Under the pieces are notes generated by a model, which saw only the letters and a program-made list of their open reading frames with translations, searched no databases and was not told where the DNA came from. A stretch of 64,000 nucleotides of DNA from Psilocybe cubensis (lineage: Eukaryota), in contig CM039004.1 in the NCBI GenBank assembly GCA_017499595.2, positions 1 through 64,000 on the forward strand, given 5' to 3'. Position 1 is the first letter of the stretch, and each line of letters begins with the position of its first letter. The position numbers were made by a program, and so were the translations under genes. This document shows, piece after piece, positions 1 through 64,000 of this stretch.

Positions 1-206
1 AACCCTAAACCCTAAACCCTAAACCCTAAACCCTAAACCCTAAACCCTAAACCCTAAACCCTAAACCCTAAACCCTAAACCCTAAACCCTAAACCCTAAA
101 CCCTAAACCCTAAACCCTAAACCCTAAACCCTAAACCCTAAACCCTAAACCCTAAAACCCTAAAACCCTAAACCCTAAACCCTAAACCCTAAACCCTAAA
201 CCCTAA
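1..206 (+). repeat. Terminal telomere tract (CCCTAAA)n, i.e. TTTAGGG on the minus strand
   Basis: About 29 near-perfect CCCTAAA units from base 1, with two CCCTAAAA variants near 150-170, joined directly to retroelement coding sequence. Confidence 0.97.
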
Positions 207-225
207 TAACAACTATGTTATTACG

Positions 226-2046
226 ATGACAGATAAGAATCTTGGCCTCGCGGTGTCTGAACGCGACTGGATATTAAGGAATGAGCTCAATCTTCTTGAA
301 GATGAACGTAACTATGAAGAGTTAGAATTCGAAGTTGCGCAAGAAGTAATGAAGAGCAAAATGATCCAGATGCAAACTCTTGCACGTACCGTCGAAGATG
401 AACATCTGTTTCTATTTGAACTTGGGTTGTCTCGATTCTTTCTATCGAATGTACCGGAAGACGGATCATCGTTCAAGTATCCTCAATTTCATGGTATACC
501 TAAAATCCACAAAAAACCTACTGGATTTAGGCCCATAATTCCGTGTCACTCTGTAGTATTTAATCCTGCAGCCAAGTTTGTATCAAAAGAGCTTAAGCCG
601 ATTATTAAATCGACTCCTTCAATCATTCACGGAACGAAGGATCTCTTTACGAGATTAAGCCAATTGCGTATAGACCCCAAACGACAATGGTATTTTGTCA
701 CCGGGGATGTAGTTGCTTTCTATCCCAATATTCCGTTGGACTTGTGCATCGAAATCGTTTGTAATATGTACGAGGAATGGTTACTCAACGCTTCGGAAGA
801 AAACACTGCATTAGCCCATATTAATCCAAATTCGTTAGAGAATAACTTGGTTAAATTGGGCATCTTTAAACGTGCTATCGAGATTGGCAATACGCAATTG
901 ATAACACAACATGGGTCTAGATATTTTAGACAAAAAAATGGCCTCGCAATGGGCGTCGCGGATTCTCCGGACCTTGCTAACCTCTTTGGAGCCCATTTTG
1001 AAATAAAGTCAAAAATCTTAGACCACCCAAACGTGGCCTTCTATGGAAGGTACATCGACGATTGTTTCGCAATTGTTTACGCCGAGTCCGAAGCACTTGC
1101 ACTTAATCTTATTAAAGAAACAATAAAGTTCGATGGTTGTGTTATCGAATGGGCTGTTTCCTCGTCGGGATGTCAATTTCTCGATGCTTTCATATTCAAG
1201 GAGTCTGGAAAACTTCATTGGAAGCCATTTGTCAAGACAGGAAACAACCGAGAACGAGTTCCATGGGTATCACATCATCCTTTGGACGTCAAACGTGGCG
1301 TCTACATTGGAGAGTTATCCAGGTTAGCCGTGCTATGTAGTACCAAGGAAATCTACATCGGAGCAATTAGAGACCTTAACGCTCTCTATTTGATGCGCGG
1401 TTATCCCGAAAACCTAGTCATGTCTTGGTGTAAGAAGAATATACAAGAACGTTGGGAAAAGCGATTCGCTTTACGAGTCGCAGAGCACGACGAATCCATT
1501 CTTGTACTTAAAACCAGATTTGATCAGGTATGGAATTGGTTTTCAGCTGCTGAACTTGGAAAAACTGTTACCGAGTACTGGTCGGCATGGTATGAACATG
1601 CCGAGAAAGGTTTGTATAGTGCAGACTCGTCCAGACCCCTTATCAAACCAGATCCAAATTACGTTCACGACCTCGATGATGTTCGCCCGGAGCTGTTCAC
1701 ACAGATCCTCGTGGACGGAGAAACTGAGTTCGTACCGGATTTGAGGAAGATAGGACTACTCGGAAGTCGTTGGATAGTATCGCGAAAACGCAATACTAAT
1801 CTTTTCGACCTTGCAAATGTGTGGAAGAAAACAGTCTTTCGTAAACTGGATGAAGACATCGCTGAAAAAGGTGGTGTTGTTCCCGAAACTCAAAACGTTA
1901 ATGAAACTTATCATTCTGCTTTAGTTGAAGCTGCTGAACAGATAAGTATCGAAAGTGATAACGAGATAATACTTCATAGACGTTCAATCTCACAAGAGAG
2001 GGAACATCCAGAATTCGGCAGAATATCCAAATCTTACAACCGATGA
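226..2046 (+). CDS. PLE reverse transcriptase, 5'-truncated
   Basis: DKNLG, PKIHK..RPII, GDVVAFYPNI, GLAMG, RYIDD, FLD and RGYP motifs; no GIY-YIG motif seen in the C-terminus. Confidence 0.9.
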   Translation: MTDKNLGLAVSERDWILRNELNLLEDERNYEELEFEVAQEVMKSKMIQMQTLARTVEDEHLFLFELGLSRFFLSNVPEDGSSFKYPQFHGIPKIHKKPTGFRPIIPCHSVVFNPAAKFVSKELKPIIKSTPSIIHGTKDLFTRLSQLRIDPKRQWYFVTGDVVAFYPNIPLDLCIEIVCNMYEEWLLNASEENTALAHINPNSLENNLVKLGIFKRAIEIGNTQLITQHGSRYFRQKNGLAMGVADSPDLANLFGAHFEIKSKILDHPNVAFYGRYIDDCFAIVYAESEALALNLIKETIKFDGCVIEWAVSSSGCQFLDAFIFKESGKLHWKPFVKTGNNRERVPWVSHHPLDVKRGVYIGELSRLAVLCSTKEIYIGAIRDLNALYLMRGYPENLVMSWCKKNIQERWEKRFALRVAEHDESILVLKTRFDQVWNWFSAAELGKTVTEYWSAWYEHAEKGLYSADSSRPLIKPDPNYVHDLDDVRPELFTQILVDGETEFVPDLRKIGLLGSRWIVSRKRNTNLFDLANVWKKTVFRKLDEDIAEKGGVVPETQNVNETYHSALVEAAEQISIESDNEIILHRRSISQEREHPEFGRISKSYNR

Positions 2047-2749
2047 AAAGAATACTAGCGCGTAAGGCGTAAAGCATTAGAAAAAAACCCTAACCGTAAG
2101 TATTCCTTGCTACAAAGTAACAAACATCTACTTACAAGCAACACATTGGATTAAATAGCTAAACCTAAACCTAAACCCTAAACCCTAAACCCTAAGCCCT
2201 AACCTAACCCCAACCCTAAGCTAACTAAGTCTAACCTTAGTAGGAAGTAAGGTAGGCGTGTGAACTTCCGAAAGGCATGTGATTGTGAAGGGCCGGATCT
2301 AATTTAGTACATGGGAAAAGTTACTTAGTACCTCGGGAAAAGTTCCTTAGTACCGTGGAAACACTTTTGATGGACCGGATCATGAACTGTCCAATTAAGA
2401 TTCACAACAATCAATCAATTGATTGTTAGGTAAGGACCCAGGTAAGCTATTTATACTCTTGACATGAGAATATTCCCATGTCACGGTTACTCGGAGCCAC
2501 GTAACCAGAGTATTTTATATCCATGTGATTCACATCACAGTCAATAACCCACGATGTCAAAGAACAAAAGTGTTGGATCCACTTTTGACAGGTTACCATG
2601 TGCCACATCGACCCGTGACACTCTGTTCATCAGAGATCTGTCTAACTTGACAATAAACATTGACAGATTTGTGATAGTCGGTAAGATACATGACAGCTGC
2701 GCAGCATCACTTCACGCGCTGTCATCGGATGTTCCAGAACATTCCTTCT

Positions 2750-2825
2750 AAGAATAGCCACTGAAGAGTCTATAAAGACGAAAGGGCTGGCTGCTGATAA
2801 CAATCAACAGCCCTCTGGCCTTCTT
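2750..2825 (+). ncRNA. Type I hammerhead ribozyme (stem III variant alpha), predicted cleavage after C2815
   Basis: GCCA-CTGAAGA-GTC(TATAAA)GAC-GAAA-GGGCTG...CAGCCC-TC-TGGC: stem I, CUGANGA, stem II, GAAA, stem III, UH. Confidence 0.9.
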
Positions 2826-3233
2826 TCCATTTAACTCACAGTTTAAACAAGTCGCTCGCACCTCGCTTCGCTCGGTGCTCGCTCCCCCCCTAAACCCTAA
2901 ACCCTAAACCCTTCACCCATAATTCTGGATACTAATTACTATTCTAATTACCCAGACTTTGTCTGGCCAGAATTCGTCCAAGGCTCCTCAACCTCAGGCC
3001 AAGAAAGCTGGCCCTTCGAAATTCAAACCCTCGTCGACGCCTTCGCAGAAGAAGCCCCAAACCAAGGCTTCCAACAAGGTCGACAACAAGAAGAAAGGGA
3101 AGGGGAGAGCTCCCGTCAAGAACGATCCAAAGGGAAAGGGAAAGGCAAGAGCCTAGACGCGCGGTCTAATGTAGTACCTTTTACGTCGGTAAGACCCGCC
3201 TTCCCCAACTCTATTCCTGACGATATACTCACC

Positions 3234-5531
3234 ATGACTAAAACAGACGCAGTTTCTTTTGTACACTTACATACGCCGATCTCATTCTTGTTGGCTGGCC
3301 AGTATCGTAGTAGTGTACACTGTAGTCCTGGTGTGGTGGTCCCTGTAGATATAGCAAATGATTTGTCACTCGGACTCAATTATATGTTTTTTACTCTGCC
3401 TTCTCAAAGTCTGATCATGCAAGCATGGAATGATTTTCAACGAAGAATAAGATGGCGTATCTATTTTTTGTTTAAGGAAGGCATGAACAAACCTTTTGAT
3501 CCAGATTACGGAGTAAGCTCAAAAAAGAAAGAGAAACCTCCAGTATTACCGCAATACATGGAACTTGGCCTTTCGATGGGACGTCGGTACGTGCAACGCA
3601 CGATCGCAAGTATCCCGGAAGAAGCCCTTACGGAGATGCGAAAGCACGCGTTCTCTCCTAAAAGGGACAAGATCCGTAAGTTTCTTATCGATAACAACTA
3701 TGTTATTACGATGACAGATAAGAATCTTGGCCTCGCGGTGTCTGAACGCGACTGGATATTAAGGAATGAGCTCAATCTTCTTGAAGATGAACGTAACTAT
3801 GAAGAGTTAGAATTCGAAGTTGCGCAAGAAGTAATGAAGAGCAAAATGATCCAGATGCAAACTCTTGCACGTACCGTCGAAGATGAACATCTGTTTCTAT
3901 TTGAACTTGGGTTGTCTCGATTCTTTCTATCGAATGTACCGGAAGACGGATCATCGTTCAAGTATCCTCAATTTCATGGTATACCTAAAATCCACAAAAA
4001 ACCTACTGGATTTAGGCCCATAATTCCGTGTCACTCTGTAGTATTTAATCCTGCAGCCAAGTTTGTATCAAAAGAGCTTAAGCCGATTATTAAATCGACT
4101 CCTTCAATCATTCACGGAACGAAGGATCTCTTTACGAGATTAAGCCAATTGCGTATAGACCCCAAACGACAATGGTATTTTGTCACCGGGGATGTAGTTG
4201 CTTTCTATCCCAATATTCCGTTGGACTTGTGCATCGAAATCGTTTGTAATATGTACGAGGAATGGTTACTCAACGCTTCGGAAGAAAACACTGCATTAGC
4301 CCATATTAATCCAAATTCGTTAGAGAATAACTTGGTTAAATTGGGCATCTTTAAACGTGCTATCGAGATTGGCAATACGCAATTGATAACACAACATGGG
4401 TCTAGATATTTTAGACAAAAAAATGGCCTCGCAATGGGCGTCGCGGATTCTCCGGACCTTGCTAACCTCTTTGGAGCCCATTTTGAAATAAAGTCAAAAA
4501 TCTTAGACCACCCAAACGTGGCCTTCTATGGAAGGTACATCGACGATTGTTTCGCAATTGTTTACGCCGAGTCCGAAGCACTTGCACTTAATCTTATTAA
4601 AGAAACAATAAAGTTCGATGGTTGTGTTATCGAATGGGCTGTTTCCTCGTCGGGATGTCAATTTCTCGATGCTTTCATATTCAAGGAGTCTGGAAAACTT
4701 CATTGGAAGCCATTTGTCAAGACAGGAAACAACCGAGAACGAGTTCCATGGGTATCACATCATCCTTTGGACGTCAAACGTGGCGTCTACATTGGAGAGT
4801 TATCCAGGTTAGCCGTGCTATGTAGTACCAAGGAAATCTACATCGGAGCAATTAGAGACCTTAACGCTCTCTATTTGATGCGCGGTTATCCCGAAAACCT
4901 AGTCATGTCTTGGTGTAAGAAGAATATACAAGAACGTTGGGAAAAGCGATTCGCTTTACGAGTCGCAGAGCACGACGAATCCATTCTTGTACTTAAAACC
5001 AGATTTGATCAGGTATGGAATTGGTTTTCAGCTGCTGAACTTGGAAAAACTGTTACCGAGTACTGGTCGGCATGGTATGAACATGCCGAGAAAGGTTTGT
5101 ATAGTGCAGACTCGTCCAGACCCCTTATCAAACCAGATCCAAATTACGTTCACGACCTCGATGATGTTCGCCCGGAGCTGTTCACACAGATCCTCGTGGA
5201 CGGAGAAACTGAGTTCGTACCGGATTTGAGGAAGATAGGACTACTCGGAAGTCGTTGGATAGTATCGCGAAAACGCAATACTAATCTTTTCGACCTTGCA
5301 AATGTGTGGAAGAAAACAGTCTTTCGTAAACTGGATGAAGACATCGCTGAAAAAGGTGGTGTTGTTCCCGAAACTCAAAACGTTAATGAAACTTATCATT
5401 CTGCTTTAGTTGAAGCTGCTGAACAGATAAGTATCGAAAGTGATAACGAGATAATACTTCATAGACGTTCAATCTCACAAGAGAGGGAACATCCAGAATT
5501 CGGCAGAATATCCAAATCTTACAACCGATGA
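3234..5531 (+). CDS. PLE reverse transcriptase (RT part of a truncated ORF)
   Basis: 765-aa ORF with the same RT motifs as A1. Confidence 0.9.
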   Translation: MTKTDAVSFVHLHTPISFLLAGQYRSSVHCSPGVVVPVDIANDLSLGLNYMFFTLPSQSLIMQAWNDFQRRIRWRIYFLFKEGMNKPFDPDYGVSSKKKEKPPVLPQYMELGLSMGRRYVQRTIASIPEEALTEMRKHAFSPKRDKIRKFLIDNNYVITMTDKNLGLAVSERDWILRNELNLLEDERNYEELEFEVAQEVMKSKMIQMQTLARTVEDEHLFLFELGLSRFFLSNVPEDGSSFKYPQFHGIPKIHKKPTGFRPIIPCHSVVFNPAAKFVSKELKPIIKSTPSIIHGTKDLFTRLSQLRIDPKRQWYFVTGDVVAFYPNIPLDLCIEIVCNMYEEWLLNASEENTALAHINPNSLENNLVKLGIFKRAIEIGNTQLITQHGSRYFRQKNGLAMGVADSPDLANLFGAHFEIKSKILDHPNVAFYGRYIDDCFAIVYAESEALALNLIKETIKFDGCVIEWAVSSSGCQFLDAFIFKESGKLHWKPFVKTGNNRERVPWVSHHPLDVKRGVYIGELSRLAVLCSTKEIYIGAIRDLNALYLMRGYPENLVMSWCKKNIQERWEKRFALRVAEHDESILVLKTRFDQVWNWFSAAELGKTVTEYWSAWYEHAEKGLYSADSSRPLIKPDPNYVHDLDDVRPELFTQILVDGETEFVPDLRKIGLLGSRWIVSRKRNTNLFDLANVWKKTVFRKLDEDIAEKGGVVPETQNVNETYHSALVEAAEQISIESDNEIILHRRSISQEREHPEFGRISKSYNR

Positions 5532-6234
5532 AAAGAATACTAGCGCGTAAGGCGTAAAGCATTAGAAAAAAACCCTAACCGTAAGTATTCCTTGCTACAA
5601 AGTAACAAACATCTACTTACAAGCAACACATTGGATTAAATAGCTAAACCTAAACCTAAACCCTAAACCCTAAACCCTAAGCCCTAACCTAACCCCAACC
5701 CTAAGCTAACTAAGTCTAACCTTAGTAGGAAGTAAGGTAGGCGTGTGAACTTCCGAAAGGCATGTGATTGTGAAGGGCCGGATCTAATTTAGTACATGGG
5801 AAAAGTTACTTAGTACCTCGGGAAAAGTTCCTTAGTACCGTGGAAACATTTTTGATGGACCGGATCATGAACTGTCCAATTAAGATTCACAACAATCAAT
5901 CAATTGATTGTTAGGTAAGGACCCAGGTAAGCTATTTATACTCTTGACATGAGAATATTCCCATGTCACGGTTACTCGGAGCCACGTAACCAGAGTATTT
6001 TATATCCATGTGATTCACATCACAGTCAATAACCCACGATGTCAAAGAACAAAAGTGTTGGATCCACTTTTGACAGGTTACCATGTGCCACATCGACCCG
6101 TGACACTCTGTTCATCAGAGATCTGTCTAACTTGACAATAAACATTGACAGATTTGTGATAGTCGGTAAGATACATGACAGCTGCGCAGCATCACTTCAC
6201 GCGCTGTCATCGGATGTTCCAGAACATTCCTTCT

Positions 6235-6310
6235 AAGAATAGCCACTGAAGAGTCTATAAAGACGAAAGGGCTGGCTGCTGATAACAATCAACAGCCCTC
6301 TGGCCTTCTT
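6235..6310 (+). ncRNA. Hammerhead ribozyme (alpha), cleavage after C6300
   Basis: Same core as 2750-2825. Confidence 0.9.
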
Positions 6311-6960
6311 TCCATTTAACTCACAGTTTAAACAAGTCGCTCGCACCTCGCTTCGCTCGGTGCTCGCTCCCCCCCTAAACCCTAAACCCTAAACCCTAAA
6401 CCCTAACCTAACCCCAACCCTAAGCTAACTAAGTCTAACCTTAGTAGGAAGTAAGGTAGGCGTGTGAACTTCCGAACGGCATGTGATTGTGAAGGGCCGG
6501 ATCTAATTTAGTACATGGGAAAAGTTACTTAGTACTTCGGGAAAAGTTCCTTAGTACCGTGGAAACATTTTTGATGGACCGGATCATGAACTGTCCAATT
6601 AAGATTCACAACAATCAATCATTCTATTGTTTGATTGTTAGGTAAGGACCCAGGTAAGCTATTTATACTCTAGACATGTGAATATTCCCATGTCGCGGTT
6701 ACTCGGAGCCACGTAACCAGAGTAATCTATATCCATGTGATTCACATCACAGTCAATAACCCACGATGTCAAAGAACAAAAGTGTTGGATCCACTTTTGA
6801 CAGGTTACCATGTGCCACATCGACCCGTGACACTCTGTTCATCAGAGACCTGTCTAACTTGACAATAAACATTGACAGATTTGTGATAGTCGGTAAGATA
6901 CATGACAGCTGCGCAGCATCACTTCACGCGCTGTCATCGGATGTCTAGAACATTCCTTCT

Positions 6961-7035
6961 AAGAATAGCCACTGAAGAGTCTATAAAGACGAAAGGGCTG
7001 GTTGTTGGGATCCCCCAACAGCCCTCTGGCCTTCT
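6961..7035 (+). ncRNA. Hammerhead ribozyme (stem III variant beta), cleavage after C7026
   Basis: CTGAAGA GTC..GAC GAAA GGGCTGGTTGTTGGGATCCCCCAACAGCCC TC TGGC. Confidence 0.9.
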
Positions 7036-7140
7036 TTCTATTTCAAACTCACAGTTTAAACTAGTCGCTCGCACCTCGCTTCGCTCGGTGCTCGCTCCCC
7101 CCCCTAAACCCAACGACTTTGCTATCACCCATCAGTTACC

Positions 7141-10100
7141 ATGTCATCCCAATACTCTGCTGCATTCTCTCGTGCCATGTCCCCTACCCTGGACGCACTC
7201 ACCCAGGCCGTCGTCAACAACACTGTCTTCGGCGTCAACGATGAAGCAGGCCGCCATAACGCTCTTATCGACGAGCTGGCCACTGTGGTCATCAAAAAAA
7301 TAGCTGAGTGCCGCTCCGTTGACCAAGTCATAGACTGCGTCTTTTTTGACTATCGTGCTGCCCTCAGGGAGTTTCTCCTCAACCTCGCATCGTGGTGCGA
7401 CAAGAGGGAAACAGTCAAGGCTAGCCTCGAGCGCCTTGAATCTGCCGTTAGCGCAGGCAACACGCCCAATCGCCTTAAGGTGAAGGCACCCGAGTTCCAA
7501 CTTACGAAGGAATTCGCGGATGCCGGGTCAGCGGAGGCTCTTCGAGTCTCCACTACGTTCTCTTCCGCTCGTGATGCCTTCCAAAAGGCAATTAACGACG
7601 GCGCCGTTCAGGCGAAAAAGGACGAGCTGGCTTTTTGGGATGATAAATGCGCGCTCAACTCTTGCTACGAAGCTGCTGCCCTCATCGTTAAGGCAACTTA
7701 CGATGATCGCAAATCCAGCTACAAGCTCCCTGTTTTCTCTACAGACAACAAGGGAGTTCGACGTATAGCAGAGTGGGTAGTGTCTCCGCAAAAGAAAGCC
7801 GAATGCAGTGCGCTGCAAACTATACTGCCGGCGATCTTTTCTCATATCAAACAGATTGTCAACATGCGCCACCGCGCCTTGGCAATTAAGATTGAGAAAA
7901 AGCGGACGACTGCGGCAACAGCCGATGTCGAGATGGCCGATGCGACCAAACCAGGTCCATCGATTCAATCCCTTATTGATAAGGGCTTGAATGCACGTCT
8001 CAAAAAGCTCAACCTTGGATCTGTGGGCAAGAAGGCAAGTTTTCGTAACCCTTCACCCATAATTCTGGACACTAATTATTACTCTAATTACCCAGACTTT
8101 GTCTGGCCAGAATTCGTCCAAGGCTCCTCAACCTCAGGCCAGGAAAGCTGGCCCTTCGAAACCCAAGTCGTCGTCGACGCCTTCGCAGAGGAAGCCTCAA
8201 ACCAAGGCTTCCAACAAGGTCGACAACAAGAAGAAAGGGAAGGGGAGAGCTCCCGTCAAGAACAACGATCCAAAGGGAAAGGGAAAGGCAAGAGCCTAGA
8301 CGCGCGGTCTACTGTAGCATCATTTACGTCGGTGAGACCCGCCTTCCCCAACTCTATTCCTGACGATATACTCACCATGACTAAAACAGACGCAGTTTCT
8401 TTTGTACACCTCAATACCCCGATTTCATTCTTATTGGCTGGCCAGTATAGATCTAGTGTACACTGTAGTCCTGGTGTTTCGGTCCCTGTTGATGTAGCAA
8501 ATGATTTATCTCTTGGACTCAATTATATGTTTTTTACACTGCCTTCTAAAAATCTGATCATGCAAGCATGGAATGATTTTCAACGAAGAATAAGATGGCG
8601 TATCTATTTTTTGTTTAAAGAAGGCATGAATAAACCTTTCGATCCAGACTATGGAGTAAGCTCTAAAAAGAAAGAGAAACCTCCAATGTTACCGCAATTT
8701 ATGGAACTTGGCCTTTCAATGGGACGTCGGTACGTTATTAAAACGATCGCAAGTATCCCGGAAGAAGCCCTTAAAGAGATGCGAAAGCACGCGTTCTCTC
8801 CTAAAAGGGACAAGATCCAAAAGTTTCTTTTCGATAACAACTATGTTATTACGATGACAGATAAGAATCTTGGCCTCGCGGTGTCTGAACGCGACTGGAT
8901 ATTAAGGAATGAGCTCAATCTTCTTGAAGATGAACGCAACTACGAAGAGTTAGAATTCGAAGTTGCGCAAGAAGTTATGAAGAGCAAAATGATTCAGATG
9001 CAAACTCTCGCACGTACCGTCGAAGATGAACATCTGTTTCTATTTGAACTTGGGTTGTCTCGATTCTTTCTATCGAATGTACCGGAAGACGGATCATCGT
9101 TCAAGTATCCTCAATTTCATGGTATACCTAAAATCCACAAGAAACCTACTGGATTTAGGCCCATAATTCCGTGTCACTCTGTAGTATTTAATCCTGCAGC
9201 CAAGTTTGTATCAAAAGAGCTTAAGCCGATTATTAAATCGACTCCTTCAATCATTCACGGAACGAAGGATCTCTTTACGAGATTAAGCCAATTGCGTATA
9301 GACCCCAAACGACAATGGTATTTTGTCACCGGGGATGTAGTTGCTTTCTATCCCAATATTCCGTTGGACTTGTGCATCGAAATCGTTTGTAATATGTACG
9401 AGGAATGGTTACTCAACGCTTCGGAAGAAAACACTGCATTAGCCCATATTAATCCAAATTCGTTAGAGAATAACTTGGTTAAATTGGGCATCTTTAAACG
9501 TGCTATCGAGATTGGCAATACGCAATTGATAACACAACATGGGTCTAGATATTTTAGACAAAAAAATGGCCTCGCAATGGGCGTCGCGGATTCTCCGGAC
9601 CTTGCTAACCTCTTTGGAGCCCATTTTGAAATAAAGTCAAAAATCTTAGACCACCCAAACGTGGCCTTCTATGGAAGGTACATCGACGATTGTTTCGCAA
9701 TTGTTTACGCCGAGTCCGAAGCACTTGCACTTAATCTTATTAAAGAAACAATAAAGTTCGATGGTTGTGTTATCGAATGGGCTGTTTCCTCGTCGGGATG
9801 TCAATTTCTCGATGCTTTCATATTCAAGGAGTCTGGAAAACTTCATTGGAAGCCATTTGTCAAGACAGGAAACAACCGAGAACGAGTTCCATGGGTATCA
9901 CATCATCCTTTGGACGTCAAACGTGGCGTCTACATTGGAGAGTTATCCAGGTTAGCCGTGCTATGTAGTACCAAGGAAATCTACATCGGAGCAATTAGAG
10001 ACCTTAACGCTCTCTATTTGATGCGCGGTTATCCCGAAAACCTAGTCATGTCTTGGTGTAAGAAGAATATACAAGAACGTTGGGAAAAGCGATTCGCTTT

Positions 10101-10674
10101 ACGAGTCGCAGAGCACGACGAATCCATTCTTGTACTTAAAACCAGATTTGATCAGGTATGGAATTGGTTTTCAGCTGCTGAACTTGGAAAGACTGTTACC
10201 GAGTACTGGTCGGCATGGTATGAACATGCCGAGAAAGGTCTGTATAGTGCAGACTCGTCCAGACCCCTTATCAAACCAGATCCAAATTACGTTCACGACC
10301 TCGATGATGTTCGCCCGGAGCTGTTCACACAGATCCTCGTGGACGGAGAAACTGAGTTCGTACCGGATTTGAGGAAGATAGGACTACTCGGAAGTCGTTG
10401 GATAGTATCGCGAAAGCGCAATACTAATCTTTTCGACCTTGCAAATGTGTGGAAGAAAACAGTCTTTCGTAAACTGGATGAAAACATCGCTGAAAAAGGT
10501 GGTGTTGTTCCCGAAACTCAAAACGTTAATGAAACTTATCATTCTGCTCTAGTTGAAGCTGCTGAACAGATAAGTATCGAAAGTGATAACGAGATAATAC
10601 TTCATAGACGTTCAATCTCACAAGAGAGGGAACATCCAGAATTCGGCAGAATATCCAAATCTTACAACCGATGA
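7141..10674 (+). CDS. PLE ORF1-RT polyprotein (1177 aa, unspliced frame)
   Basis: Helical/coiled-coil-like N-terminal ~300 aa followed by the PLE RT domain (DKNLG, GLAMG, YIDD); no endonuclease motif. Confidence 0.9.
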   Translation: MSSQYSAAFSRAMSPTLDALTQAVVNNTVFGVNDEAGRHNALIDELATVVIKKIAECRSVDQVIDCVFFDYRAALREFLLNLASWCDKRETVKASLERLESAVSAGNTPNRLKVKAPEFQLTKEFADAGSAEALRVSTTFSSARDAFQKAINDGAVQAKKDELAFWDDKCALNSCYEAAALIVKATYDDRKSSYKLPVFSTDNKGVRRIAEWVVSPQKKAECSALQTILPAIFSHIKQIVNMRHRALAIKIEKKRTTAATADVEMADATKPGPSIQSLIDKGLNARLKKLNLGSVGKKASFRNPSPIILDTNYYSNYPDFVWPEFVQGSSTSGQESWPFETQVVVDAFAEEASNQGFQQGRQQEEREGESSRQEQRSKGKGKGKSLDARSTVASFTSVRPAFPNSIPDDILTMTKTDAVSFVHLNTPISFLLAGQYRSSVHCSPGVSVPVDVANDLSLGLNYMFFTLPSKNLIMQAWNDFQRRIRWRIYFLFKEGMNKPFDPDYGVSSKKKEKPPMLPQFMELGLSMGRRYVIKTIASIPEEALKEMRKHAFSPKRDKIQKFLFDNNYVITMTDKNLGLAVSERDWILRNELNLLEDERNYEELEFEVAQEVMKSKMIQMQTLARTVEDEHLFLFELGLSRFFLSNVPEDGSSFKYPQFHGIPKIHKKPTGFRPIIPCHSVVFNPAAKFVSKELKPIIKSTPSIIHGTKDLFTRLSQLRIDPKRQWYFVTGDVVAFYPNIPLDLCIEIVCNMYEEWLLNASEENTALAHINPNSLENNLVKLGIFKRAIEIGNTQLITQHGSRYFRQKNGLAMGVADSPDLANLFGAHFEIKSKILDHPNVAFYGRYIDDCFAIVYAESEALALNLIKETIKFDGCVIEWAVSSSGCQFLDAFIFKESGKLHWKPFVKTGNNRERVPWVSHHPLDVKRGVYIGELSRLAVLCSTKEIYIGAIRDLNALYLMRGYPENLVMSWCKKNIQERWEKRFALRVAEHDESILVLKTRFDQVWNWFSAAELGKTVTEYWSAWYEHAEKGLYSADSSRPLIKPDPNYVHDLDDVRPELFTQILVDGETEFVPDLRKIGLLGSRWIVSRKRNTNLFDLANVWKKTVFRKLDENIAEKGGVVPETQNVNETYHSALVEAAEQISIESDNEIILHRRSISQEREHPEFGRISKSYNR
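8035..8095 (+). other. Predicted 61-nt GC-AG spliceosomal intron; splicing joins ORF1 to a Lys-rich tail ending at 8299
   Basis: AAG|GCAAGT donor, CTAAT branch candidates, CCCAG acceptor; phase-0 join is in frame with ORF 8099-8299. Same intron at 13178-13238 and 19257-19317. Confidence 0.7.
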
Positions 10675-11378
10675 AAAGAATACTAGCGCGTAAGGCGTAA
10701 AGCATTAGAAAAAAACCCTAACCGTAAGTATTCCTTGCTATAAAGTAACAAACATCTACTTACAAGCAACACTTTGGATTAAATAGCTAAACCTAAACCC
10801 TAAACCCTAAACCCTAAACCCTAACCTAACCCCAACCCTAAGCTAACTAAGTCTAACCTTAGTAGGAAGTAAGGTAGGCGTGTGAACTTCCGAACGGCAT
10901 GTGATTGTGAAGGGCCGGATCTAATTTAGTACATGGGAAAAGTTACTTAGTACTTCGGGAAAAGTTCCTTAGTACCGTGGAAACATTTTTGATGGACCGG
11001 ATCATGAACTGTCCAATTAAGATTCACAACAATCAATCATTCTATTGTTTGATTGTTAGGTAAGGACCCAGGTAAGCTATTTATACTCTAGACATGTGAA
11101 TATTCCCATGTCGCGGTTACTCGGAGCCACGTAACCAGAGTAATCTATATCCATGTGATTCACATCACAGTCAATAACCCACGATGTCAAAGAACAAAAG
11201 TGTTGGATCCACTTTTGACAGGTTACCATGTGCCACATCGACCCGTGACACTCTGTTCATCAGAGACCTGTCTAACTTGACAATAAACATTGACAGATTT
11301 GTGATAGTCGGTAAGATACATGACAGCTGCGCAGCATCACTTCACGCGCTGTCATCGGATGTCTAGAACATTCCTTCT

Positions 11379-11453
11379 AAGAATAGCCACTGAAGAGTCT
11401 ATAAAGACGAAAGGGCTGGTTGTTGGGATCCCCCAACAGCCCTCTGGCCTTCT
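11379..11453 (+). ncRNA. Hammerhead ribozyme (beta), cleavage after C11444
   Basis: Same core as 6961-7035. Confidence 0.9.
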
Positions 11454-12106
11454 TTCTATTTCAAACTCACAGTTTAAACTAGTCGCTCGCACCTCGCTTC
11501 GCTCGGTGCTCGCTCCCCCCCTAAACCCTAAACCCTAAACCCTAAACCCTAAGCCCTAACCTAACCCCAACCCTAAGCTAACTAAGTCTAACCTTAGTAG
11601 GAAGTAAGGTAGGCGTGTGAACTTCCGAAAGGCATGTGATTGTGAAGGGCCGGATCTAATTTAGTACATGGGAAAAGTTACTTAGTACCTCGGGAAAAGT
11701 TCCTTAGTACCGTGGAAACATTTTTGATGGACCGGATCATGAACTGTCCAATTAAGATTCACAACAATCAATCAATTGATTGTTAGGTAAGGACCCAGGT
11801 AAGCTATTTATACTCTTGACATGAGAATATTCCCATGTCACGGTTACTCGGAGCCACGTAACCAGAGTATTTTATATCCATGTGATTCACATCACAGTCA
11901 ATAACCCACGATGTCAAAGAACAAAAGTGTTGGATCCACTTTTGACAGGTTACCATGTGCCACATCGACCCGTGACACTCTGTTCATCAGAGATCTGTCT
12001 AACTTGACAATAAACATTGACAGATTTGTGATAGTCGGTAAGATACATGACAGCTGCGCAGCATCACTTCACGCGCTGTCATCGGATGTTCCAGAACATT
12101 CCTTCT

Positions 12107-12182
12107 AAGAATAGCCACTGAAGAGTCTATAAAGACGAAAGGGCTGGCTGCTGATAACAATCAACAGCCCTCTGGCCTTCTT
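12107..12182 (+). ncRNA. Hammerhead ribozyme (alpha), cleavage after C12172
   Basis: Same core as 2750-2825. Confidence 0.9.
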
Positions 12183-12283
12183 TCCATTTAACTCACAGTT
12201 TAAACAAGTCGCTCGCACCTCGCTTCGCTCGGTGCTCGCTCCCCCCCTAAACCCAACGACTTTGCTATTACCCAACAGCTACT

Positions 12284-15200
12284 ATGTCTTCCACTTACTC
12301 TGCTGCCTTCTCTCGTGCCATGTCCCCCACCCTGGACGCACTCACCCAGGCTGTCGTCAACAACACAGTTTTTGGCGTCAACGACGAAGCTGGCCGCCAC
12401 AACGCCCTCATCGACGAGTTGGCCACTGTCGTCATCAAGAAAATAGCTGAGTGCCGCTCCATTGACCAGATTGTAGACTGCGTCTTTTTTGACTATCGTG
12501 CTGCCCTTAGGGAGTTTCTCCTCAACCTCGCATCGTGGTGCGATAAGAGGGAAACAGTCAAGGCTAGCCTCGAGCGCCTTGAACTTGCCGTTAGCGCAGG
12601 CAACACCCCCAATCGCCTTCGGGTGAAGGCTCCCGAGTTCCAACTTACGAAGGAATTCGCGGATGCCGGGTCAGCGGAAGCTCTTCGAGTTTCCTCTACG
12701 TTCTCCACCGCTCGTGATGTCTTCCAAAAGGCAATCAACGACGGCGCCATTCAGGCGAAAAAGGACGAACTGGCCTTTTGGGATGATAAATGCGCACTCA
12801 ATAACTGTTATGAAGCTGCTGCCCTCATCGTTAAGACAACTTACGATGATCGCAAATCCAGCTATAAGCTCCCCGTTTTCTCTACAGACAACAAGGGAGT
12901 TCGTCGAATAACAGATTGGGTAGTGTCACCGCAGAAGAAGGCTGAATGCAGCGCATTGCAAACCATTTTGCCAGCCATCTTCTCTCATATCAAACAGATT
13001 GTCAACTTGCGCCACCGCGCTTTGGCAATCAAGATTGAGAAAAAGCGGTCGACTGCGGCAACAGCCGATGTCGAGATGGCCGATGCGACCAAACCAGGTC
13101 CATCGATTCAATCCCTTATTGATAAGGGCTTGAATGCACGTCTCAAGAAGCTCAACCTTGGATCTGTGGGCAAGAAGGCAAGTTCTCGTAACCCTTCACC
13201 CATAATTCTGGATACTAATTACTATTCTAATTACCCAGACTTTGTCTGGCCAGAATTCGTCCAAGGCTCCTCAACCTCAGGCCAAGAAAGCTGGCCCTTC
13301 GAAATTCAAACCCTCGTCGACGCCTTCGCAGAAGAAGCCCCAAACCAAGGCTTCCAACAAGGTCGACAACAAGAAGAAAGGGAAGGGGAGAGCTCCCGTC
13401 AAGAACGATCCAAAGGGAAAGGGAAAGGCAAGAGCCTAGACGCGCGGTCTAATGTAGTACCTTTTACGTCGGTAAGACCCGCCTTCCCCAACTCTATTCC
13501 TGACGATATACTCACCATGACTAAAACAGACGCAGTTTCTTTTGTACACTTACATACGCCGATCTCATTCTTGTTGGCTGGCCAGTATCGTAGTAGTGTA
13601 CACTGTAGTCCTGGTGTGGTGGTCCCTGTAGATATAGCAAATGATTTGTCACTCGGACTCAATTATATGTTTTTTACTCTGCCTTCTCAAAGTCTGATCA
13701 TGCAAGCATGGAATGATTTTCAACGAAGAATAAGATGGCGTATCTATTTTTTGTTTAAGGAAGGCATGAACAAACCTTTTGATCCAGATTACGGAGTAAG
13801 CTCAAAAAAGAAAGAGAAACCTCCAGTATTACCGCAATACATGGAACTTGGCCTTTCGATGGGACGTCGGTACGTGCAACGCACGATCGCAAGTATCCCG
13901 GAAGAAGCCCTTACGGAGATGCGAAAGCACGCGTTCTCTCCTAAAAGGGACAAGATCCGTAAGTTTCTTATCGATAACAACTATGTTATTACGATGACAG
14001 ATAAGAATCTTGGCCTCGCGGTGTCTGAACGCGACTGGATATTAAGGAATGAGCTCAATCTTCTTGAAGATGAACGTAACTATGAAGAGTTAGAATTCGA
14101 AGTTGCGCAAGAAGTAATGAAGAGCAAAATGATCCAGATGCAAACTCTTGCACGTACCGTCGAAGATGAACATCTGTTTCTATTTGAACTTGGGTTGTCT
14201 CGATTCTTTCTATCGAATGTACCGGAAGACGGATCATCGTTCAAGTATCCTCAATTTCATGGTATACCTAAAATCCACAAAAAACCTACTGGATTTAGAC
14301 CCATAATTCCGTGTCACTCTGTAGTATTTAATCCTGCAGCCAAGTTTGTATCAAAAGAGCTTAAGCCGATTATTAAATCGACTCCTTCAATCATTCACGG
14401 AACGAAGGATCTCTTTACGAGATTAAGCCAATTGCGTATAGACCCCAAACGACAATGGTATTTTGTCACCGGGGATGTAGTTGCTTTCTATCCCAATATT
14501 CCGTTGGACTTGTGCATCGAAATCGTTTGTAATATGTACGAGGAATGGTTACTCAACGCTTCGGAAGAAAACACTGCATTAGCCCATATTAATCCAAATT
14601 CGTTAGAGAATAACTTGGTTAAATTGGGCATCTTTAAACGTGCTATCGAGATTGGCAATACGCAATTGATAACACAACATGGGTCTAGATATTTTAGACA
14701 AAAAAATGGCCTCGCAATGGGCGTCGCGGATTCTCCGGACCTTGCTAACCTCTTTGGAGCCCATTTTGAAATAAAGTCAAAAATCTTAGACCACCCAAAC
14801 GTGGCCTTCTATGGAAGGTACATCGACGATTGTTTCGCAATTGTTTACGCCGAGTCCGAAGCACTTGCACTTAATCTTATTAAAGAAACAATAAAGTTCG
14901 ATGGTTGTGTTATCGAATGGGCTGTTTCCTCGTCGGGATGTCAATTTCTCGATGCTTTCATATTCAAGGAGTCTGGAAAACTTCATTGGAAGCCATTTGT
15001 CAAGACAGGAAACAACCGAGAACGAGTTCCATGGGTATCACATCATCCTTTGGACGTCAAACGTGGCGTCTACATTGGAGAGTTATCCAGGTTAGCCGTG
15101 CTATGTAGTACCAAGGAAATCTACATCGGAGCAATTAGAGACCTTAACGCTCTCTATTTGATGCGCGGTTATCCCGAAAACCTAGTCATGTCTTGGTGTA

Positions 15201-15814
15201 AGAAGAATATACAAGAACGTTGGGAAAAGCGATTCGCTTTACGAGTCGCAGAGCACGACGAATCCATTCTTGTACTTAAAACCAGATTTGATCAGGTATG
15301 GAATTGGTTTTCAGCTGCTGAACTTGGAAAAACTGTTACCGAGTACTGGTCGGCATGGTATGAACATGCCGAGAAAGGTTTGTATAGTGCAGACTCGTCC
15401 AGACCCCTTATCAAACCAGATCCAAATTACGTTCACGACCTCGATGATGTTCGCCCGGAGCTGTTCACACAGATCCTCGTGGACGGAGAAACTGAGTTCG
15501 TACCGGATTTGAGGAAGATAGGACTACTCGGAAGTCGTTGGATAGTATCGCGAAAACGCAATACTAATCTTTTCGACCTTACAAATGTGTGGAAGAAAAC
15601 AGTCTTTCGTAAACTGGATGAAGACATCGCTGAAAAAGGTGGTGTTGTTCCCGAAACTCAAAACGTTAATGAAACTTATCATTCTGCTTTAGTTGAAGCT
15701 GCTGAACAGATAAGTATCGAAAGTGATAACGAGATAATACTTCATAGACGTTCAATCTCACAAGAGAGGGAACATCCAGAATTCGGCAGAATATCCAAAT
15801 CTTACAACCGATGA
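12284..15814 (+). CDS. PLE ORF1-RT polyprotein (1176 aa)
   Basis: Intact ORF, paralog of 7141-10674. Confidence 0.9.
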   Translation: MSSTYSAAFSRAMSPTLDALTQAVVNNTVFGVNDEAGRHNALIDELATVVIKKIAECRSIDQIVDCVFFDYRAALREFLLNLASWCDKRETVKASLERLELAVSAGNTPNRLRVKAPEFQLTKEFADAGSAEALRVSSTFSTARDVFQKAINDGAIQAKKDELAFWDDKCALNNCYEAAALIVKTTYDDRKSSYKLPVFSTDNKGVRRITDWVVSPQKKAECSALQTILPAIFSHIKQIVNLRHRALAIKIEKKRSTAATADVEMADATKPGPSIQSLIDKGLNARLKKLNLGSVGKKASSRNPSPIILDTNYYSNYPDFVWPEFVQGSSTSGQESWPFEIQTLVDAFAEEAPNQGFQQGRQQEEREGESSRQERSKGKGKGKSLDARSNVVPFTSVRPAFPNSIPDDILTMTKTDAVSFVHLHTPISFLLAGQYRSSVHCSPGVVVPVDIANDLSLGLNYMFFTLPSQSLIMQAWNDFQRRIRWRIYFLFKEGMNKPFDPDYGVSSKKKEKPPVLPQYMELGLSMGRRYVQRTIASIPEEALTEMRKHAFSPKRDKIRKFLIDNNYVITMTDKNLGLAVSERDWILRNELNLLEDERNYEELEFEVAQEVMKSKMIQMQTLARTVEDEHLFLFELGLSRFFLSNVPEDGSSFKYPQFHGIPKIHKKPTGFRPIIPCHSVVFNPAAKFVSKELKPIIKSTPSIIHGTKDLFTRLSQLRIDPKRQWYFVTGDVVAFYPNIPLDLCIEIVCNMYEEWLLNASEENTALAHINPNSLENNLVKLGIFKRAIEIGNTQLITQHGSRYFRQKNGLAMGVADSPDLANLFGAHFEIKSKILDHPNVAFYGRYIDDCFAIVYAESEALALNLIKETIKFDGCVIEWAVSSSGCQFLDAFIFKESGKLHWKPFVKTGNNRERVPWVSHHPLDVKRGVYIGELSRLAVLCSTKEIYIGAIRDLNALYLMRGYPENLVMSWCKKNIQERWEKRFALRVAEHDESILVLKTRFDQVWNWFSAAELGKTVTEYWSAWYEHAEKGLYSADSSRPLIKPDPNYVHDLDDVRPELFTQILVDGETEFVPDLRKIGLLGSRWIVSRKRNTNLFDLTNVWKKTVFRKLDEDIAEKGGVVPETQNVNETYHSALVEAAEQISIESDNEIILHRRSISQEREHPEFGRISKSYNR

Positions 15815-16517
15815 AAAGAATACTAGCGCGTAAGGCGTAAAGCATTAGAAAAAAACCCTAACCGTAAGTATTCCTTGCTACAAAGTAACAAACATCTACT
15901 TACAAGCAACACATTGGATTAAATAGCTAAACCTAAACCTAAACCCTAAACCCTAAACCCTAAGCCCTAACCTAACCCCAACCCTAAGCTAACTAAGTCT
16001 AACCTTAGTAGGAAGTAAGGTAGGCGTGTGAACTTCCGAAAGGCATGTGATTGTGAAGGGCCGGATCTAATTTAGTACATGGGAAAAGTTACTTAGTACC
16101 TCGGGAAAAGTTCCTTAGTACCGTGGAAACATTTTTGATGGACCGGATCATGAACTGTCCAATTAAGATTCACAACAATCAATCAATTGATTGTTAGGTA
16201 AGGACCCAGGTAAGCTATTTATACTCTTGACATGAGAATATTCCCATGTCACGGTTACTCGGAGCCACGTAACCAGAGTATTTTATATCCATGTGATTCA
16301 CATCACAGTCAATAACCCACGATGTCAAAGAACAAAAGTGTTGGATCCACTTTTGACAGGTTACCATGTGCCACATCGACCCGTGACACTCTGTTCATCA
16401 GAGATCTGTCTAACTTGACAATAAACATTGACAGATTTGTGATAGTCGGTAAGATACATGACAGCTGCGCAGCATCACTTCACGCGCTGTCATCGGATGT
16501 TCCAGAACATTCCTTCT

Positions 16518-16593
16518 AAGAATAGCCACTGAAGAGTCTATAAAGACGAAAGGGCTGGCTGCTGATAACAATCAACAGCCCTCTGGCCTTCTT
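16518..16593 (+). ncRNA. Hammerhead ribozyme (alpha), cleavage after C16583
   Basis: Same core as 2750-2825. Confidence 0.9.
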
Positions 16594-17257
16594 TCCATTT
16601 AACTCACAGTTTAAACAAGTCGCTCGCACCTCGCTTCGCTCGGTGCTCGCTCCCCCCCTAAACCCTAAAACCTAAACCCTAAACCCTAAACCCTAAACCC
16701 TAACCTAACCCCAACCCTAAGCTAACTAAGTCTAACCTTAGTAGGAAGTAAGGTAGGCGTGTGAACTTCCGAACGGCATGTGATTGTGAAGGGCCGGATC
16801 TAATTTAGTACATGGGAAAAGTTACTTAGTACTTCGGGAAAAGTTCCTTAGTACCGTGGAAACATTTTTGATGGACCGGATCATGAACTGTCCAATTAAG
16901 ATTCACAACAATCAATCATTCTATTGTTTGATTGTTAGGTAAGGACCCAGGTAAGTTATTTATACTCTAGACATGTGAATATTCCCATGTCGCGGTTACT
17001 CGGAGCCACGTAACCAGAGTAATCTATATCCATGTGATTCACATCACAGTCAATAACCCACGATGTCAAAGAACAAAAGTGTTGGATCCACTTTTGACAG
17101 GTTACCATGTGCCACATCGACCCGTGACACTCTGTTCATCAGAGACCTGTCTAACTTGACAATAAACATTGACAGATTTGTGATAGTCGGTAAGATACAT
17201 GACAGCTGCGCAGCATCACTTCACGCGCTGTCATCGGATGTCTAGAACATTCCTTCT

Positions 17258-18262
17258 AAGAATAGCCACTGAAGAGTCTATAAAGACGAAAGGGCTGGTT
17301 GTTGGGATCCCCCAACAGCCCTCAAGTACTCGTCCTCTCCCAAACTCCTGCCGCTTGTGCCTTCCCAACTCATCCGGGAGCCCTTTCGTCACTGATCTTG
17401 CCCTTGACTCGGGGACGTTTCATCGACATGTTGGCTGCCTCACGGCAAGCGGGGCCCTTTTTCTTTCACTCGCTCACGCCTTCTATGTTGGGTTACGGAG
17501 GTCATACAAACTCGTTTTAGTCTAGCTGCGGGGATATCCAGCTATGATGACTTTGTAATTCGAGGGCGCGCAGTTCTTCAATGGGTATGGACATCAGGTG
17601 AGAGTACACTGGGGGTTGTCAGGACCAGCTCTGCTGGATACGCTCCTGGCAAGTCGGTTGCAGCCGGCGACACTACCGAATTGCTGGGACGTCCTAAAGC
17701 TTGTGGGTACCGCCGACCGCTGGAAACAGCCTAGGCACCGGTGGCGACCGGGTATGGTAACAATCCCCAAGATTCAGCGAAAGCTGGAATGGATAATCAG
17801 CAGCGAATCCGTAACGGTCACGCCGACGGAAGCGTTCAACGACTAGGTGGTAGTGGGGTCTTCGGATCTTAAGATATAGTCTTGGGAGTGGGGAAACCCA
17901 CATCTGGTATCTAAACCGCGCCTCGCTGCTTACGAGGACGGCCCGAAGTCCAGAACCGCTTAAAACGCGGGTGACCCGGCCTCCCCTTAGTAAAGGGAGT
18001 TAACACAAGGATGGACAAATAGTTCGTCGCCGGAAATGAACCTGTGGCTGTAATGGCTGATGTGGCGCCCCTTGGTAAAGGGCTTAAAGGGTATTAGCCT
18101 GCCATGTCCAATGGCATGAGAGTGTCCCTTGGTAAAGGACTTAATAGGCAATAGCCTGCTCTTTTGTCATGAGCGGTATGTAGTGATCGTTTGCCTGTAC
18201 GGTAGCGCCCATTGCTTGCACTGGTCCACGCCCGTAAAAAATCACGAGCCGCTGGCTACTTT
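17258..18262 (+). ncRNA. Hammerhead ribozyme (beta) split by a group I intron between the U and C of its cleavage triplet
   Basis: 5' part CTGAAGA...GAAAGGGCTG...CAGCCCT ends at 17322; 3' part CTGGCTACTTTCC resumes at 18252; joining them reproduces 22604-22680. Confidence 0.88.
17323..18251 (+). ncRNA. Group I self-splicing intron (IC1-like), no homing endonuclease ORF evident
   Basis: P GAATTGCTGGGA (17678-17689), Q AATCAGCAGC (17795-17804), R GTTCAACGACTAG (17834-17846), S TAAGATATAGTC (17870-17881); P3 CACTACC/GGTAGTG; P8 with UUCG loop; P9 GTGGGGAAACCCAC; 5' exon ends in U, intron ends in G; IGS GGGGTTGT (17612-17619) pairs with exon ACAGCCCT. Confidence 0.88.
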
Positions 18263-18362
18263 CCATTTAACTCCCAGTTTAAACTAGTCGCTCGCACCTC
18301 GCTTCGCTCGGTGCTCGCTCCCCCCCTAAACCCAACGACTTTGCTATTATCCATCAGCCACT

Positions 18363-21300
18363 ATGTCATCTCAATACTCTGCTGCTTTCTCTCGTGCCAT
18401 GTCCCCCACCCTGGACGCACTCACCCAGGCCGTCGTCAACAACACCGTTTTCGGCGTCAACGATGAAGCAGGCCGCCATAACGCTCTGATCGACGAGCTG
18501 GCCACTGTGGTCATCAAAAAAATAGCTGAGTGCCGCTCCGTTGACCAAGTCATAGACTGCGTCTTTTTTGACTATCGTGCTGCCCTTAGGGAGTTTCTCC
18601 TCAACCTCGCATCGTGGTGCGATAAGAGGGAAACAGTCAAGGCTAGCCTCGAGCGCCTTGAATCTGCCGTTAGCGCAGGCAACACGCCCAATCGCCTTAA
18701 GGTGAAGGCACCCGAGTTCCAACTTACGAAGGAATTCGCGAATGCCGGGTCAGCGGAGGCTCTTCGAGTCTCCACTACGTTCTCTACCGCTCGTGACGCC
18801 TTCCAAAAGGCAATTAACGACGGCGCCATTCAGGCGAAAAAGGACGAGCTGACTTTTTGGGATGATAAATGCGCACTCAACTCTTGCTACGAAGCTGCTG
18901 CCCTCATCGTTAAGGCAACTTACGATGATCGCAAATCCAGCTACAAGCTCCCTGTTTTCTCTACAGATAACAAGGGAGTTCGACGTATAGCAGAGTGGGT
19001 AGTGTCTCCGCAAAAGAAAGCCGAATGCAGTGCGCTGCAAACCATACTGCCGGCGATCTTTTCTCACATCAAACAAATTGTCAACATGCGCCACCGCGCT
19101 TTGGCAATTAAGATTGAGAAAAAGCGGACGACTGCGGCAACAGCCGATGTCGAGATGGCCGACGCGACCAAACCAGGTCCGTCGATTCAATCCCTTATTG
19201 ATAAGGGCTTGAATGCACGTCTCAAGAAGCTCAACCTTGGATCTGTGGGCAAGAAGGCAAGTTTTCGTAACCCTTCACCCATAATTCTGGATACTAATTA
19301 CTACTCTAATTACCCAGACTTTGTCTGGCCAGAATTCATCCAAGGCTCCTCAACCTCAGGCCAAGAAAGCTGGCCCTTCGAAACCCAAGTCGTCGTCGAC
19401 GCCTTCGCAACGCAAGCCTCAAACCAAGGCTTCCAACAAGGTCGACAACAAGAAGAAAGGGAAGGGGAGAGCTCCCGTCAAGAACGATCCAAAGGGAAAG
19501 GGAAAGGCAAGAGCCTAGATGCGCGGTCTAATGTAGTACCTTTTACGTCGGTGAGACCCGCCTTCCCCAACTCTATTCCTGACGATATACTCACCATGAC
19601 TAAAACAGACGCAGTTTCTTTCGTACACTTACATACTCCAATATCATTCTTGTTGGCTGGCCAGTATCGTAGTAGTGTACATTGTAGTCCTGGTGTTTCT
19701 GTCCCTGTTGATGTAGCAAACGATCTCTCTCTCGGACTTAATTATATGTTTTTCACTCTGCCTTCTAAAAGTCTGATCATGCAAGCATGGAATGATTTCC
19801 AACGAAGAATAAGATGGCGTATCTATTTTTTGTTTAAGGAAGGCATGAATAAACCTTTTGATCCAGATTATGGAGTAAGCTCAAAAAAGAAAGAGAAACC
19901 TCCTGTATTACCGCAATATATGGAACTTGGCCTTTCGATGGGACGTCGGTACGTGCAACGCACGATCGCAAGTATCCCGGAAGAAGCCCTTACGGAGATG
20001 CGAAAGCACGCGTTCTCTCCTAAAAGGGACAAGATCCGTAAGTTTCTTATCGATAACAACTATGTTATTACGATGACAGATAAGAATCTTGGCCTCGCGG
20101 TGTCTGAACGCGACTGGATATTAAGGAATGAGCTCAATCTTCTTGAAGATGAACGTAATTACGAAGAGTTAGAATTCGAAGTTGCGCAAGAAGTTATGAA
20201 GAGCAAAATGATTCAGATGCAAACGCTCGCACGTACTGTCGAAGATGAACATCTGTTTCTATTTGAACTTGGGTTGTCTCGATTCTTTCTATCGAATGTA
20301 CCGGAAGACGGATCATCGTTCAAGTATCCTCAATTTCATGGTATACCTAAAATCCACAAGAAACCTACTGGATTTAGGCCCATAATTCCGTGTCACTCTG
20401 TAGTATTTAATCCTGCAGCCAAGTTTGTATCAAAAGAGCTTAAGCCGATTATTAAATCGACTCCTTCAATCATACACGGAACGAAGGATCTCTTTACGAG
20501 ATTAAGCCAATTGCGTATAGACTCCAAAAGACAATGGTATTTTGTCACTGGAGATGTAGTTGCTTTCTATCCCAATATTCCGTTGGACTTGTGCATCGAA
20601 ATCGTTTGTAGTATGTACGAGGAATGGTTACTCAACGCTTCGGAAGAAAACACTGCATTAGCCCATATTAATCCAAATTCGTTAGAGAATAACTTGGTTA
20701 AATTGGGCATCTTTAAACGTGCTATCGAGATTGGCAATACGCAATTGATAACACAACATGGGTCTAGATATTTTAGACAAAAAAATGGCCTCGCAATGGG
20801 CGTCGCGGATTCTCCGGACCTTGCTAACCTCTTTGGAGCCCATTTTGAAATAAAGTCAAAAATCTTAGACCACCCAAACGTGGCCTTCTATGGAAGGTAC
20901 ATCGACGATTGTTTCGCAATTGTTTACGCCGAGTCCGAAGCACTTGCACTTAATCTTATTAAAGAAACAATAAAGTTCGATGGTTGTGTTATCGAATGGG
21001 CTGTTTCCTCGTCGGGATGTCAATTTCTCGATGCTTTCATATTCAAGGAGTCTGGAAAACTTCATTGGAAGCCTTTTGTCAAGACAGGAAACAACCGAGA
21101 ACGAGTTCCATGGGTATCACATCATCCTTTGGACGTCAAACGTGGCGTCTACATTGGAGAGTTATCCAGGTTAGCCGTGCTATGTAGTACCAAGGAAATC
21201 TACATCGGAGCAATTAGAGACCTTAACGCTCTCTATTTGATGCGCGGTTATCCCGAAAACCTAGTCATATCTTGGTGTAAGAAGAATATACAAGAACGTT

Positions 21301-21893
21301 GGGAAAAGCGATTCGCTTTACGAGTCGCAGAGCACGACGAATCCATTCTTGTACTTAAAACCAGATTTGATCAGGTATGGAATTGGTTTTCAGCTGCTGA
21401 ACTTGGAAAAACTGTTACCGAGTACTGGTCGGCATGGTATGAACATGCCGAGAAAGGTTTGTATAGTGCAGACTCGTCCAGACCCCTTATCAAACCAGAT
21501 CCAAATTACGTTCACGACCTCGATGATGTTCGCCCGGAGCTGTTCACACAGATCCTCGTGGACGGAGAAACTGAGTTCGTACCGGATTTGAGGAAGATAG
21601 GACTACTCGGAAGTCGTTGGATAGTATCGCGAAAACGCAATACTAATCTTTTCGACCTTGCAAATGTGTGGAAGAAAACAGTCTTTCGTAAACTGGATGA
21701 AGACATCGCTGAAAAAGGTGGTGTTGTTCCCGAAACTCAAAACGTTAATGAAACTTATCATTCTGCTTTAGTTGAAGCTGCTGAGCAGATAAGTATCGAA
21801 AGTGATAACGAGATAATACTTCATAGACGTTCAATCTCACAAGAGAGGGAACATCCAGAATTTGGCAGAATATCCAAATCTTACAACCGATGA
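18363..21893 (+). CDS. PLE ORF1-RT polyprotein (1176 aa)
   Basis: Intact ORF, paralog of 7141-10674. Confidence 0.9.
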   Translation: MSSQYSAAFSRAMSPTLDALTQAVVNNTVFGVNDEAGRHNALIDELATVVIKKIAECRSVDQVIDCVFFDYRAALREFLLNLASWCDKRETVKASLERLESAVSAGNTPNRLKVKAPEFQLTKEFANAGSAEALRVSTTFSTARDAFQKAINDGAIQAKKDELTFWDDKCALNSCYEAAALIVKATYDDRKSSYKLPVFSTDNKGVRRIAEWVVSPQKKAECSALQTILPAIFSHIKQIVNMRHRALAIKIEKKRTTAATADVEMADATKPGPSIQSLIDKGLNARLKKLNLGSVGKKASFRNPSPIILDTNYYSNYPDFVWPEFIQGSSTSGQESWPFETQVVVDAFATQASNQGFQQGRQQEEREGESSRQERSKGKGKGKSLDARSNVVPFTSVRPAFPNSIPDDILTMTKTDAVSFVHLHTPISFLLAGQYRSSVHCSPGVSVPVDVANDLSLGLNYMFFTLPSKSLIMQAWNDFQRRIRWRIYFLFKEGMNKPFDPDYGVSSKKKEKPPVLPQYMELGLSMGRRYVQRTIASIPEEALTEMRKHAFSPKRDKIRKFLIDNNYVITMTDKNLGLAVSERDWILRNELNLLEDERNYEELEFEVAQEVMKSKMIQMQTLARTVEDEHLFLFELGLSRFFLSNVPEDGSSFKYPQFHGIPKIHKKPTGFRPIIPCHSVVFNPAAKFVSKELKPIIKSTPSIIHGTKDLFTRLSQLRIDSKRQWYFVTGDVVAFYPNIPLDLCIEIVCSMYEEWLLNASEENTALAHINPNSLENNLVKLGIFKRAIEIGNTQLITQHGSRYFRQKNGLAMGVADSPDLANLFGAHFEIKSKILDHPNVAFYGRYIDDCFAIVYAESEALALNLIKETIKFDGCVIEWAVSSSGCQFLDAFIFKESGKLHWKPFVKTGNNRERVPWVSHHPLDVKRGVYIGELSRLAVLCSTKEIYIGAIRDLNALYLMRGYPENLVISWCKKNIQERWEKRFALRVAEHDESILVLKTRFDQVWNWFSAAELGKTVTEYWSAWYEHAEKGLYSADSSRPLIKPDPNYVHDLDDVRPELFTQILVDGETEFVPDLRKIGLLGSRWIVSRKRNTNLFDLANVWKKTVFRKLDEDIAEKGGVVPETQNVNETYHSALVEAAEQISIESDNEIILHRRSISQEREHPEFGRISKSYNR

Positions 21894-22603
21894 AAAGAAT
21901 ACTAGCGCTTAAGGCGTAAAGCATTAGAAAAAAACCCTAACCGTAAGTATTCCTTGCTATAAAGTAACAAACATCTACTTACAAGCAACACATTGGATTG
22001 AATAGCTAAACCTAAACCTAAACCCTAAACCCTAAACCCTAAACCCTAACCTAACCCCAACCCTAAGCTAACTAAGTCTAACCTTAGTAGGAAGTAAGGT
22101 AGGCGTGTGAACTTCCGAACGGCATGTGATTGTGAAGGGCCGGATCTAATTTAGTACATGGGAAAAGTTACTTAGTACTTCGGGAAAAGTTCCTTAGTAC
22201 CGTGGAAACATTTTTGATGGACCGGATCATGAACTGTCCAATTAAGATTCACAACAATCAATCATTCTATTGTTTGATTGTTAGGTAAGGACCCAGGTAA
22301 GTTATTTATACTCTAGACATGTGAATATTCCCATGTCGCGGTTACTCGGAGCCACGTAACCAGAGTAATCTATATCCATGTGATTCACATCACAGTCAAT
22401 AACCCACGATGTCAAAGAACAAAAGTGTTGGATCCACTTTTGACAGGTTACCATGTGCCACATCGACCCGTGACACTCTGTTCATCAGAGACCTGTCTAA
22501 CTTGACAATAAACATTGACAGATTTGTGATAGTCGGTAAGATACATGACAGCTGCGCAGCATCACTTCACGCGCTGTCATCGGATGTCTAGAACATTCCT
22601 TCT

Positions 22604-22680
22604 AAGAATAGCCACTGAAGAGTCTATAAAGACGAAAGGGCTGGTTGTTGGGATCCCCCAACAGCCCTCTGGCTACTTTC
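22604..22680 (+). ncRNA. Hammerhead ribozyme (beta; intron-less allele of the interrupted copy), cleavage after C22669
   Basis: Core intact; shares the TGGCTACTTTCC flank with 18253 onward. Confidence 0.88.
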
Positions 22681-22767
22681 CATTTAACTCCCAGTTTAAA
22701 CTAGTCGCTCGCACCTCGCTTCGCTCGGTGCTCGCTCCCCCCCTAAACCCTAAACCCTAAACCCTAA

Positions 22768-23779
22768 ACCCGAAACTCAAAACGTTAATGAAACTTATCA
22801 TTCTGCTTTAGTTGAAGCTGCTGAACAGATAAGTATCGAAAGTGATAACGAGATAATACTTCATAGACGTTCAATCTCACAAGAGAGGGAACATCCAGAA
22901 TTCGGCAGAATATCCAAATCTTACAACCGATGAAAAGAATACTAGCGCGTAAGGCGTAAAGCATTAGAAAAAAACCCTAACCGTAAGTATTCCTTGCTAC
23001 AAAGTAACAAACATCTACTTACAAGCAACACATTGGATTAAATAGCTAAACCTAAACCTAAACCCTAAACCCTAAACCCTAAGCCCTAACCTAACCCCAA
23101 CCCTAAGCTAACTAAGTCTAACCTTAGTAGGAAGTAAGGTAGGCGTGTGAACTTCCGAAAGGCATGTGATTGTGAAGGGCCGGATCTAATTTAGTACATG
23201 GGAAAAGTTACTTAGTACCTCGGGAAAAGTTCCTTAGTACCGTGGAAACATTTTTGATGGACCGGATCATGAACTGTCCAATTAAGATTCACAACAATCA
23301 ATCAATTGATTGTTAGGTAAGGACCCAGGTAAGCTATTTATACTCTTGACATGAGAATATTCCCATGTCACGGTTACTCGGAGCCACGTAACCAGAGTAT
23401 TTTATATCCATGTGATTCACATCACAGTCAATAACCCACGATGTCAAAGAACAAAAATGTTGGATCCACTTTTGACAGGTTACCATGTGCCACATCGACC
23501 CGTGACACTCTGTTCATCAGAGATCTGTCTAACTTGACAATAAACATTGACAGATTTGTGATAGTCGGTAAGATACATGACAGCTGCGCAGCATCACTTC
23601 ACGCGCTGTCATCGGATGTTCCAGAACATTCCTTCTAAGAATAGCCACTGAAGAGTCTATAAAGACGAAAGGGCTGGCTGCTGATAACAATCAACAGCCC
23701 TCTGGCCTTCTTTCCATTTAACTCACAGTTTAAACAAGTCGCTCGCACCTCGCTTCGCTCGGTGCTCGCTCCCCCCCTA
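22768..23779 (+). mobile_element. PLE family A copy A6, heavily 5'-truncated (last ~55 codons, 3' UTR and pLTR)
   Basis: Starts at CCCGAAACTCAAAAC after a telomeric tract; stop codon at ~22933; alpha-type pLTR. Confidence 0.92.
23637..23712 (+). ncRNA. Hammerhead ribozyme (alpha), cleavage after C23702
   Basis: Same core as 2750-2825. Confidence 0.9.
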
Positions 23780-23835
23780 AACCCTAAACCCTAAACCCTA
23801 AAACCCTAAAACCCTAAACCCTAAACCCTAAACCC
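23775..23835 (+). repeat. Innermost telomeric tract at the boundary between the PLE array and unique subtelomeric DNA
   Basis: About 8 CCCTAAA(A) units followed by non-repetitive sequence. Confidence 0.9.
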
Positions 23836-24540
23836 GTAATCCCAGACCAGTTTTTTCAGCCGACGCAATACTCATATCTACTAAGAAAACATTCGCGAAA
23901 GAGAGGAGTTGAGGTTCAAGATGCTAGAGGTCGAAGACGGCTAGGAACATTATAGGCCCTGGCCTGTCAGCTGAAGGGAAGGCGAAGGTATGCAGCCGTT
24001 AAAATTATGATATCCCAGTATCAAATTTCAAAACCCGTCTATGAATATCTCGGCTTTGGCACTTTAAATTTGTGTGGCTAAGTACTAGCTCGCTTCCGTG
24101 TGGAGGTCTAACGAGTGACGCAATCTGTCAGTCTCTGAACTATGGCAGATAGGTTAGCAGCACTTATTTATAATAGCCTATTAGTGCGTAATGGACTATT
24201 GAAGGGCGGCCAGAGAAACGAACTAGCCAGGCATTTATTTGCAGATAGCCATGTTGACGGTATCCACAACCCTGGTACGGCCTGTAAGAGTAACTCGGGA
24301 CATAATGTATTTCCTTGCTATCAACCATCCCCAAAGCCATAGACAGAAGCAGCCAGTGAGGGAGACGATGATTCATTACTAGTCCGCATCCGTCCAACAC
24401 GCACAATGTACATGTATGTTTCTATTCACTGTCCTACCCCTCCTCATCTGTCGTGTACTCTTCATAATGAAAGGGATAATCAAGAGGAACATCAAGAATT
24501 TTGTGGGACTCTGTGGCCTTTAGTTTCACCAACCAAGATT

Positions 24541-27500
24541 TCAACCGGTCGTACTCCATCCCACAAAAATATTTGTGGTTGTATTTCTAAATCCAGGTAT
24601 GAGTACATAAAGAGTCGACAGAAAAAACACCCTCACCCCCAAGAATTGCATAGCCAAATCACAGAATCCAGACGGAGGTCTCCATCTATATTTACGATCC
24701 AGTTTATGCCAGATATAGTGAAGTAACCTAATCTTCGTTAGGTTCTCTTGTGTTGGGATTGCGTAAGGCATGCATTGGAGCAATGATAAGAAATGTTTAT
24801 CTCGGAAGTCCATCCAGTATACTCTACCACCTTGGTCCAAGCTGCCATAGTGCTTTGATACAAGTACATTGAGAAGAAATGTGGCAAGATGGGGATACCA
24901 ATCCGAGGCAACAATGGGCAAAAAAGGGTGTCGGGTACCCAGTAATTGGTTAATCTCCAACACCGAGTGGAAGAGACGAATCCAGGTGAGCCACAACTCA
25001 CTGGTACCACCTCCAGTTCTTATATTCTCCGAAAGAATGTATTTTCCGTCGAGCGTCGGAGATATACCCATAATGTGGTGGTTGTACTGCCTTCCAGAAT
25101 CTTTGGCAGTAAGGAAGTACGACGAGTGTTCGATGTACAGTGATATGAGTGCGGAAAATGTGGTTTTAGCAGCCGCTTCGAATTTTACAATAAGCATACT
25201 GTCGTGTTCCTCGAGTACATGCCTATTTGTTCCGGTCTATGACCCGATAAAATTAGTGTACGTGTTGAGGGTAACGACTGAATAAAAAATACCAATTGTC
25301 TGTGAAGCCAACCCAATGAAGCGTTTGCAAATTGCGGCAAGTATTGGGGAAGCTTAGGCAGCTGTGGATGAATCAGAATATGTAGTATAGTCATCCTGTG
25401 AGAATTTTGGAGATATTCTCTTGAACGGATATCAGATCGTGCTGGATTATGCAAGAAGCGGACCACTTTGTTCAATGGGGAATCCAGCGTAGCTTCCGTC
25501 CCGTTGAAGAGTTGATTAAGAAGTTCGATCACACGAACCAGACCTGGAGTTTCCCACTCTGCTACTAGGGCTGGAGGTAGGTATGTCCTCGATACTTTGT
25601 CAATCTCCTTTTCAAATACGTCGAGAATGATTTCCACGTGTCCCCGATCTTTGTAACAGAAGATATTGACAATACCGTGCATGTCTTGGAGCTCTGATAC
25701 AATGGCATCATTCGTAATATGCATTTCTGCGCCTATGTCCAGGATGTCAAAAGATGATGTATCCCTCCGCCAGCTTTGCCTAACAAGATACCCGAGAATG
25801 GGCCCGTCAAGAGAGGTAGCCTCGAGAACCTGCTGGGCTGAGATGGTCAATGCCAACATGACAGGACGTTGAAGTGATTGAAGTAGATCCAGTAGAGGCT
25901 TTAACCCTTGCGCTGGTGTCGATTCCCTCCAACTCTGATCCCGTAGTATACATCTCTGGAACGTTGAAAGGAGCCACAATGTGTGCTTTGATCGAGGTAT
26001 TTTTCTGTCTGCTTCGGATAATACCCCTTCAAGTGCTTCGTGTAGATATTTGAGCTCTTGGATAATAATATCCATGTCTGAGCTTGGAAGTTCCACGAGG
26101 CTATATAGGATAGTTGAAACAGTTGGAAAAGAAAAACCTAAGTGATATTGTGACGGTCCAATACTGTAGTAATTGAATATCAATAATTAAAACCAATATT
26201 CCGTCACGAAAGGTATACCGATTAATTATTCCATCAATGTCAGGATTGACGTGTAGCAATTCTATCAAGTGCCGTATAATAACACAAAATGCATGAATCA
26301 AGGTGGACCATTCGTTGACCAGAAATTTCCCGGATCTAGAAGAATCTTTTATAAATTCTTCAAACGATAAGTGATGGAACGAAAGCCATGGTGTATCATA
26401 TCTCGGGGTACCAAACGTTGGTATCAGTCTTTGTAAAAGTGGAGGACATTTGGATTCTGTTGTGCAAATCAAAGATCGCATGGATCGCAAAATTTGGCGC
26501 AGCTCCGACGGAGTAACATTAAAAACGAGCTCCATGACACTTTCCGAGTTGCTGTAAGGGGTGCACAAAATGGCACCCAGAACACGTCTAAGTGTGTCCC
26601 ATCGTGGATACGATGACAAAATGGAGGCATACAGCTGGTCTAGTTCGGAGAATGCCAGAGCGTCATGAGGACCAGGTCTGATCAATATTCGAAGCTGTTC
26701 GAGGGGGTCACAGTGAAGGGAATCACCAATGAATTTTACGACGGTGGATGCATAAACAAATTGTCCAGAGGCAGACCTAACGAATCGGTCGATGAGGTGG
26801 TCCTCGGGCCATGGCCGAGGGACAGAATGCATTATTTCGATGTTTTCTTCATATATCCTATTAAATTCACTGCGTAGGTAGGTTTTTATTCCAGCGTCGG
26901 CTTCAAGGTCGTCTCGCAAAGAAACGCGTTTCACGATAGAGCTGAAACACCCGGTCTCGAACACATCGGCTATCCAGTACTCTGGACGACTGATAATCAG
27001 GAAGCGCAGTGGGATGCGATGCTGAATAATAGCATTCGCAATGGTGGACAAGATTGCGACCTGCATACGCTTCTCTCCAGAGCACTCGTCCAGGCCGTCA
27101 ATGATGACCACTGGGTGGTGGGCGGGCTAATTGCGCAATTTGGTGAGAGGTCTGATAATAAGATTTTGAAGTTGAATATTGATCAATTTGGTGGGAAGTG
27201 TAGGATTCTCCTGCATGACGGTATCGAGTATGGCACGGTAATCGGGGAAATTGATGGCAAGCTCGTGAGCAATGGTAGAAAATAGCTTGTTCCCGTCTCC
27301 GCGTCCAGGAGCTCCCTTTGCAAAGAAAAAGCTCGAGCCATATCTGCAATCAGCAGAACGCTCTTGTAACATCATGGCAATGGAGTGTCCGATTGCTGAT
27401 TTTCCGGAACCTGCGGGACCATAGAGCCACAGGGCTTGCTTCTCAGGAGCTGGGTTGTCAATCCACTCCATGATGGTCTCAATAATCCTCTCCCGAGTAC

Positions 27501-27732
27501 ATGGGTGGCATTGAGCTGGCGGAAATCGCTCCGCAGAGTCGTATATTGCATCGGAAGCTATGTATTTCTCGAGTAGATGTAAACCTGACAATCTTGTTTA
27601 AACAAATACTTCGATCCGTACGTTGACAATCCAGCACTCGCCTGTGTCCTTCCCCGGTCCGTAGATATTCTGCGTCTGAATGAAGTTCCCTCCATTGATC
27701 ATTAGGTTGTGTGCGTCAGGAAACTGCTGCAT
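24541..27732 (-). pseudogene. Fungal NACHT-domain NLR-like gene with an in-frame premature stop
   Basis: Exon 1 MQQFPDAHNLMINGGNFIQTQN from 27732; CHPCTRE..I..W, Walker A LWLYGPAGSGKS, Walker B VIIDGLDEC, SRPE, SASGQFVYA, LDQLY motifs; TAG at 27127-27129 lies between two ORFs in the same frame; 3' exon boundaries approximate. Confidence 0.8.
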
Positions 27733-30700
27733 TGGTAAGGACTAAAATTTCTGTGTCGAACGCAAGCCGATATGTAGCATAGGTGGGACTATGGATGGTA
27801 GGAGTGACGGATGGGAGAGAGGTAGAAAGGTTGTCATGGTGGTAAATCCCTACCTAAATCGTGTACTGTTCTTTCTCGCACGCTTCCATTACCAAGTATG
27901 ACAGGCACAGCAACTTTTTTATACAGCCAATGTGAGAGTCTGGGGATTCGACGGGATGTTGGTTTAATTGAACCCGAGAACTAAAATCAACTAGATATAT
28001 TTATACACAACAATTGTTTGCGTCCAAGCGCATCCTCACTGTCTATCAAATTATGACGTGTGCAAATATTAAGAGTATTAGATTATCGACTCAGTATCTG
28101 TTGCAAGCAAAACAAACACGTACTCTTGCAGGTCTCACGAAAGGTGGTTCGGTTTGGCTGGGAACGATCCTATGATACGAGTGCCAGGCAAGATGAATTT
28201 TCGAGCGGAGATTGAACAGGCTAACGCACTTCTCGTCTCGCATTCGCGCTCAAACCATTCTCTGTGCTTGTCCGTTAATGCAGCGCACCAGAATGGTGGT
28301 TCTACAATCTTCTTTTGCTACTGTTCTAAGATCTCGCACATGCCAAGAGACATCCAATTCAACATTGACACCGACTGCTGCATCAGTGAGTTCGCACATC
28401 CCACACTCTCCTGTGAGCTCCAACCCCACTTTAACACAGCCGTTTGACTCCACACTCCCTCATCCAATCTCGCGCAGTCCACATCAACTCTAACGCGAAT
28501 AGTGGTCAGGAGTCCAGGGTGAGTCACACCCGCCGGCTTCTCGTCCCCTCTTCCACCTTTTCATCCTCTCATCACTTTTCTGTCCAATCCCGTACCACTC
28601 TCAATTACTCTCCAAGCCACACTCCATTCCTCCCTTACAAACACGGCTCATTTCATACCACTTCATTCGCATAGTCCAACCCTTCACAATCTCCACACCC
28701 GACCTCTCCCCTCTAACACCCTCCCTGCCCCTCCAATTAATGAACCTAACCACACTTCAACGTTCAACCCTCTCTCGTGCCGATTCCTCCGCTTGGTTAT
28801 ATGTGAACCTATCGAGACTCGCCTCACGGTCCACAAAACAAGAGTCGTTCCTCCATACATCATCCGGCCCCGTAGACCGTCGTCAATGCACTGCGACGGG
28901 TTAATGGTCAGCTAGGGCATTTACGGATACGAATAAATGCAGGATCTGCTTATCGCCTATGCCGCATGCAGTGCATGTTTCCCTCAACACCAATTGGAAA
29001 GGGGTGGGGTGTTTGACGAACTTACGGTGCGTTGCAACGTCTATGTACACTGTCGCCGTCTTCACATCACTCTTTAAACTTTCTGTATGTTTCAGCAGCA
29101 TCCGGTACTCACCTCCACAAGTCCCGTCCCGTTCCCGAACCCTAGGAATCGTCCATGGCATTTGGCTGAATTCGTGAAGCAGAACACGCACACCACTCAT
29201 CGATTCAATCGTCTACCTCCGCACGTTCGACGTCAATGCACCTCTCGCACACTCGACCGCTCGCACACTCTCCTCTCTCACAGTTACATTCACCGCCGCT
29301 CATTCCATTTGTGAACTACGCCACCCTATGCTCCCTATCAGGGGTTTTCGACCAACGGGAACCACAGCACATTGTCAAATGTGTTTGATTGTTCAACGAC
29401 GAACTTGAGAGGACGCATATACACATGCTCCGCAGCTCGTGGAGAGGATCCTGCGCGGGGACGGGATTCAGTTGGTAGAGTTGCAGAGAGAAACACGGCG
29501 CTTCGTATGGTCACGAATTTGTTGTCCAATTCTTCTGGTTGGCGTCTACATCCTCCGTAGCCCTCAATACCACACCCTTGCTCCTCAGTGTTATCCAACG
29601 CCCCACGTTCCCGCTCTACTTCACACTCCCCATGGTGTTTCTCCTTCGTCCGCTGGCTCCTGCAAATGATAGAGATGAGGAACATATCACCCTTGAGGCT
29701 TTCTACATTGTGTGCGTACGGAAACTCCATCATGCCTCCCGGAAACACTACCTAAATCTTGACGTTCCGGATCATCCAGCAGTTTATCTCGACCCCTGCA
29801 ACTCAGGCGAAAGATGGCAAACATGTTGACGTAAATATTTACTTCTGTGACACGATCTTCATACGGTGGTATAAATAAAAAACATTAACGGCCATTATAT
29901 CGATCAGCGTTCTGGGATATCAGGATTCCTGTGCCAACTAAGTCAGTACTCAATCCATCTTTTCATACCTGACTTGGCTTGTGCCTTGTTGTCATGCAAG
30001 CTATAATATTCGCATTTGCTCAACATCCCTACTCCACAGCAGCCCTTGATAATTGCCATTTCCGTAGCACTTTGTGCTTTTTGGAATCAGATATCTTGCA
30101 AGTTGACAAGGATACATGGTTGCTCCAGGATCTACTCACACAAGTCCAGATTCCTGAACCTTGCCTTCGATGGTATCAACAACGTGGCGATGATGCTGGA
30201 TGTTTATGTTTGGCAACGAGATAAAATAACCAATATCATACTTATTCATCGTTTTGTTAGTTGCGTGATGGCGAGGCCGCTGATGTCTGGTGGTATAAAG
30301 TACGCAGCAAATGCCTTTATGATTTCCGTCTACTCATACATTCCCTCAATATTGTCTCCAATGCAGAACAAAGAGAATTTTAACGTTGATACTGGCACTC
30401 AGTTAAATTCAACGATGGTACAGTGTTTTCTTTCAGGTACTTGTTAACATGTACGCTATTGCCTACCTGGTCCTTCAATGGACAGGAAGCAACTCTACTG
30501 TCGTGCTTAGCGGTGATACACGGACGCACTTATCTCAAGCTTCATTAGAGATCCCTCAATGGATTCGCTTGATCGTTGAAACTACTCTCACCTTTTCAAT
30601 TGGAATTTCGGATATTCTGCTTGTTTGTAAATTCTTTTATGAACGGAAACCATGATCTCATATTAGATGTGTTGACAGATTTGGAGGTGCTACACCATCT

Positions 30701-31242
30701 GGGGAAACTCCCTGAAAGTGGTCATGATCCCTTTGGTGCTTCGGGCTATCAAAATTGGTGAATATTCATAATTCTATAGGTTCTTGGATTAAATATGGGA
30801 TGTGAGCTGATAGAAACCCCCCAGTTATTGCAATTGCTGACACAATAATTATCTGTTTAAACCCAAAAATAACGGATGCAACGGCTGATTCGAAAATCGA
30901 TTACGTCGCAGCCGCCGGGCTACTTTTCTCAATATGCACCACTCTATACACAACCTCTCTAATTGGGTACAGGATATACACAACCACTAGATCGCGGACG
31001 GTATATGCGCATCTTCTTTGTACTCGTCGAGACATCCGCCATGTATATCTTTGTTCTCGTTGCGATTGCAATCTGTCAGTTTGTCCCACAGGTAAGCGAA
31101 AGAACTTACCCATTGGTTGGGTTGCACGCCTACGCTACTTTGGCTCAGACTGTCCTGGTTCGTTTTCTTACCATTATAACATCATGAGGGAACTATTAAC
31201 AAAGATGACACTTCAGGGACTGATTCCGACTGCTATGGTTCT

Positions 31243-31561
31243 TGTTGAGCAGCATAATGTGCCCAAAACTACTCTACACAGTCTATGTACGCAGTGGCTA
31301 AGGACTTGACTTAATACTTACCCTTTGGGTCGTGTTACTTGAGTTGTAGCTACTCGAGTGGGTTGTGAAAACCGCTTGTTCTTAGAGGGCACTAGCGTCG
31401 CCCTTATATACACCTAGAGTGCGTTACATGTGACTAGTGACAGTAACTACTGTATAGTACTTAGTCATCTATCTACTTAGTAATCTATTCACATGACTTA
31501 TCATATGACTCTGAGAGTCACACGGTCGAATGTGAACTTTATTAATAATAGTCGTTCAACA
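31243..31561 (-). repeat. Copia 3' LTR
   Basis: TGTTGAGC...GTTCAACA, direct repeat of 37162-37480. Confidence 0.96.
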
Positions 31562-31620
31562 CTCCCCCTCAAGTGGTGCGCGCGCCATAAGGCGGGACTC
31601 TACTTGTTTTCATGAACAGA

Positions 31621-34600
31621 CTAATCTAGCGGGTAAAACTCAAGGCCAAGAGCGGATCTATGTTTCAAGAATAGATCAGGACCTAGATTCTTGGTAAACA
31701 TATCGGCAACGTTATCAGCAGTCGGAACTGCATATAATTTGAGTGTGCCTTGCTCTATTTGTTCCCGTATGTAATGATAGCGAATCTCCACGTGCTTAAT
31801 CCCTTTTTGTGTCACGGGATTCTGCGCGTTGAATATTGCACCATGTGAGTCCGCATAGACTGGGACGTGGGAAATTGGTTTGGCCAGTTCCGCAAATAGA
31901 TTTTTAATCCATGCGCAATCTTTGGCGCAGTCGGAGAGTGCCATGTATTCACTCATAGTAGACGACGTCGAGACTAACTTCTGTGTCTGTGATTTCCACA
32001 TGACCGCAGCATTTGCCAAGCTAAAGAAGTAGCCTTGTGCAGACCGACGCTTAAGGTCGAGCTCTGATTGGTCATCTCCATAGGAGGCGTCACAATAGGC
32101 ATATAGGCCTGCGCGAGACTTCCCATCATAAACTAAGGCATATTTGCGTGTGCCAACAAGGTACCGCATAATATATTTAGCCTTGTTCATGTGGTCTTCA
32201 GATGGATTGGAAGCAAACTTTGCCATCTGAGTCACTGTATAGGCAATGTCAGGTCTAGTTCCAAGCATTAGGTAAAGCAAGGAACCAATCACTGATTGGT
32301 ACTGCGAGCGAAGTTGTGCCGAACTAGTACCATCGAACGGCATTGGGCGATAGCCCATGGGTAAGGGAGTTCTAGCAGCTTTAGCATCGCTCATGCCAAA
32401 CCGGGTTAGAACCTTCTCCAAATAGTTGGCTTGACTTAAGAGGATTTTGCCATCTTTGTAATCAATAGCCATGCGGAGAAACTCCCGTGATTCTCCGAGA
32501 TCCCGGCAATCCCACTTCTTCATAAAGAGATCTTTCTTCTGTCGTGCGAGTTCGGAGTTAGGTCCAGTGATCTGGATGTCGTCGACATAGGCAAACATTA
32601 TTGCTAACGTGCCGTCGGTATGACGTGAGATGAAGATGCCGGCGTCCGAGTATAGTCTGGTGAATCCAAGCTCTTTTAGACTTCTGTCTAGCTCGAACCA
32701 CCATGCTCGTGCGGCTTGTTTGAGCCCATAAATTGCCTTTTTAAGCCGGAGTACTTTCTTCTCCTGTCCCTTTAGAACAAAGCCCTCAGGCTGTTCCATA
32801 TATATCTCCTCGTCTAACGGCCCATAAAGGAAGGCCGATATGACGTCAAGGGACCAGACTTTCCACCTTTCGAGTGCGGCAAGGGCAAATATTGTGCGAA
32901 CACTTGGTAGCATGACCACAGGTGAGAATAACTCATCGTAGTCTAGGCCTTCTATCTGTAAGAAGCCTTTGGCTACCAGACGAGCCTTTTTCCGACCATC
33001 AGTTTTGATGTCGTAGACCCATCTGCATTTGATGGCTTTTCGGCCATTAGGGAGATCGACAAGCTCATAGACCTCTCTTTTGACAAGGACCTCTAACTCG
33101 TCTTTCATGGCTTGTCTCCATTCCTTCTGTTGGTCAGCTGGTAATTTCAGCAAATCACGCAGGGTCCAGTCACGGACATCCTTTGTGAGACCATAATCAG
33201 TAGCGCAGATGATTTCGCAGACCCGTTTGGAAAGTAATGTTGCGAAAAGACTGTTTGCTACTCCCCCTTCCGTCCCTGAATTAGGGATACCAGATTCAAC
33301 ATTGCGATTGCTACTAGATCGAGTAAGTGGCACGTAATCAGGGACGGATGCCACTCCGTGTGAAACAGTCTGCAACTTCTTACGTCGATCTTTATCGGTC
33401 GTTGTTCCGGGTCGGTAAACATTGCCTTCCCGCTCTGGTACTTTCCGAGTTCTATCCGACCTTCTGGGCGGAGGCTTGACAGGTGTATCAGGCATTTTTG
33501 GTCTTTGACCTGACGTGGGAGGTGTTACGTATCCCTGATCGTCGTCATCCTGATCATTGTCATCGTCACGAGGAGGACGTGAACTAGGCCCTGGCATAGA
33601 ACTTGGAGGACTGGCGGACCGTGGGCTCGGTTGATCGCCTGTCTCTTTCGGCAGAGGTGGCATTGGAAAGTCGTCGTTATCGGAATCGGTCGACTCACTT
33701 CCATAGCCGATTTCAAAGGAGGGTCCCTTTGGTTTTGGAGGATTAAAGCGTGTGTTGGGTGGAATCTTCCTCTTAGATTCACACTTTGGGAATAAGGTTT
33801 CATCGAATAGGGCCTTGTTCGCACGAAAGACCACATTATTCGGAGATCTCATAAAGATCATCACCGAATTAGATTCGTAGCCGAGGAATGTCATCAACTC
33901 GGAACGCGGTGATAACTTATTTTTACGCTGCTCCTTGTGTAGGTACACATAAGCTGCGCATCCCAAAGTTTTAATTTTAGACACATCAGGTAACTCCCCC
34001 TTAAGGGCCTGATGGGGTGTCTTCCACTCGATGCGTTTTACCGGAGTCCTATTGTATAGGAAGACAGCGTGGGCACAGCAAAATTGCCACCAGCTATCCG
34101 GTAGACAGGCGTAATGCCTCATCGCTTCAGACTTTTCCATAATTGTCCTGTTTAGTCTTTCAGCTCGACCATTGCTCTGATGAGCATAGGGAGCTGTAAA
34201 GCAGGCACGTGTACCGGCATTTTGTAGCCGTTCCAAGAATTCGGTACTAACGAATTCTCCGCCATTATCAAAGAAGTATTCTTTGACGGAGGTACCGTAC
34301 TGTTTTTCCACCATTTTCTCGAAAGAATTCACAGCCGCAGCGGCATCACTCTTCTTTTTAAGAAAGTAGAGCCATACGTGTGGGGTGTGGTCGTCCAAAA
34401 AGGACATGAAGTATTTACACTTCTGGTAGGAATAAACAGAAAATGTCTTGAGATCACAATGAATACGATCAAAAGGCTTCTTCGCGCGTTTGGGGTTTTC
34501 GTCATATGACTTATCAGTCATTTTACCCTTTGCGCAGCCTTCACAGACATTTTTGTCCTTGGGTACACTTATTTTGGGAAAGTTCTTAGTGGAGTCCCTA

Positions 34601-36909
34601 AAATGTCTTAGAACATCATCAGAGGGATGACCAAGACGTCGATGCCAAAGGTCACTTGCCTCTTGAAGAGTCGAAGATAACGTGCTAATGTCTTCTCCAG
34701 AGACAATGCGCGTATGCACCCAATACATTGGATGTCTGTTCGATTCAATTGAATCTGCCCTGGCTTGCAGGCCATATGATTTTTTAGGCAAATCAAAGAA
34801 CCGAAGGACTTTAGCTGTTCCTTCTATGGTCATGCCGGACGACAAGAGTTGTCCCATCGACATTAATCGGACATGTAATTGTTCCATGTATAGAACAGGA
34901 TGGAGTCGGCGGACTTCATGTCCCGGATCCTCGGAGTGGGAAACCACTTCTACGAAGACTGTTCCAAAACCGGTGATAGGCACCGTGGTAGTGGCAGTTT
35001 GCGAAATAGGTCGATTATTCTCAGCAAAGTCTTGATAACTCGCAAAATCAGACTTATCGCCAGTAAAGTGCACACTAGCACCACTGTCCATTAACCAAGC
35101 CGTTATGACTTCTTTCCCCTTTTTGGGTTTTTCAGTTCCTTTTCCTTTGCAATCTGGACAACACGCAAAATGAGATAGATATTTTTGGTATACATCATGT
35201 ACAAATGAGTAGTAAATATCTACAGGGAACTCCTCCTCCTCCGGCCGGTCGACTGTTGAGTCGTTGTCGTCTCTAGATGGGGTAGTCCCTGTGGGAATCT
35301 CAGTGTTATTTATGGTCCAATTGCTAGAACTAGAACTTACTTGCCTATCAACGAAATGGTCATCGTAGTAACCATCATAGAGATCCTCATCGTTTTCTCC
35401 GTAATCCACACGTTCCTCAATAGGAACATCAGGAGACCGTTCTCTCTGATCATCAAAGTTTGGGATATCACCCCATTGCTTTGGTTCCGGTCCGAATAGC
35501 TCATTATTAAGCTTTTCGATCTCCGGAGATGTGATCTCACCATCAACGACCATGTGATCGTCAATAGTTTCAGAGTTGACGGGCGGAGTCTTCAACCTTT
35601 CTGCGAGGGAGACATCCGAAGGAATTTGTAAGCTGCTCGTGGCAACGCTTTCCATGATCTGGAGTGCCTGCGAAGTAGGCTTTACACCAATTCTGGAAGC
35701 TAGGCTGCGTGCGGCAGCAGGAGCCGGGTATGGCGCCATGCGTGTGTCCGGATTTCTCCAGGGCCCAGCCGGAGCAGAGGTACGGGAGGAGATACTTCCT
35801 CTACCGTTGATCTCGATGATCCTTGACGTGGTGGGAGCTGGAATTGCCGGTTCGAGAACCGTCAATGTTGATGCCATAAAGACATCATCCGCTAAGGCTG
35901 TATTGCCTTGTGCACGCTGCTTGCCTTTGCCTCGTGGGGCACGCTTACGAATCCTCTTCTCCTGATTATCACCCTGAGACTGTCCCTGATTAGGGGTCTT
36001 CGAAGGATGATAGTGAGGGTGTTCCCCTTTTGGTCGGATCGCAGTATTGCGTTCAGCCGACTGTTGCGGTGCCCGGGAAGGGCCGGTCTTTGGTGCAGGC
36101 TTAGGGTCATATGTCGTACCCTTTTTAGGCTTTTGCCTGTCATCCAGATTACCAAACCGCGCTCCCCAACGATTGCGGATATCAGCGGAGATAGCCTCCA
36201 GCTTCATGTCGTCAATCTTGGTCTTGTCTCCATAATCATTAATAAGATCTTGATATATGGAGGGCGGTTGATTGGGCGATACCGCAAGGGGTAAACGTGA
36301 GAATAAGATGAGACATGCCATGGTCTCGGATACTAGATCCGCATTTTCGACCTTTTTGACATGCTCGTAGATGGCTCTGAAACGGGCCAGCTGAGGGGTA
36401 GGATCCGAAAGATCAAATTTGAAGGTGGTCAGACGTTTGAAGTCCTCCATCACTTCAACAAATTGAACTTTATCGTATTTTGCTTTCAGATCATCCCATG
36501 CCCCCTTCGCAGTCTTTCCCTTGACTGTTTCCCAAATAGATGGGATCAAGGAATTCGCGATGACACCTAGTGCCTTGGAATTCTGCTCCTTAAAATCTTT
36601 CATCGCCTTTTCAAACGACGAAGATCTTTGCGACCAGCGTTGGAATTGGATTTTCCACAGCTCAATTTGAGCTGCATTAACAGTTGTTGCCGGAGCAACG
36701 GGGGATGGGAATGCAGGCTCTCCTTCAATTGGAGAAGGGGCCACAACATCTCCAGAAATAACCCCATCAACACCAGTCAGGAGGAATATGGGAAGCATTT
36801 TGTCAGCCCATTTTCGATAGTTAGAACCATCGAATTTGGGGAATTCGGAAACAGATACGGTTGCTTTGGAAGACATTCTTAGTGCGCTTAAAGCTTGAGC
36901 CTGTGACAA
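31621..36909 (-). CDS. Copia Gag-Pol polyprotein (Gag, protease, integrase, RT, RNase H)
   Basis: FDGSNYRKW (gag), WLMDSGAS (protease), LWHRRLGH..CEGC and DNGGEF..NGRAER (integrase), KARLVAKG and YVDD (RT), IKHVEIRYHYIRE and ADMFTK (RNase H); true start codon uncertain. Confidence 0.95.
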   Translation of the reverse strand: MSQAQALSALRMSSKATVSVSEFPKFDGSNYRKWADKMLPIFLLTGVDGVISGDVVAPSPIEGEPAFPSPVAPATTVNAAQIELWKIQFQRWSQRSSSFEKAMKDFKEQNSKALGVIANSLIPSIWETVKGKTAKGAWDDLKAKYDKVQFVEVMEDFKRLTTFKFDLSDPTPQLARFRAIYEHVKKVENADLVSETMACLILFSRLPLAVSPNQPPSIYQDLINDYGDKTKIDDMKLEAISADIRNRWGARFGNLDDRQKPKKGTTYDPKPAPKTGPSRAPQQSAERNTAIRPKGEHPHYHPSKTPNQGQSQGDNQEKRIRKRAPRGKGKQRAQGNTALADDVFMASTLTVLEPAIPAPTTSRIIEINGRGSISSRTSAPAGPWRNPDTRMAPYPAPAAARSLASRIGVKPTSQALQIMESVATSSLQIPSDVSLAERLKTPPVNSETIDDHMVVDGEITSPEIEKLNNELFGPEPKQWGDIPNFDDQRERSPDVPIEERVDYGENDEDLYDGYYDDHFVDRQVSSSSSNWTINNTEIPTGTTPSRDDNDSTVDRPEEEEFPVDIYYSFVHDVYQKYLSHFACCPDCKGKGTEKPKKGKEVITAWLMDSGASVHFTGDKSDFASYQDFAENNRPISQTATTTVPITGFGTVFVEVVSHSEDPGHEVRRLHPVLYMEQLHVRLMSMGQLLSSGMTIEGTAKVLRFFDLPKKSYGLQARADSIESNRHPMYWVHTRIVSGEDISTLSSTLQEASDLWHRRLGHPSDDVLRHFRDSTKNFPKISVPKDKNVCEGCAKGKMTDKSYDENPKRAKKPFDRIHCDLKTFSVYSYQKCKYFMSFLDDHTPHVWLYFLKKKSDAAAAVNSFEKMVEKQYGTSVKEYFFDNGGEFVSTEFLERLQNAGTRACFTAPYAHQSNGRAERLNRTIMEKSEAMRHYACLPDSWWQFCCAHAVFLYNRTPVKRIEWKTPHQALKGELPDVSKIKTLGCAAYVYLHKEQRKNKLSPRSELMTFLGYESNSVMIFMRSPNNVVFRANKALFDETLFPKCESKRKIPPNTRFNPPKPKGPSFEIGYGSESTDSDNDDFPMPPLPKETGDQPSPRSASPPSSMPGPSSRPPRDDDNDQDDDDQGYVTPPTSGQRPKMPDTPVKPPPRRSDRTRKVPEREGNVYRPGTTTDKDRRKKLQTVSHGVASVPDYVPLTRSSSNRNVESGIPNSGTEGGVANSLFATLLSKRVCEIICATDYGLTKDVRDWTLRDLLKLPADQQKEWRQAMKDELEVLVKREVYELVDLPNGRKAIKCRWVYDIKTDGRKKARLVAKGFLQIEGLDYDELFSPVVMLPSVRTIFALAALERWKVWSLDVISAFLYGPLDEEIYMEQPEGFVLKGQEKKVLRLKKAIYGLKQAARAWWFELDRSLKELGFTRLYSDAGIFISRHTDGTLAIMFAYVDDIQITGPNSELARQKKDLFMKKWDCRDLGESREFLRMAIDYKDGKILLSQANYLEKVLTRFGMSDAKAARTPLPMGYRPMPFDGTSSAQLRSQYQSVIGSLLYLMLGTRPDIAYTVTQMAKFASNPSEDHMNKAKYIMRYLVGTRKYALVYDGKSRAGLYAYCDASYGDDQSELDLKRRSAQGYFFSLANAAVMWKSQTQKLVSTSSTMSEYMALSDCAKDCAWIKNLFAELAKPISHVPVYADSHGAIFNAQNPVTQKGIKHVEIRYHYIREQIEQGTLKLYAVPTADNVADMFTKNLGPDLFLKHRSALGLEFYPLD

Positions 36910-37161
36910 GAATAAGTCAGCAAGGCTTTTCTCACATCCTGAACTTAAAATAGAAGGAAACAGTTGGGCTGGTCAGGCCCGATCAATCTCAAGATCAGAT
37001 CTAAGATCCAATCGAGATTAAGATCTTTGCACACTCATCTAGATCGCCAAAAATAGGCGTTATCTTTCAGAGCAGCATGGGGGCAAGTATTGTCCCTAGG
37101 CCAGTGCCGTCGACAGCAAGGCTAACAAGCCTGCGTCGTTATGGCTACGGGGCCCATAACC

Positions 37162-37480
37162 TGTTGAGCAGCATAATGTGCCCAAAACTACTCTACACAG
37201 TCTATGTACGCAGTGGCTAAGGACTTGACTTAATACTTACCCTTTGGGTCGTGTTACTTGAGTTGTAGCTACTCGAGTGGGTTGTGAAAACCGCTTGTTC
37301 TTAGAGGGCACTAGCGTCGCCCTTATATACACCTAGAGTGCGTTACATGTGACTAGTGACAGTAACTACTGTATAGTACTTAGTCATCTATCTACTTAGT
37401 AATCTATTCACATGACTTATCATATGACTCTGAGAGTCACACGGTCGAATGTGAACTTTATTAATAATAGTCGTTCAACA
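37162..37480 (-). repeat. Copia 5' LTR
   Basis: Direct repeat of 31243-31561, followed on the minus strand by the PBS. Confidence 0.96.
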
Positions 37481-39127
37481 GTTCTACGTCTGGTGCTTAC
37501 AGGAATACGTACTGCCTCTTGATTTCAGTCGATATCTAATACGCCTGTATTTTAATCAACGCACTCCGGAGACGGGTGAACATCAGCTTTCCTCGATGTA
37601 GCGCACGTAAGCCGTAAAACACAAAATCCATTTTCTGCCCCCTGTACTAAGGCGTGAGAATTGAATCACATGATGTGTGGGACTTCACCGAATGCCGCCC
37701 GAACGTGGCCCGAACAACCCGTTTTTCCTCCCCTTTAGCTCTATCATCCGAAATGACGGTGCAGTCAGACAGTGATAGAGCCTGCCTTAGGCTAAATGCC
37801 AGACATCATTGCACTACCAATTCCTGAGATTCGCGTTAGGAAGGTGTGTCAACCACTTTTTCTTTCTTTTAGTTGTAATCCTCCGCTGACCTATCCTTCA
37901 GAACCTCTTTCACCCCATTCTGCCAGATCCCTGTACCCTGGCCTTGACTCTCAAAACCTGCTTTGGAAACTGTATCTCATCAATCATGCTCCATTCCATT
38001 CTTTCATCCTAAGAATTACCATTTTACTACTCATAGTCTGCTTGCGTTTCTGTGTTGACAAGTAAAGTAACGAGCAAAATCAGTTCATCCGCTATACTAC
38101 TTGGAGCAATCTTGGAAAGACTATATGTGTCAGGGAAATATCCCTACAGTATGTGTCAGCTGAGCGTTTCGCGCTTCATATATCACGATACTTATATGAT
38201 CCAAAATAGATCCAGATCATTGACAGATAGACCGTTACTTGAATATGATCCTTCCACTCGGCAGCGTCGGTGGGCTGGAAAACAAAGTTGGTGAACTTCC
38301 ACTTTAAAATAGCTAAGAATAGTTGTCGCACTCACAGGTATTTTAAAGGACACTTGCTGTAAAGCCTGAATCAATAATGAGTTTCCTTTATTGCATTGAT
38401 AACAAATGGGTGTGTTACGTCAGGAACGAGACTTGCCCCGATGTTCCTACTACTTCATTAACATAAATCTTCATGGTGTTTGCGTTTCCAAATGACCTGC
38501 ACGCCTGTTGTCCCTTGATGATGCTTTCTTTGTTCAAGTCGGCCACTTCCGTACATCATCCTGATTCCAACCCGTTGATCACTTCTGGGCCTCTCACAAC
38601 TCCATGTACCCATATTTACCGCCCATTTGAATCACCTACGTGATTTTTGTCGTTGTTCTGATGGTACCAGGGCAGCTATTTATATATATATACCGGATGG
38701 AGCCGAATCACAATCATTGGTTCAACTCTAAGCCGCCATATAGACTTACAATTTTACGCACATTACATCAGGGATCCATGGCATAGCATTGCACGGCTGA
38801 CATTCCGTGGGGTATATGTCTCATTAATAACACTCACCACATTCGCGAGTAGTAACGCGTCGGCTCAACGCAGCAGCAGTATTTGTAGGTGTTCAGCGCC
38901 TTCCAATAAAGAAAGTTGTTTGTCGGGGTCCCCTCATCGCTCAACTAAAATGATCAAGCATGATCCGCATGGTCCCCACTTAGACTTAAAAAATGAGGTG
39001 TCATTCTAGGAACGTGAGTCTGTATATGAAAATCATGATCAAATAGGCCACACCCACATCAATTTACTCCCACTTATACCTATTTTAATCCAACCTGGCG
39101 AACATCGACTCAAAAATTAAGGTATAC

Positions 39128-40765
39128 ATGTATTCCTCCAGCGCTCCAAATGATTTCTTGATGGTCATTCTCTCCCTCCAGCCTGATGATCACAACAACT
39201 CCCTCTCCAAGGATAGTTCAAGTCTATTTCGCAATGCTCAAGTTCCAATTGAAACAAAAACTCCACACGATGCCTTGAAAAAGTGTGGGGACGTACTATG
39301 TAGTAGATTGGGCGAGAGGTACAAAAGGTAGATTTTTGCCTCTTCAAAATCCCCAACCCCAACACAAGTTTGATCCCTGCTACAGACCAATGGGTACCCC
39401 CAATGCATCGCAGCTTCACTACGTAGAGGTCATGTGCGAGTCTGTACTACAAGGTTATCACACCGTCAAAACCACCGTCGAAAGATTGCTGACGTTACAC
39501 AACACCAACAGGAATATACTGTGTTTTAGTGCTCGTTATACTGTGGCTCCTAATGTAAGAAATTGACGATTGCCTTGACTTGTCAGTCGACTCACTAATG
39601 CTCACGCAATATAAATATATAGGCGCCCTAAGCCCATGCCCATAAGTCACAGGGTCATGTTCATAGCGTCCATCGTGATGTGGGCTCTTACCTGTGTGCA
39701 TTTGGGACTCGTAATCCGACAGGCTACCGACGCCCATACACCCGTAGCAACTTCCAGAGCCCAAGCATGCATCGCTACCATTCAGGTACTTCTATCCAGC
39801 TTAAAATTCAAAACATAAAATGTAGACACCTGATTCTATGCATTTTTCGTCATACACAGATAATCATCGGAGACATGATCATCATATGGCGTGTATGGGC
39901 CGTGTGGGGTCAAAGCTATCTAGCAGCAGCACTACCATTCCTTTTAATGATTTGTTCAGCCAGTAAGTAGACGTCACATATAGTCCCATGAGTAACTGTA
40001 ACAAGCAGTACTCTCCATCCAGGCATCCGATTCGCGGAAGTGTCTGAATTGGTGACGTTTGCGCATAGACCAGGACTCACAGACGTCGCCACTGCACTTT
40101 TAGCCGCCAACATACTCTTATCGACTATCCTAATCTCAGGACGTATATGGTACGTGCATCTTACTATACCGACTCACCTGATTTTAAAACGTTTAATATC
40201 CCAGGTATATGCAATGGAAGACGAAAAAGCTTCTCGGATATGTGCACACGCAAAACGAGTATCATAGAGTTTTCCTAATCGTCATCGAATCAGGATCCAT
40301 ATACGCCCTTGCTCAGGTTAGGGGACGGCATACAAAAACACAAAAACACATTACTGACGCAAATTTCGTAGATCGTCGAGTTGATTTTGGATGACATTCA
40401 AAGTGACGGCGTGCACACCGTCTTAGACGTACAAATCCCCCTAATCGTAAGCAAACCCACCCACCACCACCCAAGACCCTCCTAACCAACAACCCATCCT
40501 GCTCAAAATCAAGGGTATCCTTCCCACATTGATCGTCCTGGTAGTCCATTTCGGTCTTGTACCAGAGCACAGCACAACAAATAACCAGCGCAGCGTTATG
40601 CCGGTAGACAGCAAGTTTCAAGCTGCCCCTCGAGTGGAGGAAACCAATTCAACGGTAGACGCGAGCCACGGGGTTTCCTCCGTGTCTCTCAGAATGCTGT
40701 CCATTCATAATCATTCACAAGACCATTCCCATTCTGATGCTCTCGAAAGAACGAGCGCTGTATAA
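39128..40765 (+). CDS. Multi-exon fungal multi-pass membrane protein of unknown function (start uncertain)
   Basis: Hydrophobic exons with GDMIIIWRVWAVWG, ILLSTILISGRIW, LIVIESGSIY and GILPTLIVLVVHFG, separated by ~55-nt GT-AG introns. Confidence 0.7.
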
Positions 40766-40936
40766 ACAAGAACGAACTCATTTCTGTATTAAAGTACAGT
40801 CCATTCCTGTCAAATGTTTTATTGAAGTTATGCACCGCTACTTATATCTATCAAACCATCTGCATTCCGTTGGAACTGTTTGATACCCGTGTGGTGGCTA
40901 CACATGAACTAGTATAGCACACGGGCATACTATCAT

Positions 40937-41579
40937 TAGGGGAGGTCAGAGCGTACGATTCAGAGGCGATTCCAACACAATTCAGGTCAGGATTCAAGAC
41001 TGATTCCGGGATCAAAATTTGCTTCCGAAGCGCGATTCACCCCGACCACCCCCCCTGGATAAAATTTGCTTCCCTCACGATTCACGTTTCCGATTTAACA
41101 GAATAGCAAAGGTTGTTTCTGTAATTTTCACCTTACATAGCATACACAGTGATGCATAATCATTTTCATTTAAATTAAGTATTGAATATGATATATTTGC
41201 TGCTAAAGCCTAAGACCAATATACCTCCTGTATTAACATTTTTTCGTAGTCTGAAAGCACAAAAAGAAGGGAGGATTCTGATTAATCCAATGTTTTCAAC
41301 ACATATACAGTATTAATAGCGGGAACATCCTCAAGACGCTTTCAAATTGCTTCAGAAACTACAAGTTCTAGGAGGAACAAATTATTTTAAGACTGAATTC
41401 ATAGAGGCATAATCGCAATTCTCAAGCGGCTTGAATCATTGGAGCGGCTCCGGGATTCTGAGGCGACTCAGCGATTCAGATTCTGAGGCGGTTCAGCGTC
41501 TTCCCACGCTTCTGATCTCCAGAATCGCCTCTGAATCGCCGCTGAATCGCCGCTCAATCATCCACTCTGACCTCCCCTA
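40937..41579. mobile_element. Non-autonomous TIR DNA transposon (MITE, possibly hAT-like)
   Basis: TAGGGGAGGTCAGAG at the left end and CTCTGACCTCCCCTA at the right end; subterminal GGCGATTC/GAATCGCC repeats; AT-rich non-coding interior; no clear 8-bp TSD. Confidence 0.8.
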
Positions 41580-42063
41580 TTAGCACCCAGAACCATCAGA
41601 TTTTAACCTTACGTGTAACACAACTGTAACATCGCGTGCAGAACACATTAATATGCGTGTAAAACATAGTTATAGCGCAAAAATGCGTGTCGCGCAAGGC
41701 ACACGCAAAAACGCACGCACGCGCAGACACCCTGATTTCTGTATGTCCTTGCAAGGTTGACAATGATAAATGGAATAGAAGAGGAGTGAATACTGGTATA
41801 AAACATGATGTCGGGAAAAGTTGAATGCTCCGGTATCCTCTCACACAAGTCCAGATGCCCGAGCTTGTCTTGGATGATATGATATCAACAGCGCGGCGAT
41901 GATGCTCGATTTTTATAGTTTGGAAACGCGATAAAATGACCAATATCATACTTATTTATCACTTTGTTAGTTTCGTGATAGCGAGGCCCCTGATGTCTGG
42001 TGGTACGGTATAAAGTACGCAGTGAATGCCTTTATGTTTTCCATCTACACATACACTCCCTCG

Positions 42064-43204
42064 ATGCAGAACACGGAGAATTTGAACGTCGATATTGGCA
42101 CTCAGTTAAATTCAACACTGGTACAGTGTTTTCTTTCAGGTACTTGTTATCATATACGCTATTGCCACCTCTGCCAACCACGACGTTTAGGTGTATACAT
42201 GGTCATATACGGCGGGACGTTATATTTCTACTGTATGCATAATGCATGCATGCATTACTCTTAAATACATTTATTAACGCGTGAAGTATGTCCCAGTATC
42301 AAAAAAGCAGCAAAGCAAGGCCCATCGTGCAGTGTTAGCCGCCATCACAGCTCTCTACGCATTCTCACTCATCAATCTCGTCGTGCAATGGACAGGAAGC
42401 AACTCAACCGTCGTGTATAGCAGTGGCACACGGGTGTCTCTATCTCAAGCCTCATTAAATATCCCGCAACGGATTCGACTGATGATTGGGACTACACTCG
42501 CCGTTTCGATTTTGATTTCGGATGTTCTGCTCGTTTGTACATTCTCTTGTGCACGGAAGGCATGGTCTCATATTAGATGTGTCGACAGATTTGGAGGTGC
42601 TACAGCATCTGGGGGAACTCCCTGAAAGTGGCCATGATCCCTTTAGTGCTTCTGGCTATTGAAATTGGTAAATATATCTATAGTTGCCTGGATTAAATAT
42701 GACATTAGAGCTGATAGAACCCCCCCAGTTATCGCAATCGCTAGCACAGTAATTGTCTGTTTACACCCAAAGATAACAGATGCACCCGCCGATTCCAAAA
42801 TCGACTACGTCGCAGCCACCGGGCTCCTGTTCTCACTCTGCACCAACCTCTACACAACGTCTCTAATCGGGTACAGAATCTACACCACCACTCAAGACAT
42901 ACTCATATCCCACAACCGCGGGCGGTACATGCGCATCTTCTTCGTGCTCGTCGAGACGTCCGCCATGTACATCTTCGTCCTCGTCGTCGTCGCCATCTGC
43001 CAGTTTGTCCCGCAGGTAAGCGAACAGACGTACCCGTTGGTCGGGTTGAACGCGTATGCTACTGTGGCTCAGAGTATCCTGGTTCGTTTTATTACCATTA
43101 TAACGTCATAGAAGGAAGACTAAATAAAGATGTCACTTCAGGGCCTGATTCCGACTGCTATGGTTCTACGTCTGGTGCTTACGGGAATACGTACTGCCTC
43201 TTGA
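42064..43204 (+). CDS. Multi-exon fungal multi-pass membrane protein of unknown function
   Basis: MQNTENLNVDIGTQLNSTLVQCFLSG / VYMVIYGGTLYFY / ...ISDVLL / IWRCYSIWG / LVETSAMY / GLIPTAMVLRLVLTGIRTAS*, with short introns. Confidence 0.75.
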
Positions 43205-45589
43205 TGTCAGTAGATGTCTAATACCCCTGTATTTTAATCGACGCACTCCGGAGACGGGTGAACATCAGCTTTCCGCGATGTAGCGCACATAAGCCTCCGT
43301 AAAACACAAAATCAATTTTCTGCCCCCCTGTACAAAGGCGTGAGAATTGAATCACATGATGTGTGGGACTTCACAATCTTGATATTCATCTCTCTGGCAA
43401 CGCAAATGCTTCACAGCGTTATAAACCGTCAAAATCATTGAAGAACACTTTCAAGCTCATTAGTGCCAGCAAGAACCGAAGTAAGCTGCAGGTTTCTATC
43501 ACATGTGTGCCTTAAACCTATACTCAACCATATCTTGCTTACCGTCCAACGCGAACAACGAGCGTCGTTCGTTGATGAACACAGCGACGACGCACACTTA
43601 CAAGTTACGCCTGAACGAACCACGGTCACATTCCTATTGTCAAGTTAATAAGTCCGAGATTTTCGCGGGACTACCCATCGACAGTCCGCACGCATCTTTG
43701 GAACACAGCTTTCAAAAATATCGCAAGCATCTCGTTCCGGACTTACTTCTAGCTTCATATGAATTGGCATTTGTTCAGACACCTATGACCTATCGAATGA
43801 CCATACTTCCCATACAACACGGATGGCCCGAGTGAGCTCTGACTCGGACGACACCTCAAGATACTACGAAGACGCTGTGTTCCCCGCTCTCTAGGTCATC
43901 CGAGTCGCTACTGTTTCTGCTATCATCCGACGAATCGACCTCGGCAAATCGACCACATTAGCTGCCTTTGGGTCGGCGAATCGAAGAACAAGATTGCACT
44001 CGAGCTGCCCTCCGGCAGGTGCATCGACCCTGGCATCAGGTACAGTCAACAGCGTCTGTAGCTCCAGCTTACGTCTAGCAACGAAGGCGTTGCATCAGTA
44101 CAGCGTGCCACCGGGGAGACAATGTATCCCGATTCAATGTGGTGCTCGCCCGCGGGACAAACATCGACCTGTACCCCTCAGTACTCTGCACGTCGCATTA
44201 TCCATCACAGGGCTGCGCTCGTACCCCCTGCCAGACGTTGGAGACGACGAGCTCGAAAGTCTCAGCTTGGCGCTGTTGTCTCTGAAACACTAGCATCCTG
44301 GCGGGAAGCGCCCTTATTAGGAACCCTTAAATGAGCAAGCGCAGGCTAACTGCCTGTGCCTGCAGAGCAGAGATCGCGGTGGTAGGACCTGCCGCCTGCG
44401 AGCTATAAGGGTTGAAGAGGCATGCCCAAGGGACAAGGCTACACTATACGACACCAATGCCTGCTCGTGCGGTCATCTCCTCATTCCCTATGAATAGCAA
44501 CCGCGGGCGCGCAATACTGGTCTCCCCACCATGGGAGGCGTCTGACGCAACTACAGACACGTCCGAAGACGAGGACACCGAAGACAGCGATGGGGGTCGG
44601 ATTGTACTAGGCCACGCGTTCAGGATGCCCGTGACGCTTGATAGCGGAGGCACGGAGGCAGGAATCAGAGGTGGAGGTTAGACTGAGGGAAATCAACGGT
44701 CGCCTCTTCCGCGCCTACACCGGAATCAACACTCTAGTAGCCCGAGCTAATACGCTGTCCAGGCCTTCGCCTGCTCGCTCCAACGTCATTGTACGCGAAG
44801 CACAGACATTTCAACAGCTACGTGTAGAGGTGGAAAGACTTGCCAATGGCGTGTAATAATCTATATGTACACACAAACAGCTTTCTTACAGTAAAAACCT
44901 GGATAAACAACAACTGGCTTGAGACCACCCGGACCAGTGAGATCAATGACCGGCAACGGGCACCACGTCACAGCTGCGAGGGAGTCGAAAGTCCCATCGG
45001 AGCACCCGAGTTGAGCAGGTCTCGGGGGCGGCCGATGGACCGACGGGCATTCCTATATTGGGACCATTATCCGTCTACCTACCTACCGAATGCCGCCCGA
45101 ACGTTGCCCGAAAAACCCATAGATCTCTGTACCCTAGCCTTGACTCTCAAAACCTTTATTTGGTTTTATATCTACTTTGGAAACAGTATTAATTCGACCA
45201 TCCTCCATTCCATTCCGTCACCCGAAGAATTACCCTTTTACCACCTCATAGCCCGCTTGCATTTCTGTCTTTCCACGTAAAGTAAGATACAAAAGCAGTT
45301 CACTCGATACACTACTTGGAGCATCATTAGAAGGGCTATATGTGTTATGGAAATATCCCTACAGTGTGTATCTGAATCAGTATATCAAAACGTTTACATG
45401 ATCCTGAAAAGACCCAGATCATTGACGGATAGACCGTTAAACGCTCTCCAAGCTTATCCGGCCGCTAAACAAAATCCAGCAACTCTACCAACCACTCATA
45501 TCCGTACAAATTACCTCATCCAAACCGTGCGCGCTTATAATAGTGCTTACGTCAAACTCCTGAAGCCTGAAGCTGAAGTCGTACGTCTA

Positions 45590-46180
45590 TACATCCGATA
45601 CCGTTCTCTCTCGCTTACTTCAACCTCGTCTCGTCTCGCCGCTCGTCCTTTCTCGTTACGTCTCGTTCAACCCCGTCTCGTTCAACCCCATGCCGTCTCA
45701 TCTCGCGCCTCCACCTCATCCCGCGCCTCCCACCCCGTCTCATCTCGCCCGTACAGCTCAACCTCAACCTCCTCTCTCCTCACTTCACAGCACTTAAATT
45801 TGTGGTGTCCGGTGTCCTTGTCCCAAGCGGACGGATAGATGTACGCCTCGGCCCTCGGTCCTCGAATCAGATTCAGAGAGTGAGGGAGGACTCGGAGAGT
45901 CAGAGAATCAGAGAGTCAGAGAGTGAGACTGTATCGGACAGAATCATCGTGCTGAATAGACAGACAGATAGATAGATAGATACACAGATGGAATTGGATA
46001 GAATTGGATAGAAGCGATAGATAGAATTGGATAGGAGTGATATAATAAAATAAAATAAAATAACAATGAACCAGACCAAAACAAACGTAACTAAGTAACT
46101 ATATACACAAAAACGGAGTAATGAGACCTTTAACAACTAGATAAACGTATAGATCGACCGACCGACCGACCGACGCGCGC
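45590..46180. repeat. Low-complexity microsatellite-like region (TCTCG, GAGA, ATAGA, CGAC)
   Basis: Short degenerate tandem units downstream of the G-alpha gene. Confidence 0.6.
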
Positions 46181-46227
46181 ATATATGTACAGTATACATG
46201 TATGCTCGTCGCACAAGTGTGCTGGGA

Positions 46228-48741
46228 TCACGATAACTGAACAACATAAATCAGCACGAGAACAGGTAGGAGGGGGGAGGGGGAGAAGTGGGAAAGGGGA
46301 AGGGGAACAGGAAGGGACGTACGAAATCGGCGTTTTTGAGGTAGTCCCGCAATATACTGTCTTTGACTATACATAAAACCGCGCGTTAGCTTAGTAGGAC
46401 AGGGGGGTGGAGAGTGGTGCTTACCAGCTTTTATAGTCGTCGCTGTAGCTTTTGTGTCCTGCAAATTAATCCATCAGGGATGAGAGAGAGAGGGAGAGGC
46501 AGGGAGGGGAGGGAGAGGGAGGGACGTACGACGACGGACGTAGCGTAAAAGTAGCTCGCGCGCTGTGTCGGAGAGTGTTCCTTTAGCTGCTCTTTAAACT
46601 TTTCTCTCAAATCTTCCAAACACATCAACGAAACGCCAAAACACAAAGACATCGCCAACGCACATTTCACAACAGTATTCACATCATTCGCCCGTTCACC
46701 ATAACTAGGCAGATACTTGCGCACCTGCACACCCGCTTTCAGCTTCCTCTTGAGGAGATCGCATTTGTTCAGGAAGAGGATCATGGTCGTGCTGGCGAGG
46801 AGCTTGGAGGAGCAGACGGTGCGCCAGAGGAGGAAGGAGTCTTCGAGGCGGTTAACGCGTGCGTCTTCGGTCAGGCGCTCGTCGAAGCATGATACGGGCG
46901 CCACTGGGGTGTATTAGCTGGGTTAATGAATGCGAAGGGGAGAGGGGGGACGCACGGAATATGATAGCTTGGACATTATCAAAATACGGCAACCACGCGT
47001 GGCGCTGTGACTATGTGAGCCAGGGTCGAAACAAGTCGGGAGAGGGGGACATACCACAGTCCGCGAGCCGCCTACGTCGTACAAGATCCACTCTTTGCCT
47101 GCGTCGCCGCCGATACCGCCCGCAAAGATGCTAGTCGGGCCGTCGTCCAGTCTGATGCGGTACTCTTGCACACCAAGCGTGCGGAGTCGGGCGCGGACGA
47201 CGTCATCGTCTGACGGCGAGTAATCGCGCTGTGCGATACGGTCCAGGTCGTCCAGGAAACTGCTCGTCCATCAGCACACACACACACTGTAGAGAGAAAG
47301 AGCGGACGTACAAGCCAGCTGTATCCTCGATCCTTATCCTCCGCTTTTTGAGGACGGCACGAACAACATCGTCCGTCCACAGCGCCTTCATATCCTCCAA
47401 ACAACTCGCCAGAATCTCCGTAGCATCATCCACCATCTCCCCCTCCTCCTCCCCATCCTCACCAACCGGCGTCGCACGCCCACTCCCCACCCTCCCCTGC
47501 CTCCTCACACTCTGCGCCGAGCCCTTCCGCACTAAGCGCTGCCCGCGCTGCAACGCCTCCTGCAACCGCGTCACTCCAAACTCGCGTTGCGCTGACGCAG
47601 CACCGAGCGGCCGCGCCAGACCCTGCGAATCCGTTTCGAGACTTAACGGTCCGAGATTCGCTCCGCCCAGCACATTCGTCGCTGCGCCATCACCCGTCGC
47701 AGCAGCAGCAGCAGCAGCAGGCGCTGGCGATGGCAAGGGCAACCCCATATCCTCATCCGACCCCGCGCCAAGCCGCCTCTTCAGATCCGTCTCCACACGG
47801 CGTAACGGCCCAAGCCGCATCTTCAGCACCTGGTGTTTACCCGTCAACAGCGTCGACAACTGTTTACTCCCTTCCCTCCCCGTGCCTCCTACCACCACAC
47901 CACTCCCACTTGCTTCCCCCCCTCCCCCTCCCCCTCCCCCTCCACCTGCACTGCTAACACCACCAGGACTGACAGGGTGCTGCAGATCGCCCTCGCCCTC
48001 GGGCTCCCCGTCCATCTCGGCCTGCAGAGCCTCTACGATCGTAATGATCGAGCGGATCACGTTGAGCTGGATCACAGCGCGCCACGACGCGCGCTCGGCG
48101 TCCCAGTCTGCGCGTGCGTATTTCATTCGAAAGTCTGGGTGGAACCGTGGGCGCGATGTGAGGGGTAGGGTAAGAGTGTGAGTTGGGACGGTGGGTTGAG
48201 AGAAGGGAAGTCAGTATAAGAACACGGGTAAGATGAGACGACGCACTTTTCAACGTCGTCGATTTGCCTAATCACCACAACCACACCAACGACCACATCC
48301 ACAAGCGCACATCAAATCCCAAATCCAAATCCAAATCCAATCCCAACATCGAATTCGTCCGTCGAAAATCGACCCAAAAGAAACACCCAAAAAAAAAAAA
48401 ACGTCAGCTCCCATCCCATCCCCCTCACCCCCCCCCCCCCCACCCCCAAAAAAACCCTCAAGAAAAAACCCAAAAAACCAAAAAAACTCACCACTCTCAC
48501 TCTGCCCCAACAAAAGCACCCTCACAACCCCCCTCTCCCTCCGTCTCCTCTCCATTCTCTCAACTTTCAACTCCTCATCAATCATCTCACTCACTCTCCT
48601 TGCCGCCGCCTCTGCTTCCAGGCGGGTGCTTCTTTCCGAGGGAGTTTCGTTGGGTGGGGGGAGGAGGAGGGTTGATAGGGGGTCGTCGGATTGCGAGGTT
48701 GTGGATGAGGTTGTTGTGGTGGAGGATGTTGGGAGGCCCAT
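46228..48741 (-). CDS. Heterotrimeric G-protein alpha subunit, atypical basidiomycete class (Gpa4-like)
   Basis: VLLLGQSESG|KSTTLK (G1), RARLRTLGVQE (G2), YDVGGSR (G3), ILFLNKCDLL (G4), TSVVDT (G5); multi-exon; last exons VKDSILRDYLKNADF|LS*. Confidence 0.88.
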
Positions 48742-49444
48742 GGTAGGATTTATTTTGTGAGGATTTTGGGTATGGGGTTTTGGGCGGTTTTCGGTGGGTT
48801 TTCGGGTTGGGTGGATGGAAAGCGCTGGTGCTGGTGTTTTGTTCGGTGTAGACCTAGAAGCAGAAACGTCAGCTACGTTCAAATCCAGCTATGATACGAT
48901 GGGGGTGTGGGGTGAATGGAACAGTGCAATGTCAAATGAGTACACGAACGAACACAAAACAAGAAAAAAAATACATATTGAAAGATTGAGAGATTGAATC
49001 CAGTAAAGATACGTGAAAGGTAAAGGAAAAGGAAAAAGTGAGCGTAACAGTGGAAAGGTATAACCGACCGACCAACCGAGGCTCGAGCAAACTCACCCTA
49101 ACTCTACCAACCAACCAACCTAACTCAACCAACTCAACCCAACCAACGGCTAGCGGCCAACGATGTACGATGAACGATGAACGACGCAGACCGAAGACCA
49201 CTACCGATACACGACTGATGTTGTATGATGCGTCCTCCATACATCCCCGCACATCTGCATGCTGACCCGCTTCGAAAATGACACGTTCTTCCGACGTCGA
49301 AGGGACTAGAGAAGGTCAGTGATCCGTCAAGTTGATGTTGATGACATACTCACCAACGTTGCGAGCATTGAACAAGGTCTACTGACAACAATGCAACGCC
49401 ACGTACTTAACACACCCCAACCTCAATGCCCCTAGCAGACAAGA

Positions 49445-49850
49445 CGGGTCGCGGGAACGCGATACATAGCGTCATAGCTACAAAATCAAGGTCAGACCAT
49501 ATTCAAAACCCTACAACAAAATGTGCTTACCAGCGTAGCTTCAAGGTCTAATGAATCCACAGGGTGGGTCGCGGGAAAGCGATATATGGCGTCGGAGCAT
49601 CCTGCGCTACAGAAACAAGGTCAGACAACACAAAGAACACTTTGACAATATGCACTTACCATAGCTTCCACATGTGTGGGGTCGGTTGCAGGAATTCGAT
49701 ACATGGCGTCGGAGCATCTGGGGTTGCAGAAACAAGGCCAGTGCGTACTCAAAACCCTCCAACATGTACATACCCTTCCCTAGCACTCGATACATAGCTT
49801 CCAACGGGGGGGCGGTCGCGGGAAATCGACATATGGTGTCGAAGCATCTA
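49445..49850. repeat. Degenerate tandem repeat, ~4 units of ~120 bp
   Basis: Recurring GGTCGCGGGAA...GATACATGGCGTCGGAGCATC...AGAAACAAGG...TAGCTTCCA. Confidence 0.65.
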
Positions 49851-52279
49851 AATCAAATTAGAACACCTCCAAAGCTGTGATAGAAAATATACTTACCAAG
49901 ACGTTGCTCAATGCGACCCCTAGCTGTCGATTCGTAGCTTCCAATCTCAAAGTGAACCCTGCGATGGATTATGAGACCGTGAAAACCCAATGAAAAGAAA
50001 TAAAACGTACTGATGGTGATGGTTACAAGTCAAGGTGTGACGCGAGCCGAGAGGCCGTGTTTGGCATGACCAAACAACGGCTACGGGTGAAGCACAACGA
50101 GATAGAATGCCATGCCCACAGGATTGGGGCATAATGAGCGGCTGCAGTGAACGAAATCCGAATCCCTCTTTATACTCATTTTCACCAGGGTCGCTTTCAT
50201 TATCACCTCAGACCACTTTCCCTAGCTTCAACAAATCGCCTAGTCCACACTTCGTTTCTGCAGCTTACGAGGTAGAATTTTTTTTTTATTCAAATGCCAT
50301 AATTCTTTTCTTAGGAGACCTCACCATTTGCAAACCCGATCGATTTAGTTGTAAGAGTTTACAACAACAATTGGATTTTGGCTGGTTTTCAAAAAGCCAT
50401 GAAACACACCAATTCGTCAATGAGTTCCCATAGAAGGGTGGAGACTGTATATAGGAATCTTCCATCGCCGTAGACACACATATCATGACATAAGGTGTTG
50501 ATTGCTGCACATAAGGGTTTGCGATATGTTGCATTAGTACAAGTGTCCATGTGAATCAAATTAATACATTACTACAAATACAGATATCAACGAAACGTCA
50601 TCTGGCACACAGTAAGTATTATCTACACTGAGATGCAGATATAAAATAATTACCCTCTCCTCGACGGAACTTGAGTGGGTGAGCAGTCGTTAAGGTATTT
50701 ACGTATAGCTTCCAGTGCATAGACTCTCATCCAGATGCTCGGATGCACGAGGGGACTCCTATTTCAGCTAGCCAGACACACAGAAACTCAAAGCCAGCCA
50801 CAGATATCACGAAGAAGACGGCAATACAGTCTGTGCCCAGCTGCACACACACACAGTGAAATTATACATTTCGTATGGACGTGGACGTACAGGGGTGGCT
50901 GGAGTATAAACAGGACACGGACTAGTGGGTTTTTTCTTCAACCCCTCTCCTCTGCTCTCTCCTCTCCTCTCCTCGTCTACTACTCTCCGCTCAACGCCTT
51001 CCACCGCCCTCTGCTCAATGCCCATTGGCACGCCCTGGTTACTCTATGCTCTCGACGACGCGAGTGCGCCGCGACGTGGCCGACGACACGGTATGTATCC
51101 TCTTCTTGCATTCTCTTGCTCTGCCCTCCGCTCAACGCCATTCAGCTCGCCTTCTCGCTGTCCTACGCCTCGCAACAACGTGAACGCACCGCAACGCCGT
51201 GAGTATCGTCCGCCCCTCGCATTCTGAGCCGCTCCTGACCATCTCCCTTGCAGGAACGTGTATGACGACGAGTGAAGGATCTGTGAGGTAGAGGTCGACA
51301 ACGCACTGTGAGTCCACTCTGTCTTTGCATCCCTCTGCAACCTCACAACCATCATCCCAGTGTGTTGGGCGTCGAGGGCGGTGCACGGTGAGCATCCTCA
51401 ATTCACATTCACATCTCATTCTTCAACTCCAGCCTTCTGTGCAGGCTACGCTACCCATCGAGACGCCGCGGGACGCGAGTGTGGGTTTAGTAGGACGCTT
51501 GCAGGTAAGTATTATGCTGTTCGACGTGGATATGCGTTGACACATAGCTGTTTTCGACAACAACAAGCCTCTGCGAGCGGCGGACCCTTTGCACACTGTA
51601 AGTTGGCCCATGTTTTTTTTTGTTTGCCGGAGACCGCCCTTGATTGACCGCCCCATAACAGTGCTGAATTGGCCTGGAAAGTGACGCCGGCGCCGAACAA
51701 CAATACCTATGTAAGTAAGTCACTGTTTACTCTGATTCAGGCAGAACTGACCTTGACACGCAGCATTCTCCACACTAGAATGCAGCACGCGCCTCGCTCA
51801 CCGTGAACCGCCCCACAGTAACAAAGATGTGAGGCCGTTCTGGTTTAACGACCACAGCCGCCTCATTACAAGGTTGCATTGGCTACTTAGAATCAACCCC
51901 AAACTCACAAAACCAGCTCAAAAAAGAAAAAAAAAAAGAGGGGGACACTCACTCTCGACGTGGCAGGTGTAGCGCAGACGTGTGCTGAATTTCCGTTGTT
52001 TGAGGGGCTCTAGCATGCTGGTATAGATAATGGAATGCATAGTTGAAGAGGTGGCAGTGCGTTGTGATGAGGAAATGGCGATTCTTTTGAAATATTCGTG
52101 CCGGGTCTTCAAATTGCGTATATCCCACATTTTCATTGTCTGTGACATTCTGTGGTAAGTTTGAAGCACTGAATAGATAGAATAGTATTTATAGTACTTA
52201 ATTGAATGTGAAAATTAAGTTCTGTGGTGTTGAGGAAAGTCGGACATGTCAAAAATTGTGGATACATGGGTACATACAC

Positions 52280-52445
52280 ACCAACCCTAACCTGCTACAT
52301 ATATAATTGCATTTACCAACCCTAACCAACCCTAACCAGCCTAATCTGTGCTTTTATGGTATTATCAAATCCCAACCAACCCTAAAATCTAAACCCTAAA
52401 CCATCCTAATCTGTATTTTTGTGGTCACCACCAACCCTAACCAAG
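52280..52445 (+). repeat. Degenerate interstitial telomere-like motifs (CCAACCCTAACC, AAACCCTAAA) within a short repeat
   Basis: About 6 CCCTAA-containing motifs interleaved with CTAATCTGTG..TTTGTGGT units. Confidence 0.55.
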
Positions 52446-55400
52446 GCTAATATGTGCTTTGTGGTGTAGGTGTTACATTGTGTTGTTATAATTGTATGGT
52501 GATTAACACATCAGAATCTGATACAAAGACATACAGAGCACTGATTACTCACCTTGACATGCCATAGTACACCCCTATACTCAAACAGTCCAGCCCAATC
52601 AATCAAGTTACACGAGAAGAAATTTCAAAAATTAATATCACGTACGTGCACATCCTCCTGCTCCCCCGATTCCCGTTTTCAACCTATTTCCAACGTTTTC
52701 TGTCATTCTAGACCCGTAATGCACTAGTCCGTACCTACTCGGATCGGCTAACGTGCGTTACTATCTAGAAGCTTTGAAAAAAAAAATTGCAGAATGAAAC
52801 AAAGGACGCACCGGGACGATGCTCCAGAACGAATACATACATTGTACGCAATTCTGCGTGTTTCCCGGGTGTCTTGGGTAGCTGGTATGTTATACGGGTG
52901 GTGGGAATGTTCTTCTGGGCGCGGATGGGAGGCTGACAGGATGAAATTTCGCGCTTGGTGTGTGCTGTTTTGCGTCATAGTCATGCAATACGGCACATAA
53001 CCACAATTAAGGTTGAGAACCAAGAGGAACTGAGAGGTATGTGTCTCATGTACGTTGAGTTCAGCCTATTCTCTCATTCAACACGTCTCCGTCAATCTCG
53101 TATGAATATTTACGACATGTGTCTATTGATGACATACGCTAGAAACGCGGAATTGGAGCTGGAATAGCATGTAGCTCTGTATATCATGTATTTATCCCTC
53201 TGCCCTTCCTAATGCACTGCTTTGTCACTGATGTTTGGGGAAATAGAGACGATATGTGTTAAATATATGAAAGTACCGTCTTAGAGACGTTTTGGGCGCT
53301 TAACGAATGCCAGTCCCAATTTTCATCTGGATGCCGTGTGAGTGACTCGTTTATTTTGTCTCACATAATCTCTTCCAATGTATAATTTCATTTTATTCAG
53401 GATCCTCATGGCAGACCCGGATTTCCTTGTTTTGTGCCCAGGTGCGTCTAAACGGAATGTAATGTTTTTATACATGTTCAACTTCGATTGACTTGCATCC
53501 AGCTTCTTTACATCTTGCCTTCGGAGGTACCCGGCTCCTTTATGCAATGTTTGAATGTCAGTTAGATGCAGCAAATGTTTGAAATTGTGTAATTTCATGA
53601 TTTGGGGGGAGGAGTGGTGCTAATTTTCCTTCGGCTCACAGCATCATTGCGGCAAAGTATTGTGTTTAGGTGCGTTTGAAACTATGGTATAACTCCGTTA
53701 CAGGGTCTCCATGGCTAATCTAATATGCTCTTCTTGCGAATTCACTAGTGAATGAATACATTGGGACTCAAGGAGAACTTGTTTAAATTTAGAATTTTTG
53801 AACTTTTATCGAGGTCTGCAAGATGATAGATATGTATATATGTGTCTATCATACTAGTAGCTAGTTTATACATTGATGTACGATAGGTTTGACTACAATA
53901 ATGAGGAATAAAATACAATAATTGGCAGTAATATGAATGTTACTCAACTTCAAATGGCCGTAGATTGTGTTGAAGCTGCTTCCTTAGAGTCAGTCAAAGT
54001 CCGCTTAATCAAGGCAAGAATGACAAATGAATGAGCGAGGATTCTATGCTGAATTGTGAGTTTGTATCCTTGAATCAATATTAGCTTGATTTCTGACCTA
54101 AACGACATTATGTTTGACGTATCCCCACAGTACCGAGTTGCTGGGATCATACAGAATATTTAAAACGGGCGCAGAGGGGACGAAGGCATGTAGAAACACT
54201 GACACGGAGATCTGGAGATTTCGGTGCGGCAGTTAGATATTATTACATCACTTTGAAAGTGGAAGACTTACCCACACGGTTAAATAGACGAAGAGATGTA
54301 GTAAGGATATCAATATCGGATTCGGAAGTAATGGAACAAATACTCACCCCCCCATGTCAATCTCATCGCCCGCTCTTGTTCCCACAACTAAATAAATACC
54401 TATAAACGCGGTTGAACGGTCGATCTTGTGATGTAATGTACTCACTAAAATATAGCAAGTATCTCAAGCCAGAAAACTCTAAATGAGAAGGTGACAATGC
54501 TCACCAAATGTCGCATCATTGCAGTGAATCTCAATCTCCTGGGGCATACCATCCTAACAAGATGGTGATTACTTTAGCAAGTGATGAAGAGAGAGTACAC
54601 AGACCTTGGAAATATGACCTCAGTGCAGTTGTATCCCTGCGCGTCTGCTTGAAACAGGGCATACGACAAATACGCGCACAATCACGACCACCCACCCGGC
54701 CAAAATGTTACAACTGCCGCAGCAAATCCGACCCAACCACACCTCCACCTCCTCTCCCAAATCGGCATTGCACCTCATTCCAATCGTTTTCCCTACAACT
54801 CGGCTCCGTGTGCCCTGTACTAGCCCAAACACCCTCGCTCACCCTCGGCTAAGCAATAACGGCACATCCACTAGCAGAAGCAACGGCGTCCAATTTGTCG
54901 CTGTGCAGAAGAGCAGAAGATGAGTATTCCGTGTGTTGACTCCAGAACAAGTGTCCGCATTCCGGGAGTGCTAGAACGCGAGTTGTGTGTTGAGTGCGTA
55001 TAGTTCGAGGTCTGGGTGTACGTACCTGTTCCCGAGTCATCGAGGGCTTTGCAACTTTCAAGATGGTTTTGAGAGATTTCATGTTATTTTGTTATCTCTG
55101 CTCAGGGGTATTCCAAGGCGAAAATGTACTCTGGTATAGATATTCAGGATTAAAGATAACTAAAAACGTACTTGTGTCCTCTCGTGTTCAAATCTTTATT
55201 AGATATTCGAGTGAAATTCAATGAATGCATTATCGAGCACTTGCTGTTGAGCATTTCACGTCGTATTCGGTTTGATAGATTAGACGTATGATGATTTTCT
55301 TCAACTATTCCATACCACCCTGACCTCAAATCCAACATTCAAGCAAGAAAACCTATCCAATTCCGAATCTCAACACACCAATCGCACCTCGCATAACCCG

Positions 55401-55854
55401 AATATACACTAACAAGCGACACGAAAAAAAATCTGTATTTTCGGCCTACTTACGACATGTAACAGGCGTACTAGTAACAGTCGAACCACGACAGGGTATA
55501 TAAAGGGTACGCACCTTGCTGGCATCCTTCATCCCCTCATCCCCTCTTCTTCCCTGCCTCTTCAGCCTTCAGGTCAGTCAAAGGACCTCTTCCCCCACGC
55601 TTCCCTCGTTGTTTCCGGCTCTGTACAGCAAGTTGCTCGAGATGGTAAGCCGTGCTGTATTTGCTTCTGACAACGGCGCTGACGGTATGCTTGACATTGA
55701 CAGAACAGCTTCAAGGATGCACCATGGTGAGTTGCATTCCATGAACGACGCGCTGGGTGCTCACCTCCCGCTCATTGCTGCGCAGCTCAACGTGAGAGCA
55801 ATGCTGACGACGCAGCCTCTCGTCGGCAACGTGCCCCCTGAACGCGACACTACG

Positions 55855-56500
55855 GTGAGTGTCATCACATGTGTCGGATTTGATTTAACGGCGTACGCAC
55901 AGAATCAAAGGATGCTGATGCGACTGCCAACAAGGAAACGACGGTAAGCAAAATCGCCACAACCGGTATTGACAGCACTGACGCACCTAGCCAGTGTTCC
56001 CCTCTATCATCAACTCGTCGTTGCTTGCCATCTCAACCTGTCCCTCACAAACCGCCCTCAAACCGCCCCCGCCCGCTGTGTTGCCATGTATTGAATTCAT
56101 TTTAATGGTGTACGCACAGAACGAAAGGACGCTGGCGCGACTGCCAACGATGGTAAATAAAAATCTCCACCACCCGTATTGACAGCACTGACGCGCCTAG
56201 CCAGCGTCCCCTCTCTGTCGTCAACTCGTTGCTCGTCATCGCAACCCACCCCTCCCAGACCGCCCTCAATCCGCCTTCGTTTGCTGTGTGGCCCGCGTTG
56301 GATTTGTTTTCATGGTGTAGACACACAATGAAAGGAAGCTGGCATGACTGCCAACAAGGAGACGAGGGTAAACAAATCTCCACAACCCGTATTTACAGTA
56401 CTGACGCACCTGGCCAGCACGCTCCCTCTATCCTCAGCTCGTCGTTGCTTGCCATCGCAATTTGTCCCTACCAGACCGCCCTCAATCTGCCTGCGCTCAC
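55855..56500 (+). repeat. Three degenerate tandem units of ~210-220 bp with splice-like signals
   Basis: Recurring GTACGCACAG..CTGCCAAC..GGTAA..CCGTATTGACAGCACTGACGCACCTAGCCAG..CTCGTCGTTGCTTGCCATC..ACCGCCCTCAA. Confidence 0.65.
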
Positions 56501-57430
56501 CAGGTTGCCTTTCTCTCACCCATAAAACGCACCCGACACGCGTAATGGCGGCATTGAAGGAAACTGGAGGATAGAACGAACAGTGGGTAACAGGGTGTCG
56601 ATGTAGGCTGTTGAAATGACTGACCTCTTTACTGGCAGTGGACATGGGTCGCACCACCGCATCCAAACGCAGACACGCTGAAGTGCTAAAGGGTAAAAGC
56701 GCAATGTCAGCGGCGTAGATAACTTACAACTGTCCGCCATGATAACCCAAAAAGGATATCATGACACTTCTCCCGCGGCCCTCCCTCACGGTTGTTGATG
56801 TCGGCCTTGACGACGGAATGGTATGGGATGGCGGCGGTGACGAGAGAAGTAGGCATGTACTTACTCAACTTGGCAGGACATTCCAAACATATGCATCGCA
56901 AACCCTGCACGCTCGTGCGCCAATGAGAACAGCAGTAACAGCTCGAGGGTGTTGAGGGTCTGATGTGAGAGGTGGTCGTACAGCGAGGAATGGTTTGCGT
57001 ATGTGGCGTGCAATGGGATGTGCTGCTGTTGCTGTTGTTGTTGCAGTTGTTGGTAGATGTCAGGGCCGGGGGCGGGCGGGCCGCCGTTGTTTGCTGTGAG
57101 TACGGGTGCCGGGAGGAAGAGGCGGCAGCGGAGGACAATGAGCGAAAGCGGAAGAGCGGGTAGGGATAGTGTGAGCAAATACAAACAAACACAAACGATT
57201 CCTCTGCCGCGAGTCGTTGTGGGCGGCAAGTGGAGGCGGGGCGGCGGCGGGGTGGGGGAGTCGGCGGCGGCGGCGAAGGCGCGGGGGTGGCAGTGCAACA
57301 ACACGCAGCAATGTGCGTGTCATTGTGGGCGGCGAGCGAAGGTGGTGGGGGCAGCGACAGGCGGCGACGAGCAGTAAACCAACAACGACACGCGTACATT
57401 CACGTGACCTATCTGGTTGGGACCCACACT

Positions 57431-57746
57431 GGAGGCCGGCCTCCAGTTGCTGGCGCGTACGAGCGGAGGCCGGCCTCCACTCGCACGTACGACGCGCGTA
57501 CAAATCGAGGCCGGCCTCAGGTGGCCTCGATGTGTTTATTGTTAGACGGAGGCCGGCCTCCAGCGCCTGTCACTGTTTATTTTTAGATGGAGGCCGGCCT
57601 CGGATGTCTCGCTCTGTTTTTTTTAGACGGAGGCCGGCCTCCAGTCCCTGTCAAAAGTTATTTTTAGACGGAGGCCGGCCTCCAGTGACCTCCATCAATT
57701 TGGAGGCCGGCCTCCAGTGGCCTCGATCAATTTGGAGGCCGGCCTC
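57431..57746. repeat. Array of nine 12-14-bp palindromes (G)GAGGCCGGCCTC(C)
   Basis: Copies at ~57431, 57465, 57507, 57548, 57589, 57629, 57670, 57702 and 57733; period 31-42 bp. Confidence 0.85.
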
Positions 57747-57917
57747 GGTAAAATACACATTTAATTACGTAGCACCTCCGTATGTACAAAATAAAATATT
57801 TTGAAAGTGTATTTGGGGGTTTTTGGGGTCAAGGAATCCGAATCTGGCATCAGATTTCAGGAATTCTGAACAGGAGGCCCAATGCAACGAAGGGCCCCCC
57901 TTTGGGGGGGAATAAGC

Positions 57918-60276
57918 TTAGGCCCATAATTCCGTGTCACTCTGTAGTATTTAATCCTGCAGCCAAGTTTGTATCAAAAGAGCTTAAGCCGATTATTAAA
58001 TCGACTCCTTCAATCATACACGGAACGAAGGATCTCTTTACGAGATTAAGCCAATTGCGTATAGACTCCAAAAGACAATGGTATTTTGTCACTGGAGATG
58101 TAGTTGCTTTCTATCCCAATATCCCGTTGGACTTGTGCATCGAAATCGTTTGTAGTATGTACGAGGAATGGTTACTCAACACTTCGGAAGAAAACACTGC
58201 ATTAGCCCATATTAAACCAAATTCGTTAGAGAATAACTTGGTTAAATTGGGCATCTTTAAACGTACTATCGAGATTGGCAATACGCAATTGATAACACAA
58301 CATGGGTCTAGATATTTTAGACAAAAAAATGGCCTCGCAATGGGCGTCGCGGATTCTCCGGACCTTGCTAACCTCTTTGGAGCCCATTTTGAAATAAAGT
58401 CAAAAATCTTAGACCACCCAAATGTGGCCTTCTATGGAAGGTACATCGACGATTGTTTCGCAATTGTTTACGCCGAGTCCGAAGCACTTGCACTTAATTT
58501 AATTAAAGAAACAATAAAGTTCGATGGTTGTGTTATTGAATGGGCTGTTTCCTCGTCGGGATGTCAATTTCTCGATGCTTTCATATTCAAGGAGTCTGGA
58601 AAACTTCATTGGAAGCCTTTTGTCAAGACAGGAAACAACCGAGAACGAGTTCCATGGGTATCACATCATCCTTTGGACGTCAAACGTGGCGTCTACATTG
58701 GAGAGTTATCCAGGTTAGCCGTGCTATGTAGTACCAAGGAAATCTACATTGGAGCAATTAGAGACCTTAACGCTCTCTATTTGATGCGCGGTTATCCCGA
58801 AAACCTAGTCATGTCTTGGTGTAAGAAGAATATACAAGAACGTTGGGAAAAGCGATTCGCTTTACGAGTCGCAGAGCACGACGAATCCATTCTTGTACTT
58901 AAAACCAGGTTTGATCAGGTATGGAATTGGTTTTCAGCTGCTGAACTTGGAAAAACTGTTACCGAGTACTGGTCGGCATGGTATGAACATGCCGAGAAAG
59001 GTCTGTATAGTGCAGACTCGTCCAGACCCCTTATCAAACCAGATCCAAATTACGTTCACGACCTTGATGATGTTCGCCCGGAGCTGTTCACACAGATCCT
59101 CGTGAACGGAGAAACTGAGTTCGTACCGGATTTGAGGAAGATAGGACTACTCGGAAGTCGTTGGATAGTATCGCGAAAGCGCAATACTAATCTTTTCGAC
59201 CTTGCAAATGTGTGGAAGAAAACAGTCTTTCGTAAACTGGATGAAGACATCGCTGAAAAAGGTGGTGTTGTTCCTGAAACTCAAAACGTTAATGAAACTT
59301 ATCATTCTGCTCTAGTTGAAGCTGCTGAACAGATAAGTATCGAAAGTGATAACGAGATAATACTTCATAGACGTTCAATCTCACAAGAGAGGGAACATCC
59401 AGAATTCGGCAGAATATCCAAATCTTACAACCGATGAAAAGAATACTAGCGCGTAAGGCGTAAAGCATTAGAAAAAAACCCTAACCGTAAGTATTCCTTG
59501 CTACAAAGTAACAAACATCTACTTACAAGCAACACATTGGATTGAATAGCTAAACCTAAACCCTAAACCCTAAACCCTAAGCCCTAACCTAACCCCAACC
59601 CTAAGCTAACTAAGTCTAACCTTAGTAGGAAGTAAGGTAGGCGTGTGAACTTCCGAACGGCATGTGATTGTGAAGGGCCGGATCTAATTTAGTACATGGG
59701 AAAAGTTACTTAGTACTTCGGGAAAAGTTCCTTAGTACCGTGGAAACATTTTTGATGGACCGGATCATGAACTGTCCAATTAAGATTCACAACAATCAAT
59801 CATTTGATTGTTAGGTAAGGACCCAGTTAAGCTATTTATACTCTAGACATGTGAATATTCCCATGTCGCGGTTACTCGGAGCCACGTAACCAGAGTAATC
59901 TATATCCATGTGATTCACATCACAGTCAATAACCCACGATGTCAAAGAACAAAAGTGTTGGATCCACTTTTGACAGGCTACCATGTGCCACATCGACCCG
60001 TGACACTCTGTTCATCAGAGACCTGTCTAACTTGACAATAAACATTGACAGATTTGTGATAGTCGGTAAGATACATGACAGCTGCGCAGCATCACTTCAC
60101 GCGCTGTCATCGGATGTTCCAGAACATTCCTTCTAAGAATAGCCACTGAAGAGTCTATAAAGACGAAAGGGCTGGTTGTTGGTACCCCCCAACAGCCCTC
60201 TGGCCTTCTTTCATTTTAACTCACAGTTTAAATAGTCGCTCGCACCTCGCTTCGCTCGGTGCTCGCTCCCCCCCTA
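57918..60276 (+). mobile_element. PLE family A copy A7, 5'-truncated, internal location
   Basis: Homology starts at TTAGGCCCATAATT (RPII motif); RT frame open to 59437; 3' UTR and pLTR present; no telomeric cap at the 5' junction. Confidence 0.92.
60134..60210 (+). ncRNA. Hammerhead ribozyme (third stem III variant), cleavage after C60200
   Basis: CTGAAGA GTC..GAC GAAA GGGCTGGTTGTTGGTACCCCCCAACAGCCC TC TGGC. Confidence 0.88.
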
Positions 60277-60296
60277 AACCCTAAAACCCTAAACCC

Positions 60297-63200
60297 TTCC
60301 TCCATCGCCGTTAAACCGGCCGCGCCTCAGCTCACCAAGGCTTTCGCTGAGACGCCGGAGGGCCGTCAGACTACAAAGACGATCGTCGATGCCCAAGTGG
60401 CTGCTGCGGGGGCAACCCTACAGCACATGATTGACGCTAAGAAGTCAGACTTGGCCTTCATGGAGAAGAAGTTCGACCACAACGTGTTGTTCGCCAAGGC
60501 GCACGCCTTACTTCGCGAGAGGTTTGCCGTGCTCGACGCGACCAACAGAATTCCCACCTTCAAGCCAGGCGCTGAAGAGGGCGAACTCGAGTTGAAAGGT
60601 TGGACGAGTAACCCTACTGTCAAGACGACGTACACCCACCTCGTCTCTGACGTTCTCGTCTTCTGCACGCAAACGGTCCAGTTTGTGCAAATGCGCTCGC
60701 ACGCTATCGAGAGCAAAAGCAAGGCGAAGCGAGAAATCAAGGCCTCGGCCGACGTTGAGATGACGGACCTTACTGGCCCATCGTCGTCTATCATGTCGTA
60801 CATCGACAAAGCTGTTAACAACGCCGTCAAGGCAGGCGGTGGCAAGGTCAGTCCTACCGCCTTTCTACCATTGTTCACCTCGATTGACCAACCCCTTCCA
60901 GCCGTCCTCTTCGAAGGCTTCGGGGTCGAAACCGGTGAGCAACATGGCCGACGCGCGAAAAGCTATCGCACAGCTTCAGCGCGAGGTCGCCGTACACCGA
61001 CTGCCGAAACTAACCCGTTGGCAGAAGCAAGCCGGAAAAAAGGCTGCCTCCGATGCGCGCAAGGCGAATCGAAGGAAGGATGCGGCATTCGAGAGGAGGA
61101 AGTCCGCCGTCAAGGCCGACAACGAATCTCGCGCGGCTGCCCGCGATGCTGCCAACAAGAGGGCACGTCAAGATCGCAACAAGGGCAAGGGCAAGAAGAA
61201 CTCCAAGTAGGAGTCTACGCATCGCCTCCAACGGGGTCTTTGCCGATCGACTTCAGGTACGATAGTCCCGCTTCTTACCCGGACTGGTTTTTAACCGTCT
61301 CTCACCCAGTGGCCGTCTCTTATGTACTTTTAAATACTCCTATCGATGTTATAGAGCAATGCCAATTTAAAAGTTATGTACATGTGTCCCCTGGTGTGAC
61401 CATAAGCCGTGAAATACAATATCACTTATCCGTCGGAATGAGATATATGTTCCATTCCCCACGCAACGTTAATCTGATTTCAGACGCGTGGAAAGATTTT
61501 GAAAGACGGGTGCGTTGGCGCCTGTACTTCTCCTTTATACAAAAGGAGTCTGATTATGATCCTGACTTTGAGTACGAACGCACTCCCAGTGAATACGTAC
61601 CTAAGTTTCCGCAATATATCGAAAGAGGGTTCGCTCGCGGTGAAGCTTTTGTATCAAAAGCAATTCTTAATATTCCGCCCGAACAAGACAAGGACATTAG
61701 AAAATCGTTCAGTCCGAGTTATTCCTTAATCGAAAAGTTTTTACTGGATAACGACTATGTTGTTACTGGAACAGATAAGAACCTAGGCATCGCGGTGTCC
61801 GAACGAACCTGGATCATAAATAAATGTCTCGAATTACTTAGTAATCCGCTCGATTACGAGTGTATTACTCCCCTAAGAAGAGACAAATTCTTTAAGCTAC
61901 AATGCGATACTGCTGTAGAACTAGCTAACTTTGCGCTAGTTAATAAAGTGCGATACTACGGCCAACTTCAACACTTCTTGCGGTCCAACGCACCTCCATA
62001 CGAGTTAGTTGGTGGAAAGTGGAAGTGGGATGAAAACAATCCAGTGAAGGTGCCTGTCTTTTACGGGATACCCAAAATTCACAAAACACCCGTAAAAATG
62101 CGGCCTATTATACCGTGTCACTCCGCGATTCAAAATCCCGCGGCCAAATATTGTAGCAAAAAACTTAAACCGCTTATCAATGCGGCGCCATCCATTATAC
62201 ATGGAACCAAAGACCTGGCGATAAAATTAAGTAAGCTCGAGTTGAATACGAGTCGTCAGTACTTTATTGTTACTGGCGATGTAGTTGCCTATTACCCGAA
62301 TATACCAATCGATTCATGTCTACAAATTGTATCTGACATGTACGACGAGTACTATACGGCCGAAGAGAATAGAGCATGGGATGAAGATCCCGACTACGTC
62401 CCGATTTCACCCGATGAACACGAACTGTTCAGACGATGCTTGAGATTCGGAAATACTCAGCTTATAGCACAGTTTCAAGATAAATTCTACTTGCAGAAAA
62501 GAGGATTAGCGATGGGAGTCGCGTCTTCGCCGGATTTAGCCAATCTCTACGGCTGGCATTTCGAGCGCTCAAGTGGAATTATGAATCACCCGTCCGTAGC
62601 TTTCTATGGCAGGTACATCGACGATTGTCTTGCAATTGTTTATGCTTCTTCAGAACTAGAAGCCGTAAACATTATGAAGACTTTAACATTCGCCGGCTGT
62701 GTAATAGAATGGTCCGCTTCAAAGGCTCAGCCTTTCCTCGACATGCTTCTTTACATCGATTTTGCCAATAATCGACGTTTAGAACACATGCCGTACCGCA
62801 AGAGCGGAAACCATCAGGAAAGAATTCCATTCGTTAGCCATCATCCCATGGACGTCAAAAGAGGCACGTTCATCGGCGAGATGAGTAGGATGGCCACCCT
62901 CAGTAGTACTATAGTCCACTACCGAGATGCGATCAAACAACTTGTTGCTTTGTACATCGCGCGTGGTTATCCGAGCGGCTTGGTATCTAAATGGATGCGA
63001 GAAAACATCAAAGTACGATGGCAGAAACGGCTGAATGTCCCTGTCCGTGCGCACGAAGACGTGCTTGTTCTCAAATCAGAATTTAATACCGCATGGAATT
63101 GGTTTTCCGCGCAAGAGCTCAAAGACGTACTTGTGGGATATTGGCAGAACTATATGATAAAAGCTGCCAATGGGTCGTTCGATGATGAATACCCCATTTT

Positions 63201-63651
63201 GTCCCATCGTACTGGAAGCCTGGAAGGGCCGACCATTCCCTATGAGGTGCTTACGCAAATCAGAGTGAGTGATCTGCCTTCTCCTTTCCATATGGTGGAC
63301 ATCAGGAAAATTGATGTCCCACGAAGAAGAATTCTTGTGTCGCGGAAACGCACCAAGAATCTTTTCGACTATACAAGTCTTTGGAAAAAACTCGTCGTTG
63401 AGAAGCTCGACAAGGATGTTCTTAATCCTGACGACAACGCTAATACGGCGCACGATATTAACAACGCCTTGAACGATTCCCGCTCCGGTGGGTCTCTAGT
63501 AGGGCCGCGCGAAATTGTGTTGCCGGGCGAAGTCGACGATGCTCCGTCTCCCATGTCTATAAATCTTCACGCGGGAAGTGATGATCCCATGGAAGGCGAT
63601 TTGGAGTACGTCGAACGTCAAGATGTCCTTCTCGATAACTTATTCAGATAA
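60297..63651 (+). CDS. Family B ORF1-RT polyprotein (N-terminus truncated)
   Basis: ADVEM, DKNLG, PKIHK..RPIIPCHS, GDVVAYYPNI, GLAMG, YIDD, RGYP and SRKRT motifs; predicted intron 60847-60901. Confidence 0.9.
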
Positions 63652-64000
63652 AGCAGCACACGCTTAGATGTGTAAGGGTCTACACATAGGCCTTCTGCGG
63701 CGTGTCTAAACTAGACGTTTAATGCTAAAACCTGGTAATTCCTCTTCTGTCGTCGTATGACTTCGTCGAGGTTCTGTCCTGCTAGTTTGGGAGTGTAATT
63801 AGATTTCCCTTGGGGTCGCCCATCTAGTAAAGATCAGGCAGTACGCTGGAAACAGCTGGTCTGGGCCTTAGGGTATCCAGTCAGTGACTGCTCCAACGTC
63901 CCGATTCCGAAAGGACAAAGGTGGTTCGACTCGTGAACGAATGAAAATACATTACTCTGATGGCTTGCCATAGCCGTAATGAATAAGTTCAGCACTCTTG
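60297..64000 (+). mobile_element. Divergent Penelope-like element (family B), 5'-truncated and capped by a telomeric tract (60272-60296); runs off the window
   Basis: Protein-level homology to family A with little nucleotide identity. Confidence 0.9.

Follow-up and report, generated by a model that had tools for sequence, protein, structure and literature searches.

A conserved intron candidate may switch a Penelope-like element of Psilocybe cubensis between a basic-tailed ORF1 protein and an ORF1-RT fusion

Penelope-like elements (PLEs) are the closest retroelement relatives of telomerase and are unusual in keeping introns after retrotransposition. The significance of this intron retention is unknown, according to a 2021 review (PMC8557442). 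The introns studied in Penelope and Chlamys-3 are located over the promoter, within the 5' UTR, whereas the candidate described here is intracoding and would change the product; what it has in common with other PLEs is the survival of an intron through retrotransposition (Arkhipova et al.). In mechanism, the nearest analogue is the Gag-only splicing of the LTR elements BARE1 and copia. BARE1, a Ty1/copia element of barley, has a facultative intron of 104 nt, the splicing of which was shown by RT-PCR (Chang et al. 2013, PMC3735527).

Here, we analysed the first 64,000 nt of Psilocybe cubensis contig CM039004.1 (assembly GCA_017499595.2, forward strand; “the window”), which holds a head-to-tail array of six copies of the element and ten copies of a ~730-nt repeat. 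The first full copy (copy A) is laid out as follows.

7141..8034, + strand: ORF1 body, 298 codons by translation, common to both products
7141..10674, + strand: unspliced ORF1-RT fusion coding sequence, 1177 aa, stop included
8035..8095, + strand: intron candidate, 61 nt, phase 0, GCAAGT...ACTAAT...TCTAAT...CCCAG, length 1 mod 3
8096..8299, + strand: dual-coding overlap; a 67-aa Lys-rich tail and TAG in the +1 frame, an acidic linker in the main frame
8299..10671, + strand: RT part, with DKN motif, RT core with YIDD, and thumb

An earlier note, made from the letters alone, had proposed that a GC-AG intron, stop-free in the main frame, is either retained, giving a 1177-aa ORF1-RT protein, or removed, shifting translation into a Lys-rich frame that stops at 8299. 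The reading of copy A bears out each of these sequence features. The main-frame ORF runs from stop to stop across 7108-10674 with a Met at 7141, and crosses 8035-8095, which directly follows AAG AAG, with 0 stops. In UniRef, a 1176-aa Psilocybe cubensis protein matches the resulting 1177-aa fusion at 98% identity. From 8096, the +1 frame encodes 67 residues (TLSGQNSS...KGKGKARA) before a stop at 8297-8299. This tail is strongly basic (K+R 28%, pI 11.7), and the linker encoded by the main frame over the same nucleotides has a pI of 4.9.

The element is an endonuclease-lacking PLE of the Coprina type. TMTDKNLG and YIDD were read in the window protein, and DKN is invariant in alignments of 17 and 23 rows; a DKN motif before the RT core, followed by RT motifs and a thumb, is typical for PLEs (PMC13159263). 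When an AlphaFold model of the RT (pLDDT 72, last ~70 residues modelled as disordered) was compared with the PDB by Foldseek, the top 12 matches were telomerase RTs without exception (E 7e-9 to 1e-6), and the RTs of group II introns, retrons and LINE-1 ranked below them; since the TM-scores are low (0.29-0.36), this evidence rests on the ranking and not on superposition. Sequence searches were far less sensitive. The 1188-residue window translation matched no Pfam family at E<=0.1, Pfam RVT_1 was matched by 3 of the 17 aligned homologues but not by the window protein itself, a sequence search of the PDB returned 0 matches, and a PDB profile search gave weak RT matches only (E 0.21 and 0.93). 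GIY-YIG was not among the 9 Pfam families seen in the 17 homologues, which says little by itself because Pfam missed the RT too. The same Pfam searches of the window protein and the 17 homologues found no Gag and neither the protease nor the integrase domain of LTR elements. Traits of the Coprina/Athena group also include a tandem or partly tandem layout in which terminal regions are repeated, reverse-complement telomeric repeats that mark element ends and cap 5'-truncated copies, and a hammerhead ribozyme motif beside the terminal repeats. DNA contigs have loose ends at 7103 and 7114, reading TAAACCCTAAA and CCCTAAACCC, and the canonical telomeric 6-mer dimer has no exact match in the window. 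On the 3' side, the repeated region holds two hammerhead-like motifs.

11365..11449, + strand: hammerhead-like motif in the repeated 3' region, below threshold; second copy at 12093-12177

These score 25.3 and 23.0 bits against an Rfam gathering score of 56.3, with the core CUGAAGAG...GACGAAA present in the alignment, and the Rfam search returned nothing at or above the gathering score.

The intron candidate and the tail frame recur in further copies of the array and in a second, more distant family within the window.

13178..13238, + strand: intron of copy B (ORF1 12284-13177, tail 13239-13439)
19257..19317, + strand: intron of copy C (ORF1 18363-19256, tail 19318-19518)
2888..3156, + strand: (CCCTAAA)3CCC at 2888-2911, directly ahead of a 5'-truncated copy whose start lies inside the intron; intron remnant to 2955, intact tail frame 2956-3156
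60232-63651, + strand: ORF of a second, divergent Coprina family, 38% identical
60847..61210, + strand: intron and tail of the second family; 55-nt GTCAGT...CAG candidate at 60847-60901, 102-aa basic +1 tail at 60902-61210

The junction positions given by the earlier note for copies B and C proved exact. Its statement that the tail frame stays open in the other copies of the array holds for those that carry the region, but not in its count, as there are four such copies (three full, one 5'-truncated) rather than five; truncated copies at 206-2470 and 57918-59855 start further downstream than the intron and tail. Exact junction patterns occur three and four times in the window, against 0 expected, and every copy examined has kept the intron. 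The 5'-truncated copy after (CCCTAAA)3CCC begins inside the intron, and therefore an unspliced RNA was reverse-transcribed in its formation. This gives one direct piece of support to the idea, also put forward in the earlier note, that unspliced RNA serves as template.

The same architecture was found well beyond P. cubensis. Of the 24 metagenome relatives that span the junction, 22 have an intron candidate at the same place, as does the second window family, with a length of 49-61 nt that is always 1 mod 3. For closer comparison, we used the 18 metagenome loci that cover both the end of ORF1 and the start of RT, together with the three window copies (21 loci in all). These counts exclude two partial, degenerate loci (L015 and L018), in which the +1 tail is present and a clean intron absent, as well as L004, which begins past the intron, and L010, L016, L017, L029 and L030, which do not extend to the junction; because a small number of samples supplied the metagenome loci, these are only partly independent of one another. 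In all 18 metagenome loci and all three window copies, a single genomic frame with 0 stops runs through ORF1 and RT. In the 21 loci, a GT...YAG interval follows the K-K codons, with a GC donor in the window copies only, and its length is 49, 55, 58 or 61 nt, in every case 1 mod 3. A deep clade of four loci, at 24-32% identity, has a 61-nt candidate at phase 1. Introns were called from a fixed donor and the first suitable AG, and the calls were rechecked without the frame condition; as the stretch from intron position 20 to the acceptor is free of AG in 20 of 21 cases, the choice of acceptor is independent of frame. Most loci have a branch-like CTRAY ~20 nt 5' of the acceptor. When 16 rows were aligned over 100 nt at the junction, the only invariant columns are the AA before the donor, the donor G+1 and the acceptor AG, with T+2 and G+5 nearly invariant. 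Downstream, the position of the +1 stop, immediately ahead of the conserved N-terminus of RT, is constant in 21 of 21 loci, in the deep clade and in the second family. The tails are basic throughout (K+R 28-39%, pI 10.4-11.9), and across the loci they close with a K/G-rich motif before the stop. Thus in this comparison the splice signals, both reading frames and the length class of the intron are conserved.

Constraint in the two frames of the overlap, which the earlier note had singled out as informative, was assessed by counting substitutions that are synonymous in one frame alone. Across 7 independent pairs, the overlap substitutions that are synonymous in just one frame numbered 114 for the tail frame and 45 for the main frame (p=2e-6, for an expected share of 0.53); the distant pairs align at just 57-68% nucleotide identity. 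For the adjoining stretches the same test gave 57:176 (ORF1, directly upstream) and 66:161 (RT, directly downstream), so that selection flips to the +1 tail frame inside the overlap. The main frame is nonetheless kept open. When synonymous codons were resampled for a fixed tail protein, an open main frame was obtained with P 0.000-0.034 per locus in the 21 loci; shuffled introns stay open in the main frame with P 0.35-0.80 each. With selection on the tail frame and a main frame that is kept open, both products are under selection. Among relatives at 24-70% protein identity, the intron, the Lys-rich frame and the in-frame read-through all show conservation as well as selection. Internal initiation of RT was considered and ruled out: the main frame contains no Met between the intron and the start of RT and yet is kept open, and read-through must therefore start in ORF1.

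Turning to the shorter product, the ORF1 body matched 0 Pfam families. Its AlphaFold model, built from an 18-row alignment (pLDDT 80.6), consists of long helices and one beta hairpin, and Foldseek returned no PDB match for it at E<=0.001. The predicted ORF1+tail product of ~365 aa combines this helical body with the basic tail and probably binds nucleic acid. Gene models of this form, 331-369 aa long, are already annotated as hypothetical proteins in at least 10 Agaricomycete species, including Psilocybe cubensis (a cluster, with 10 members listed), P. cyanescens, P. cf. subviscida, Hypholoma, Plicaturopsis, Mycena (2 species), Mucidula, Trametes and Lenzites; these models may be purely ab initio and so do not amount to independent proof of splicing.

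In copy A, the intron would be removed from either of two donors. GC donors are a rare class, and a GTGGGC at 8023, 12 nt upstream of the GC, offers an alternative with a 73-nt intron and the same resulting frame. The public gene models of P. cubensis take this GT, as judged from the GS|TLSGQ junction in their products, so that either donor may be the one used in P. cubensis. Among the sequencing runs found to contain the element, none is recorded as RNA. Contigs from two runs that may be RNA (one each) cover 7021-7103 only and are silent on expression and splicing either way. DNA-like contigs from two runs contain the intron and neither the 61-nt nor the 73-nt joint.

Based on these sequence comparisons, we think it likely that the element is splice-switched between ORF1+tail and the ORF1-RT fusion, with the ratio set by splicing and the unspliced RNA as template. 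A full copy would then consist of one genomic ORF, encoding ORF1 and a telomerase-like RT, with a short spliceosomal intron inside it. Removal of the intron would shift translation into a Lys/Arg-rich frame of 57-102 codons that stops just before RT, yielding the ~365-aa protein; with the intron retained, the ribosome would read through intron and overlap as an acidic linker into the 1177-aa fusion. Since removal or retention would yield one product or the other, the balance between structural protein and enzyme would be set by how efficiently the intron is spliced, in parallel with the Gag:Gag-Pol ratios of LTR elements. If RT is encoded by, and DNA copied from, unspliced RNA only, every new copy would keep its intron. 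Three steps of this account are inferred: the intron is spliced at all, only part of the RNA is spliced, and the RT favours its own unspliced transcript when it copies RNA into DNA.

The ribosome could in principle bring about the same division of products. If splicing were constitutive, RT might be made from spliced RNA by -1 ribosomal frameshifting at G_GGA_AAG near the tail end, in the manner of retroviral gag-pol. The geometry is suitable, as the tail frame is +1 relative to the RT frame and a -1 slip restores the latter; two in-register G_GGA_AAG heptamers lie at the tail end in the window copies, a tandem in-register GGGAAAG/AAAGGGA is found 19-28 nt before the tail stop in these copies and in L001 and L002, and some PLE types separate ORF1 by a frameshift with a pseudoknot (legend to Fig. 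1 of PMC8557442). However, only 11 of the 21 loci have an in-register heptamer in the last 30 nt before the tail stop and the other 10 lack one, the K-G-K-G-K motif is encoded in differing codon phases and is therefore conserved as protein, and the 113 nt past the heptamers, in pseudoknot-free folding, are no more stable than shuffled sequence (z +0.88; 165 of 200 shuffles at least as stable). Moreover, a slip near the tail end needs neither the main frame of the overlap nor that of the intron, both of which are open throughout, and expression from spliced RNA alone would not limit differences in intron length to multiples of three. We therefore regard this explanation as unlikely.

Purifying selection on the tail frame could be accommodated without any splicing, if ribosomes on the unspliced RNA reached this frame by a +1 shift, or if it were translated separately. 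This seems very unlikely, because in most loci stops interrupt the +1 frame within the intron, leaving a short window for a slip, and this frame lacks a conserved start codon, while the invariant bases coincide exactly with the splice-site dinucleotides and are accompanied by the branch-like motif and the AG-free interval described above. Finally, Coprina elements have been described as single-ORF elements (PMC13159263) and Lys-rich and Glu-rich frames can mirror each other, so a single long fusion might be the only product, and sequence composition might account for both the open +1 frame and the signals that resemble an intron. Composition would hardly flip selection to the +1 frame inside the overlap alone, or hold the +1 stop at a constant position before the RT N-terminus in all loci, the deep clade and the second family; in addition, the main-frame residues of the overlap are the least conserved stretch of the 17-protein alignment. 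We consider a fusion-only element extremely improbable.

The splice-switched reading gives the intron a clear candidate job, namely to decide whether the structural protein is made by itself or fused to RT, and the feature is conserved over 24% to 99% protein identity. This reading would also account for unlinked gene models that Agaricomycete genomes list by the dozen as “hypothetical protein”. A dual-coding overlap of 60-100 codons in which the spliceosome picks the frame would be a clean example from nature. The question of intron retention becomes directly testable in culturable mushrooms, and a telomere-targeting element of non-LTR type would join the few retroelements that set a Gag-like:Pol ratio by splicing instead of ribosomal frameshifting. 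Whether such a splice-gated dual-coding switch is the ancestral strategy of fungal Coprina, and the functional reason for intron retention, we hold to be evenly balanced. Under this broader proposal, the same ~200 nt would serve as a basic nucleic-acid-binding tail in an abundant ORF1 and as an acidic linker in a rare fusion, and copying at chromosome ends would be limited to intron-retaining RNA, which would also be the sole RT message. If this is true, the puzzle of PLE intron retention gains a selective, and not merely mechanistic, explanation for the Coprina clade.

In its parts, the element resembles Coprina and Athena, with which it has in common a telomerase-like RT, a DKN motif, the lack of GIY-YIG and a helical or coiled N-terminal ORF1 (Craig et al. 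2021, PMC8557442; PMC13159263), along with 3' direct repeats, 5'-truncated copies and what may be telomere-like repeats at junctions (PMC8557442, PMC13159263). It departs from the descriptions of Coprina in the passages of PMC8557442 and PMC13159263 on these elements, which give them a single ORF, or two separate ORFs in Coprina-1_Alen; a frame-shifting retained intron and a dual-coding tail appear in none of these passages. In the text, as distinct from the figures, of the literature on Coprina, Athena/Terminons and PLEs, we found no description of a splice switch, and Fig. 1 of PMC8557442, the legend of which mentions “conserved introns”, could already mark this intron.

In its proposed mode of expression, the element is closer to LTR retroelements. 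As in retroviral and LTR gag-pol frameshifting (-1 or +1), a short structural protein would be made alongside a rarer fusion from a two-frame overlap, but the change of frame is here proposed to be made by the spliceosome and not the ribosome, and the slippery site is unconserved. Like Drosophila copia and Arabidopsis EVD/Ty1-copia, in which alternative splicing produces a message for Gag alone and more structural than catalytic protein (Oberlin et al. 2017, PMC5580714), it would rely on splicing for its shorter product. The copia and EVD introns, however, remove pol wholly or in large part (in copia, 2950 nt; PMC3735527) or are coupled to premature termination, whereas the 49-61 nt removed here would leave the RNA nearly full length. 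The resemblance to BARE1 extends further. In BARE1, as in our proposal for this element, there is a single genomic ORF of gag-pol type, removal of a small intron shifts the frame so that only the structural protein is made, unspliced RNA gives the polyprotein, and replication avoids the spliced RNA. BARE1 is nevertheless an LTR element with Gag, protease and integrase, while the element described here is Penelope-like with a telomerase-like RT. In addition, the shifted frame of BARE1 ends after 3 residues, whereas here a conserved basic tail of 57-102 aa lies over a translated linker, which constitutes dual coding, and BARE1 splicing was established by RT-PCR where we infer it from sequence. 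The element would work like the splice-regulated Gag/Gag-Pol elements of the LTR class, yet is not a member of it.

Directly after the codons AAG AAG in copy A, the first full copy of the Penelope-like element (PLE), lies a candidate intron of 61 nt (8035-8095, reading GCAAGT ... ACTAAT ... TCTAAT ... CCCAG) whose removal would change the reading frame. The frame containing it (the main frame) runs over 7108-10674, 1188 codons from stop to stop, with a first Met at 7141 and a product of 1177 aa that fuses ORF1 to the reverse transcriptase (RT). The +1 frame that intron removal would open (the tail frame) encodes 67 residues from 8096, TLSGQNSS to KGKGKARA, and ends in a TAG stop at 8297-8299; on re-reading the sequence, we found the coordinates and translations in the earlier note to be correct. 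The window contains a head-to-tail series of copies, in which a 3' region of ~730 nt is repeated, and a second family:

6301-11100: full element copy (A)
11445-16238: full element copy (B); intron candidate 13178-13238, tail 13239-13439
18249-22325: full element copy (C); intron candidate 19257-19317, tail 19318-19518
206-2470: 5'-truncated element copy
2907-5955: 5'-truncated element copy
57918-59855: 5'-truncated element copy
60232-63651 (+): second Coprina family (38% identity with the first)

In the truncated copy at 2907, element sequence begins within the intron, immediately following (CCCTAAA)3CCC, and the tail frame is intact (2956-3156). The tail frame is thus present in other copies, as had been claimed, with the region carried by four copies, not five. 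The telomere-like heptamer repeat capping this truncated copy (2888-2911) is the 7-mer CCCTAAA; the telomere unit expected for a basidiomycete is the 6-mer CCCTAA, and each element's own 3' end terminates in CCCCCCCTAAACCC (observed at 18322-18335). The 7-mer may be either element-templated or the host telomere unit. Hammerhead-like cores, sub-threshold, occur once in each copy of the ~730-nt repeat (11365-11449 and 12093-12177, +), shortly before the unit's telomere-like end. Between one copy's repeated 3' region and the start of copy C, an insert of ~940 nt contains a sequence that matches the Rfam model of group I catalytic introns over its full length (RF00028; 17607-17903, +; 70.9 bits, gathering score 50, E 5.6e-16), an odd place for such a ribozyme-like sequence, outside rDNA and within a retroelement array; no rRNA was detected in the window.

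The closest proteins to the fusion are from Psilocybe cubensis (98-99% identity), and in the protein atlas it neighbours clusters from basidiomycetes and rotifers. For a model of the RT part (8299-10671) built on 23 aligned rows (pLDDT 72), each of the 12 best PDB matches was a telomerase RT (E 7e-9 to 1e-6). The RT has a DKN motif and YIDD, and no endonuclease domain was detectable in the element protein. In this, as in the head-to-tail arrangement with its 3' repeat, the element matches endonuclease-deficient PLEs of the Coprina/Athena kind, as far as the available text of the published accounts describes them (PMC8557442; PMC13159263). The ORF1 model (7141-8034, pLDDT 80.6) consists of confident long helices and one hairpin, with no look-alike in the PDB by Foldseek.

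To compare relatives, metagenome contigs were scanned with two RT peptide patterns, independently of ORF continuity, yielding 30 loci; the 18 spanning the ORF1 end and RT start, together with the three full window copies, formed a set of 21. In all 21, ORF1 and RT share one genomic frame with no stop between them, a donor stands at phase 0 right after K-K codons, and a YAG acceptor follows 49, 55, 58 or 61 nt later. Donors were GTAAGA, GTGAGT, GTAAGT, GTTAGT, GTACGA, GTGCGC, GTGAAT, GTGAGC and GCAAGT, the last confined to the window copies. Our initial acceptor definition demanded a length of 1 mod 3, and the choice was re-checked without that condition: 20 of the 21 loci are AG-free from intron position 20 to the chosen acceptor, the exception (L002) having its AG within a branch-like CTAAG. 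The acceptor choice therefore holds independently of frame, and the 1 mod 3 class is an observation. Five intron length classes were found, differing solely by multiples of three. An alignment of 16 rows over the intron and its flanks has no invariant columns except the AA preceding the donor, G+1 and the AG of the acceptor; T+2 and G+5 are almost invariant, and most loci have a CTAAT/CTAAC-type branch motif ~20 nt 5' of the acceptor. The bases just 3' of the acceptor (8096-8110 and the aligned places in metagenome loci L001-L012) read GTCTGGCC(C/A)G, which one frame translates as VWPE and the other as SGP/SGQ; their conservation, far beyond the apparent need of either protein frame, could reflect a splicing enhancer or simply dual coding.

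More distantly, a deep clade (four loci, 24-32% identity) has an aligned 61-nt GT...CTGAC...YAG candidate in phase 1; for one of its loci, L027, the automated ranking preferred a GC donor lying 12 nt further upstream, which makes the intron 73 nt long. The second Coprina family, which comes directly after a truncated copy of the first, shares the intron-plus-tail design: its 55-nt GTCAGT...CAG candidate spans 60847-60901, and its basic tail, of 102 aa, runs to 61210. In two partial loci (L015, L018) the +1 tail is accompanied by upstream stops, and no clean intron was found.

Constraint on both frames of the overlap (8096-8299 in copy A), which the earlier note's model implied, was borne out. 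Past the acceptor, all 21 loci have a +1 frame open for 57-73 codons, and the tails (28-39% K+R, pI 10.4-11.9) finish with a K/G-rich motif, the stop falling immediately ahead of the conserved RT N-terminus. We classified single-base differences in seven phylogenetically separate pairs. Changes synonymous only in the tail frame outnumbered those synonymous only in the main frame by 114:45 in the overlap (share 0.717 vs 0.530 expected, binomial p 2e-6), most clearly in the closest pairs (11:0 and 16:2), whereas the adjoining 240-nt stretches gave 57:176 (ORF1, upstream) and 66:161 (RT, downstream). Selection thus switches to the tail frame exactly where the two frames overlap, yet the main frame has also been kept open: when the tail protein was fixed and synonymous codons were resampled from each locus's own usage (2000 trials per locus), it remained open in just 0.000-0.034 of trials. 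Shuffled introns were stop-free in 0.35-0.80 of trials each, and the observed introns all are. As there is no main-frame Met between the intron and the RT start, main-frame translation must start in ORF1, giving a fusion.

Because the tail is read in the +1 frame with respect to RT, a -1 ribosomal slip on spliced RNA could also yield the fusion, and the window copies bear two in-register G_GGA_AAG heptamers. We consider this very improbable. Of the 21 loci, 11 have an in-register heptamer no more than 30 nt from the tail stop and 10 lack one; the K-G-K-G-K motif is encoded in differing codon phases and is therefore conserved as protein; and the 113 nt 3' of the heptamers fold no better than shuffles (z +0.88, in a pseudoknot-free folding model). 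Moreover, slippage leaves unexplained both a main frame open across intron and overlap and intron length changes in multiples of three.

The comparison instead favours a splice switch. Spliced RNA would encode an ORF1 protein of ~365 aa with a basic tail, and unspliced RNA the 1177-aa fusion, in which the overlap would be read as an acidic linker (pI 4.3-8.1 across loci). Intron retention is the common form of alternative splicing in fungi, and with a GC donor, weaker splicing would be expected. RT would be encoded by unspliced RNA only and, were it to act on its own encoding RNA, the intron would be inherited. In two DNA-like sequencing runs with the element at high depth the intron is present, one contig being gapless over 7907-8141, and no 61- or 73-nt joint was seen. 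As for the idea that unspliced RNA is the template, the copy truncated inside the intron shows that such RNA was copied at least once.

Querying protein databases with the tail alone and the ORF1 body alone returned gene models of ORF1 plus basic tail (331-369 aa), all labelled 'hypothetical' or 'uncharacterized'. The species are P. cubensis, P. cyanescens, P. cf. subviscida, Hypholoma sublateritium, Plicaturopsis crispa, Mycena metata, M. maculata, Mucidula mucida, Trametes versicolor and Lenzites betulinus. One P. cubensis cluster lists 10 members with many accessions, and one fragment is named 'Histone H1' in UniRef. In the Hypholoma and P. cf. subviscida models the junction falls exactly after K-K; in those of P. 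cubensis it falls 4 codons earlier, between GS and TLSGQ (361 vs 365 aa), which would correspond to a GT donor at 8023 and a 73-nt intron, likewise 1 mod 3. Fusion-type models in the same annotation (1080-1081 aa and 1176 aa) keep the 61 nt, and thus both products are already in databases, unlinked. Two of these (the NCBI P. cubensis models P0003 and P0004, 1080-1081 aa) skip 97 conserved RT N-terminal residues, which looks like a gene-prediction artefact.

Elsewhere in the window, 31621-36972 (-) holds an intact-looking Ty1/copia polyprotein frame of 1783 codons matching Retrotran_gag_2, gag_pre-integrs, rve and RVT_2 (E 2.9e-67). A NACHT-type gene in decay may account for four consecutive open frames of 156-341 codons at 24541-27597 (-), one of which matches NPHP3_N weakly (E 1.4e-5; 25.7 bits, cut-off 24.8).

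We found no description of this splice switch in the literature searched (texts without figures, coverage incomplete). In the available text, Coprina elements are described as having a single ORF, or two in the case of one ascomycete (PMC13159263), and the significance of intron retention in PLEs is called unknown (PMC8557442). The element does not belong to the BARE1, copia or Ty1/copia families, but the proposed mechanism resembles that of BARE1, in which a facultative intron of 104 nt changes the reading frame so that Gag terminates 3 residues later (PMC3735527), and also that of copia and plant Ty1/copia elements (PMC5580714).

What the first reader, a model, noticed from the sequence alone, without database searches (positions are those of the whole stretch)
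16695..22745. One element has an intron-plus 5' pLTR and an intron-minus 3' pLTR with the same private SNPs
Seen in sequence: only the two pLTRs of A5 share GGTAAGTTATTT (others have GGTAAGCTATTT or GTTAAGCTATTT) and TGGCTACTTTCC...CTCCCAG, yet only the upstream one has the intron, and the downstream one is the precise exon junction. Inference: precise gain or loss happened on an RNA intermediate (splicing or reverse splicing followed by reverse transcription) and recently, which implies an active intron.
Basis: partly seen in the sequence, partly recalled or inferred. Interest (0 to 1): 0.75.

Follow-up and report, generated by a model that had tools for sequence, protein, structure and literature searches.

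The report
Self-splicing intron inside a telomeric retrotransposon
One repeat of a telomere-building retrotransposon carries a self-splicing group I intron at its hammerhead ribozyme's cut site while the twin repeat is its exact spliced form, putting such an intron in nuclear DNA outside the ribosomal RNA genes.

Summary
The window starts in a CCCTAAA telomere tract, followed by a head-to-tail array of endonuclease-less Penelope-like retroelements.

- **The element.** It spans 16674-22743. Its upstream pLTR holds a 929-nt insert (17323-18251). Removing the insert gives a 724/724 match to the downstream pLTR.
- **Markers.** Both pLTRs carry a T (16956, 22302) found in none of the 8 other window copies and in none of four public runs.
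- **The insert.** It is a group I intron (Rfam RF00028, 70.9 bits). The 5' exon ends in U, the intron ends in G, and an 8-bp guide pairs with the exon.
- **Position.** It lies within 1 nt of the cleavage site of the pLTR's type-I hammerhead ribozyme.
- **Relatives.** Homologous introns occur in 3 of 80 divergent metagenomic relatives of the element, at different leader sites.
- **Other strains.** Reads from one strain show about three intron copies, the precise intron-less junction, and a head-to-tail intron-intron junction.

Best reading: spliced and unspliced template RNAs were both reverse-transcribed. DNA-level gene conversion is not excluded. Reviews state that all known nuclear group I introns lie in rDNA, and I found no report of one in a retrotransposon.

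The parts
1..206 (+). Terminal tract of CCCTAAA (TTTAGGG-type) telomere repeats. The array of elements lies proximal to it.
   Evidence: 22 units at 3-156 and 5 units at 166-200..
16674..17322 (+). Upstream pLTR, the part 5' of the intron. It begins with degenerate telomere-like repeats. The private T is at 16956.
17263..17323 (+). The 5' portion of the hammerhead in the upstream pLTR: helix I 5' strand (TAGCCA), CUGAAGA core, helix II, GAAA, long helix III, U16.1 (17322) and C17. The intron cuts it off from its helix I 3' strand.
17323..18251 (+). Group I intron of 929 nt. It begins with C and ends with G. There is no homing-endonuclease-like ORF.
   Evidence: RF00028, 70.9 bits, core 17607-17903..
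17612..17619 (+). Internal guide sequence GGGGUUGU. It pairs 8/8 with the 5' exon ACAGCCCU (17315-17322), with a G.U pair at the splice site. P1 therefore has a loop of about 289 nt.
18252..18326 (+). Upstream pLTR, the part 3' of the intron: C17, the helix I 3' strand UGGCUA, and the leader.
18363..21893 (+). ORF of 1176 aa, the reverse transcriptase of an endonuclease-less Penelope-like element.
22020..22743 (+). Downstream pLTR. It is the exact ligated-exon form. The private T is at 22302.
22609..22675 (+). Intact type-I hammerhead, with predicted cleavage after C22669. Helix I is 6 bp here, against 4 bp in the other eight parsed window copies.
   Evidence: RAGATH-1 hammerhead model, 29.1 bits, E 0.011, below the gathering score..
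22744..22768 (+). Short telomere-repeat tract that joins the element to an older 5'-truncated copy (22769-23777).

Best explanation
**The element.** It is a telomere-associated Penelope-like retroelement without an endonuclease (Coprina/Athena type).
- It is added to chromosome ends by reverse transcription of its RNA.
- Each pLTR carries a type-I hammerhead ribozyme.

**The intron.** A group I self-splicing intron, IC1-like by recall, sits between U16.1 and C17 of that hammerhead.
- Its guide sequence pairs with the 3' strand of hammerhead helix III.
- The unspliced RNA therefore cannot form the hammerhead. Splicing rebuilds it exactly.

**How the asymmetry arose.** In each retrotransposition cycle, both pLTRs of a new copy are made from one RNA source.
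- For this element, the RNA copied into the proximal (3') pLTR had already self-spliced.
- The RNA copied into the distal (5') pLTR had not.
- The asymmetry is therefore a recent intron loss by ordinary forward self-splicing, fixed by the element's own reverse transcriptase.

**Shown:**
- The identity and boundaries of the intron.
- Its position relative to the hammerhead.
- The identity of the two pLTRs.
- The privacy of the T marker.
- The presence of the intron in other strains and in related elements.

**Inferred:**
- That splicing happens.
- That both pLTRs come from one RNA source per cycle.
- The direction of the change (loss).
For: **Intron identity and boundaries**
- Rfam places a full-length group I core at 17607-17903 (70.9 bits against a gathering score of 50).
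- Excising 17323-18251 gives a 724/724 match to the 3' pLTR. The boundaries are U|C...G|C.
- The guide GGGGUUGU lies directly 5' of P2 and pairs with all 8 terminal exon bases, with G.U at the splice site. 103 of 20000 shuffles did as well.
- The five homologous intron cores share a structure of 71 predicted pairs, 33 of which show compensatory double changes.

**Hammerhead**
- It was parsed in 9 of 10 window pLTRs and in 32 of 80 related loci, and helix I co-varies between them.
- Fungal telomeric PLEs are reported to carry type-I hammerheads with a large helix III in their pLTRs (PMC4209133, passages read).

**One source per cycle**
- The three full-length elements have 0, 0 and 1 differences between their own pLTRs.
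- Different elements differ by 12-40.

**Timing**
- The T at 16956/22302 is absent from the 8 other window copies and from all four runs.
- The intron, at this same site, is present in all four runs. It is therefore older than the T marker.
Against: - No RNA evidence for splicing was obtained.
- The elements are mosaics of each other. Recombination, at the DNA or the RNA level, is therefore frequent and could move the intron or the T marker between copies.
- The model of one RNA source per cycle is inferred only from identity patterns.
- The published in-vitro work on PLE reverse transcription concerns an endonuclease-bearing animal element (PMC11167929, main text read).
- If forward splicing were the only process, the intron should be lost quickly. 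Its persistence needs either re-gain or some advantage.
- The 289-nt P1 loop is unusually large.
Confidence: 0.55

Rival explanations
1. RNA-level gain. A free intron RNA transcribed from another pLTR reverse-spliced into the intron-less RNA that was then copied into the 5' pLTR.
For: - The guide-exon pairing needed for reverse splicing is present.
- X19 DNA reads contain a head-to-tail intron-intron junction (18251 joined to 17323; 9 reads, 7 starts). Reverse splicing into an already occupied 5' splice site would give this.
- The sister elements L031 and L028 are 89% identical in the ORF and 94% in the pLTR. They carry homologous introns at different leader sites, each with the other's site uninterrupted.
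- In the array, the intron-plus pLTR is the later, distal addition.
Against: - Forward splicing is the intron's normal and far more frequent reaction.
- The intron already existed at this exact site in related copies, so loss needs no extra event.
- The tandem junction has other possible origins.
Confidence: 0.17
2. A DNA-level event. Ectopic gene conversion or recombination between subtelomeric pLTR copies added or removed the intron after insertion, or spread the T marker between an intron-plus and an intron-minus copy.
For: - Intron-less and intron-bearing pLTRs with the same flanks coexist. A conversion tract would therefore leave a precise junction.
- The elements are clearly mosaic. This element matches element 6377-11521 almost perfectly in the pLTR (1 difference before the cut site) but differs at 105 of 3690 aligned positions in the interior. 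Its similarity to the two other elements switches along its length.
- In X19, the TGGCTAC flank is joined to other helix III variants (41 reads and about 10-18 reads).
Against: - It needs a donor identical over the whole tract, and a tract that spares or includes position 16956 exactly as required.
- It does not explain the head-to-tail intron junction.
- It does not explain the different insertion sites in L031 and L028.
- Mosaicism can equally arise from template switching by the reverse transcriptase.
Confidence: 0.2
3. Template-switch capture. The reverse transcriptase ran off the 5' end made by hammerhead cleavage, copied a free excised intron RNA, then jumped to the hammerhead-made 3' end of another element RNA. 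This placed the intron exactly at the cut site.
For: - Because of the one-base ambiguity, the insert can be placed exactly at the hammerhead's scissile bond.
- The head-to-tail intron junction could also come from template jumping.
Against: - It leaves the 8-bp guide-exon pairing and the U/G boundary rule as coincidences.
- It requires an extra C at the intron's 3' end and no added G at its 5' end.
- The related introns lie about 4, 14-16 and 40-75 nt from their hammerhead cut sites, not at them.
Confidence: 0.05
4. An assembly chimera. The intron-plus and intron-minus pLTRs belong to different elements that were joined wrongly in a repetitive array.
For: - The array is highly repetitive.
- No read set from the source strain could be shown to span the element.
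- None of the four laid runs carries the T marker.
Against: - The private T occurs in both pLTRs and nowhere else in the window.
- The intron within its pLTR flanks is seen independently: one 988-nt X1 contig covers 17294-18280, and raw X19 reads cover it.
- The flanking junctions follow the same pattern as those of the two other full-length elements.
Confidence: 0.03

Closest known systems
Nuclear group I introns of rDNA (IC1 type, such as the Tetrahymena LSU intron)
   Same: - A conserved P3-P9 core.
- J8/7 and P7 motifs, and a P5abc-like extension (by recall).
- P1 with a U.G pair at the 5' splice site.
- A terminal G.
- No endonuclease gene.
   Different: - The host is the pLTR of a telomeric retrotransposon, not an rRNA gene.
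- Two reviews state that all known nuclear group I introns are in rDNA (abstracts of PMC3679873 and PMC8395846, seen in the listing).
- The P1 loop is about 289 nt.
- The 5' exon strand of P1 is part of another ribozyme.
Spliceosomal introns in the pLTR or 5' UTR of Penelope-like elements
   Same: - An intron in the leader or pLTR of a retroelement that replicates through RNA.
[quoted passage not shown]
   Different: The intron here is a self-splicing ribozyme, not a spliceosomal intron. The original 2003 report was not read.
Type-I hammerhead ribozymes of fungal telomere-associated PLEs
   Same: - Located in the pLTR.
- Open helix I, short helix II and a long, stable helix III (PMC4209133).
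- The same architecture was parsed in 32 of 80 related loci.
   Different: In this upstream pLTR the hammerhead is split by a 929-nt intron, and would be rebuilt only by splicing.
Reverse-splicing spread of group I introns in fungal rDNA
   Same: - Guide-exon pairing chooses the site.
- Homologous introns occur at different sites.
- No endonuclease gene (PMC1299323, abstract only).
   Different: - The RNA target here belongs to an element that encodes its own reverse transcriptase.
- The step from RNA back to DNA, which is the weak point of the rDNA model, is therefore built in.
Twin-ribozyme group I introns (Naegleria, Didymium)
   Same: Two ribozymes on one transcript whose reactions can affect each other (PMC1464144, abstract only).
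   Different: The second ribozyme here is a hammerhead in the exon, not a GIR1 domain inside the intron. There is no endonuclease gene.
Mobile group II introns (retrohoming)
   Same: It works in a similar way: a self-splicing intron whose spread depends on reverse transcription of RNA.
   Different: - The ribozyme class is different.
- The reverse transcriptase is encoded by the host element, not by the intron.
- It is not a member of this family.

Membership tests
Group I intron | Conserved catalytic core (P3-P9), scored by a covariance model | tested here: met
   RF00028 scores 70.9 bits against a gathering score of 50, E 5.6e-16, covering model positions 1-253. 33 of the 71 predicted pairs show compensatory changes among the five homologues.
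Group I intron | The 5' exon ends in U, paired with a G of an internal guide sequence just 5' of P2 | tested here: met
   T17322 pairs with G17612 in an 8-bp P1. 103 of 20000 shuffles reached 8 bp.
Group I intron | The last intron base is G | tested here: met
   G18251, using the boundary choice 17323-18251. The alternative boundary choice would end in C.
Group I intron | Self-splicing activity | not testable with these tools
   No RNA data were laid and no assay was possible.
Nuclear group I introns as known so far | Located in an rRNA gene | tested here: not met
   The flanks are a pLTR between telomere repeats and a reverse-transcriptase ORF. The only Rfam match in the window at gathering level is the intron itself, so no rRNA.
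Endonuclease-mobile (homing) group I intron | An intron-encoded homing endonuclease gene | tested here: not met
   The four ORFs of 60 aa or more that overlap the intron have no Pfam match at E <= 0.01. Degenerate remnants were not searched for.
Endonuclease-less Penelope-like element (Coprina/Athena type) | A PLE-type reverse transcriptase without a GIY-YIG endonuclease | tested here: met
   - 411 homologues were found, and the best 120 were listed. The only families in their precomputed Pfam columns are RVT_1, DUF8422 and HTH_animal.
- The nearest Atlas clusters are rotifer proteins with the same families.
- My own Pfam scan of the ORF gave no family at E <= 0.01, so no GIY-YIG either.
- Clade assignment by phylogeny was not done.
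Endonuclease-less Penelope-like element (Coprina/Athena type) | Head-to-tail copies at a chromosome end, joined by reverse-complement telomere repeats and flanked by pLTRs | tested here: met
Hammerhead ribozyme, type I | CUGANGA...GAAA core, helices I-III, and a U-H cleavage dinucleotide | tested here: met
   A structural parse succeeded in 9 of 10 window pLTRs and in 32 of 80 loci, with helix I covariation.
Hammerhead ribozyme, type I | Reaches the Rfam gathering score | tested here: not met
   The best match is the RAGATH-1 hammerhead model at 29.1 bits, against a gathering score of 56.3, E 0.011 in an 801-nt search.
Hammerhead ribozyme, type I | Self-cleavage | not testable with these tools
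   One fungal PLE hammerhead (from Serpula) is reported to cleave (PMC4209133, figure legend). This one has not been tested.

The most novel reading that the evidence does not exclude
A lineage of nuclear group I introns has left rDNA and lives in the ribozyme-bearing leader of telomere-building retrotransposons.
- It uses the host element's reverse transcriptase to fix both spliced and reverse-spliced RNA states in DNA. This would explain site hopping, tandem intron copies and mixed pLTRs.
- In this element it also acts as a splice-dependent switch. The hammerhead can form, and cut the RNA, only after the intron has removed itself. Two ribozymes and a reverse transcriptase would then jointly decide which RNAs become new telomeric DNA.
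Probability: 0.3. Interest if true: 0.92.

Novelty: new variant of a known kind. Interest (0 to 1): 0.85.

Why it matters
**An exception to a long-standing rule.** Reviews state that nuclear group I introns occur only in rRNA genes. A structurally intact family of them in a retrotransposon would be a clear exception.

**A test system for an untested pathway.** Spread of group I introns by reverse splicing followed by reverse transcription has been inferred from phylogeny but never caught in nature. Here the target RNA belongs to an element that supplies the reverse transcriptase. This element appears to record both RNA states side by side in DNA. That makes the pathway directly testable with RT-PCR, in-vitro splicing and long reads of chromosome ends.

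**Two ribozymes on one RNA.** The overlap with the hammerhead cut site offers a natural case of two ribozymes competing for the same RNA strand.

Tried and rejected
- **Whole genome.** None is held for this window. Genome-wide mapping of pLTRs and a search of the organism's rDNA for related introns were therefore impossible.
- **Earlier findings.** None exist for this place or these words.
- **First MAFFT alignment.** It misplaced the insert.
- **First boundary guess.** Mine was 11 nt off. Both slips were corrected.
- **Pfam on the 1176-aa ORF.** It gave no family at E <= 0.01. The reverse-transcriptase assignment rests on homologues.
- **Unconstrained guide-exon scan.** It produced many chance matches of 7-12 bp. 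Only the pairings at independently fixed boundaries are used: this window, and L031, where 1650 of 20000 shuffles did as well, which is weak.
- **A 10-bp alternative P1 inside the insert (exon end 17554).** Rejected, because 5 of its 10 pairs are G.U.
- **A P10-like pairing.** 17600-17606 (GAGAGUA) pairs with 3' exon 18257-18263 (UACUUUC). It is offset from the splice site, so it is only a lead.
- **Boundaries of the two L078 introns and the L028 intron.** They could not be fixed to the base.
- **A profile of the five cores.** It found no further intron in the 80 loci or the window at E <= 1.
- **A covariance model of my own.** Not built, because the alignment exceeds the size limit.
- **Key papers not available.** The 2007 PNAS paper on telomeric PLEs is not held. 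The 2017 Terminon paper did not appear in a title search. Either could mention introns in fungal elements.
- **Supplements.** No supplementary files were opened. Those of PMC4209133 and PMC8557442 may list fungal pLTR sequences.


Full report
**Setting**

The window opens with 27 units of CCCTAAA. A head-to-tail array of one retroelement family follows on the + strand, with short telomere-repeat tracts at each junction:

| Coordinates | Copy |
|---|---|
| 206-2892 | 5'-truncated |
| 2907-6377 | 5'-truncated |
| 6377-11521 | full length |
| 11530-16658 | full length |
| 16674-22743 | full length; the element in the finding |
| 22769-23777 | 5'-truncated |
| 57918-60276 | a further truncated copy |

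- Each full-length copy is pLTR, then one TAAACCC unit, then a 29-nt leader, then a 1176-aa ORF, a 3' UTR, degenerate telomere-like repeats and a second pLTR.
- The ORF has 411 homologues. Those listed carry RVT_1, DUF8422 and HTH_animal as precomputed Pfam families. The nearest Atlas clusters are rotifer proteins with the same families.
- My own Pfam scan found nothing at E <= 0.01, so no endonuclease domain either.
- Together with the telomeric position, this fits the endonuclease-less Penelope-like elements described in PMC8557442 (passages read).
- The closest named proteins (99% identity) are annotated as Psilocybe cubensis. The window also holds a copia-like element, an NLR-like gene and a G-alpha-like gene. 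This is nuclear DNA, probably from an agaric fungus.

**The observation**

- Ten pLTR copies are present. Only the two of this element read GGTAAGTTATTT. Only these two read TGGCTACTTTCC...CTCCCAG.
- The upstream copy has a 929-nt insert. With 17323-18251 removed (or 17324-18252, since one C is ambiguous), it equals the downstream copy at 724 of 724 positions.

**What the insert is**

- Rfam places a complete group I intron core at 17607-17903 (70.9 bits, gathering score 50).
- With the 17323-18251 boundaries, the 5' exon ends in U and the intron ends in G.
- Directly 5' of P2, GGGGUUGU (17612-17619) pairs with all eight terminal exon bases ACAGCCCU, with G.U at the splice site. Only 103 of 20000 shuffles of the guide region reached 8 bp.
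- P1 therefore encloses an unusually large loop of about 289 nt.
- No ORF overlapping the intron has a Pfam match.

**Where it sits**

- The pLTR contains a type-I hammerhead: helix I (TAGCCA / UGGCUA), CUGAAGA, a short helix II, GAAA, a long helix III, then U-C and the cut.
- Rfam supports this only below its gathering score (29.1 bits, E 0.011).
- The same architecture parses in 9 of 10 window pLTRs and in 32 of 80 related loci, with co-varying helix I.
- It also matches what is published for fungal telomeric PLEs (PMC4209133, passages read).
- The intron lies between U16.1 and C17. By the ambiguous C it can equally be placed exactly at the scissile bond.
- Its P1 uses the 3' strand of helix III. 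The unspliced RNA therefore cannot form the hammerhead, and splicing restores it.

**Other strains (one call, four runs, laid on 16700-19000)**

- **The intron is present in all four runs.**
  - In X1, one 988-nt contig spans 17294-18280. It has two differing letters and one gap.
  - In raw X19 reads, intron depth is about 80-115. The pLTR is at about 1200-1600 and the ORF start at about 330-390.
  - About 36x per copy is my estimate from the letters read and a 45-Mb genome. On that estimate X19 has roughly three intron copies.
- **Intermediate-frequency intron variants in X19 agree with several copies.**
  - 17867 T>C: 32 of 83 reads.
  - 18018 A>C: 55 of 112 reads.
  - 18221 C>T: 28 of 99 reads.
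- **The private T.** All four runs read C at 16956, so the T is private to this window's element.
- **The intron-less junction.** The precise junction 17322|18252 occurs in X19 (99 reads), X8 and X10, but not in any X1 contig. The TGGCTAC flank is therefore an older allele.
  - The same words, or close variants of them, follow the hammerhead in relatives L011, L001 and L015.
  - It lengthens helix I from 4 to 6 bp.
- **A head-to-tail junction.** X19 has 9 reads from 7 start points that run from the last intron base straight into the first. Homologous recombination does not readily produce this. Reverse splicing into an occupied site, or template jumping, does.

**Relatives**

- A scan of metagenome contigs with an alignment of 29 ORFs gave 80 loci.
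- The window's intron finds homologues in three of them (nhmmer).
- Rfam scores them as follows:

| Locus | Intron cores | Rfam score |
|---|---|---|
| L078 | two | 72.8 and 76.5 bits |
| L031 | one | 34.2 bits, E 2.5e-5 |
| L028 | one | 31.6 bits, E 1.6e-4 |

- Both sub-threshold matches (L031 and L028) cover the full length of the model.
- A profile of the five cores finds no others.
- All of these introns lie between the pLTR hammerhead and the ORF. About 20 of the 80 loci contain that leader at all (my hand count).
- The insertion sites differ:
  - L031: about 4 nt after the cut. Its exon ends in U, its intron ends in G, and it has a 6-bp guide.
  - First L078 intron: about 14-16 nt after the cut.
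  - L028: about 40-75 nt after the cut.
  - Second L078 intron: near the ORF start.
- L031 and L028 are sister elements (89% identical in the ORF, 94% in the pLTR). Their introns are homologous but sit at different sites, and each element has the other's site uninterrupted.
- In L078 the 3' pLTR again lacks the intron that the 5' pLTR has. However, those two pLTRs are only 83% identical.
- The five cores share 71 predicted pairs, 33 of them with compensatory changes.

**Mechanism**

- The three full-length elements have 0, 0 and 1 differences between their own pLTRs, against 12-40 between elements.
- If the 5' and 3' pLTRs were inherited separately, they would have diverged as the lineages did. 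I therefore infer that both are made from one RNA source in each cycle.
- The intron at this site predates the private T, yet the T now sits on one intron-plus and one intron-minus copy. A gain, a loss or an exchange therefore followed the T mutation.
- My odds:

| Explanation | Probability |
|---|---|
| Forward self-splicing of part of the template RNA | 0.55 |
| Gain by reverse splicing | 0.17 |
| DNA-level conversion | 0.20 |
| Template-switch capture at hammerhead-made ends | 0.05 |
| Assembly chimera | 0.03 |

- DNA-level conversion is a real rival because the elements are mosaics.

**Novelty**

- Two reviews state that all known nuclear group I introns are in rDNA (abstracts seen in the listing).
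- Full-text searches found no report of a group I intron inside such an element. They combined "group I intron" with:
  - Penelope-like or Penelope
  - pLTR
  - Terminon
  - telomere, retrotransposon, ribozyme and basidiomycete together (no papers)
- Judged from titles and abstract openings, and from passages read in two of the listed papers, the co-mentions concern other matters, such as the GIY-YIG nuclease.
- Two key papers could not be read, and no supplements were opened.

Noticed in passing
window 1-206, and all element junctions: The telomere unit is the 7-mer CCCTAAA (TTTAGGG type), although the nearest named proteins are from an agaric fungus. Relatives L078 and L079 carry CCCTAA. L031 carries CCCTAAA-like units.
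   Followed up: partly
L078:7232-8076 and L078:about 8270-9200: - A divergent telomeric PLE (reverse transcriptase 31% identical) has two group I introns between its 5' hammerhead and the ORF.
- The second lies downstream of a candidate start codon at 8169, so it may interrupt coding sequence.
- Its guide region (GGGGCUUGU) is homologous to the window's guide.
   Followed up: partly
L031:444-1512 and L028:about 745-1810: Sister elements carry homologous group I introns at different leader sites. This looks like transposition of the intron to a new site.
   Followed up: partly
window 17323/18251, in run X19: Nine DNA reads (7 start points) join the intron's last base to its first base. This indicates either a tandem intron pair or a DNA copy of an intron circle.
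   Followed up: no
window 17600-17606 and 18257-18263: GAGAGUA in the intron is complementary to UACUUUC in the 3' exon. The match is 7 bp only with the TGGCTAC allele. The same allele extends hammerhead helix I from 4 to 6 bp.
   Followed up: partly
window 16674-22743 compared with 6377-11521 and 11530-16658: The elements are mosaics. Similarity to one or the other relative switches in blocks of a few hundred bases, so recombination or template switching is frequent.
   Followed up: partly
window 60232-63651: A second, divergent PLE family with an ORF of 1139 aa read from stop to stop. It starts right after the pLTR of the truncated copy at 57918-60276.
   Followed up: no
window 31621-36972 (-): An uninterrupted 1783-aa reading frame whose sequence looks copia-like to me (not scanned against a family library). 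An NLR-like gene fragment lies at 26101-27126 (-), matching NPHP3_N.
   Followed up: no
L001 and L014: The ORF matches span about 830-920 nt more than the protein needs, and they enclose a pLTR/hammerhead-like stretch. These are probably partial tandem copies. No group I intron was found in them.
   Followed up: no

Follow-up and report, generated by a model that had tools for sequence, protein, structure and literature searches.

Exon structure hinders group I splicing, and exon context affects both the forward and the reverse reaction. A hairpin in the 5' exon of Tetrahymena pre-rRNA reportedly competes with P1 for the splice-site strand, as Woodson and Cech are said to have described in 1991. 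Passages and abstracts of published papers provide further systems for comparison. In them, all known nuclear group I introns interrupt rRNA genes (PMC3679873; PMC8395846) and reverse splicing is proposed as the mechanism of their spread (PMC1299323). Antisense extensions are described there as raising the efficiency of engineered trans-splicing group I ribozymes and as helping at poorly accessible sites (PMC6155759), and twin-ribozyme introns as carrying GIR1 inside GIR2 (PMC2219692). Endonuclease-less Penelope-like elements of the Coprina/Athena type have hammerheads beside reverse-complement telomeric repeats, according to the passages on these elements (PMC8557442; PMC13159263).

The window analysed here, a single stretch of 64 kb, holds a putative nuclear-type group I intron outside rDNA, within a hammerhead of what appears to be a telomere-associated retroelement (17323-18251). 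Among the papers listed by term searches, no title or opening of an abstract describes a group I intron in a hammerhead or in a Penelope-like element. The intron carries a 12-mer that is antisense to the hammerhead which it interrupts. We found this complementarity to be real and plausibly functional, while the mechanism suggested for it in an earlier note, in which the pairings with the exon unfold hammerhead stem III and free the splice-site strand, is borne out only in part.

The host element and its hammerheads

A 28-nt hammerhead core is present in ten exact copies in the window, all on the + strand, and the tandem units consist of hammerheads, an ORF of about 1176 aa and CCCTAAA-type repeats. 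When 7999 candidates were scored against the ORF, 184 relatives were found at E<=0.001. The best of them, a Psilocybe cubensis protein named as a reverse-transcriptase-domain protein, was 99% identical over the full length and has a precomputed PF00078 match. A Pfam scan of the ORF itself returned no family at E<=0.001. The layout fits a telomere-associated, endonuclease-less Penelope-like element of the Coprina/Athena type; tandem units, a putative RT ORF, flanking hammerheads and CCCTAAA-type repeats are seen here as in the passages on those elements (PMC8557442; PMC13159263). The locus differs from these accounts in its group I intron, which the hammerhead and Coprina passages of the same two papers do not mention. 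Elsewhere in the window, a copia-type LTR retrotransposon polyprotein of 1751 aa with RVT_2, rve and gag domains was found at 31621-36876 on the - strand.

By their stem III loops, the ten hammerheads comprise five alpha copies, four beta copies (at 6972, 11390, 17269 and 22615) and one further variant at 60146. The hammerhead core has the consensus CUGANGA ... GAAA ... UH, and such a core could be read in both the intron-bearing and the empty beta copy. The parts of these two copies, all on the + strand, are as follows.

17248-17322, + strand: 5' exon, the 5' part of a beta-type hammerhead, assigned by reading the sequence
17263-17268, + strand: stem I 5' strand, UAGCCA
17269-17275, + strand: CUGAAGA of the hammerhead core
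17276-17287, + strand: hammerhead stem II
17288-17291, + strand: GAAA of the hammerhead core
17291-17322, + strand: stem III, ending in U16.1
18252-18258, + strand: 3' exon, made up of C17 (18252) and the stem I 3' strand UGGCUA (18253-18258)
22615-22680, + strand: empty-site beta hammerhead in the 3' repeat of the intron-bearing element

Every one of the 17 pairs designated for the three stems of the empty copy is canonical. Its active fold was computed at -27.2 kcal/mol against -28.2 kcal/mol for the minimum free energy (MFE) fold. The Rfam hammerhead models stayed below their gathering scores (RAGATH-1-hammerhead, 23.0 bits against 56.3; Hammerhead_3, 19.5 bits against 48.5); the long stem III and the open stem I suit these models poorly. 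Stem III has two near-isoenergetic registers, an active one with GGGCUG/CAGCCC and a shifted 10-bp hairpin (17291-17322; 22637-22668), at -27.2 and -28.2 kcal/mol respectively in the intact copy. In the modelled structures, the two registers may represent a conformational switch of the host ribozyme. Stem I has 6 bp (UGGCUA/UAGCCA) in the intron-bearing element (18252-18258, 22669-22675); the other copies read UGGCCUU and form 4 bp.

A group I intron in the beta-type hammerhead

The beta copy at 22615 has the same flanks as the intron-bearing one but lacks the insert, and its empty-site joint at 22668|22669 sets the intron boundaries. Joints of 17322 to 18252, again corresponding to an empty site, were found in DNA contigs of sequencing runs X9 and X10. 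Positions 16741-17322 and 18252-18333 match 22087-22750 fully except for the intron, the two regions being the 5' and 3' repeats of the same element. The flanks of the intron-bearing and the empty copy are thus 100% identical over 582 nt and 82 nt. Such identity points to a very recent gain or loss of the intron, or to copying from spliced and unspliced templates. In hammerhead numbering we take the insertion site to be between U16.1 and C17.

The Rfam group I intron model RF00028 matched at 17607-17903 with 70.9 bits (gathering score 50; E 5.6e-16) and was the only Rfam family to reach its gathering score in the whole window. The internal guide sequence (IGS) GGGGUUGU (17612-17619) pairs with ACAGCCCU (17315-17322), and the resulting P1 of 8-10 bp contains the pair U17322.G17612, the U.G that marks a group I 5' splice site. 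Together with its extension, P1 forms a duplex of -23.2 kcal/mol. On sequence, folding and the Rfam core, the earlier note was correct in its assignment of the intron, the IGS and the hammerhead. The intron, which is predicted to be self-splicing, has these parts.

17323-18251, + strand: group I intron, 929 nt, last base G18251, identified by the Rfam core and bounded by the empty site
17315-17322, + strand: ACAGCCCU, the P1 5' strand, in which U17322 is the 5' splice-site U and forms U.G with G17612
17326-17331, + strand: 5' strand GUACUC of the P1 extension, with its partner GAGUAC at 17602-17607, from MFE helices
17332-17601, + strand: P1-loop (L1) insertion of about 270 nt, closed by the P1 extension and containing the antisense 12-mer
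17610-17619, + strand: internal guide sequence, the P1 3' strand, with P1 pair probabilities of 0.62-0.97
17620-17648, + strand: P2, CAGGA/UCCUG and CCAGC/GCUGG
17607-17903, + strand: catalytic core P3-P9, from the Rfam group I model
17904-18251, + strand: 3' peripheral extension with repeated hairpin modules (18069-18102 / 18126-18159; 17983-17997) and a terminal G

Within the 3' extension, 17983-18159 holds two 34-nt copies, 57 nt apart and 85% alike, and three CCCYTWGTAAAGGR units. At 17433-17468 the P1-loop insertion has a G+C-rich hairpin with a T run behind it, and the sub-threshold suhB/mmgR match that it gives (21.6 bits, gathering score 41) is probably due to chance. A homing-endonuclease remnant was also considered for the intron and rejected, as there were only stop-to-stop frames of up to 112 aa and no credible ORF.

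Intron segments complementary to the 5' exon

We confirmed the complementarity on which the earlier note was built. The intron segment AGCCCTTTCGTC (17379-17390, + strand) is the exact reverse complement of GACGAAAGGGCT (17285-17296) in the 5' exon. A second pairing that it had listed, between TCCCAAC at 17363-17369 and the exon segment GTTGGGA at 17301-17307, is likewise present, and GTTGGGA is indeed specific to the beta variant, being found only in the four beta-type hammerheads among the ten copies. The segments concerned are given below.

17285-17296, + strand: exon target of the 12-mer, comprising the stem II 3' strand GAC, the catalytic GAAA and the stem III 5' strand GGGCU
17379-17390, + strand: antisense 12-mer AGCCCUUUCGUC, a proposed exon clamp or second guide, with a duplex energy of -20.8 kcal/mol
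17363-17369, + strand: TCCCAAC, complement of 17301-17307, with a predicted pairing probability of 0-0.04
17338-17343, + strand: first UCCCAA, which is predicted to pair preferentially with exon UUGGGA (17302-17307) when P1 is engaged

Allowing at most one mismatch, the 12-mer was found at 11 places in the window, ten of them under the hammerheads on the minus strand and one, in the intron, on the + strand. As an exact match with a lone + strand copy in 64 kb, the antisense is not part of the host element. It forms the only inverted repeat of at least 10 nt in 17240-18330, and comparison of the intron with the rest of the element gave no similarity beyond the 12-mer.

The most serious alternative to a function is that the 12-mer is a chance match within a long, fast-evolving P1-loop insertion and has no consequence for splicing or mobility. 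We determined how often a complement of at least 12 nt to the 75-nt 5' part of the hammerhead arises. It was obtained in just 13 of 2000 dinucleotide shuffles of the intron, which argues against coincidence, as does the position of the match, 82 nt from a target that spans the invariant core common to all ten hammerheads. In natural sequence, such a complement occurred in 5 of 630 windows of the 64 kb (75 nt against the next 929 nt) and in 142 of 4436 windows of 120 metagenomic group I intron loci. These nulls of 0.8-3.2% favour coincidence, and so do the other 12-13-nt chance matches of the intron elsewhere in the window. Matches of 12 nt are no rarity somewhere in a stretch of 64 kb (BLAST E about 2.9); what is unusual about this one is its position beside a splice site and not its mere occurrence.

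The companion 7-mer gave no further reason to look beyond chance. Of the 2000 shuffles, 1936 had a longest match of at least 7 nt, and three separate 7-mers complementary to the exon are present in the real intron. Rates of about 0.7-3% in shuffles and natural windows make the 12-mer moderately unusual, and the 7-mer is ordinary; when patterns have been looked for freely, such a chance probability is still not to be neglected. The overall exon-intron duplex energy was also unremarkable, at -50.0 kcal/mol against -51.75 +/- 3.99 kcal/mol in 400 shuffles, 66% of which were as good or better, though this energy, from RNAduplex with unrestricted loops, is a poor measure for the antisense question.

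Predicted folding of the exon and the intron

Folding was predicted with nearest-neighbour models, which leave out tertiary structure, kinetics and proteins. In nascent transcripts ending at 17392-17600, the 12-bp exon-intron helix was predicted at p 0.96-0.97, and with the P1 strands engaged it was retained at p 0.89-0.95. The helix crosses P1 and the two together constitute a pseudoknot. A plain MFE fold of 17240-17640 gave the 12-mer helix p 0.023. We did not take this as a verdict against it because the helix and P1 cross and the model excludes pseudoknots.

The 12-mer had a strong predicted effect on P2. The stem III 5' strand of the exon (17291-17300) is complementary to the P2 5' strand (17623-17632) over 10 bp, two of them G.U. 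The P2 5' strand adjoins the IGS on its 3' side, and the exon-P2 mispair is present in the plain-fold MFE structure. With P1 engaged, the natural sequence gave P2 at 0.92 and the mispair at 0.011. In all 16 sequences with a shuffled 12-mer (two sets, of 6 and 10), the inner or mean P2 values were lower, at 0.13-0.56, and the mispair was higher, at 0.32-0.79. Control shuffles of other 12-mers in L1 left P2 at 0.49 or above in nine cases out of ten, the tenth collapsing it. The modelled effect appears fairly specific to the 12-mer, but the folding ensemble is fragile. A structural effect of this strength speaks against coincidence.

We also computed what it would cost to open the sites involved. 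In an intact hammerhead, opening requires 10.3 kcal/mol for the IGS target and 7.6 kcal/mol for the 12-mer target. In the free intron, opening the 12-mer costs 5.7 kcal/mol, an average accessibility (rank 573 of 918 windows). From these energies, the 12-mer anchor would be net favourable where P1 alone is marginal.

In the model, the splice-site strand behaved differently from what had been proposed, and its predicted structure involves one further feature.

17297-17320, + strand: shifted-register 10-bp hairpin (17297-17306 / 17311-17320), hiding most of the 5' splice-site strand, p 0.998

In the proposal of the earlier note, stem III would be unfolded by the 12-mer and the 7-mer together, ACAGCCCU would become available to the IGS, and the arrangement would reflect adaptation to the hammerhead. 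Some results favour such a course. If both helices formed, exon 17285-17307 would be sequestered and 17308-17322 left free, in a composite duplex of -34.9 kcal/mol, and when the hammerhead is in its active register, the 12-mer and stem III are in competition. In nascent transcripts, however, the shifted hairpin was predicted at p 0.998 alongside the 12-mer helix, which it coexists with and which leaves it untouched, so that the splice-site strand is not freed by the 12-mer. The 7-mer, which would have to open the hairpin, is predicted to pair at p 0-0.04 and is at chance level, UCCCAA at 17338-17343 being the preferred partner.

The computed cost of freeing the splice-site strand pointed the same way. 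It was 10.2 kcal/mol in the natural sequence and 8.8 kcal/mol on average (range 8.0-11.0, n=10) after shuffling of the 12-mer. Shuffling it thus does not raise the cost, which the 12-mer itself slightly increases; the lack of any predicted gain in splice-site accessibility also favours coincidence. Shuffling of both UCCCAA copies (n=6) gave 11.8 kcal/mol, so these motifs cut the cost by about 1.6 kcal/mol, which speaks for an opening function. As the hairpin is predicted to persist, the 7-mer to stay largely unpaired and the 12-mer not to lower the cost of freeing the strand, the opening step is unsupported, and we consider the literal form of this mechanism improbable. Given the order in which the strands are transcribed, the P1 extension would be a likelier toehold than the 12-mer for opening the splice-site hairpin.

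Comparison with other copies and loci

Words of the intron were found in 14 sequencing-run rows from 6 studies; the RNA runs contained next to none of these words. We compared four DNA runs of other organisms (X9, X10, X11 and X12). The region of the 12-mer (bin 17352-17389) was covered only in X11 and was identical there; the X11 contig, which spans 17354-17555, has one difference, at 17436. Contig depth was about 8-20 in the intron and about 1000-1600 in the hammerhead flanks, where depth is not to be read as copy number.

Five differences in the core were seen in X9 and X10, at 17688, 17846, 17864, 17867 and 17883. They fall on unpaired Rfam positions or change G.U to G-C in P8, as expected of a ribozyme that is kept functional, to judge by the sequence. 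X10 has two variants of 17466-17618, one of them with 13 substitutions and a 2-nt deletion within 17496-17559; elsewhere in the intron the difference is about 1%. For the question of coincidence, changes of this kind suggest relaxed constraint on the insertion. Coincidence is also favoured by the element repeats, which are 100% identical apart from the intron and would have left no time for adaptation in this copy.

Scanning metagenomes for an intron-core pattern turned up 120 loci, none of which was related beyond the conserved core; the best, L096, was 68.5% identical over 235 nt. None of 149 metagenomic core matches had a hammerhead-like motif within 1.5 kb. Neither the compared runs, which contain near-identical copies only, nor the 120 metagenomic loci yielded a diverged homologous intron.

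Discussion

The reading that we favour, though tentatively and as possible rather than probable, is that the 12-mer serves as an exon-binding clamp or a second guide. In the predicted course of events, it would pair with the hammerhead segment GAC-GAAA-GGGCU once transcribed. P1 would later take the stem III 3' strand while the G-rich 5' strand is already held, and because the 12-mer holds it, this G-rich exon strand would be unable to invade the complementary P2. The 12-bp helix might also tether the 5' exon. Once the intron is excised, these 12 nt would provide a strong duplex beside an IGS target that is itself hard to reach. This could favour reverse splicing into hammerhead RNAs, the product of which the host reverse transcriptase could copy. 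On the computed energies alone, extended target recognition by the 12-mer in reverse splicing, which the earlier note also suggested, is plausible. The intron was found in only one of the ten hammerheads of the window though all ten hold both targets, so targeting is not efficient.

Coincidence is nearly as likely as a clamp or second guide. By comparison, it is very improbable that the 12-mer is a relic, that is, an antisense piece of hammerhead from this or a sister element, captured in the P1 loop by recombination or template switching and now devoid of a role: the host encodes a putative reverse transcriptase, and the 12-nt and 7-nt matches follow each other as in a colinear antisense copy, with 9 nt against 4 nt between them, but neither side shows any similarity outside these two matches, and the intron minus strand gave no hammerhead-like match to Rfam at E<=10.

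A wider version of the second-guide reading, which we consider unlikely but worth stating, is that the 12-mer is a natural second guide with which a nuclear rDNA-type intron reverse-splices into hammerhead RNA, the reverse transcriptase of the element then fixing the insertion. Repeats that are identical apart from the intron would fit copying from spliced and unspliced templates. If this were true, the locus would be the first natural system in which group I reverse splicing and reverse transcription could be followed outside rDNA.

More important than the 12-mer is its setting. A nuclear group I intron here resides in a retroelement that would supply both reverse transcription and integration, which makes spread by reverse splicing, a long-debated mechanism in the passages on nuclear introns (PMC1299323), directly testable.

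With respect to nuclear group I introns of rDNA, the present intron is alike in having a core that fits the Rfam group I model and in lacking an endonuclease ORF. It differs in its host, a retrotransposon hammerhead, in its long P1-loop insertion and in its extra complement to the exon. Two ribozymes are nested in one transcript, as in the twin-ribozyme introns of the published passage (PMC2219692). There the second ribozyme lies inside the intron, whereas here the intron lies inside the hammerhead and carries an antisense to it.

The predicted 10-bp exon hairpin that holds ACAGCCCU resembles the situation in Tetrahymena. There the remedy comes from other exon (rRNA) sequences, whereas here an antisense borne by the intron would pair with the exon beside the hairpin, and the exon is itself a ribozyme. 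The engineered extended guides share with this locus a second substrate duplex that is separated from P1 by a loop, in the passages available on them (PMC6155759). In those designs the antisense is placed at the 5' end of the ribozyme, and its target in the substrate is 3' of the splice site (PMC6155759). The antisense described here is natural, and both its position in the P1 loop and its target, the 5' exon, set it apart from the engineered EGS design; the 12-mer may nevertheless work like an EGS. If so, a natural intron that carries an antisense to a structured ribozyme exon would be a case of evolution using the engineers' trick.

Follow-up and report, generated by a model that had tools for sequence, protein, structure and literature searches.

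In twin-ribozyme introns, a GIR1 lariat-capping ribozyme and an endonuclease gene are located within a group I intron of the rDNA, and mobile group II introns encode their own reverse transcriptase (RT) and reverse-splice into DNA (retrohoming). The locus described here shares with the former the nesting of one catalytic RNA in another, but with the group I intron as the guest and a hammerhead as the host. With mobile group II introns it would share, according to our proposal, self-splicing and spread via reverse splicing and reverse transcription; however, the present one is a group I intron without any coding content, which would depend on the RT borrowed from its host element.

According to reviews, every nuclear group I intron known so far lies in an rRNA gene (PMC3679873, PMC8395846, PMC1299323), in agreement with the premise of an earlier, sequence-only reading of this DNA that such introns are essentially confined to rDNA. 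Homing is the usual route of group I introns according to reviews, as summarised in passages of PMC3679873. In the same passages, the Tetrahymena and Didymium introns are reported to reverse-splice into rRNA experimentally, the guide pairing with 4-8 nt of the 5' exon and full-length circles integrating as well, while the full route from reverse splicing via reverse transcription to genomic integration is described as still without complete evidence (PMC3679873). The entry that we propose is of the same kind, but here both reverse transcriptase and integration would be provided by the target element. Endonuclease-deficient Penelope-like elements (PLEs) of fungi and protists carry hammerheads (Cervera and de la Pena 2014, PMC4209133), and those described there match our elements in the type I fold, the pseudo-LTR, a large helix III, short helices I and II, and a telomere-associated element encoding only an RT; in our case, however, one copy is split between U16.1 and C17 by a much larger ribozyme. 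PLEs in which spliceosomal introns are retained (Arkhipova et al. 2003, cited from PMC4209133) likewise carry an intron through an RNA-copying cycle, although the intron is a predicted group I ribozyme here and not a spliceosomal one. The sequence-only reading knew of no description of a group I intron in a retroelement hammerhead, and our literature search found none either.

The host retroelement and its hammerheads

In the window, i.e. the whole 64-kb stretch of DNA that was analysed, a core-motif search detected ten hammerhead cores, all on the plus strand, to which all coordinates below refer. Nine are uninterrupted and one is split. All ten show the type I core CUGANGA...GAAA...UH with three helices and an open helix I. 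No Rfam hammerhead reached its gathering score in the entire 64-kb window; the intact copy at 22590-22674 aligned to RF03152 over the full length with 29.1 bits (gathering score 56.3) and scored 19.5 bits against RF00008 (gathering score 48.5). Identification is based on the core motif and a published fungal PLE variant, by which the ten copies are type I hammerheads predicted to self-cleave after H17.

The split copy lies in an upstream pseudo-LTR that starts in telomere-like CCCTAAA repeats and reaches the splice site as the 5' exon (16658-17322). The 5' part of the type I hammerhead (17263-17322) consists of the helix I 5' strand UAGCCA (17263-17268), the core CUGAAGA (17269-17275), helix II (GUCU-AUAA-AGAC, 17276-17287), GAAA (17288-17291) and helix III (17292-17321), followed by U16.1 at 17322. 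The 3' exon (18252-18334) contributes C17 (18252), the helix I 3' strand UGGCUA (18253-18258) and the remainder of the pseudo-LTR, ending in CCCCCCCTAAACCC; reads show telomere repeats attached at 18333. Further downstream are an intact, putative reverse transcriptase ORF of 1176 aa (18363-21893), with a YIDDCF motif recognised by eye, and the downstream pseudo-LTR of the same element (22006-22750), with an intact hammerhead and an empty site (junction between 22668 and 22669).

Hmmscan assigned no Pfam family to the 1176-aa ORF at E up to 10, and against PDB sequences there were only chance-level matches (E >1). Proteins 98-99% identical to it carry precomputed PF00078, PF28514 and PF26215 assignments and no GIY-YIG, and its nearest Atlas clusters carry the same three families. 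In all, 306 RT relatives were recovered, many of them from contigs of 4-5 kb. The array is built of tandem units separated by (CCCTAAA)n, with hammerhead-bearing pseudo-LTRs and telomeric-repeat attachment as in PLEs, and a hammerhead is rebuilt at every pseudo-LTR/ORF junction. Judged by these features, the host is probably a telomere-associated, endonuclease-less Penelope-like retroelement, a candidate for the Coprina/Athena type, arranged in tandem and flanked by telomere repeats.

Insertion site and authenticity of the insert

The nine intact copies read ...CAACAGCCCTCTGGC... without a break. The split copy, with its core beginning at 17269, has the sequence ...CAACAGCCCT up to the insertion point, followed by CAAGTACTC... 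within the insert, which ends with ...CACGAGCCG before the hammerhead resumes with CTGGCTAC at 18252. The insert thus comprises 929 nt (17323-18251) between U16.1 and C17, one base from the hammerhead cutting site, and its placement is ambiguous by 1 nt (C), just as had been claimed from the comparison with the nine uninterrupted copies. It begins with C and ends with G18251, the omega G, directly before CUGGC. The hammerhead copy at 22615 has flanks identical to those of the split copy and no insert.

As the region is highly repetitive, an assembly chimera, with the insert absent from the genome at 17323-18251, had to be considered. Raw reads of the independent run X17, however, span the insert continuously, a contig of run X8 spans the 5' junction (17273-17495) and one of run X10 the 3' junction (17734-18291), and at least half of the sampled words are present in 10 of the 20 runs listed. 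With unbroken reads across the insert and both junctions bridged by contigs of two further runs, the insert is genuine, and a chimera is refuted, its probability being negligible. Elsewhere in the window sequence, the insert has matches of at most 20 nt, and an origin from other parts of the window was rejected.

Structure of the insert

RF00028, the Rfam group I intron family, matched the insert at 17607-17903 with 70.9 bits (gathering score 50, E 5.6e-16) over the complete model (positions 1-253 of 253), and it is the sole Rfam family at gathering score across the 64 kb. The covariance-model match that the sequence-only reading had called for was thereby obtained. A base-by-base check confirmed P2, P2.1, P3, P4, P5, P6, P7, P8 and P9; the earlier proposals of P3, P7 (GACTA/TAGTC), P8, P9 and a P5abc-like region also agree with the RF00028 alignment, and the U noted at the 5' exon end and the G at the insert end correspond to U17322 and G18251. 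In folds and helix check, 17620-17668 contains P2 (17620-17648), which includes an inner hairpin, followed by P2.1 (17653-17668). In the catalytic core from P3 to P9 (17671-17901), P3 has 8 bp and P4 6 bp; the extended, P5abc-like P5 arm includes GAAA hairpins at 17719-17730 and 17775-17786 and an A-rich segment at 17757-17769; P7 (GACUA/UAGUC) is formed by 17841-17845 and 17877-17881; and P8 and P9 carry a UUCG and a GAAA loop, respectively. The J8/7 segment AAGAUAUAGUC is identical to the RF00028 consensus. From model match and helices, the insert is predicted to be a bona fide group I intron without an ORF, with an intact ribozyme core.

P2, P2.1, the two GAAA hairpins and the A-rich P5-arm segment were seen in the folds, and by inspection the architecture is tentatively IC1-like. 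With the rDNA IC1 introns (Tetrahymena-like and numerous in fungi), the present intron shares the RF00028 family, P2/P2.1, the extended P5 arm with GAAA loops, the P7 and J8/7 sequences, the U.G pair at the 5' splice site and the terminal G. In contrast to them, it lies outside rDNA, inside another ribozyme and within a telomeric retroelement's untranslated leader, and has a P1-loop insertion of 270 nt (17332-17601).

This P1-loop insertion has no coding signal and its folding does not exceed chance (z -0.18 versus 200 shuffles). The 3' extension of 349 nt (17902-18250) contains two similar modules (~18064-18100 and ~18122-18160) and likewise yields an inconspicuous folding z of -0.68 versus shuffles, so that we rejected the idea of well-folded peripheral domains. 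Together, these two regions account for ~620 of the 929 nt, and as neither folds better than shuffled sequences, the intron may be in decay. A P9.0 might form between CC 18249-18250 and GG 17884-17885, and P10 is weak.

Consistent with the claim of an ORF-less intron, no homing-endonuclease domain was found at E <0.1 in the eight of the insert's 17 stop-to-stop ORFs (at least 40 aa) that were scanned against Pfam. An Rfam scan of 16900-18700 (E up to 10) returned just RF00028, a suhB-like match, which we consider a chance hit (21.6 bits, E 0.14), and a weak hammerhead match; there was no match to the GIR1 lariat-capping ribozyme typical of twin-ribozyme introns, and none to rRNA, which led us to discard rRNA or another known RNA as the identity of the core flanks.

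Relatives were sought in metagenomes. The exact 25-nt core pattern had no match there, and a looser P7...J8/7 pattern gave at least 120 loci. BLAST of the insert against these loci yielded 12 matches of at most 56 nt and 78-88% identity, all within core sequence at insert positions 345-392 and 506-560, and no close intron relative was seen among the at least 120 loci listed. For one of these, a string resembling the hammerhead core occurred in the 1.5 kb upstream, apparently by chance, and none had telomere repeats.

Guide sequence and exon pairing

The stretch ACAGCCCUCA (17315-17324) forms pairs with 17610-17619, one of them U17322.G17612; the partner of GUACUC (17326-17331) is GAGUAC (17602-17607). 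P1 would accordingly consist of 10+6 pairs with U17322.G17612 at the 5' splice site. Its 5' strand (17315-17331) is composed of the last eight exon nucleotides ACAGCCCU, the intron's CA, an unpaired A and GUACUC, and its 3' strand, including the internal guide sequence (IGS), is GAGUAC-AC-UGGGGGUUGU (17602-17619), directly 5' of P2. These eight exon nucleotides are made up of the hammerhead's helix III 3' strand and U16.1. The IGS previously assigned to 17612-17619, with eight exon pairs including U-G and the GTACTC/GAGTAC extension, held up base by base. A local P1 suggested by the Rfam alignment (17611-17630) has five non-standard pairs, and the long-range P1 was preferred.

Among 685 upstream positions, the boundary 16-mer forms the best duplex with the guide region (-21.4 kcal/mol; next unrelated site -15.9), and in the window 27 of ~128,000 16-mers are as good. 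For the 8-nt guide, 208 of 127,984 8-mers can pair fully. A match of exon and guide by chance is therefore unlikely. The guide is rich in G and U and, for this reason, promiscuous. In the minimum free energy (MFE) fold of the precursor, P1 is absent and helix III partly persists. The sequence-only reading had the intron target the most constrained RNA motif of the element. This stands insofar as ACAGCCCU is unchanged in the ten window copies and in every variant listed, but helix III is constrained as a pairing and not as a sequence.

A further complementarity was spotted post hoc: the 12-nt stretch AGCCCUUUCGUC (17379-17390) is a perfect complement of GACGAAAGGGCU (17285-17296), which covers hammerhead core and base of helix III. 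It matches all ten hammerheads of the window, complementarity over 12 nt was reached in 3 of 1000 shuffles, and the pairing is present in the precursor MFE fold. The stretch could possibly serve as an "anti-hammerhead" helper.

Empty site and intron copies

Without its insert, the upstream pseudo-LTR aligns with 22006-22750 with 0 mismatches in 747 nt, both gap openings falling in the telomere-like repeat at the edge, whereas other type A copies differ by 1-2%. The downstream pseudo-LTR is thus the exact intron-less form of the upstream one in the same element.

In the raw WGS reads of X17, depth was ~78-120 for the insert versus ~1450 for the pseudo-LTR, and the intron is carried by ~1 in 10-13 pseudo-LTRs. 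Single-nucleotide polymorphisms within the insert occur in ~1/3 to 2/3 of the X17 reads, which indicates several diverged intron copies and suggests about three per genome. Several copies of the intron occur, and several strains or labels carry it. The 23 variant positions listed, which are among the best-supported (58 more variants and 64 more loose ends exist, among which other contexts of the intron may lie), include none in P1, P3, P4 or the P7 core; one of them, 17867 T>C, converts a P8 G.U pair to G-C. Nine reads join 18251 back to 17323, i.e. they contain a head-to-tail intron junction in DNA, which is what reverse splicing of a second intron at this exon should produce. In one X8 contig, the intron 3' end is joined imprecisely to an exon without its first 7 nt. 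Two putative RNA runs under the same organism label contained none of the sampled words and an ice metatranscriptome a fraction of 0.04 of them, which is uninformative on splicing; ligated exons would be indistinguishable from transcripts of empty copies.

Origin and mobility of the intron

We think it likely that an ORF-less group I intron lives in PLE RNA, is acquired and lost at the level of RNA through reverse and forward splicing, and is copied by the RT of the element. The intron would enter by reverse splicing into element RNA between ...ACAGCCCU and C, and forward splicing would remove it with exact restoration of the hammerhead. With unspliced RNA as template for the element's own RT, the intron would be copied onto chromosome ends and so reach DNA. 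As long as the intron is present, the hammerhead core would be broken and P1 and helix III would compete for one strand, for which reasons self-cleavage should be possible only after splicing. Entry and residence at the RNA level, copying by the RT and cleavage confined to spliced RNA, as already put forward by the sequence-only reading, are consistent with the sequence features. The exact empty site, the roughly three diverged copies and the tandem intron junction in reads fit an RNA-level mechanism; points against it are the ~620 nt without structure beyond chance, the weak P10, the absence of P1 from the MFE fold, the imprecise X8 junction, the promiscuity of the guide and the lack of a close relative among the metagenome loci listed.

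A more far-reaching proposal, which we regard as tentative and rather doubtful, is that of an active mobile ribozyme specialised on the hammerhead. The folded hammerhead RNA would be recognised by a two-part guide, the IGS pairing with ACAGCCCU and the 12-nt P1-loop segment with GACGAAAGGGCU, the latter pairing opening helix III. Reverse splicing would take place one base upstream from the scissile bond, and the RT would bring the intron to chromosome ends. Blocking cleavage until the intron has spliced out, it would gate the processing of the element RNA.

Because the 1-nt ambiguity allows placement of the insert at the scissile bond (...CAGCCCUC before and UGGCUAC after it), capture by template switching has to be weighed as well. 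The RT would first reach the 5' end of hammerhead-cleaved RNA, jump to a free intron RNA made elsewhere (e.g. from rDNA) and then to the 3' end of the upstream cleavage fragment, making the intron a passenger without specific relation to its site. Jumps between cleaved ends would fit the rebuilding of the hammerhead at every pseudo-LTR/ORF junction, and both the head-to-tail junction of the nine reads and the X8 junction lacking 7 exon nt could be template jumps. An RNA captured in this way, however, would begin with A and end with C, whereas an excised linear intron has an added G and a terminal G; the 8-nt exon/guide pairing with its U.G at the other boundary would be a coincidence open to ~0.16% of 8-mers, and the junctions have no non-templated bases and the empty site is exact. 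On balance, we consider template switching improbable. Loss of splicing in a real group I intron, whose copies then spread as retroelement cargo or by pseudo-LTR recombination, is also unlikely in our view. Such a fossil would account for the two thirds of the intron without structure beyond chance, for the weak P10 and the competition of P1 with helix III, and for the 0 sampled words in the putative RNA runs, uninformative on splicing as these are. Against it stand a core that clearly exceeds the gathering score and retains every conserved joint, variants that, as far as listed, spare P1, P3, P4 and the P7 core and in one case restore a Watson-Crick pair in P8, and the intron-less twin in the same element, whose identity over 747 nt is hard to explain without recent splicing or reverse splicing.

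Very unlikely, finally, is homing or gene conversion at the DNA level, in which an endonuclease encoded elsewhere would cut hammerhead DNA and repair would copy the intron in. Although homing is the usual group I intron route according to passages of PMC3679873, and recombination between pseudo-LTRs could also spread copies, it is left without a visible agent, since the scanned insert ORFs contain neither an endonuclease ORF nor a remnant at E <0.1 (eight of 17 ORFs of at least 40 aa); moreover, homing gives near-complete conversion, while just ~1 in 10-13 pseudo-LTRs has the intron.

Implications

With residence in PLE RNA as the preferred reading, the locus would present a well-scoring group I intron within a non-ribosomal transcript of a fungus-like nuclear genome, a setting from which no such intron has been described, and the rule that confines nuclear group I introns to rDNA would be relaxed. 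One ribozyme interrupts, and probably gates, another. A retroelement transcript as target would itself supply the missing steps of reverse transcription and integration, which would make this a natural and directly testable case of the route from reverse splicing via reverse transcription to integration. One may then ask how many further introns of this kind lie concealed in repeats masked by annotation pipelines. If the intron should indeed be a ribozyme specialised on the hammerhead, it would count as the first group I intron of a nuclear genome beyond rDNA and as a natural example of a long-proposed pathway.

Insertion site within a hammerhead ribozyme

A core search of the window returned ten hammerhead copies, all on the + strand, each composed of helix I (UAGCCA/UGGCUA or a 4-bp version), CUGAAGA, helix II GUCU-AUAA-AGAC, GAAA, a long helix III, U16.1 and C17. 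They correspond to a type I form, marked by its large helix III, that is known from fungal and protist Penelope-like elements (PLEs; PMC4209133). The Rfam gathering score was not reached by the hammerhead, the top match on an intact copy being RF03152 (29.1 bits vs 56.3). Nine of the ten copies are continuous. As noted in the sequence-only reading, the copy at 17269 is split: it breaks after ...CAACAGCCCU and, following 929 nt (17323-18251, + strand), resumes with CUGGCUAC. The reported 1-nt ambiguity of placement was also reproduced and is due to a C common to both junctions. The insert separates U16.1 (U17322) from C17 (C18252).

The hammerhead at 22615 has flanks exactly equal to those of the split copy and carries no insert. 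Joined without the insert, the two parts of the upstream pseudo-LTR (16658-17322 and 18252-18334) show 0 mismatches over 747 nt to the downstream pseudo-LTR of their unit (22006-22750). Both gap openings are located at the 5' margin, within the telomere-like repeat; the other pseudo-LTR copies in the window diverge by 1-5%. A 3'-exon variant, CTGGCTAC...CTCCCAG, is common to both pseudo-LTRs of the unit and absent from all other window copies. Forward or reverse splicing yields just such pairs, which differ by precisely the intron and precisely at the group I junction, whereas a deletion or insertion at the DNA level is disfavoured, as it would reach that phosphodiester only by luck.

The pseudo-LTRs form two subfamilies according to their helix III interiors, GGCTGCTGATAACAATCAACAG (hammerheads 2761, 6246, 12118, 16529 and 23648) versus GGTTGTTGGGATCCCCCAACAG (6972, 11390, 17269, 22615 and 60146). 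The two pseudo-LTRs of each unit belong to one subfamily.

The insert as a group I intron

The Rfam group I model RF00028 matches 17607-17903 over its whole length (70.9 bits, gathering score 50, E 5.6e-16) and is the sole Rfam family at gathering score in the window. Inspection base by base confirmed the proposed P3 (8 bp), P7 (GACUA/UAGUC), P8 and P9, and likewise P2, P2.1, P4, P5 and P6. P7 holds the G-C pair of the guanosine site, and P8 and P9 are closed by UUCG and GAAA loops, respectively. The suspected P5abc-like region was found as an extended P5 arm bearing an A-rich segment and a pair of GAAA hairpins, an architecture that we take to be IC1-like. All features tested place the 929-nt intron in the group I family.

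The local P1 of the Rfam alignment was dropped because of five non-standard pairs. The region directly 5' of P2, GAGUAC-AC-UGGGGGUUGU (17602-17619), pairs instead with the exon/intron boundary 280 nt upstream. Here the claimed pairing of exon and internal guide sequence (8 nt, 17612-17619) was borne out: ACAGCCCUCA (17315-17324) makes ten pairs, with U17322.G17612 at the proposed splice site, and the anticipated P1 extension by GUACUC (17326-17331) adds six more. Among 685 upstream 16-mers, that at the boundary is the top partner of the guide region (-21.4 kcal/mol; next unrelated site -15.9). On both strands of the window, 27 of ~128,000 16-mers reach -21.4 kcal/mol, in 11 bins of ~30 nt that include the site itself, and full pairing with the 8-nt guide is possible for 208 of 127,984 8-mers. 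The guide target ACAGCCCT is invariant in both pseudo-LTR subfamilies and among the read variants listed. The exon ends in U17322 and the intron in G18251, again as first read; CC 18249-18250 is able to pair with GG 17884-17885 as a candidate P9.0, and P10 is weak. We therefore propose that the boundaries of the insert are the splice sites. Overall, the original observation is confirmed and its structural interpretation supported.

Intron periphery

Two thirds of the intron, consisting of the P1-loop insertion (270 nt) and the 3' extension (349 nt), fold no better than shuffled sequence (z = -0.18 and -0.68, respectively). No protein-family match was obtained below E 0.1 in the 8 of 17 stop-to-stop ORFs of at least 40 aa that were scanned, and on this basis we retain the earlier description of the intron as ORF-less. 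A weak match of the bacterial sRNA family suhB/mmgR to 17393-17472 in the P1-loop insertion (21.6 bits, E 0.14) was rejected as a chance hit caused by a GC hairpin with a U run behind it. The 3' extension contains two similar modules (18064-18100 and 18122-18160; CCCUUGGUAAAGG...UUAA...AGCCUGC), apparently an internal duplication, and a third, shorter CCCCUUAGUAAAGGG hairpin at ~17982-17997.

A post hoc find is that intron positions 17379-17390 (AGCCCUUUCGUC) in the P1-loop insertion are a perfect 12-nt complement of GACGAAAGGGCU (17285-17296), a stretch present in all ten hammerheads that runs from the 3' strand of helix II through the GAAA core to the helix III base. When the insert was dinucleotide-shuffled, a match of at least this length to the 66-nt hammerhead part arose in only 3 of 1000 trials, and one to the whole upstream pseudo-LTR in 5 of 200. 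The 12-nt duplex (-23.5 kcal/mol) is present in the MFE fold of the precursor, where it opens the base of helix III; P1 is absent from that fold. Purely as a hypothesis, this segment might make the exon strand accessible to the guide.

Copies in other sequencing runs

At least half of the sampled insert words were found in 10 of 20 listed runs, covering four coded organism labels and four studies; two of these 10 runs may themselves be the source of the window. In the raw WGS reads of run X17 the insert is covered without a gap (depth 78-120 over the whole insert versus ~1450 on the pseudo-LTR, both orientations summed), while a contig of run X8 spans the 5' junction (17273-17495, 11 differences, 9 gaps) and one of run X10 the 3' junction (17734-18291). 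Variant frequencies within the insert range from roughly a third to two thirds of the reads, and we read the data as roughly three diverged copies, a rough figure that assumes a 40-47 Mb genome from sister-run contig totals. Among the variants listed, 23 insert positions are affected: the P1-loop insertion has 11, the 300-nt core region 5 and the 3' extension 7. P1, P3, P4, the core of P7 and the 12-nt segment 17379-17390 are free of them; 17867 T>C turns the P8 pair G17858.U17867 into G-C. The loose ends listed indicated no other contexts for the intron ends; a further 64 loose ends and 58 variants lie beyond the listing.

Two results need explanation. Nine X17 DNA reads join 18251 to 17323 head to tail, fewer than a fixed single-copy junction would be expected to give; the candidate sources are a tandem intron and a full-length intron circle copied into DNA. 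In one X8 contig (record 13), G18251 is followed by TCTTTCATTTTAAC..., an exon missing 7 nt at its start (C17 and helix I), so that this copy would be unable to rebuild the hammerhead after splicing.

The host retroelement

The first 24 kb of the window are a head-to-tail array of one retroelement family, with an extra copy near 59-60 kb. In each unit, a pseudo-LTR of ~740 nt precedes the ORF and another follows it; the unit ends with CCCCCCCTAAACCC, then (CCCTAAA)n, and is followed by the next unit, often 5'-truncated. The 7-nt CCCTAAA repeats lie between array units (16655-16715, 22735-22770; in reads at 18333), and the pseudo-LTR start consists of degenerate copies of them. In raw reads, long C-rich repeats of telomere type adjoin the unit end at 18333. 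The array gives the impression of having grown by repeated addition to a chromosome end, the older, 5'-truncated units lying on the right.

The intact ORF P0001 (18363-21893, + strand, 1176 aa) shows RT motifs by eye, including YIDDCF; hmmscan found no Pfam family in it, even at E up to 10. A large protein search gave 306 relatives, the top three (98-99% identity) being Psilocybe cubensis proteins publicly named as hypothetical or RT-domain proteins. These carry precomputed PF00078, PF28514 and PF26215, without an endonuclease domain, as do the nearest Atlas clusters for the same three families; the precomputed assignments differ from the hmmscan result. Taken together, the ORF and its relatives, the hammerhead and the telomere repeats agree with the picture of telomere-associated, endonuclease-deficient PLEs in PMC8557442 and PMC13159263. 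Elsewhere in the window, an intact-looking Copia-type polyprotein of 1751 aa lies at 31621-36876 (- strand; RVT_2 E 2.8e-67, rve and gag domains).

Origin and proposed life cycle

According to three reviews (PMC3679873, PMC8395846, PMC1299323), every nuclear group I intron known so far lies in an rRNA gene. Our full-text search, in a collection with few subscription journals, yielded no group I intron in a PLE, a hammerhead or a nuclear non-rDNA site, and the setting is new to the literature searched. Since PLEs carry spliceosomal introns through retrotransposition (PMC4209133), intron carriage by this class of elements is less strange.

An assembly artefact is refuted by the reads and contigs of other runs bearing the insert. 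A less likely alternative is capture by template switching: the other possible boundary coincides with the scissile bond, and jumps of the RT between hammerhead-cleaved ends are plausible. On this reading the captured RNA would start with A and end in C, the 5' G added on excision would be missing, and the guide match would be a matter of chance (~0.16% of 8-mers). Homing at the DNA level by an endonuclease encoded elsewhere has no visible agent, and just about 1 in 10-13 pseudo-LTRs carries the intron. A fossil that has lost splicing would fit the unstructured periphery, but its core is intact and its empty twin exact, which speaks against long inactivity.

The intact-looking core, the exon-matched guide, the correct terminal nucleotides, the exact empty twin and the several copies in several strains are best explained by a life cycle of the intron at the RNA level of the retroelement. 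The host element itself probably contributes the RT, and its copies appear to be attached to chromosome ends by its own activity. According to our proposal, the guide of the free intron would pair with ACAGCCCU of the element RNA, reverse splicing would take place between U16.1 and C17, and the RT would copy the unspliced RNA during terminal retrotransposition. As the guide reads only the 5' exon, a second intron could enter the 5' splice site of an already occupied RNA, which fits the tandem junction; it might also arise through full-length circles, whose integration has been reported in vitro (PMC3679873). The same 2013 review describes the complete reverse-splicing pathway, including reverse transcription and integration, as lacking experimental evidence. 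With the hammerhead core broken between 16.1 and 17, and with P1 and helix III (-17.3 kcal/mol for the hairpin alone) competing for one strand, cleavage should wait for splicing, and forward splicing would restore the hammerhead exactly.
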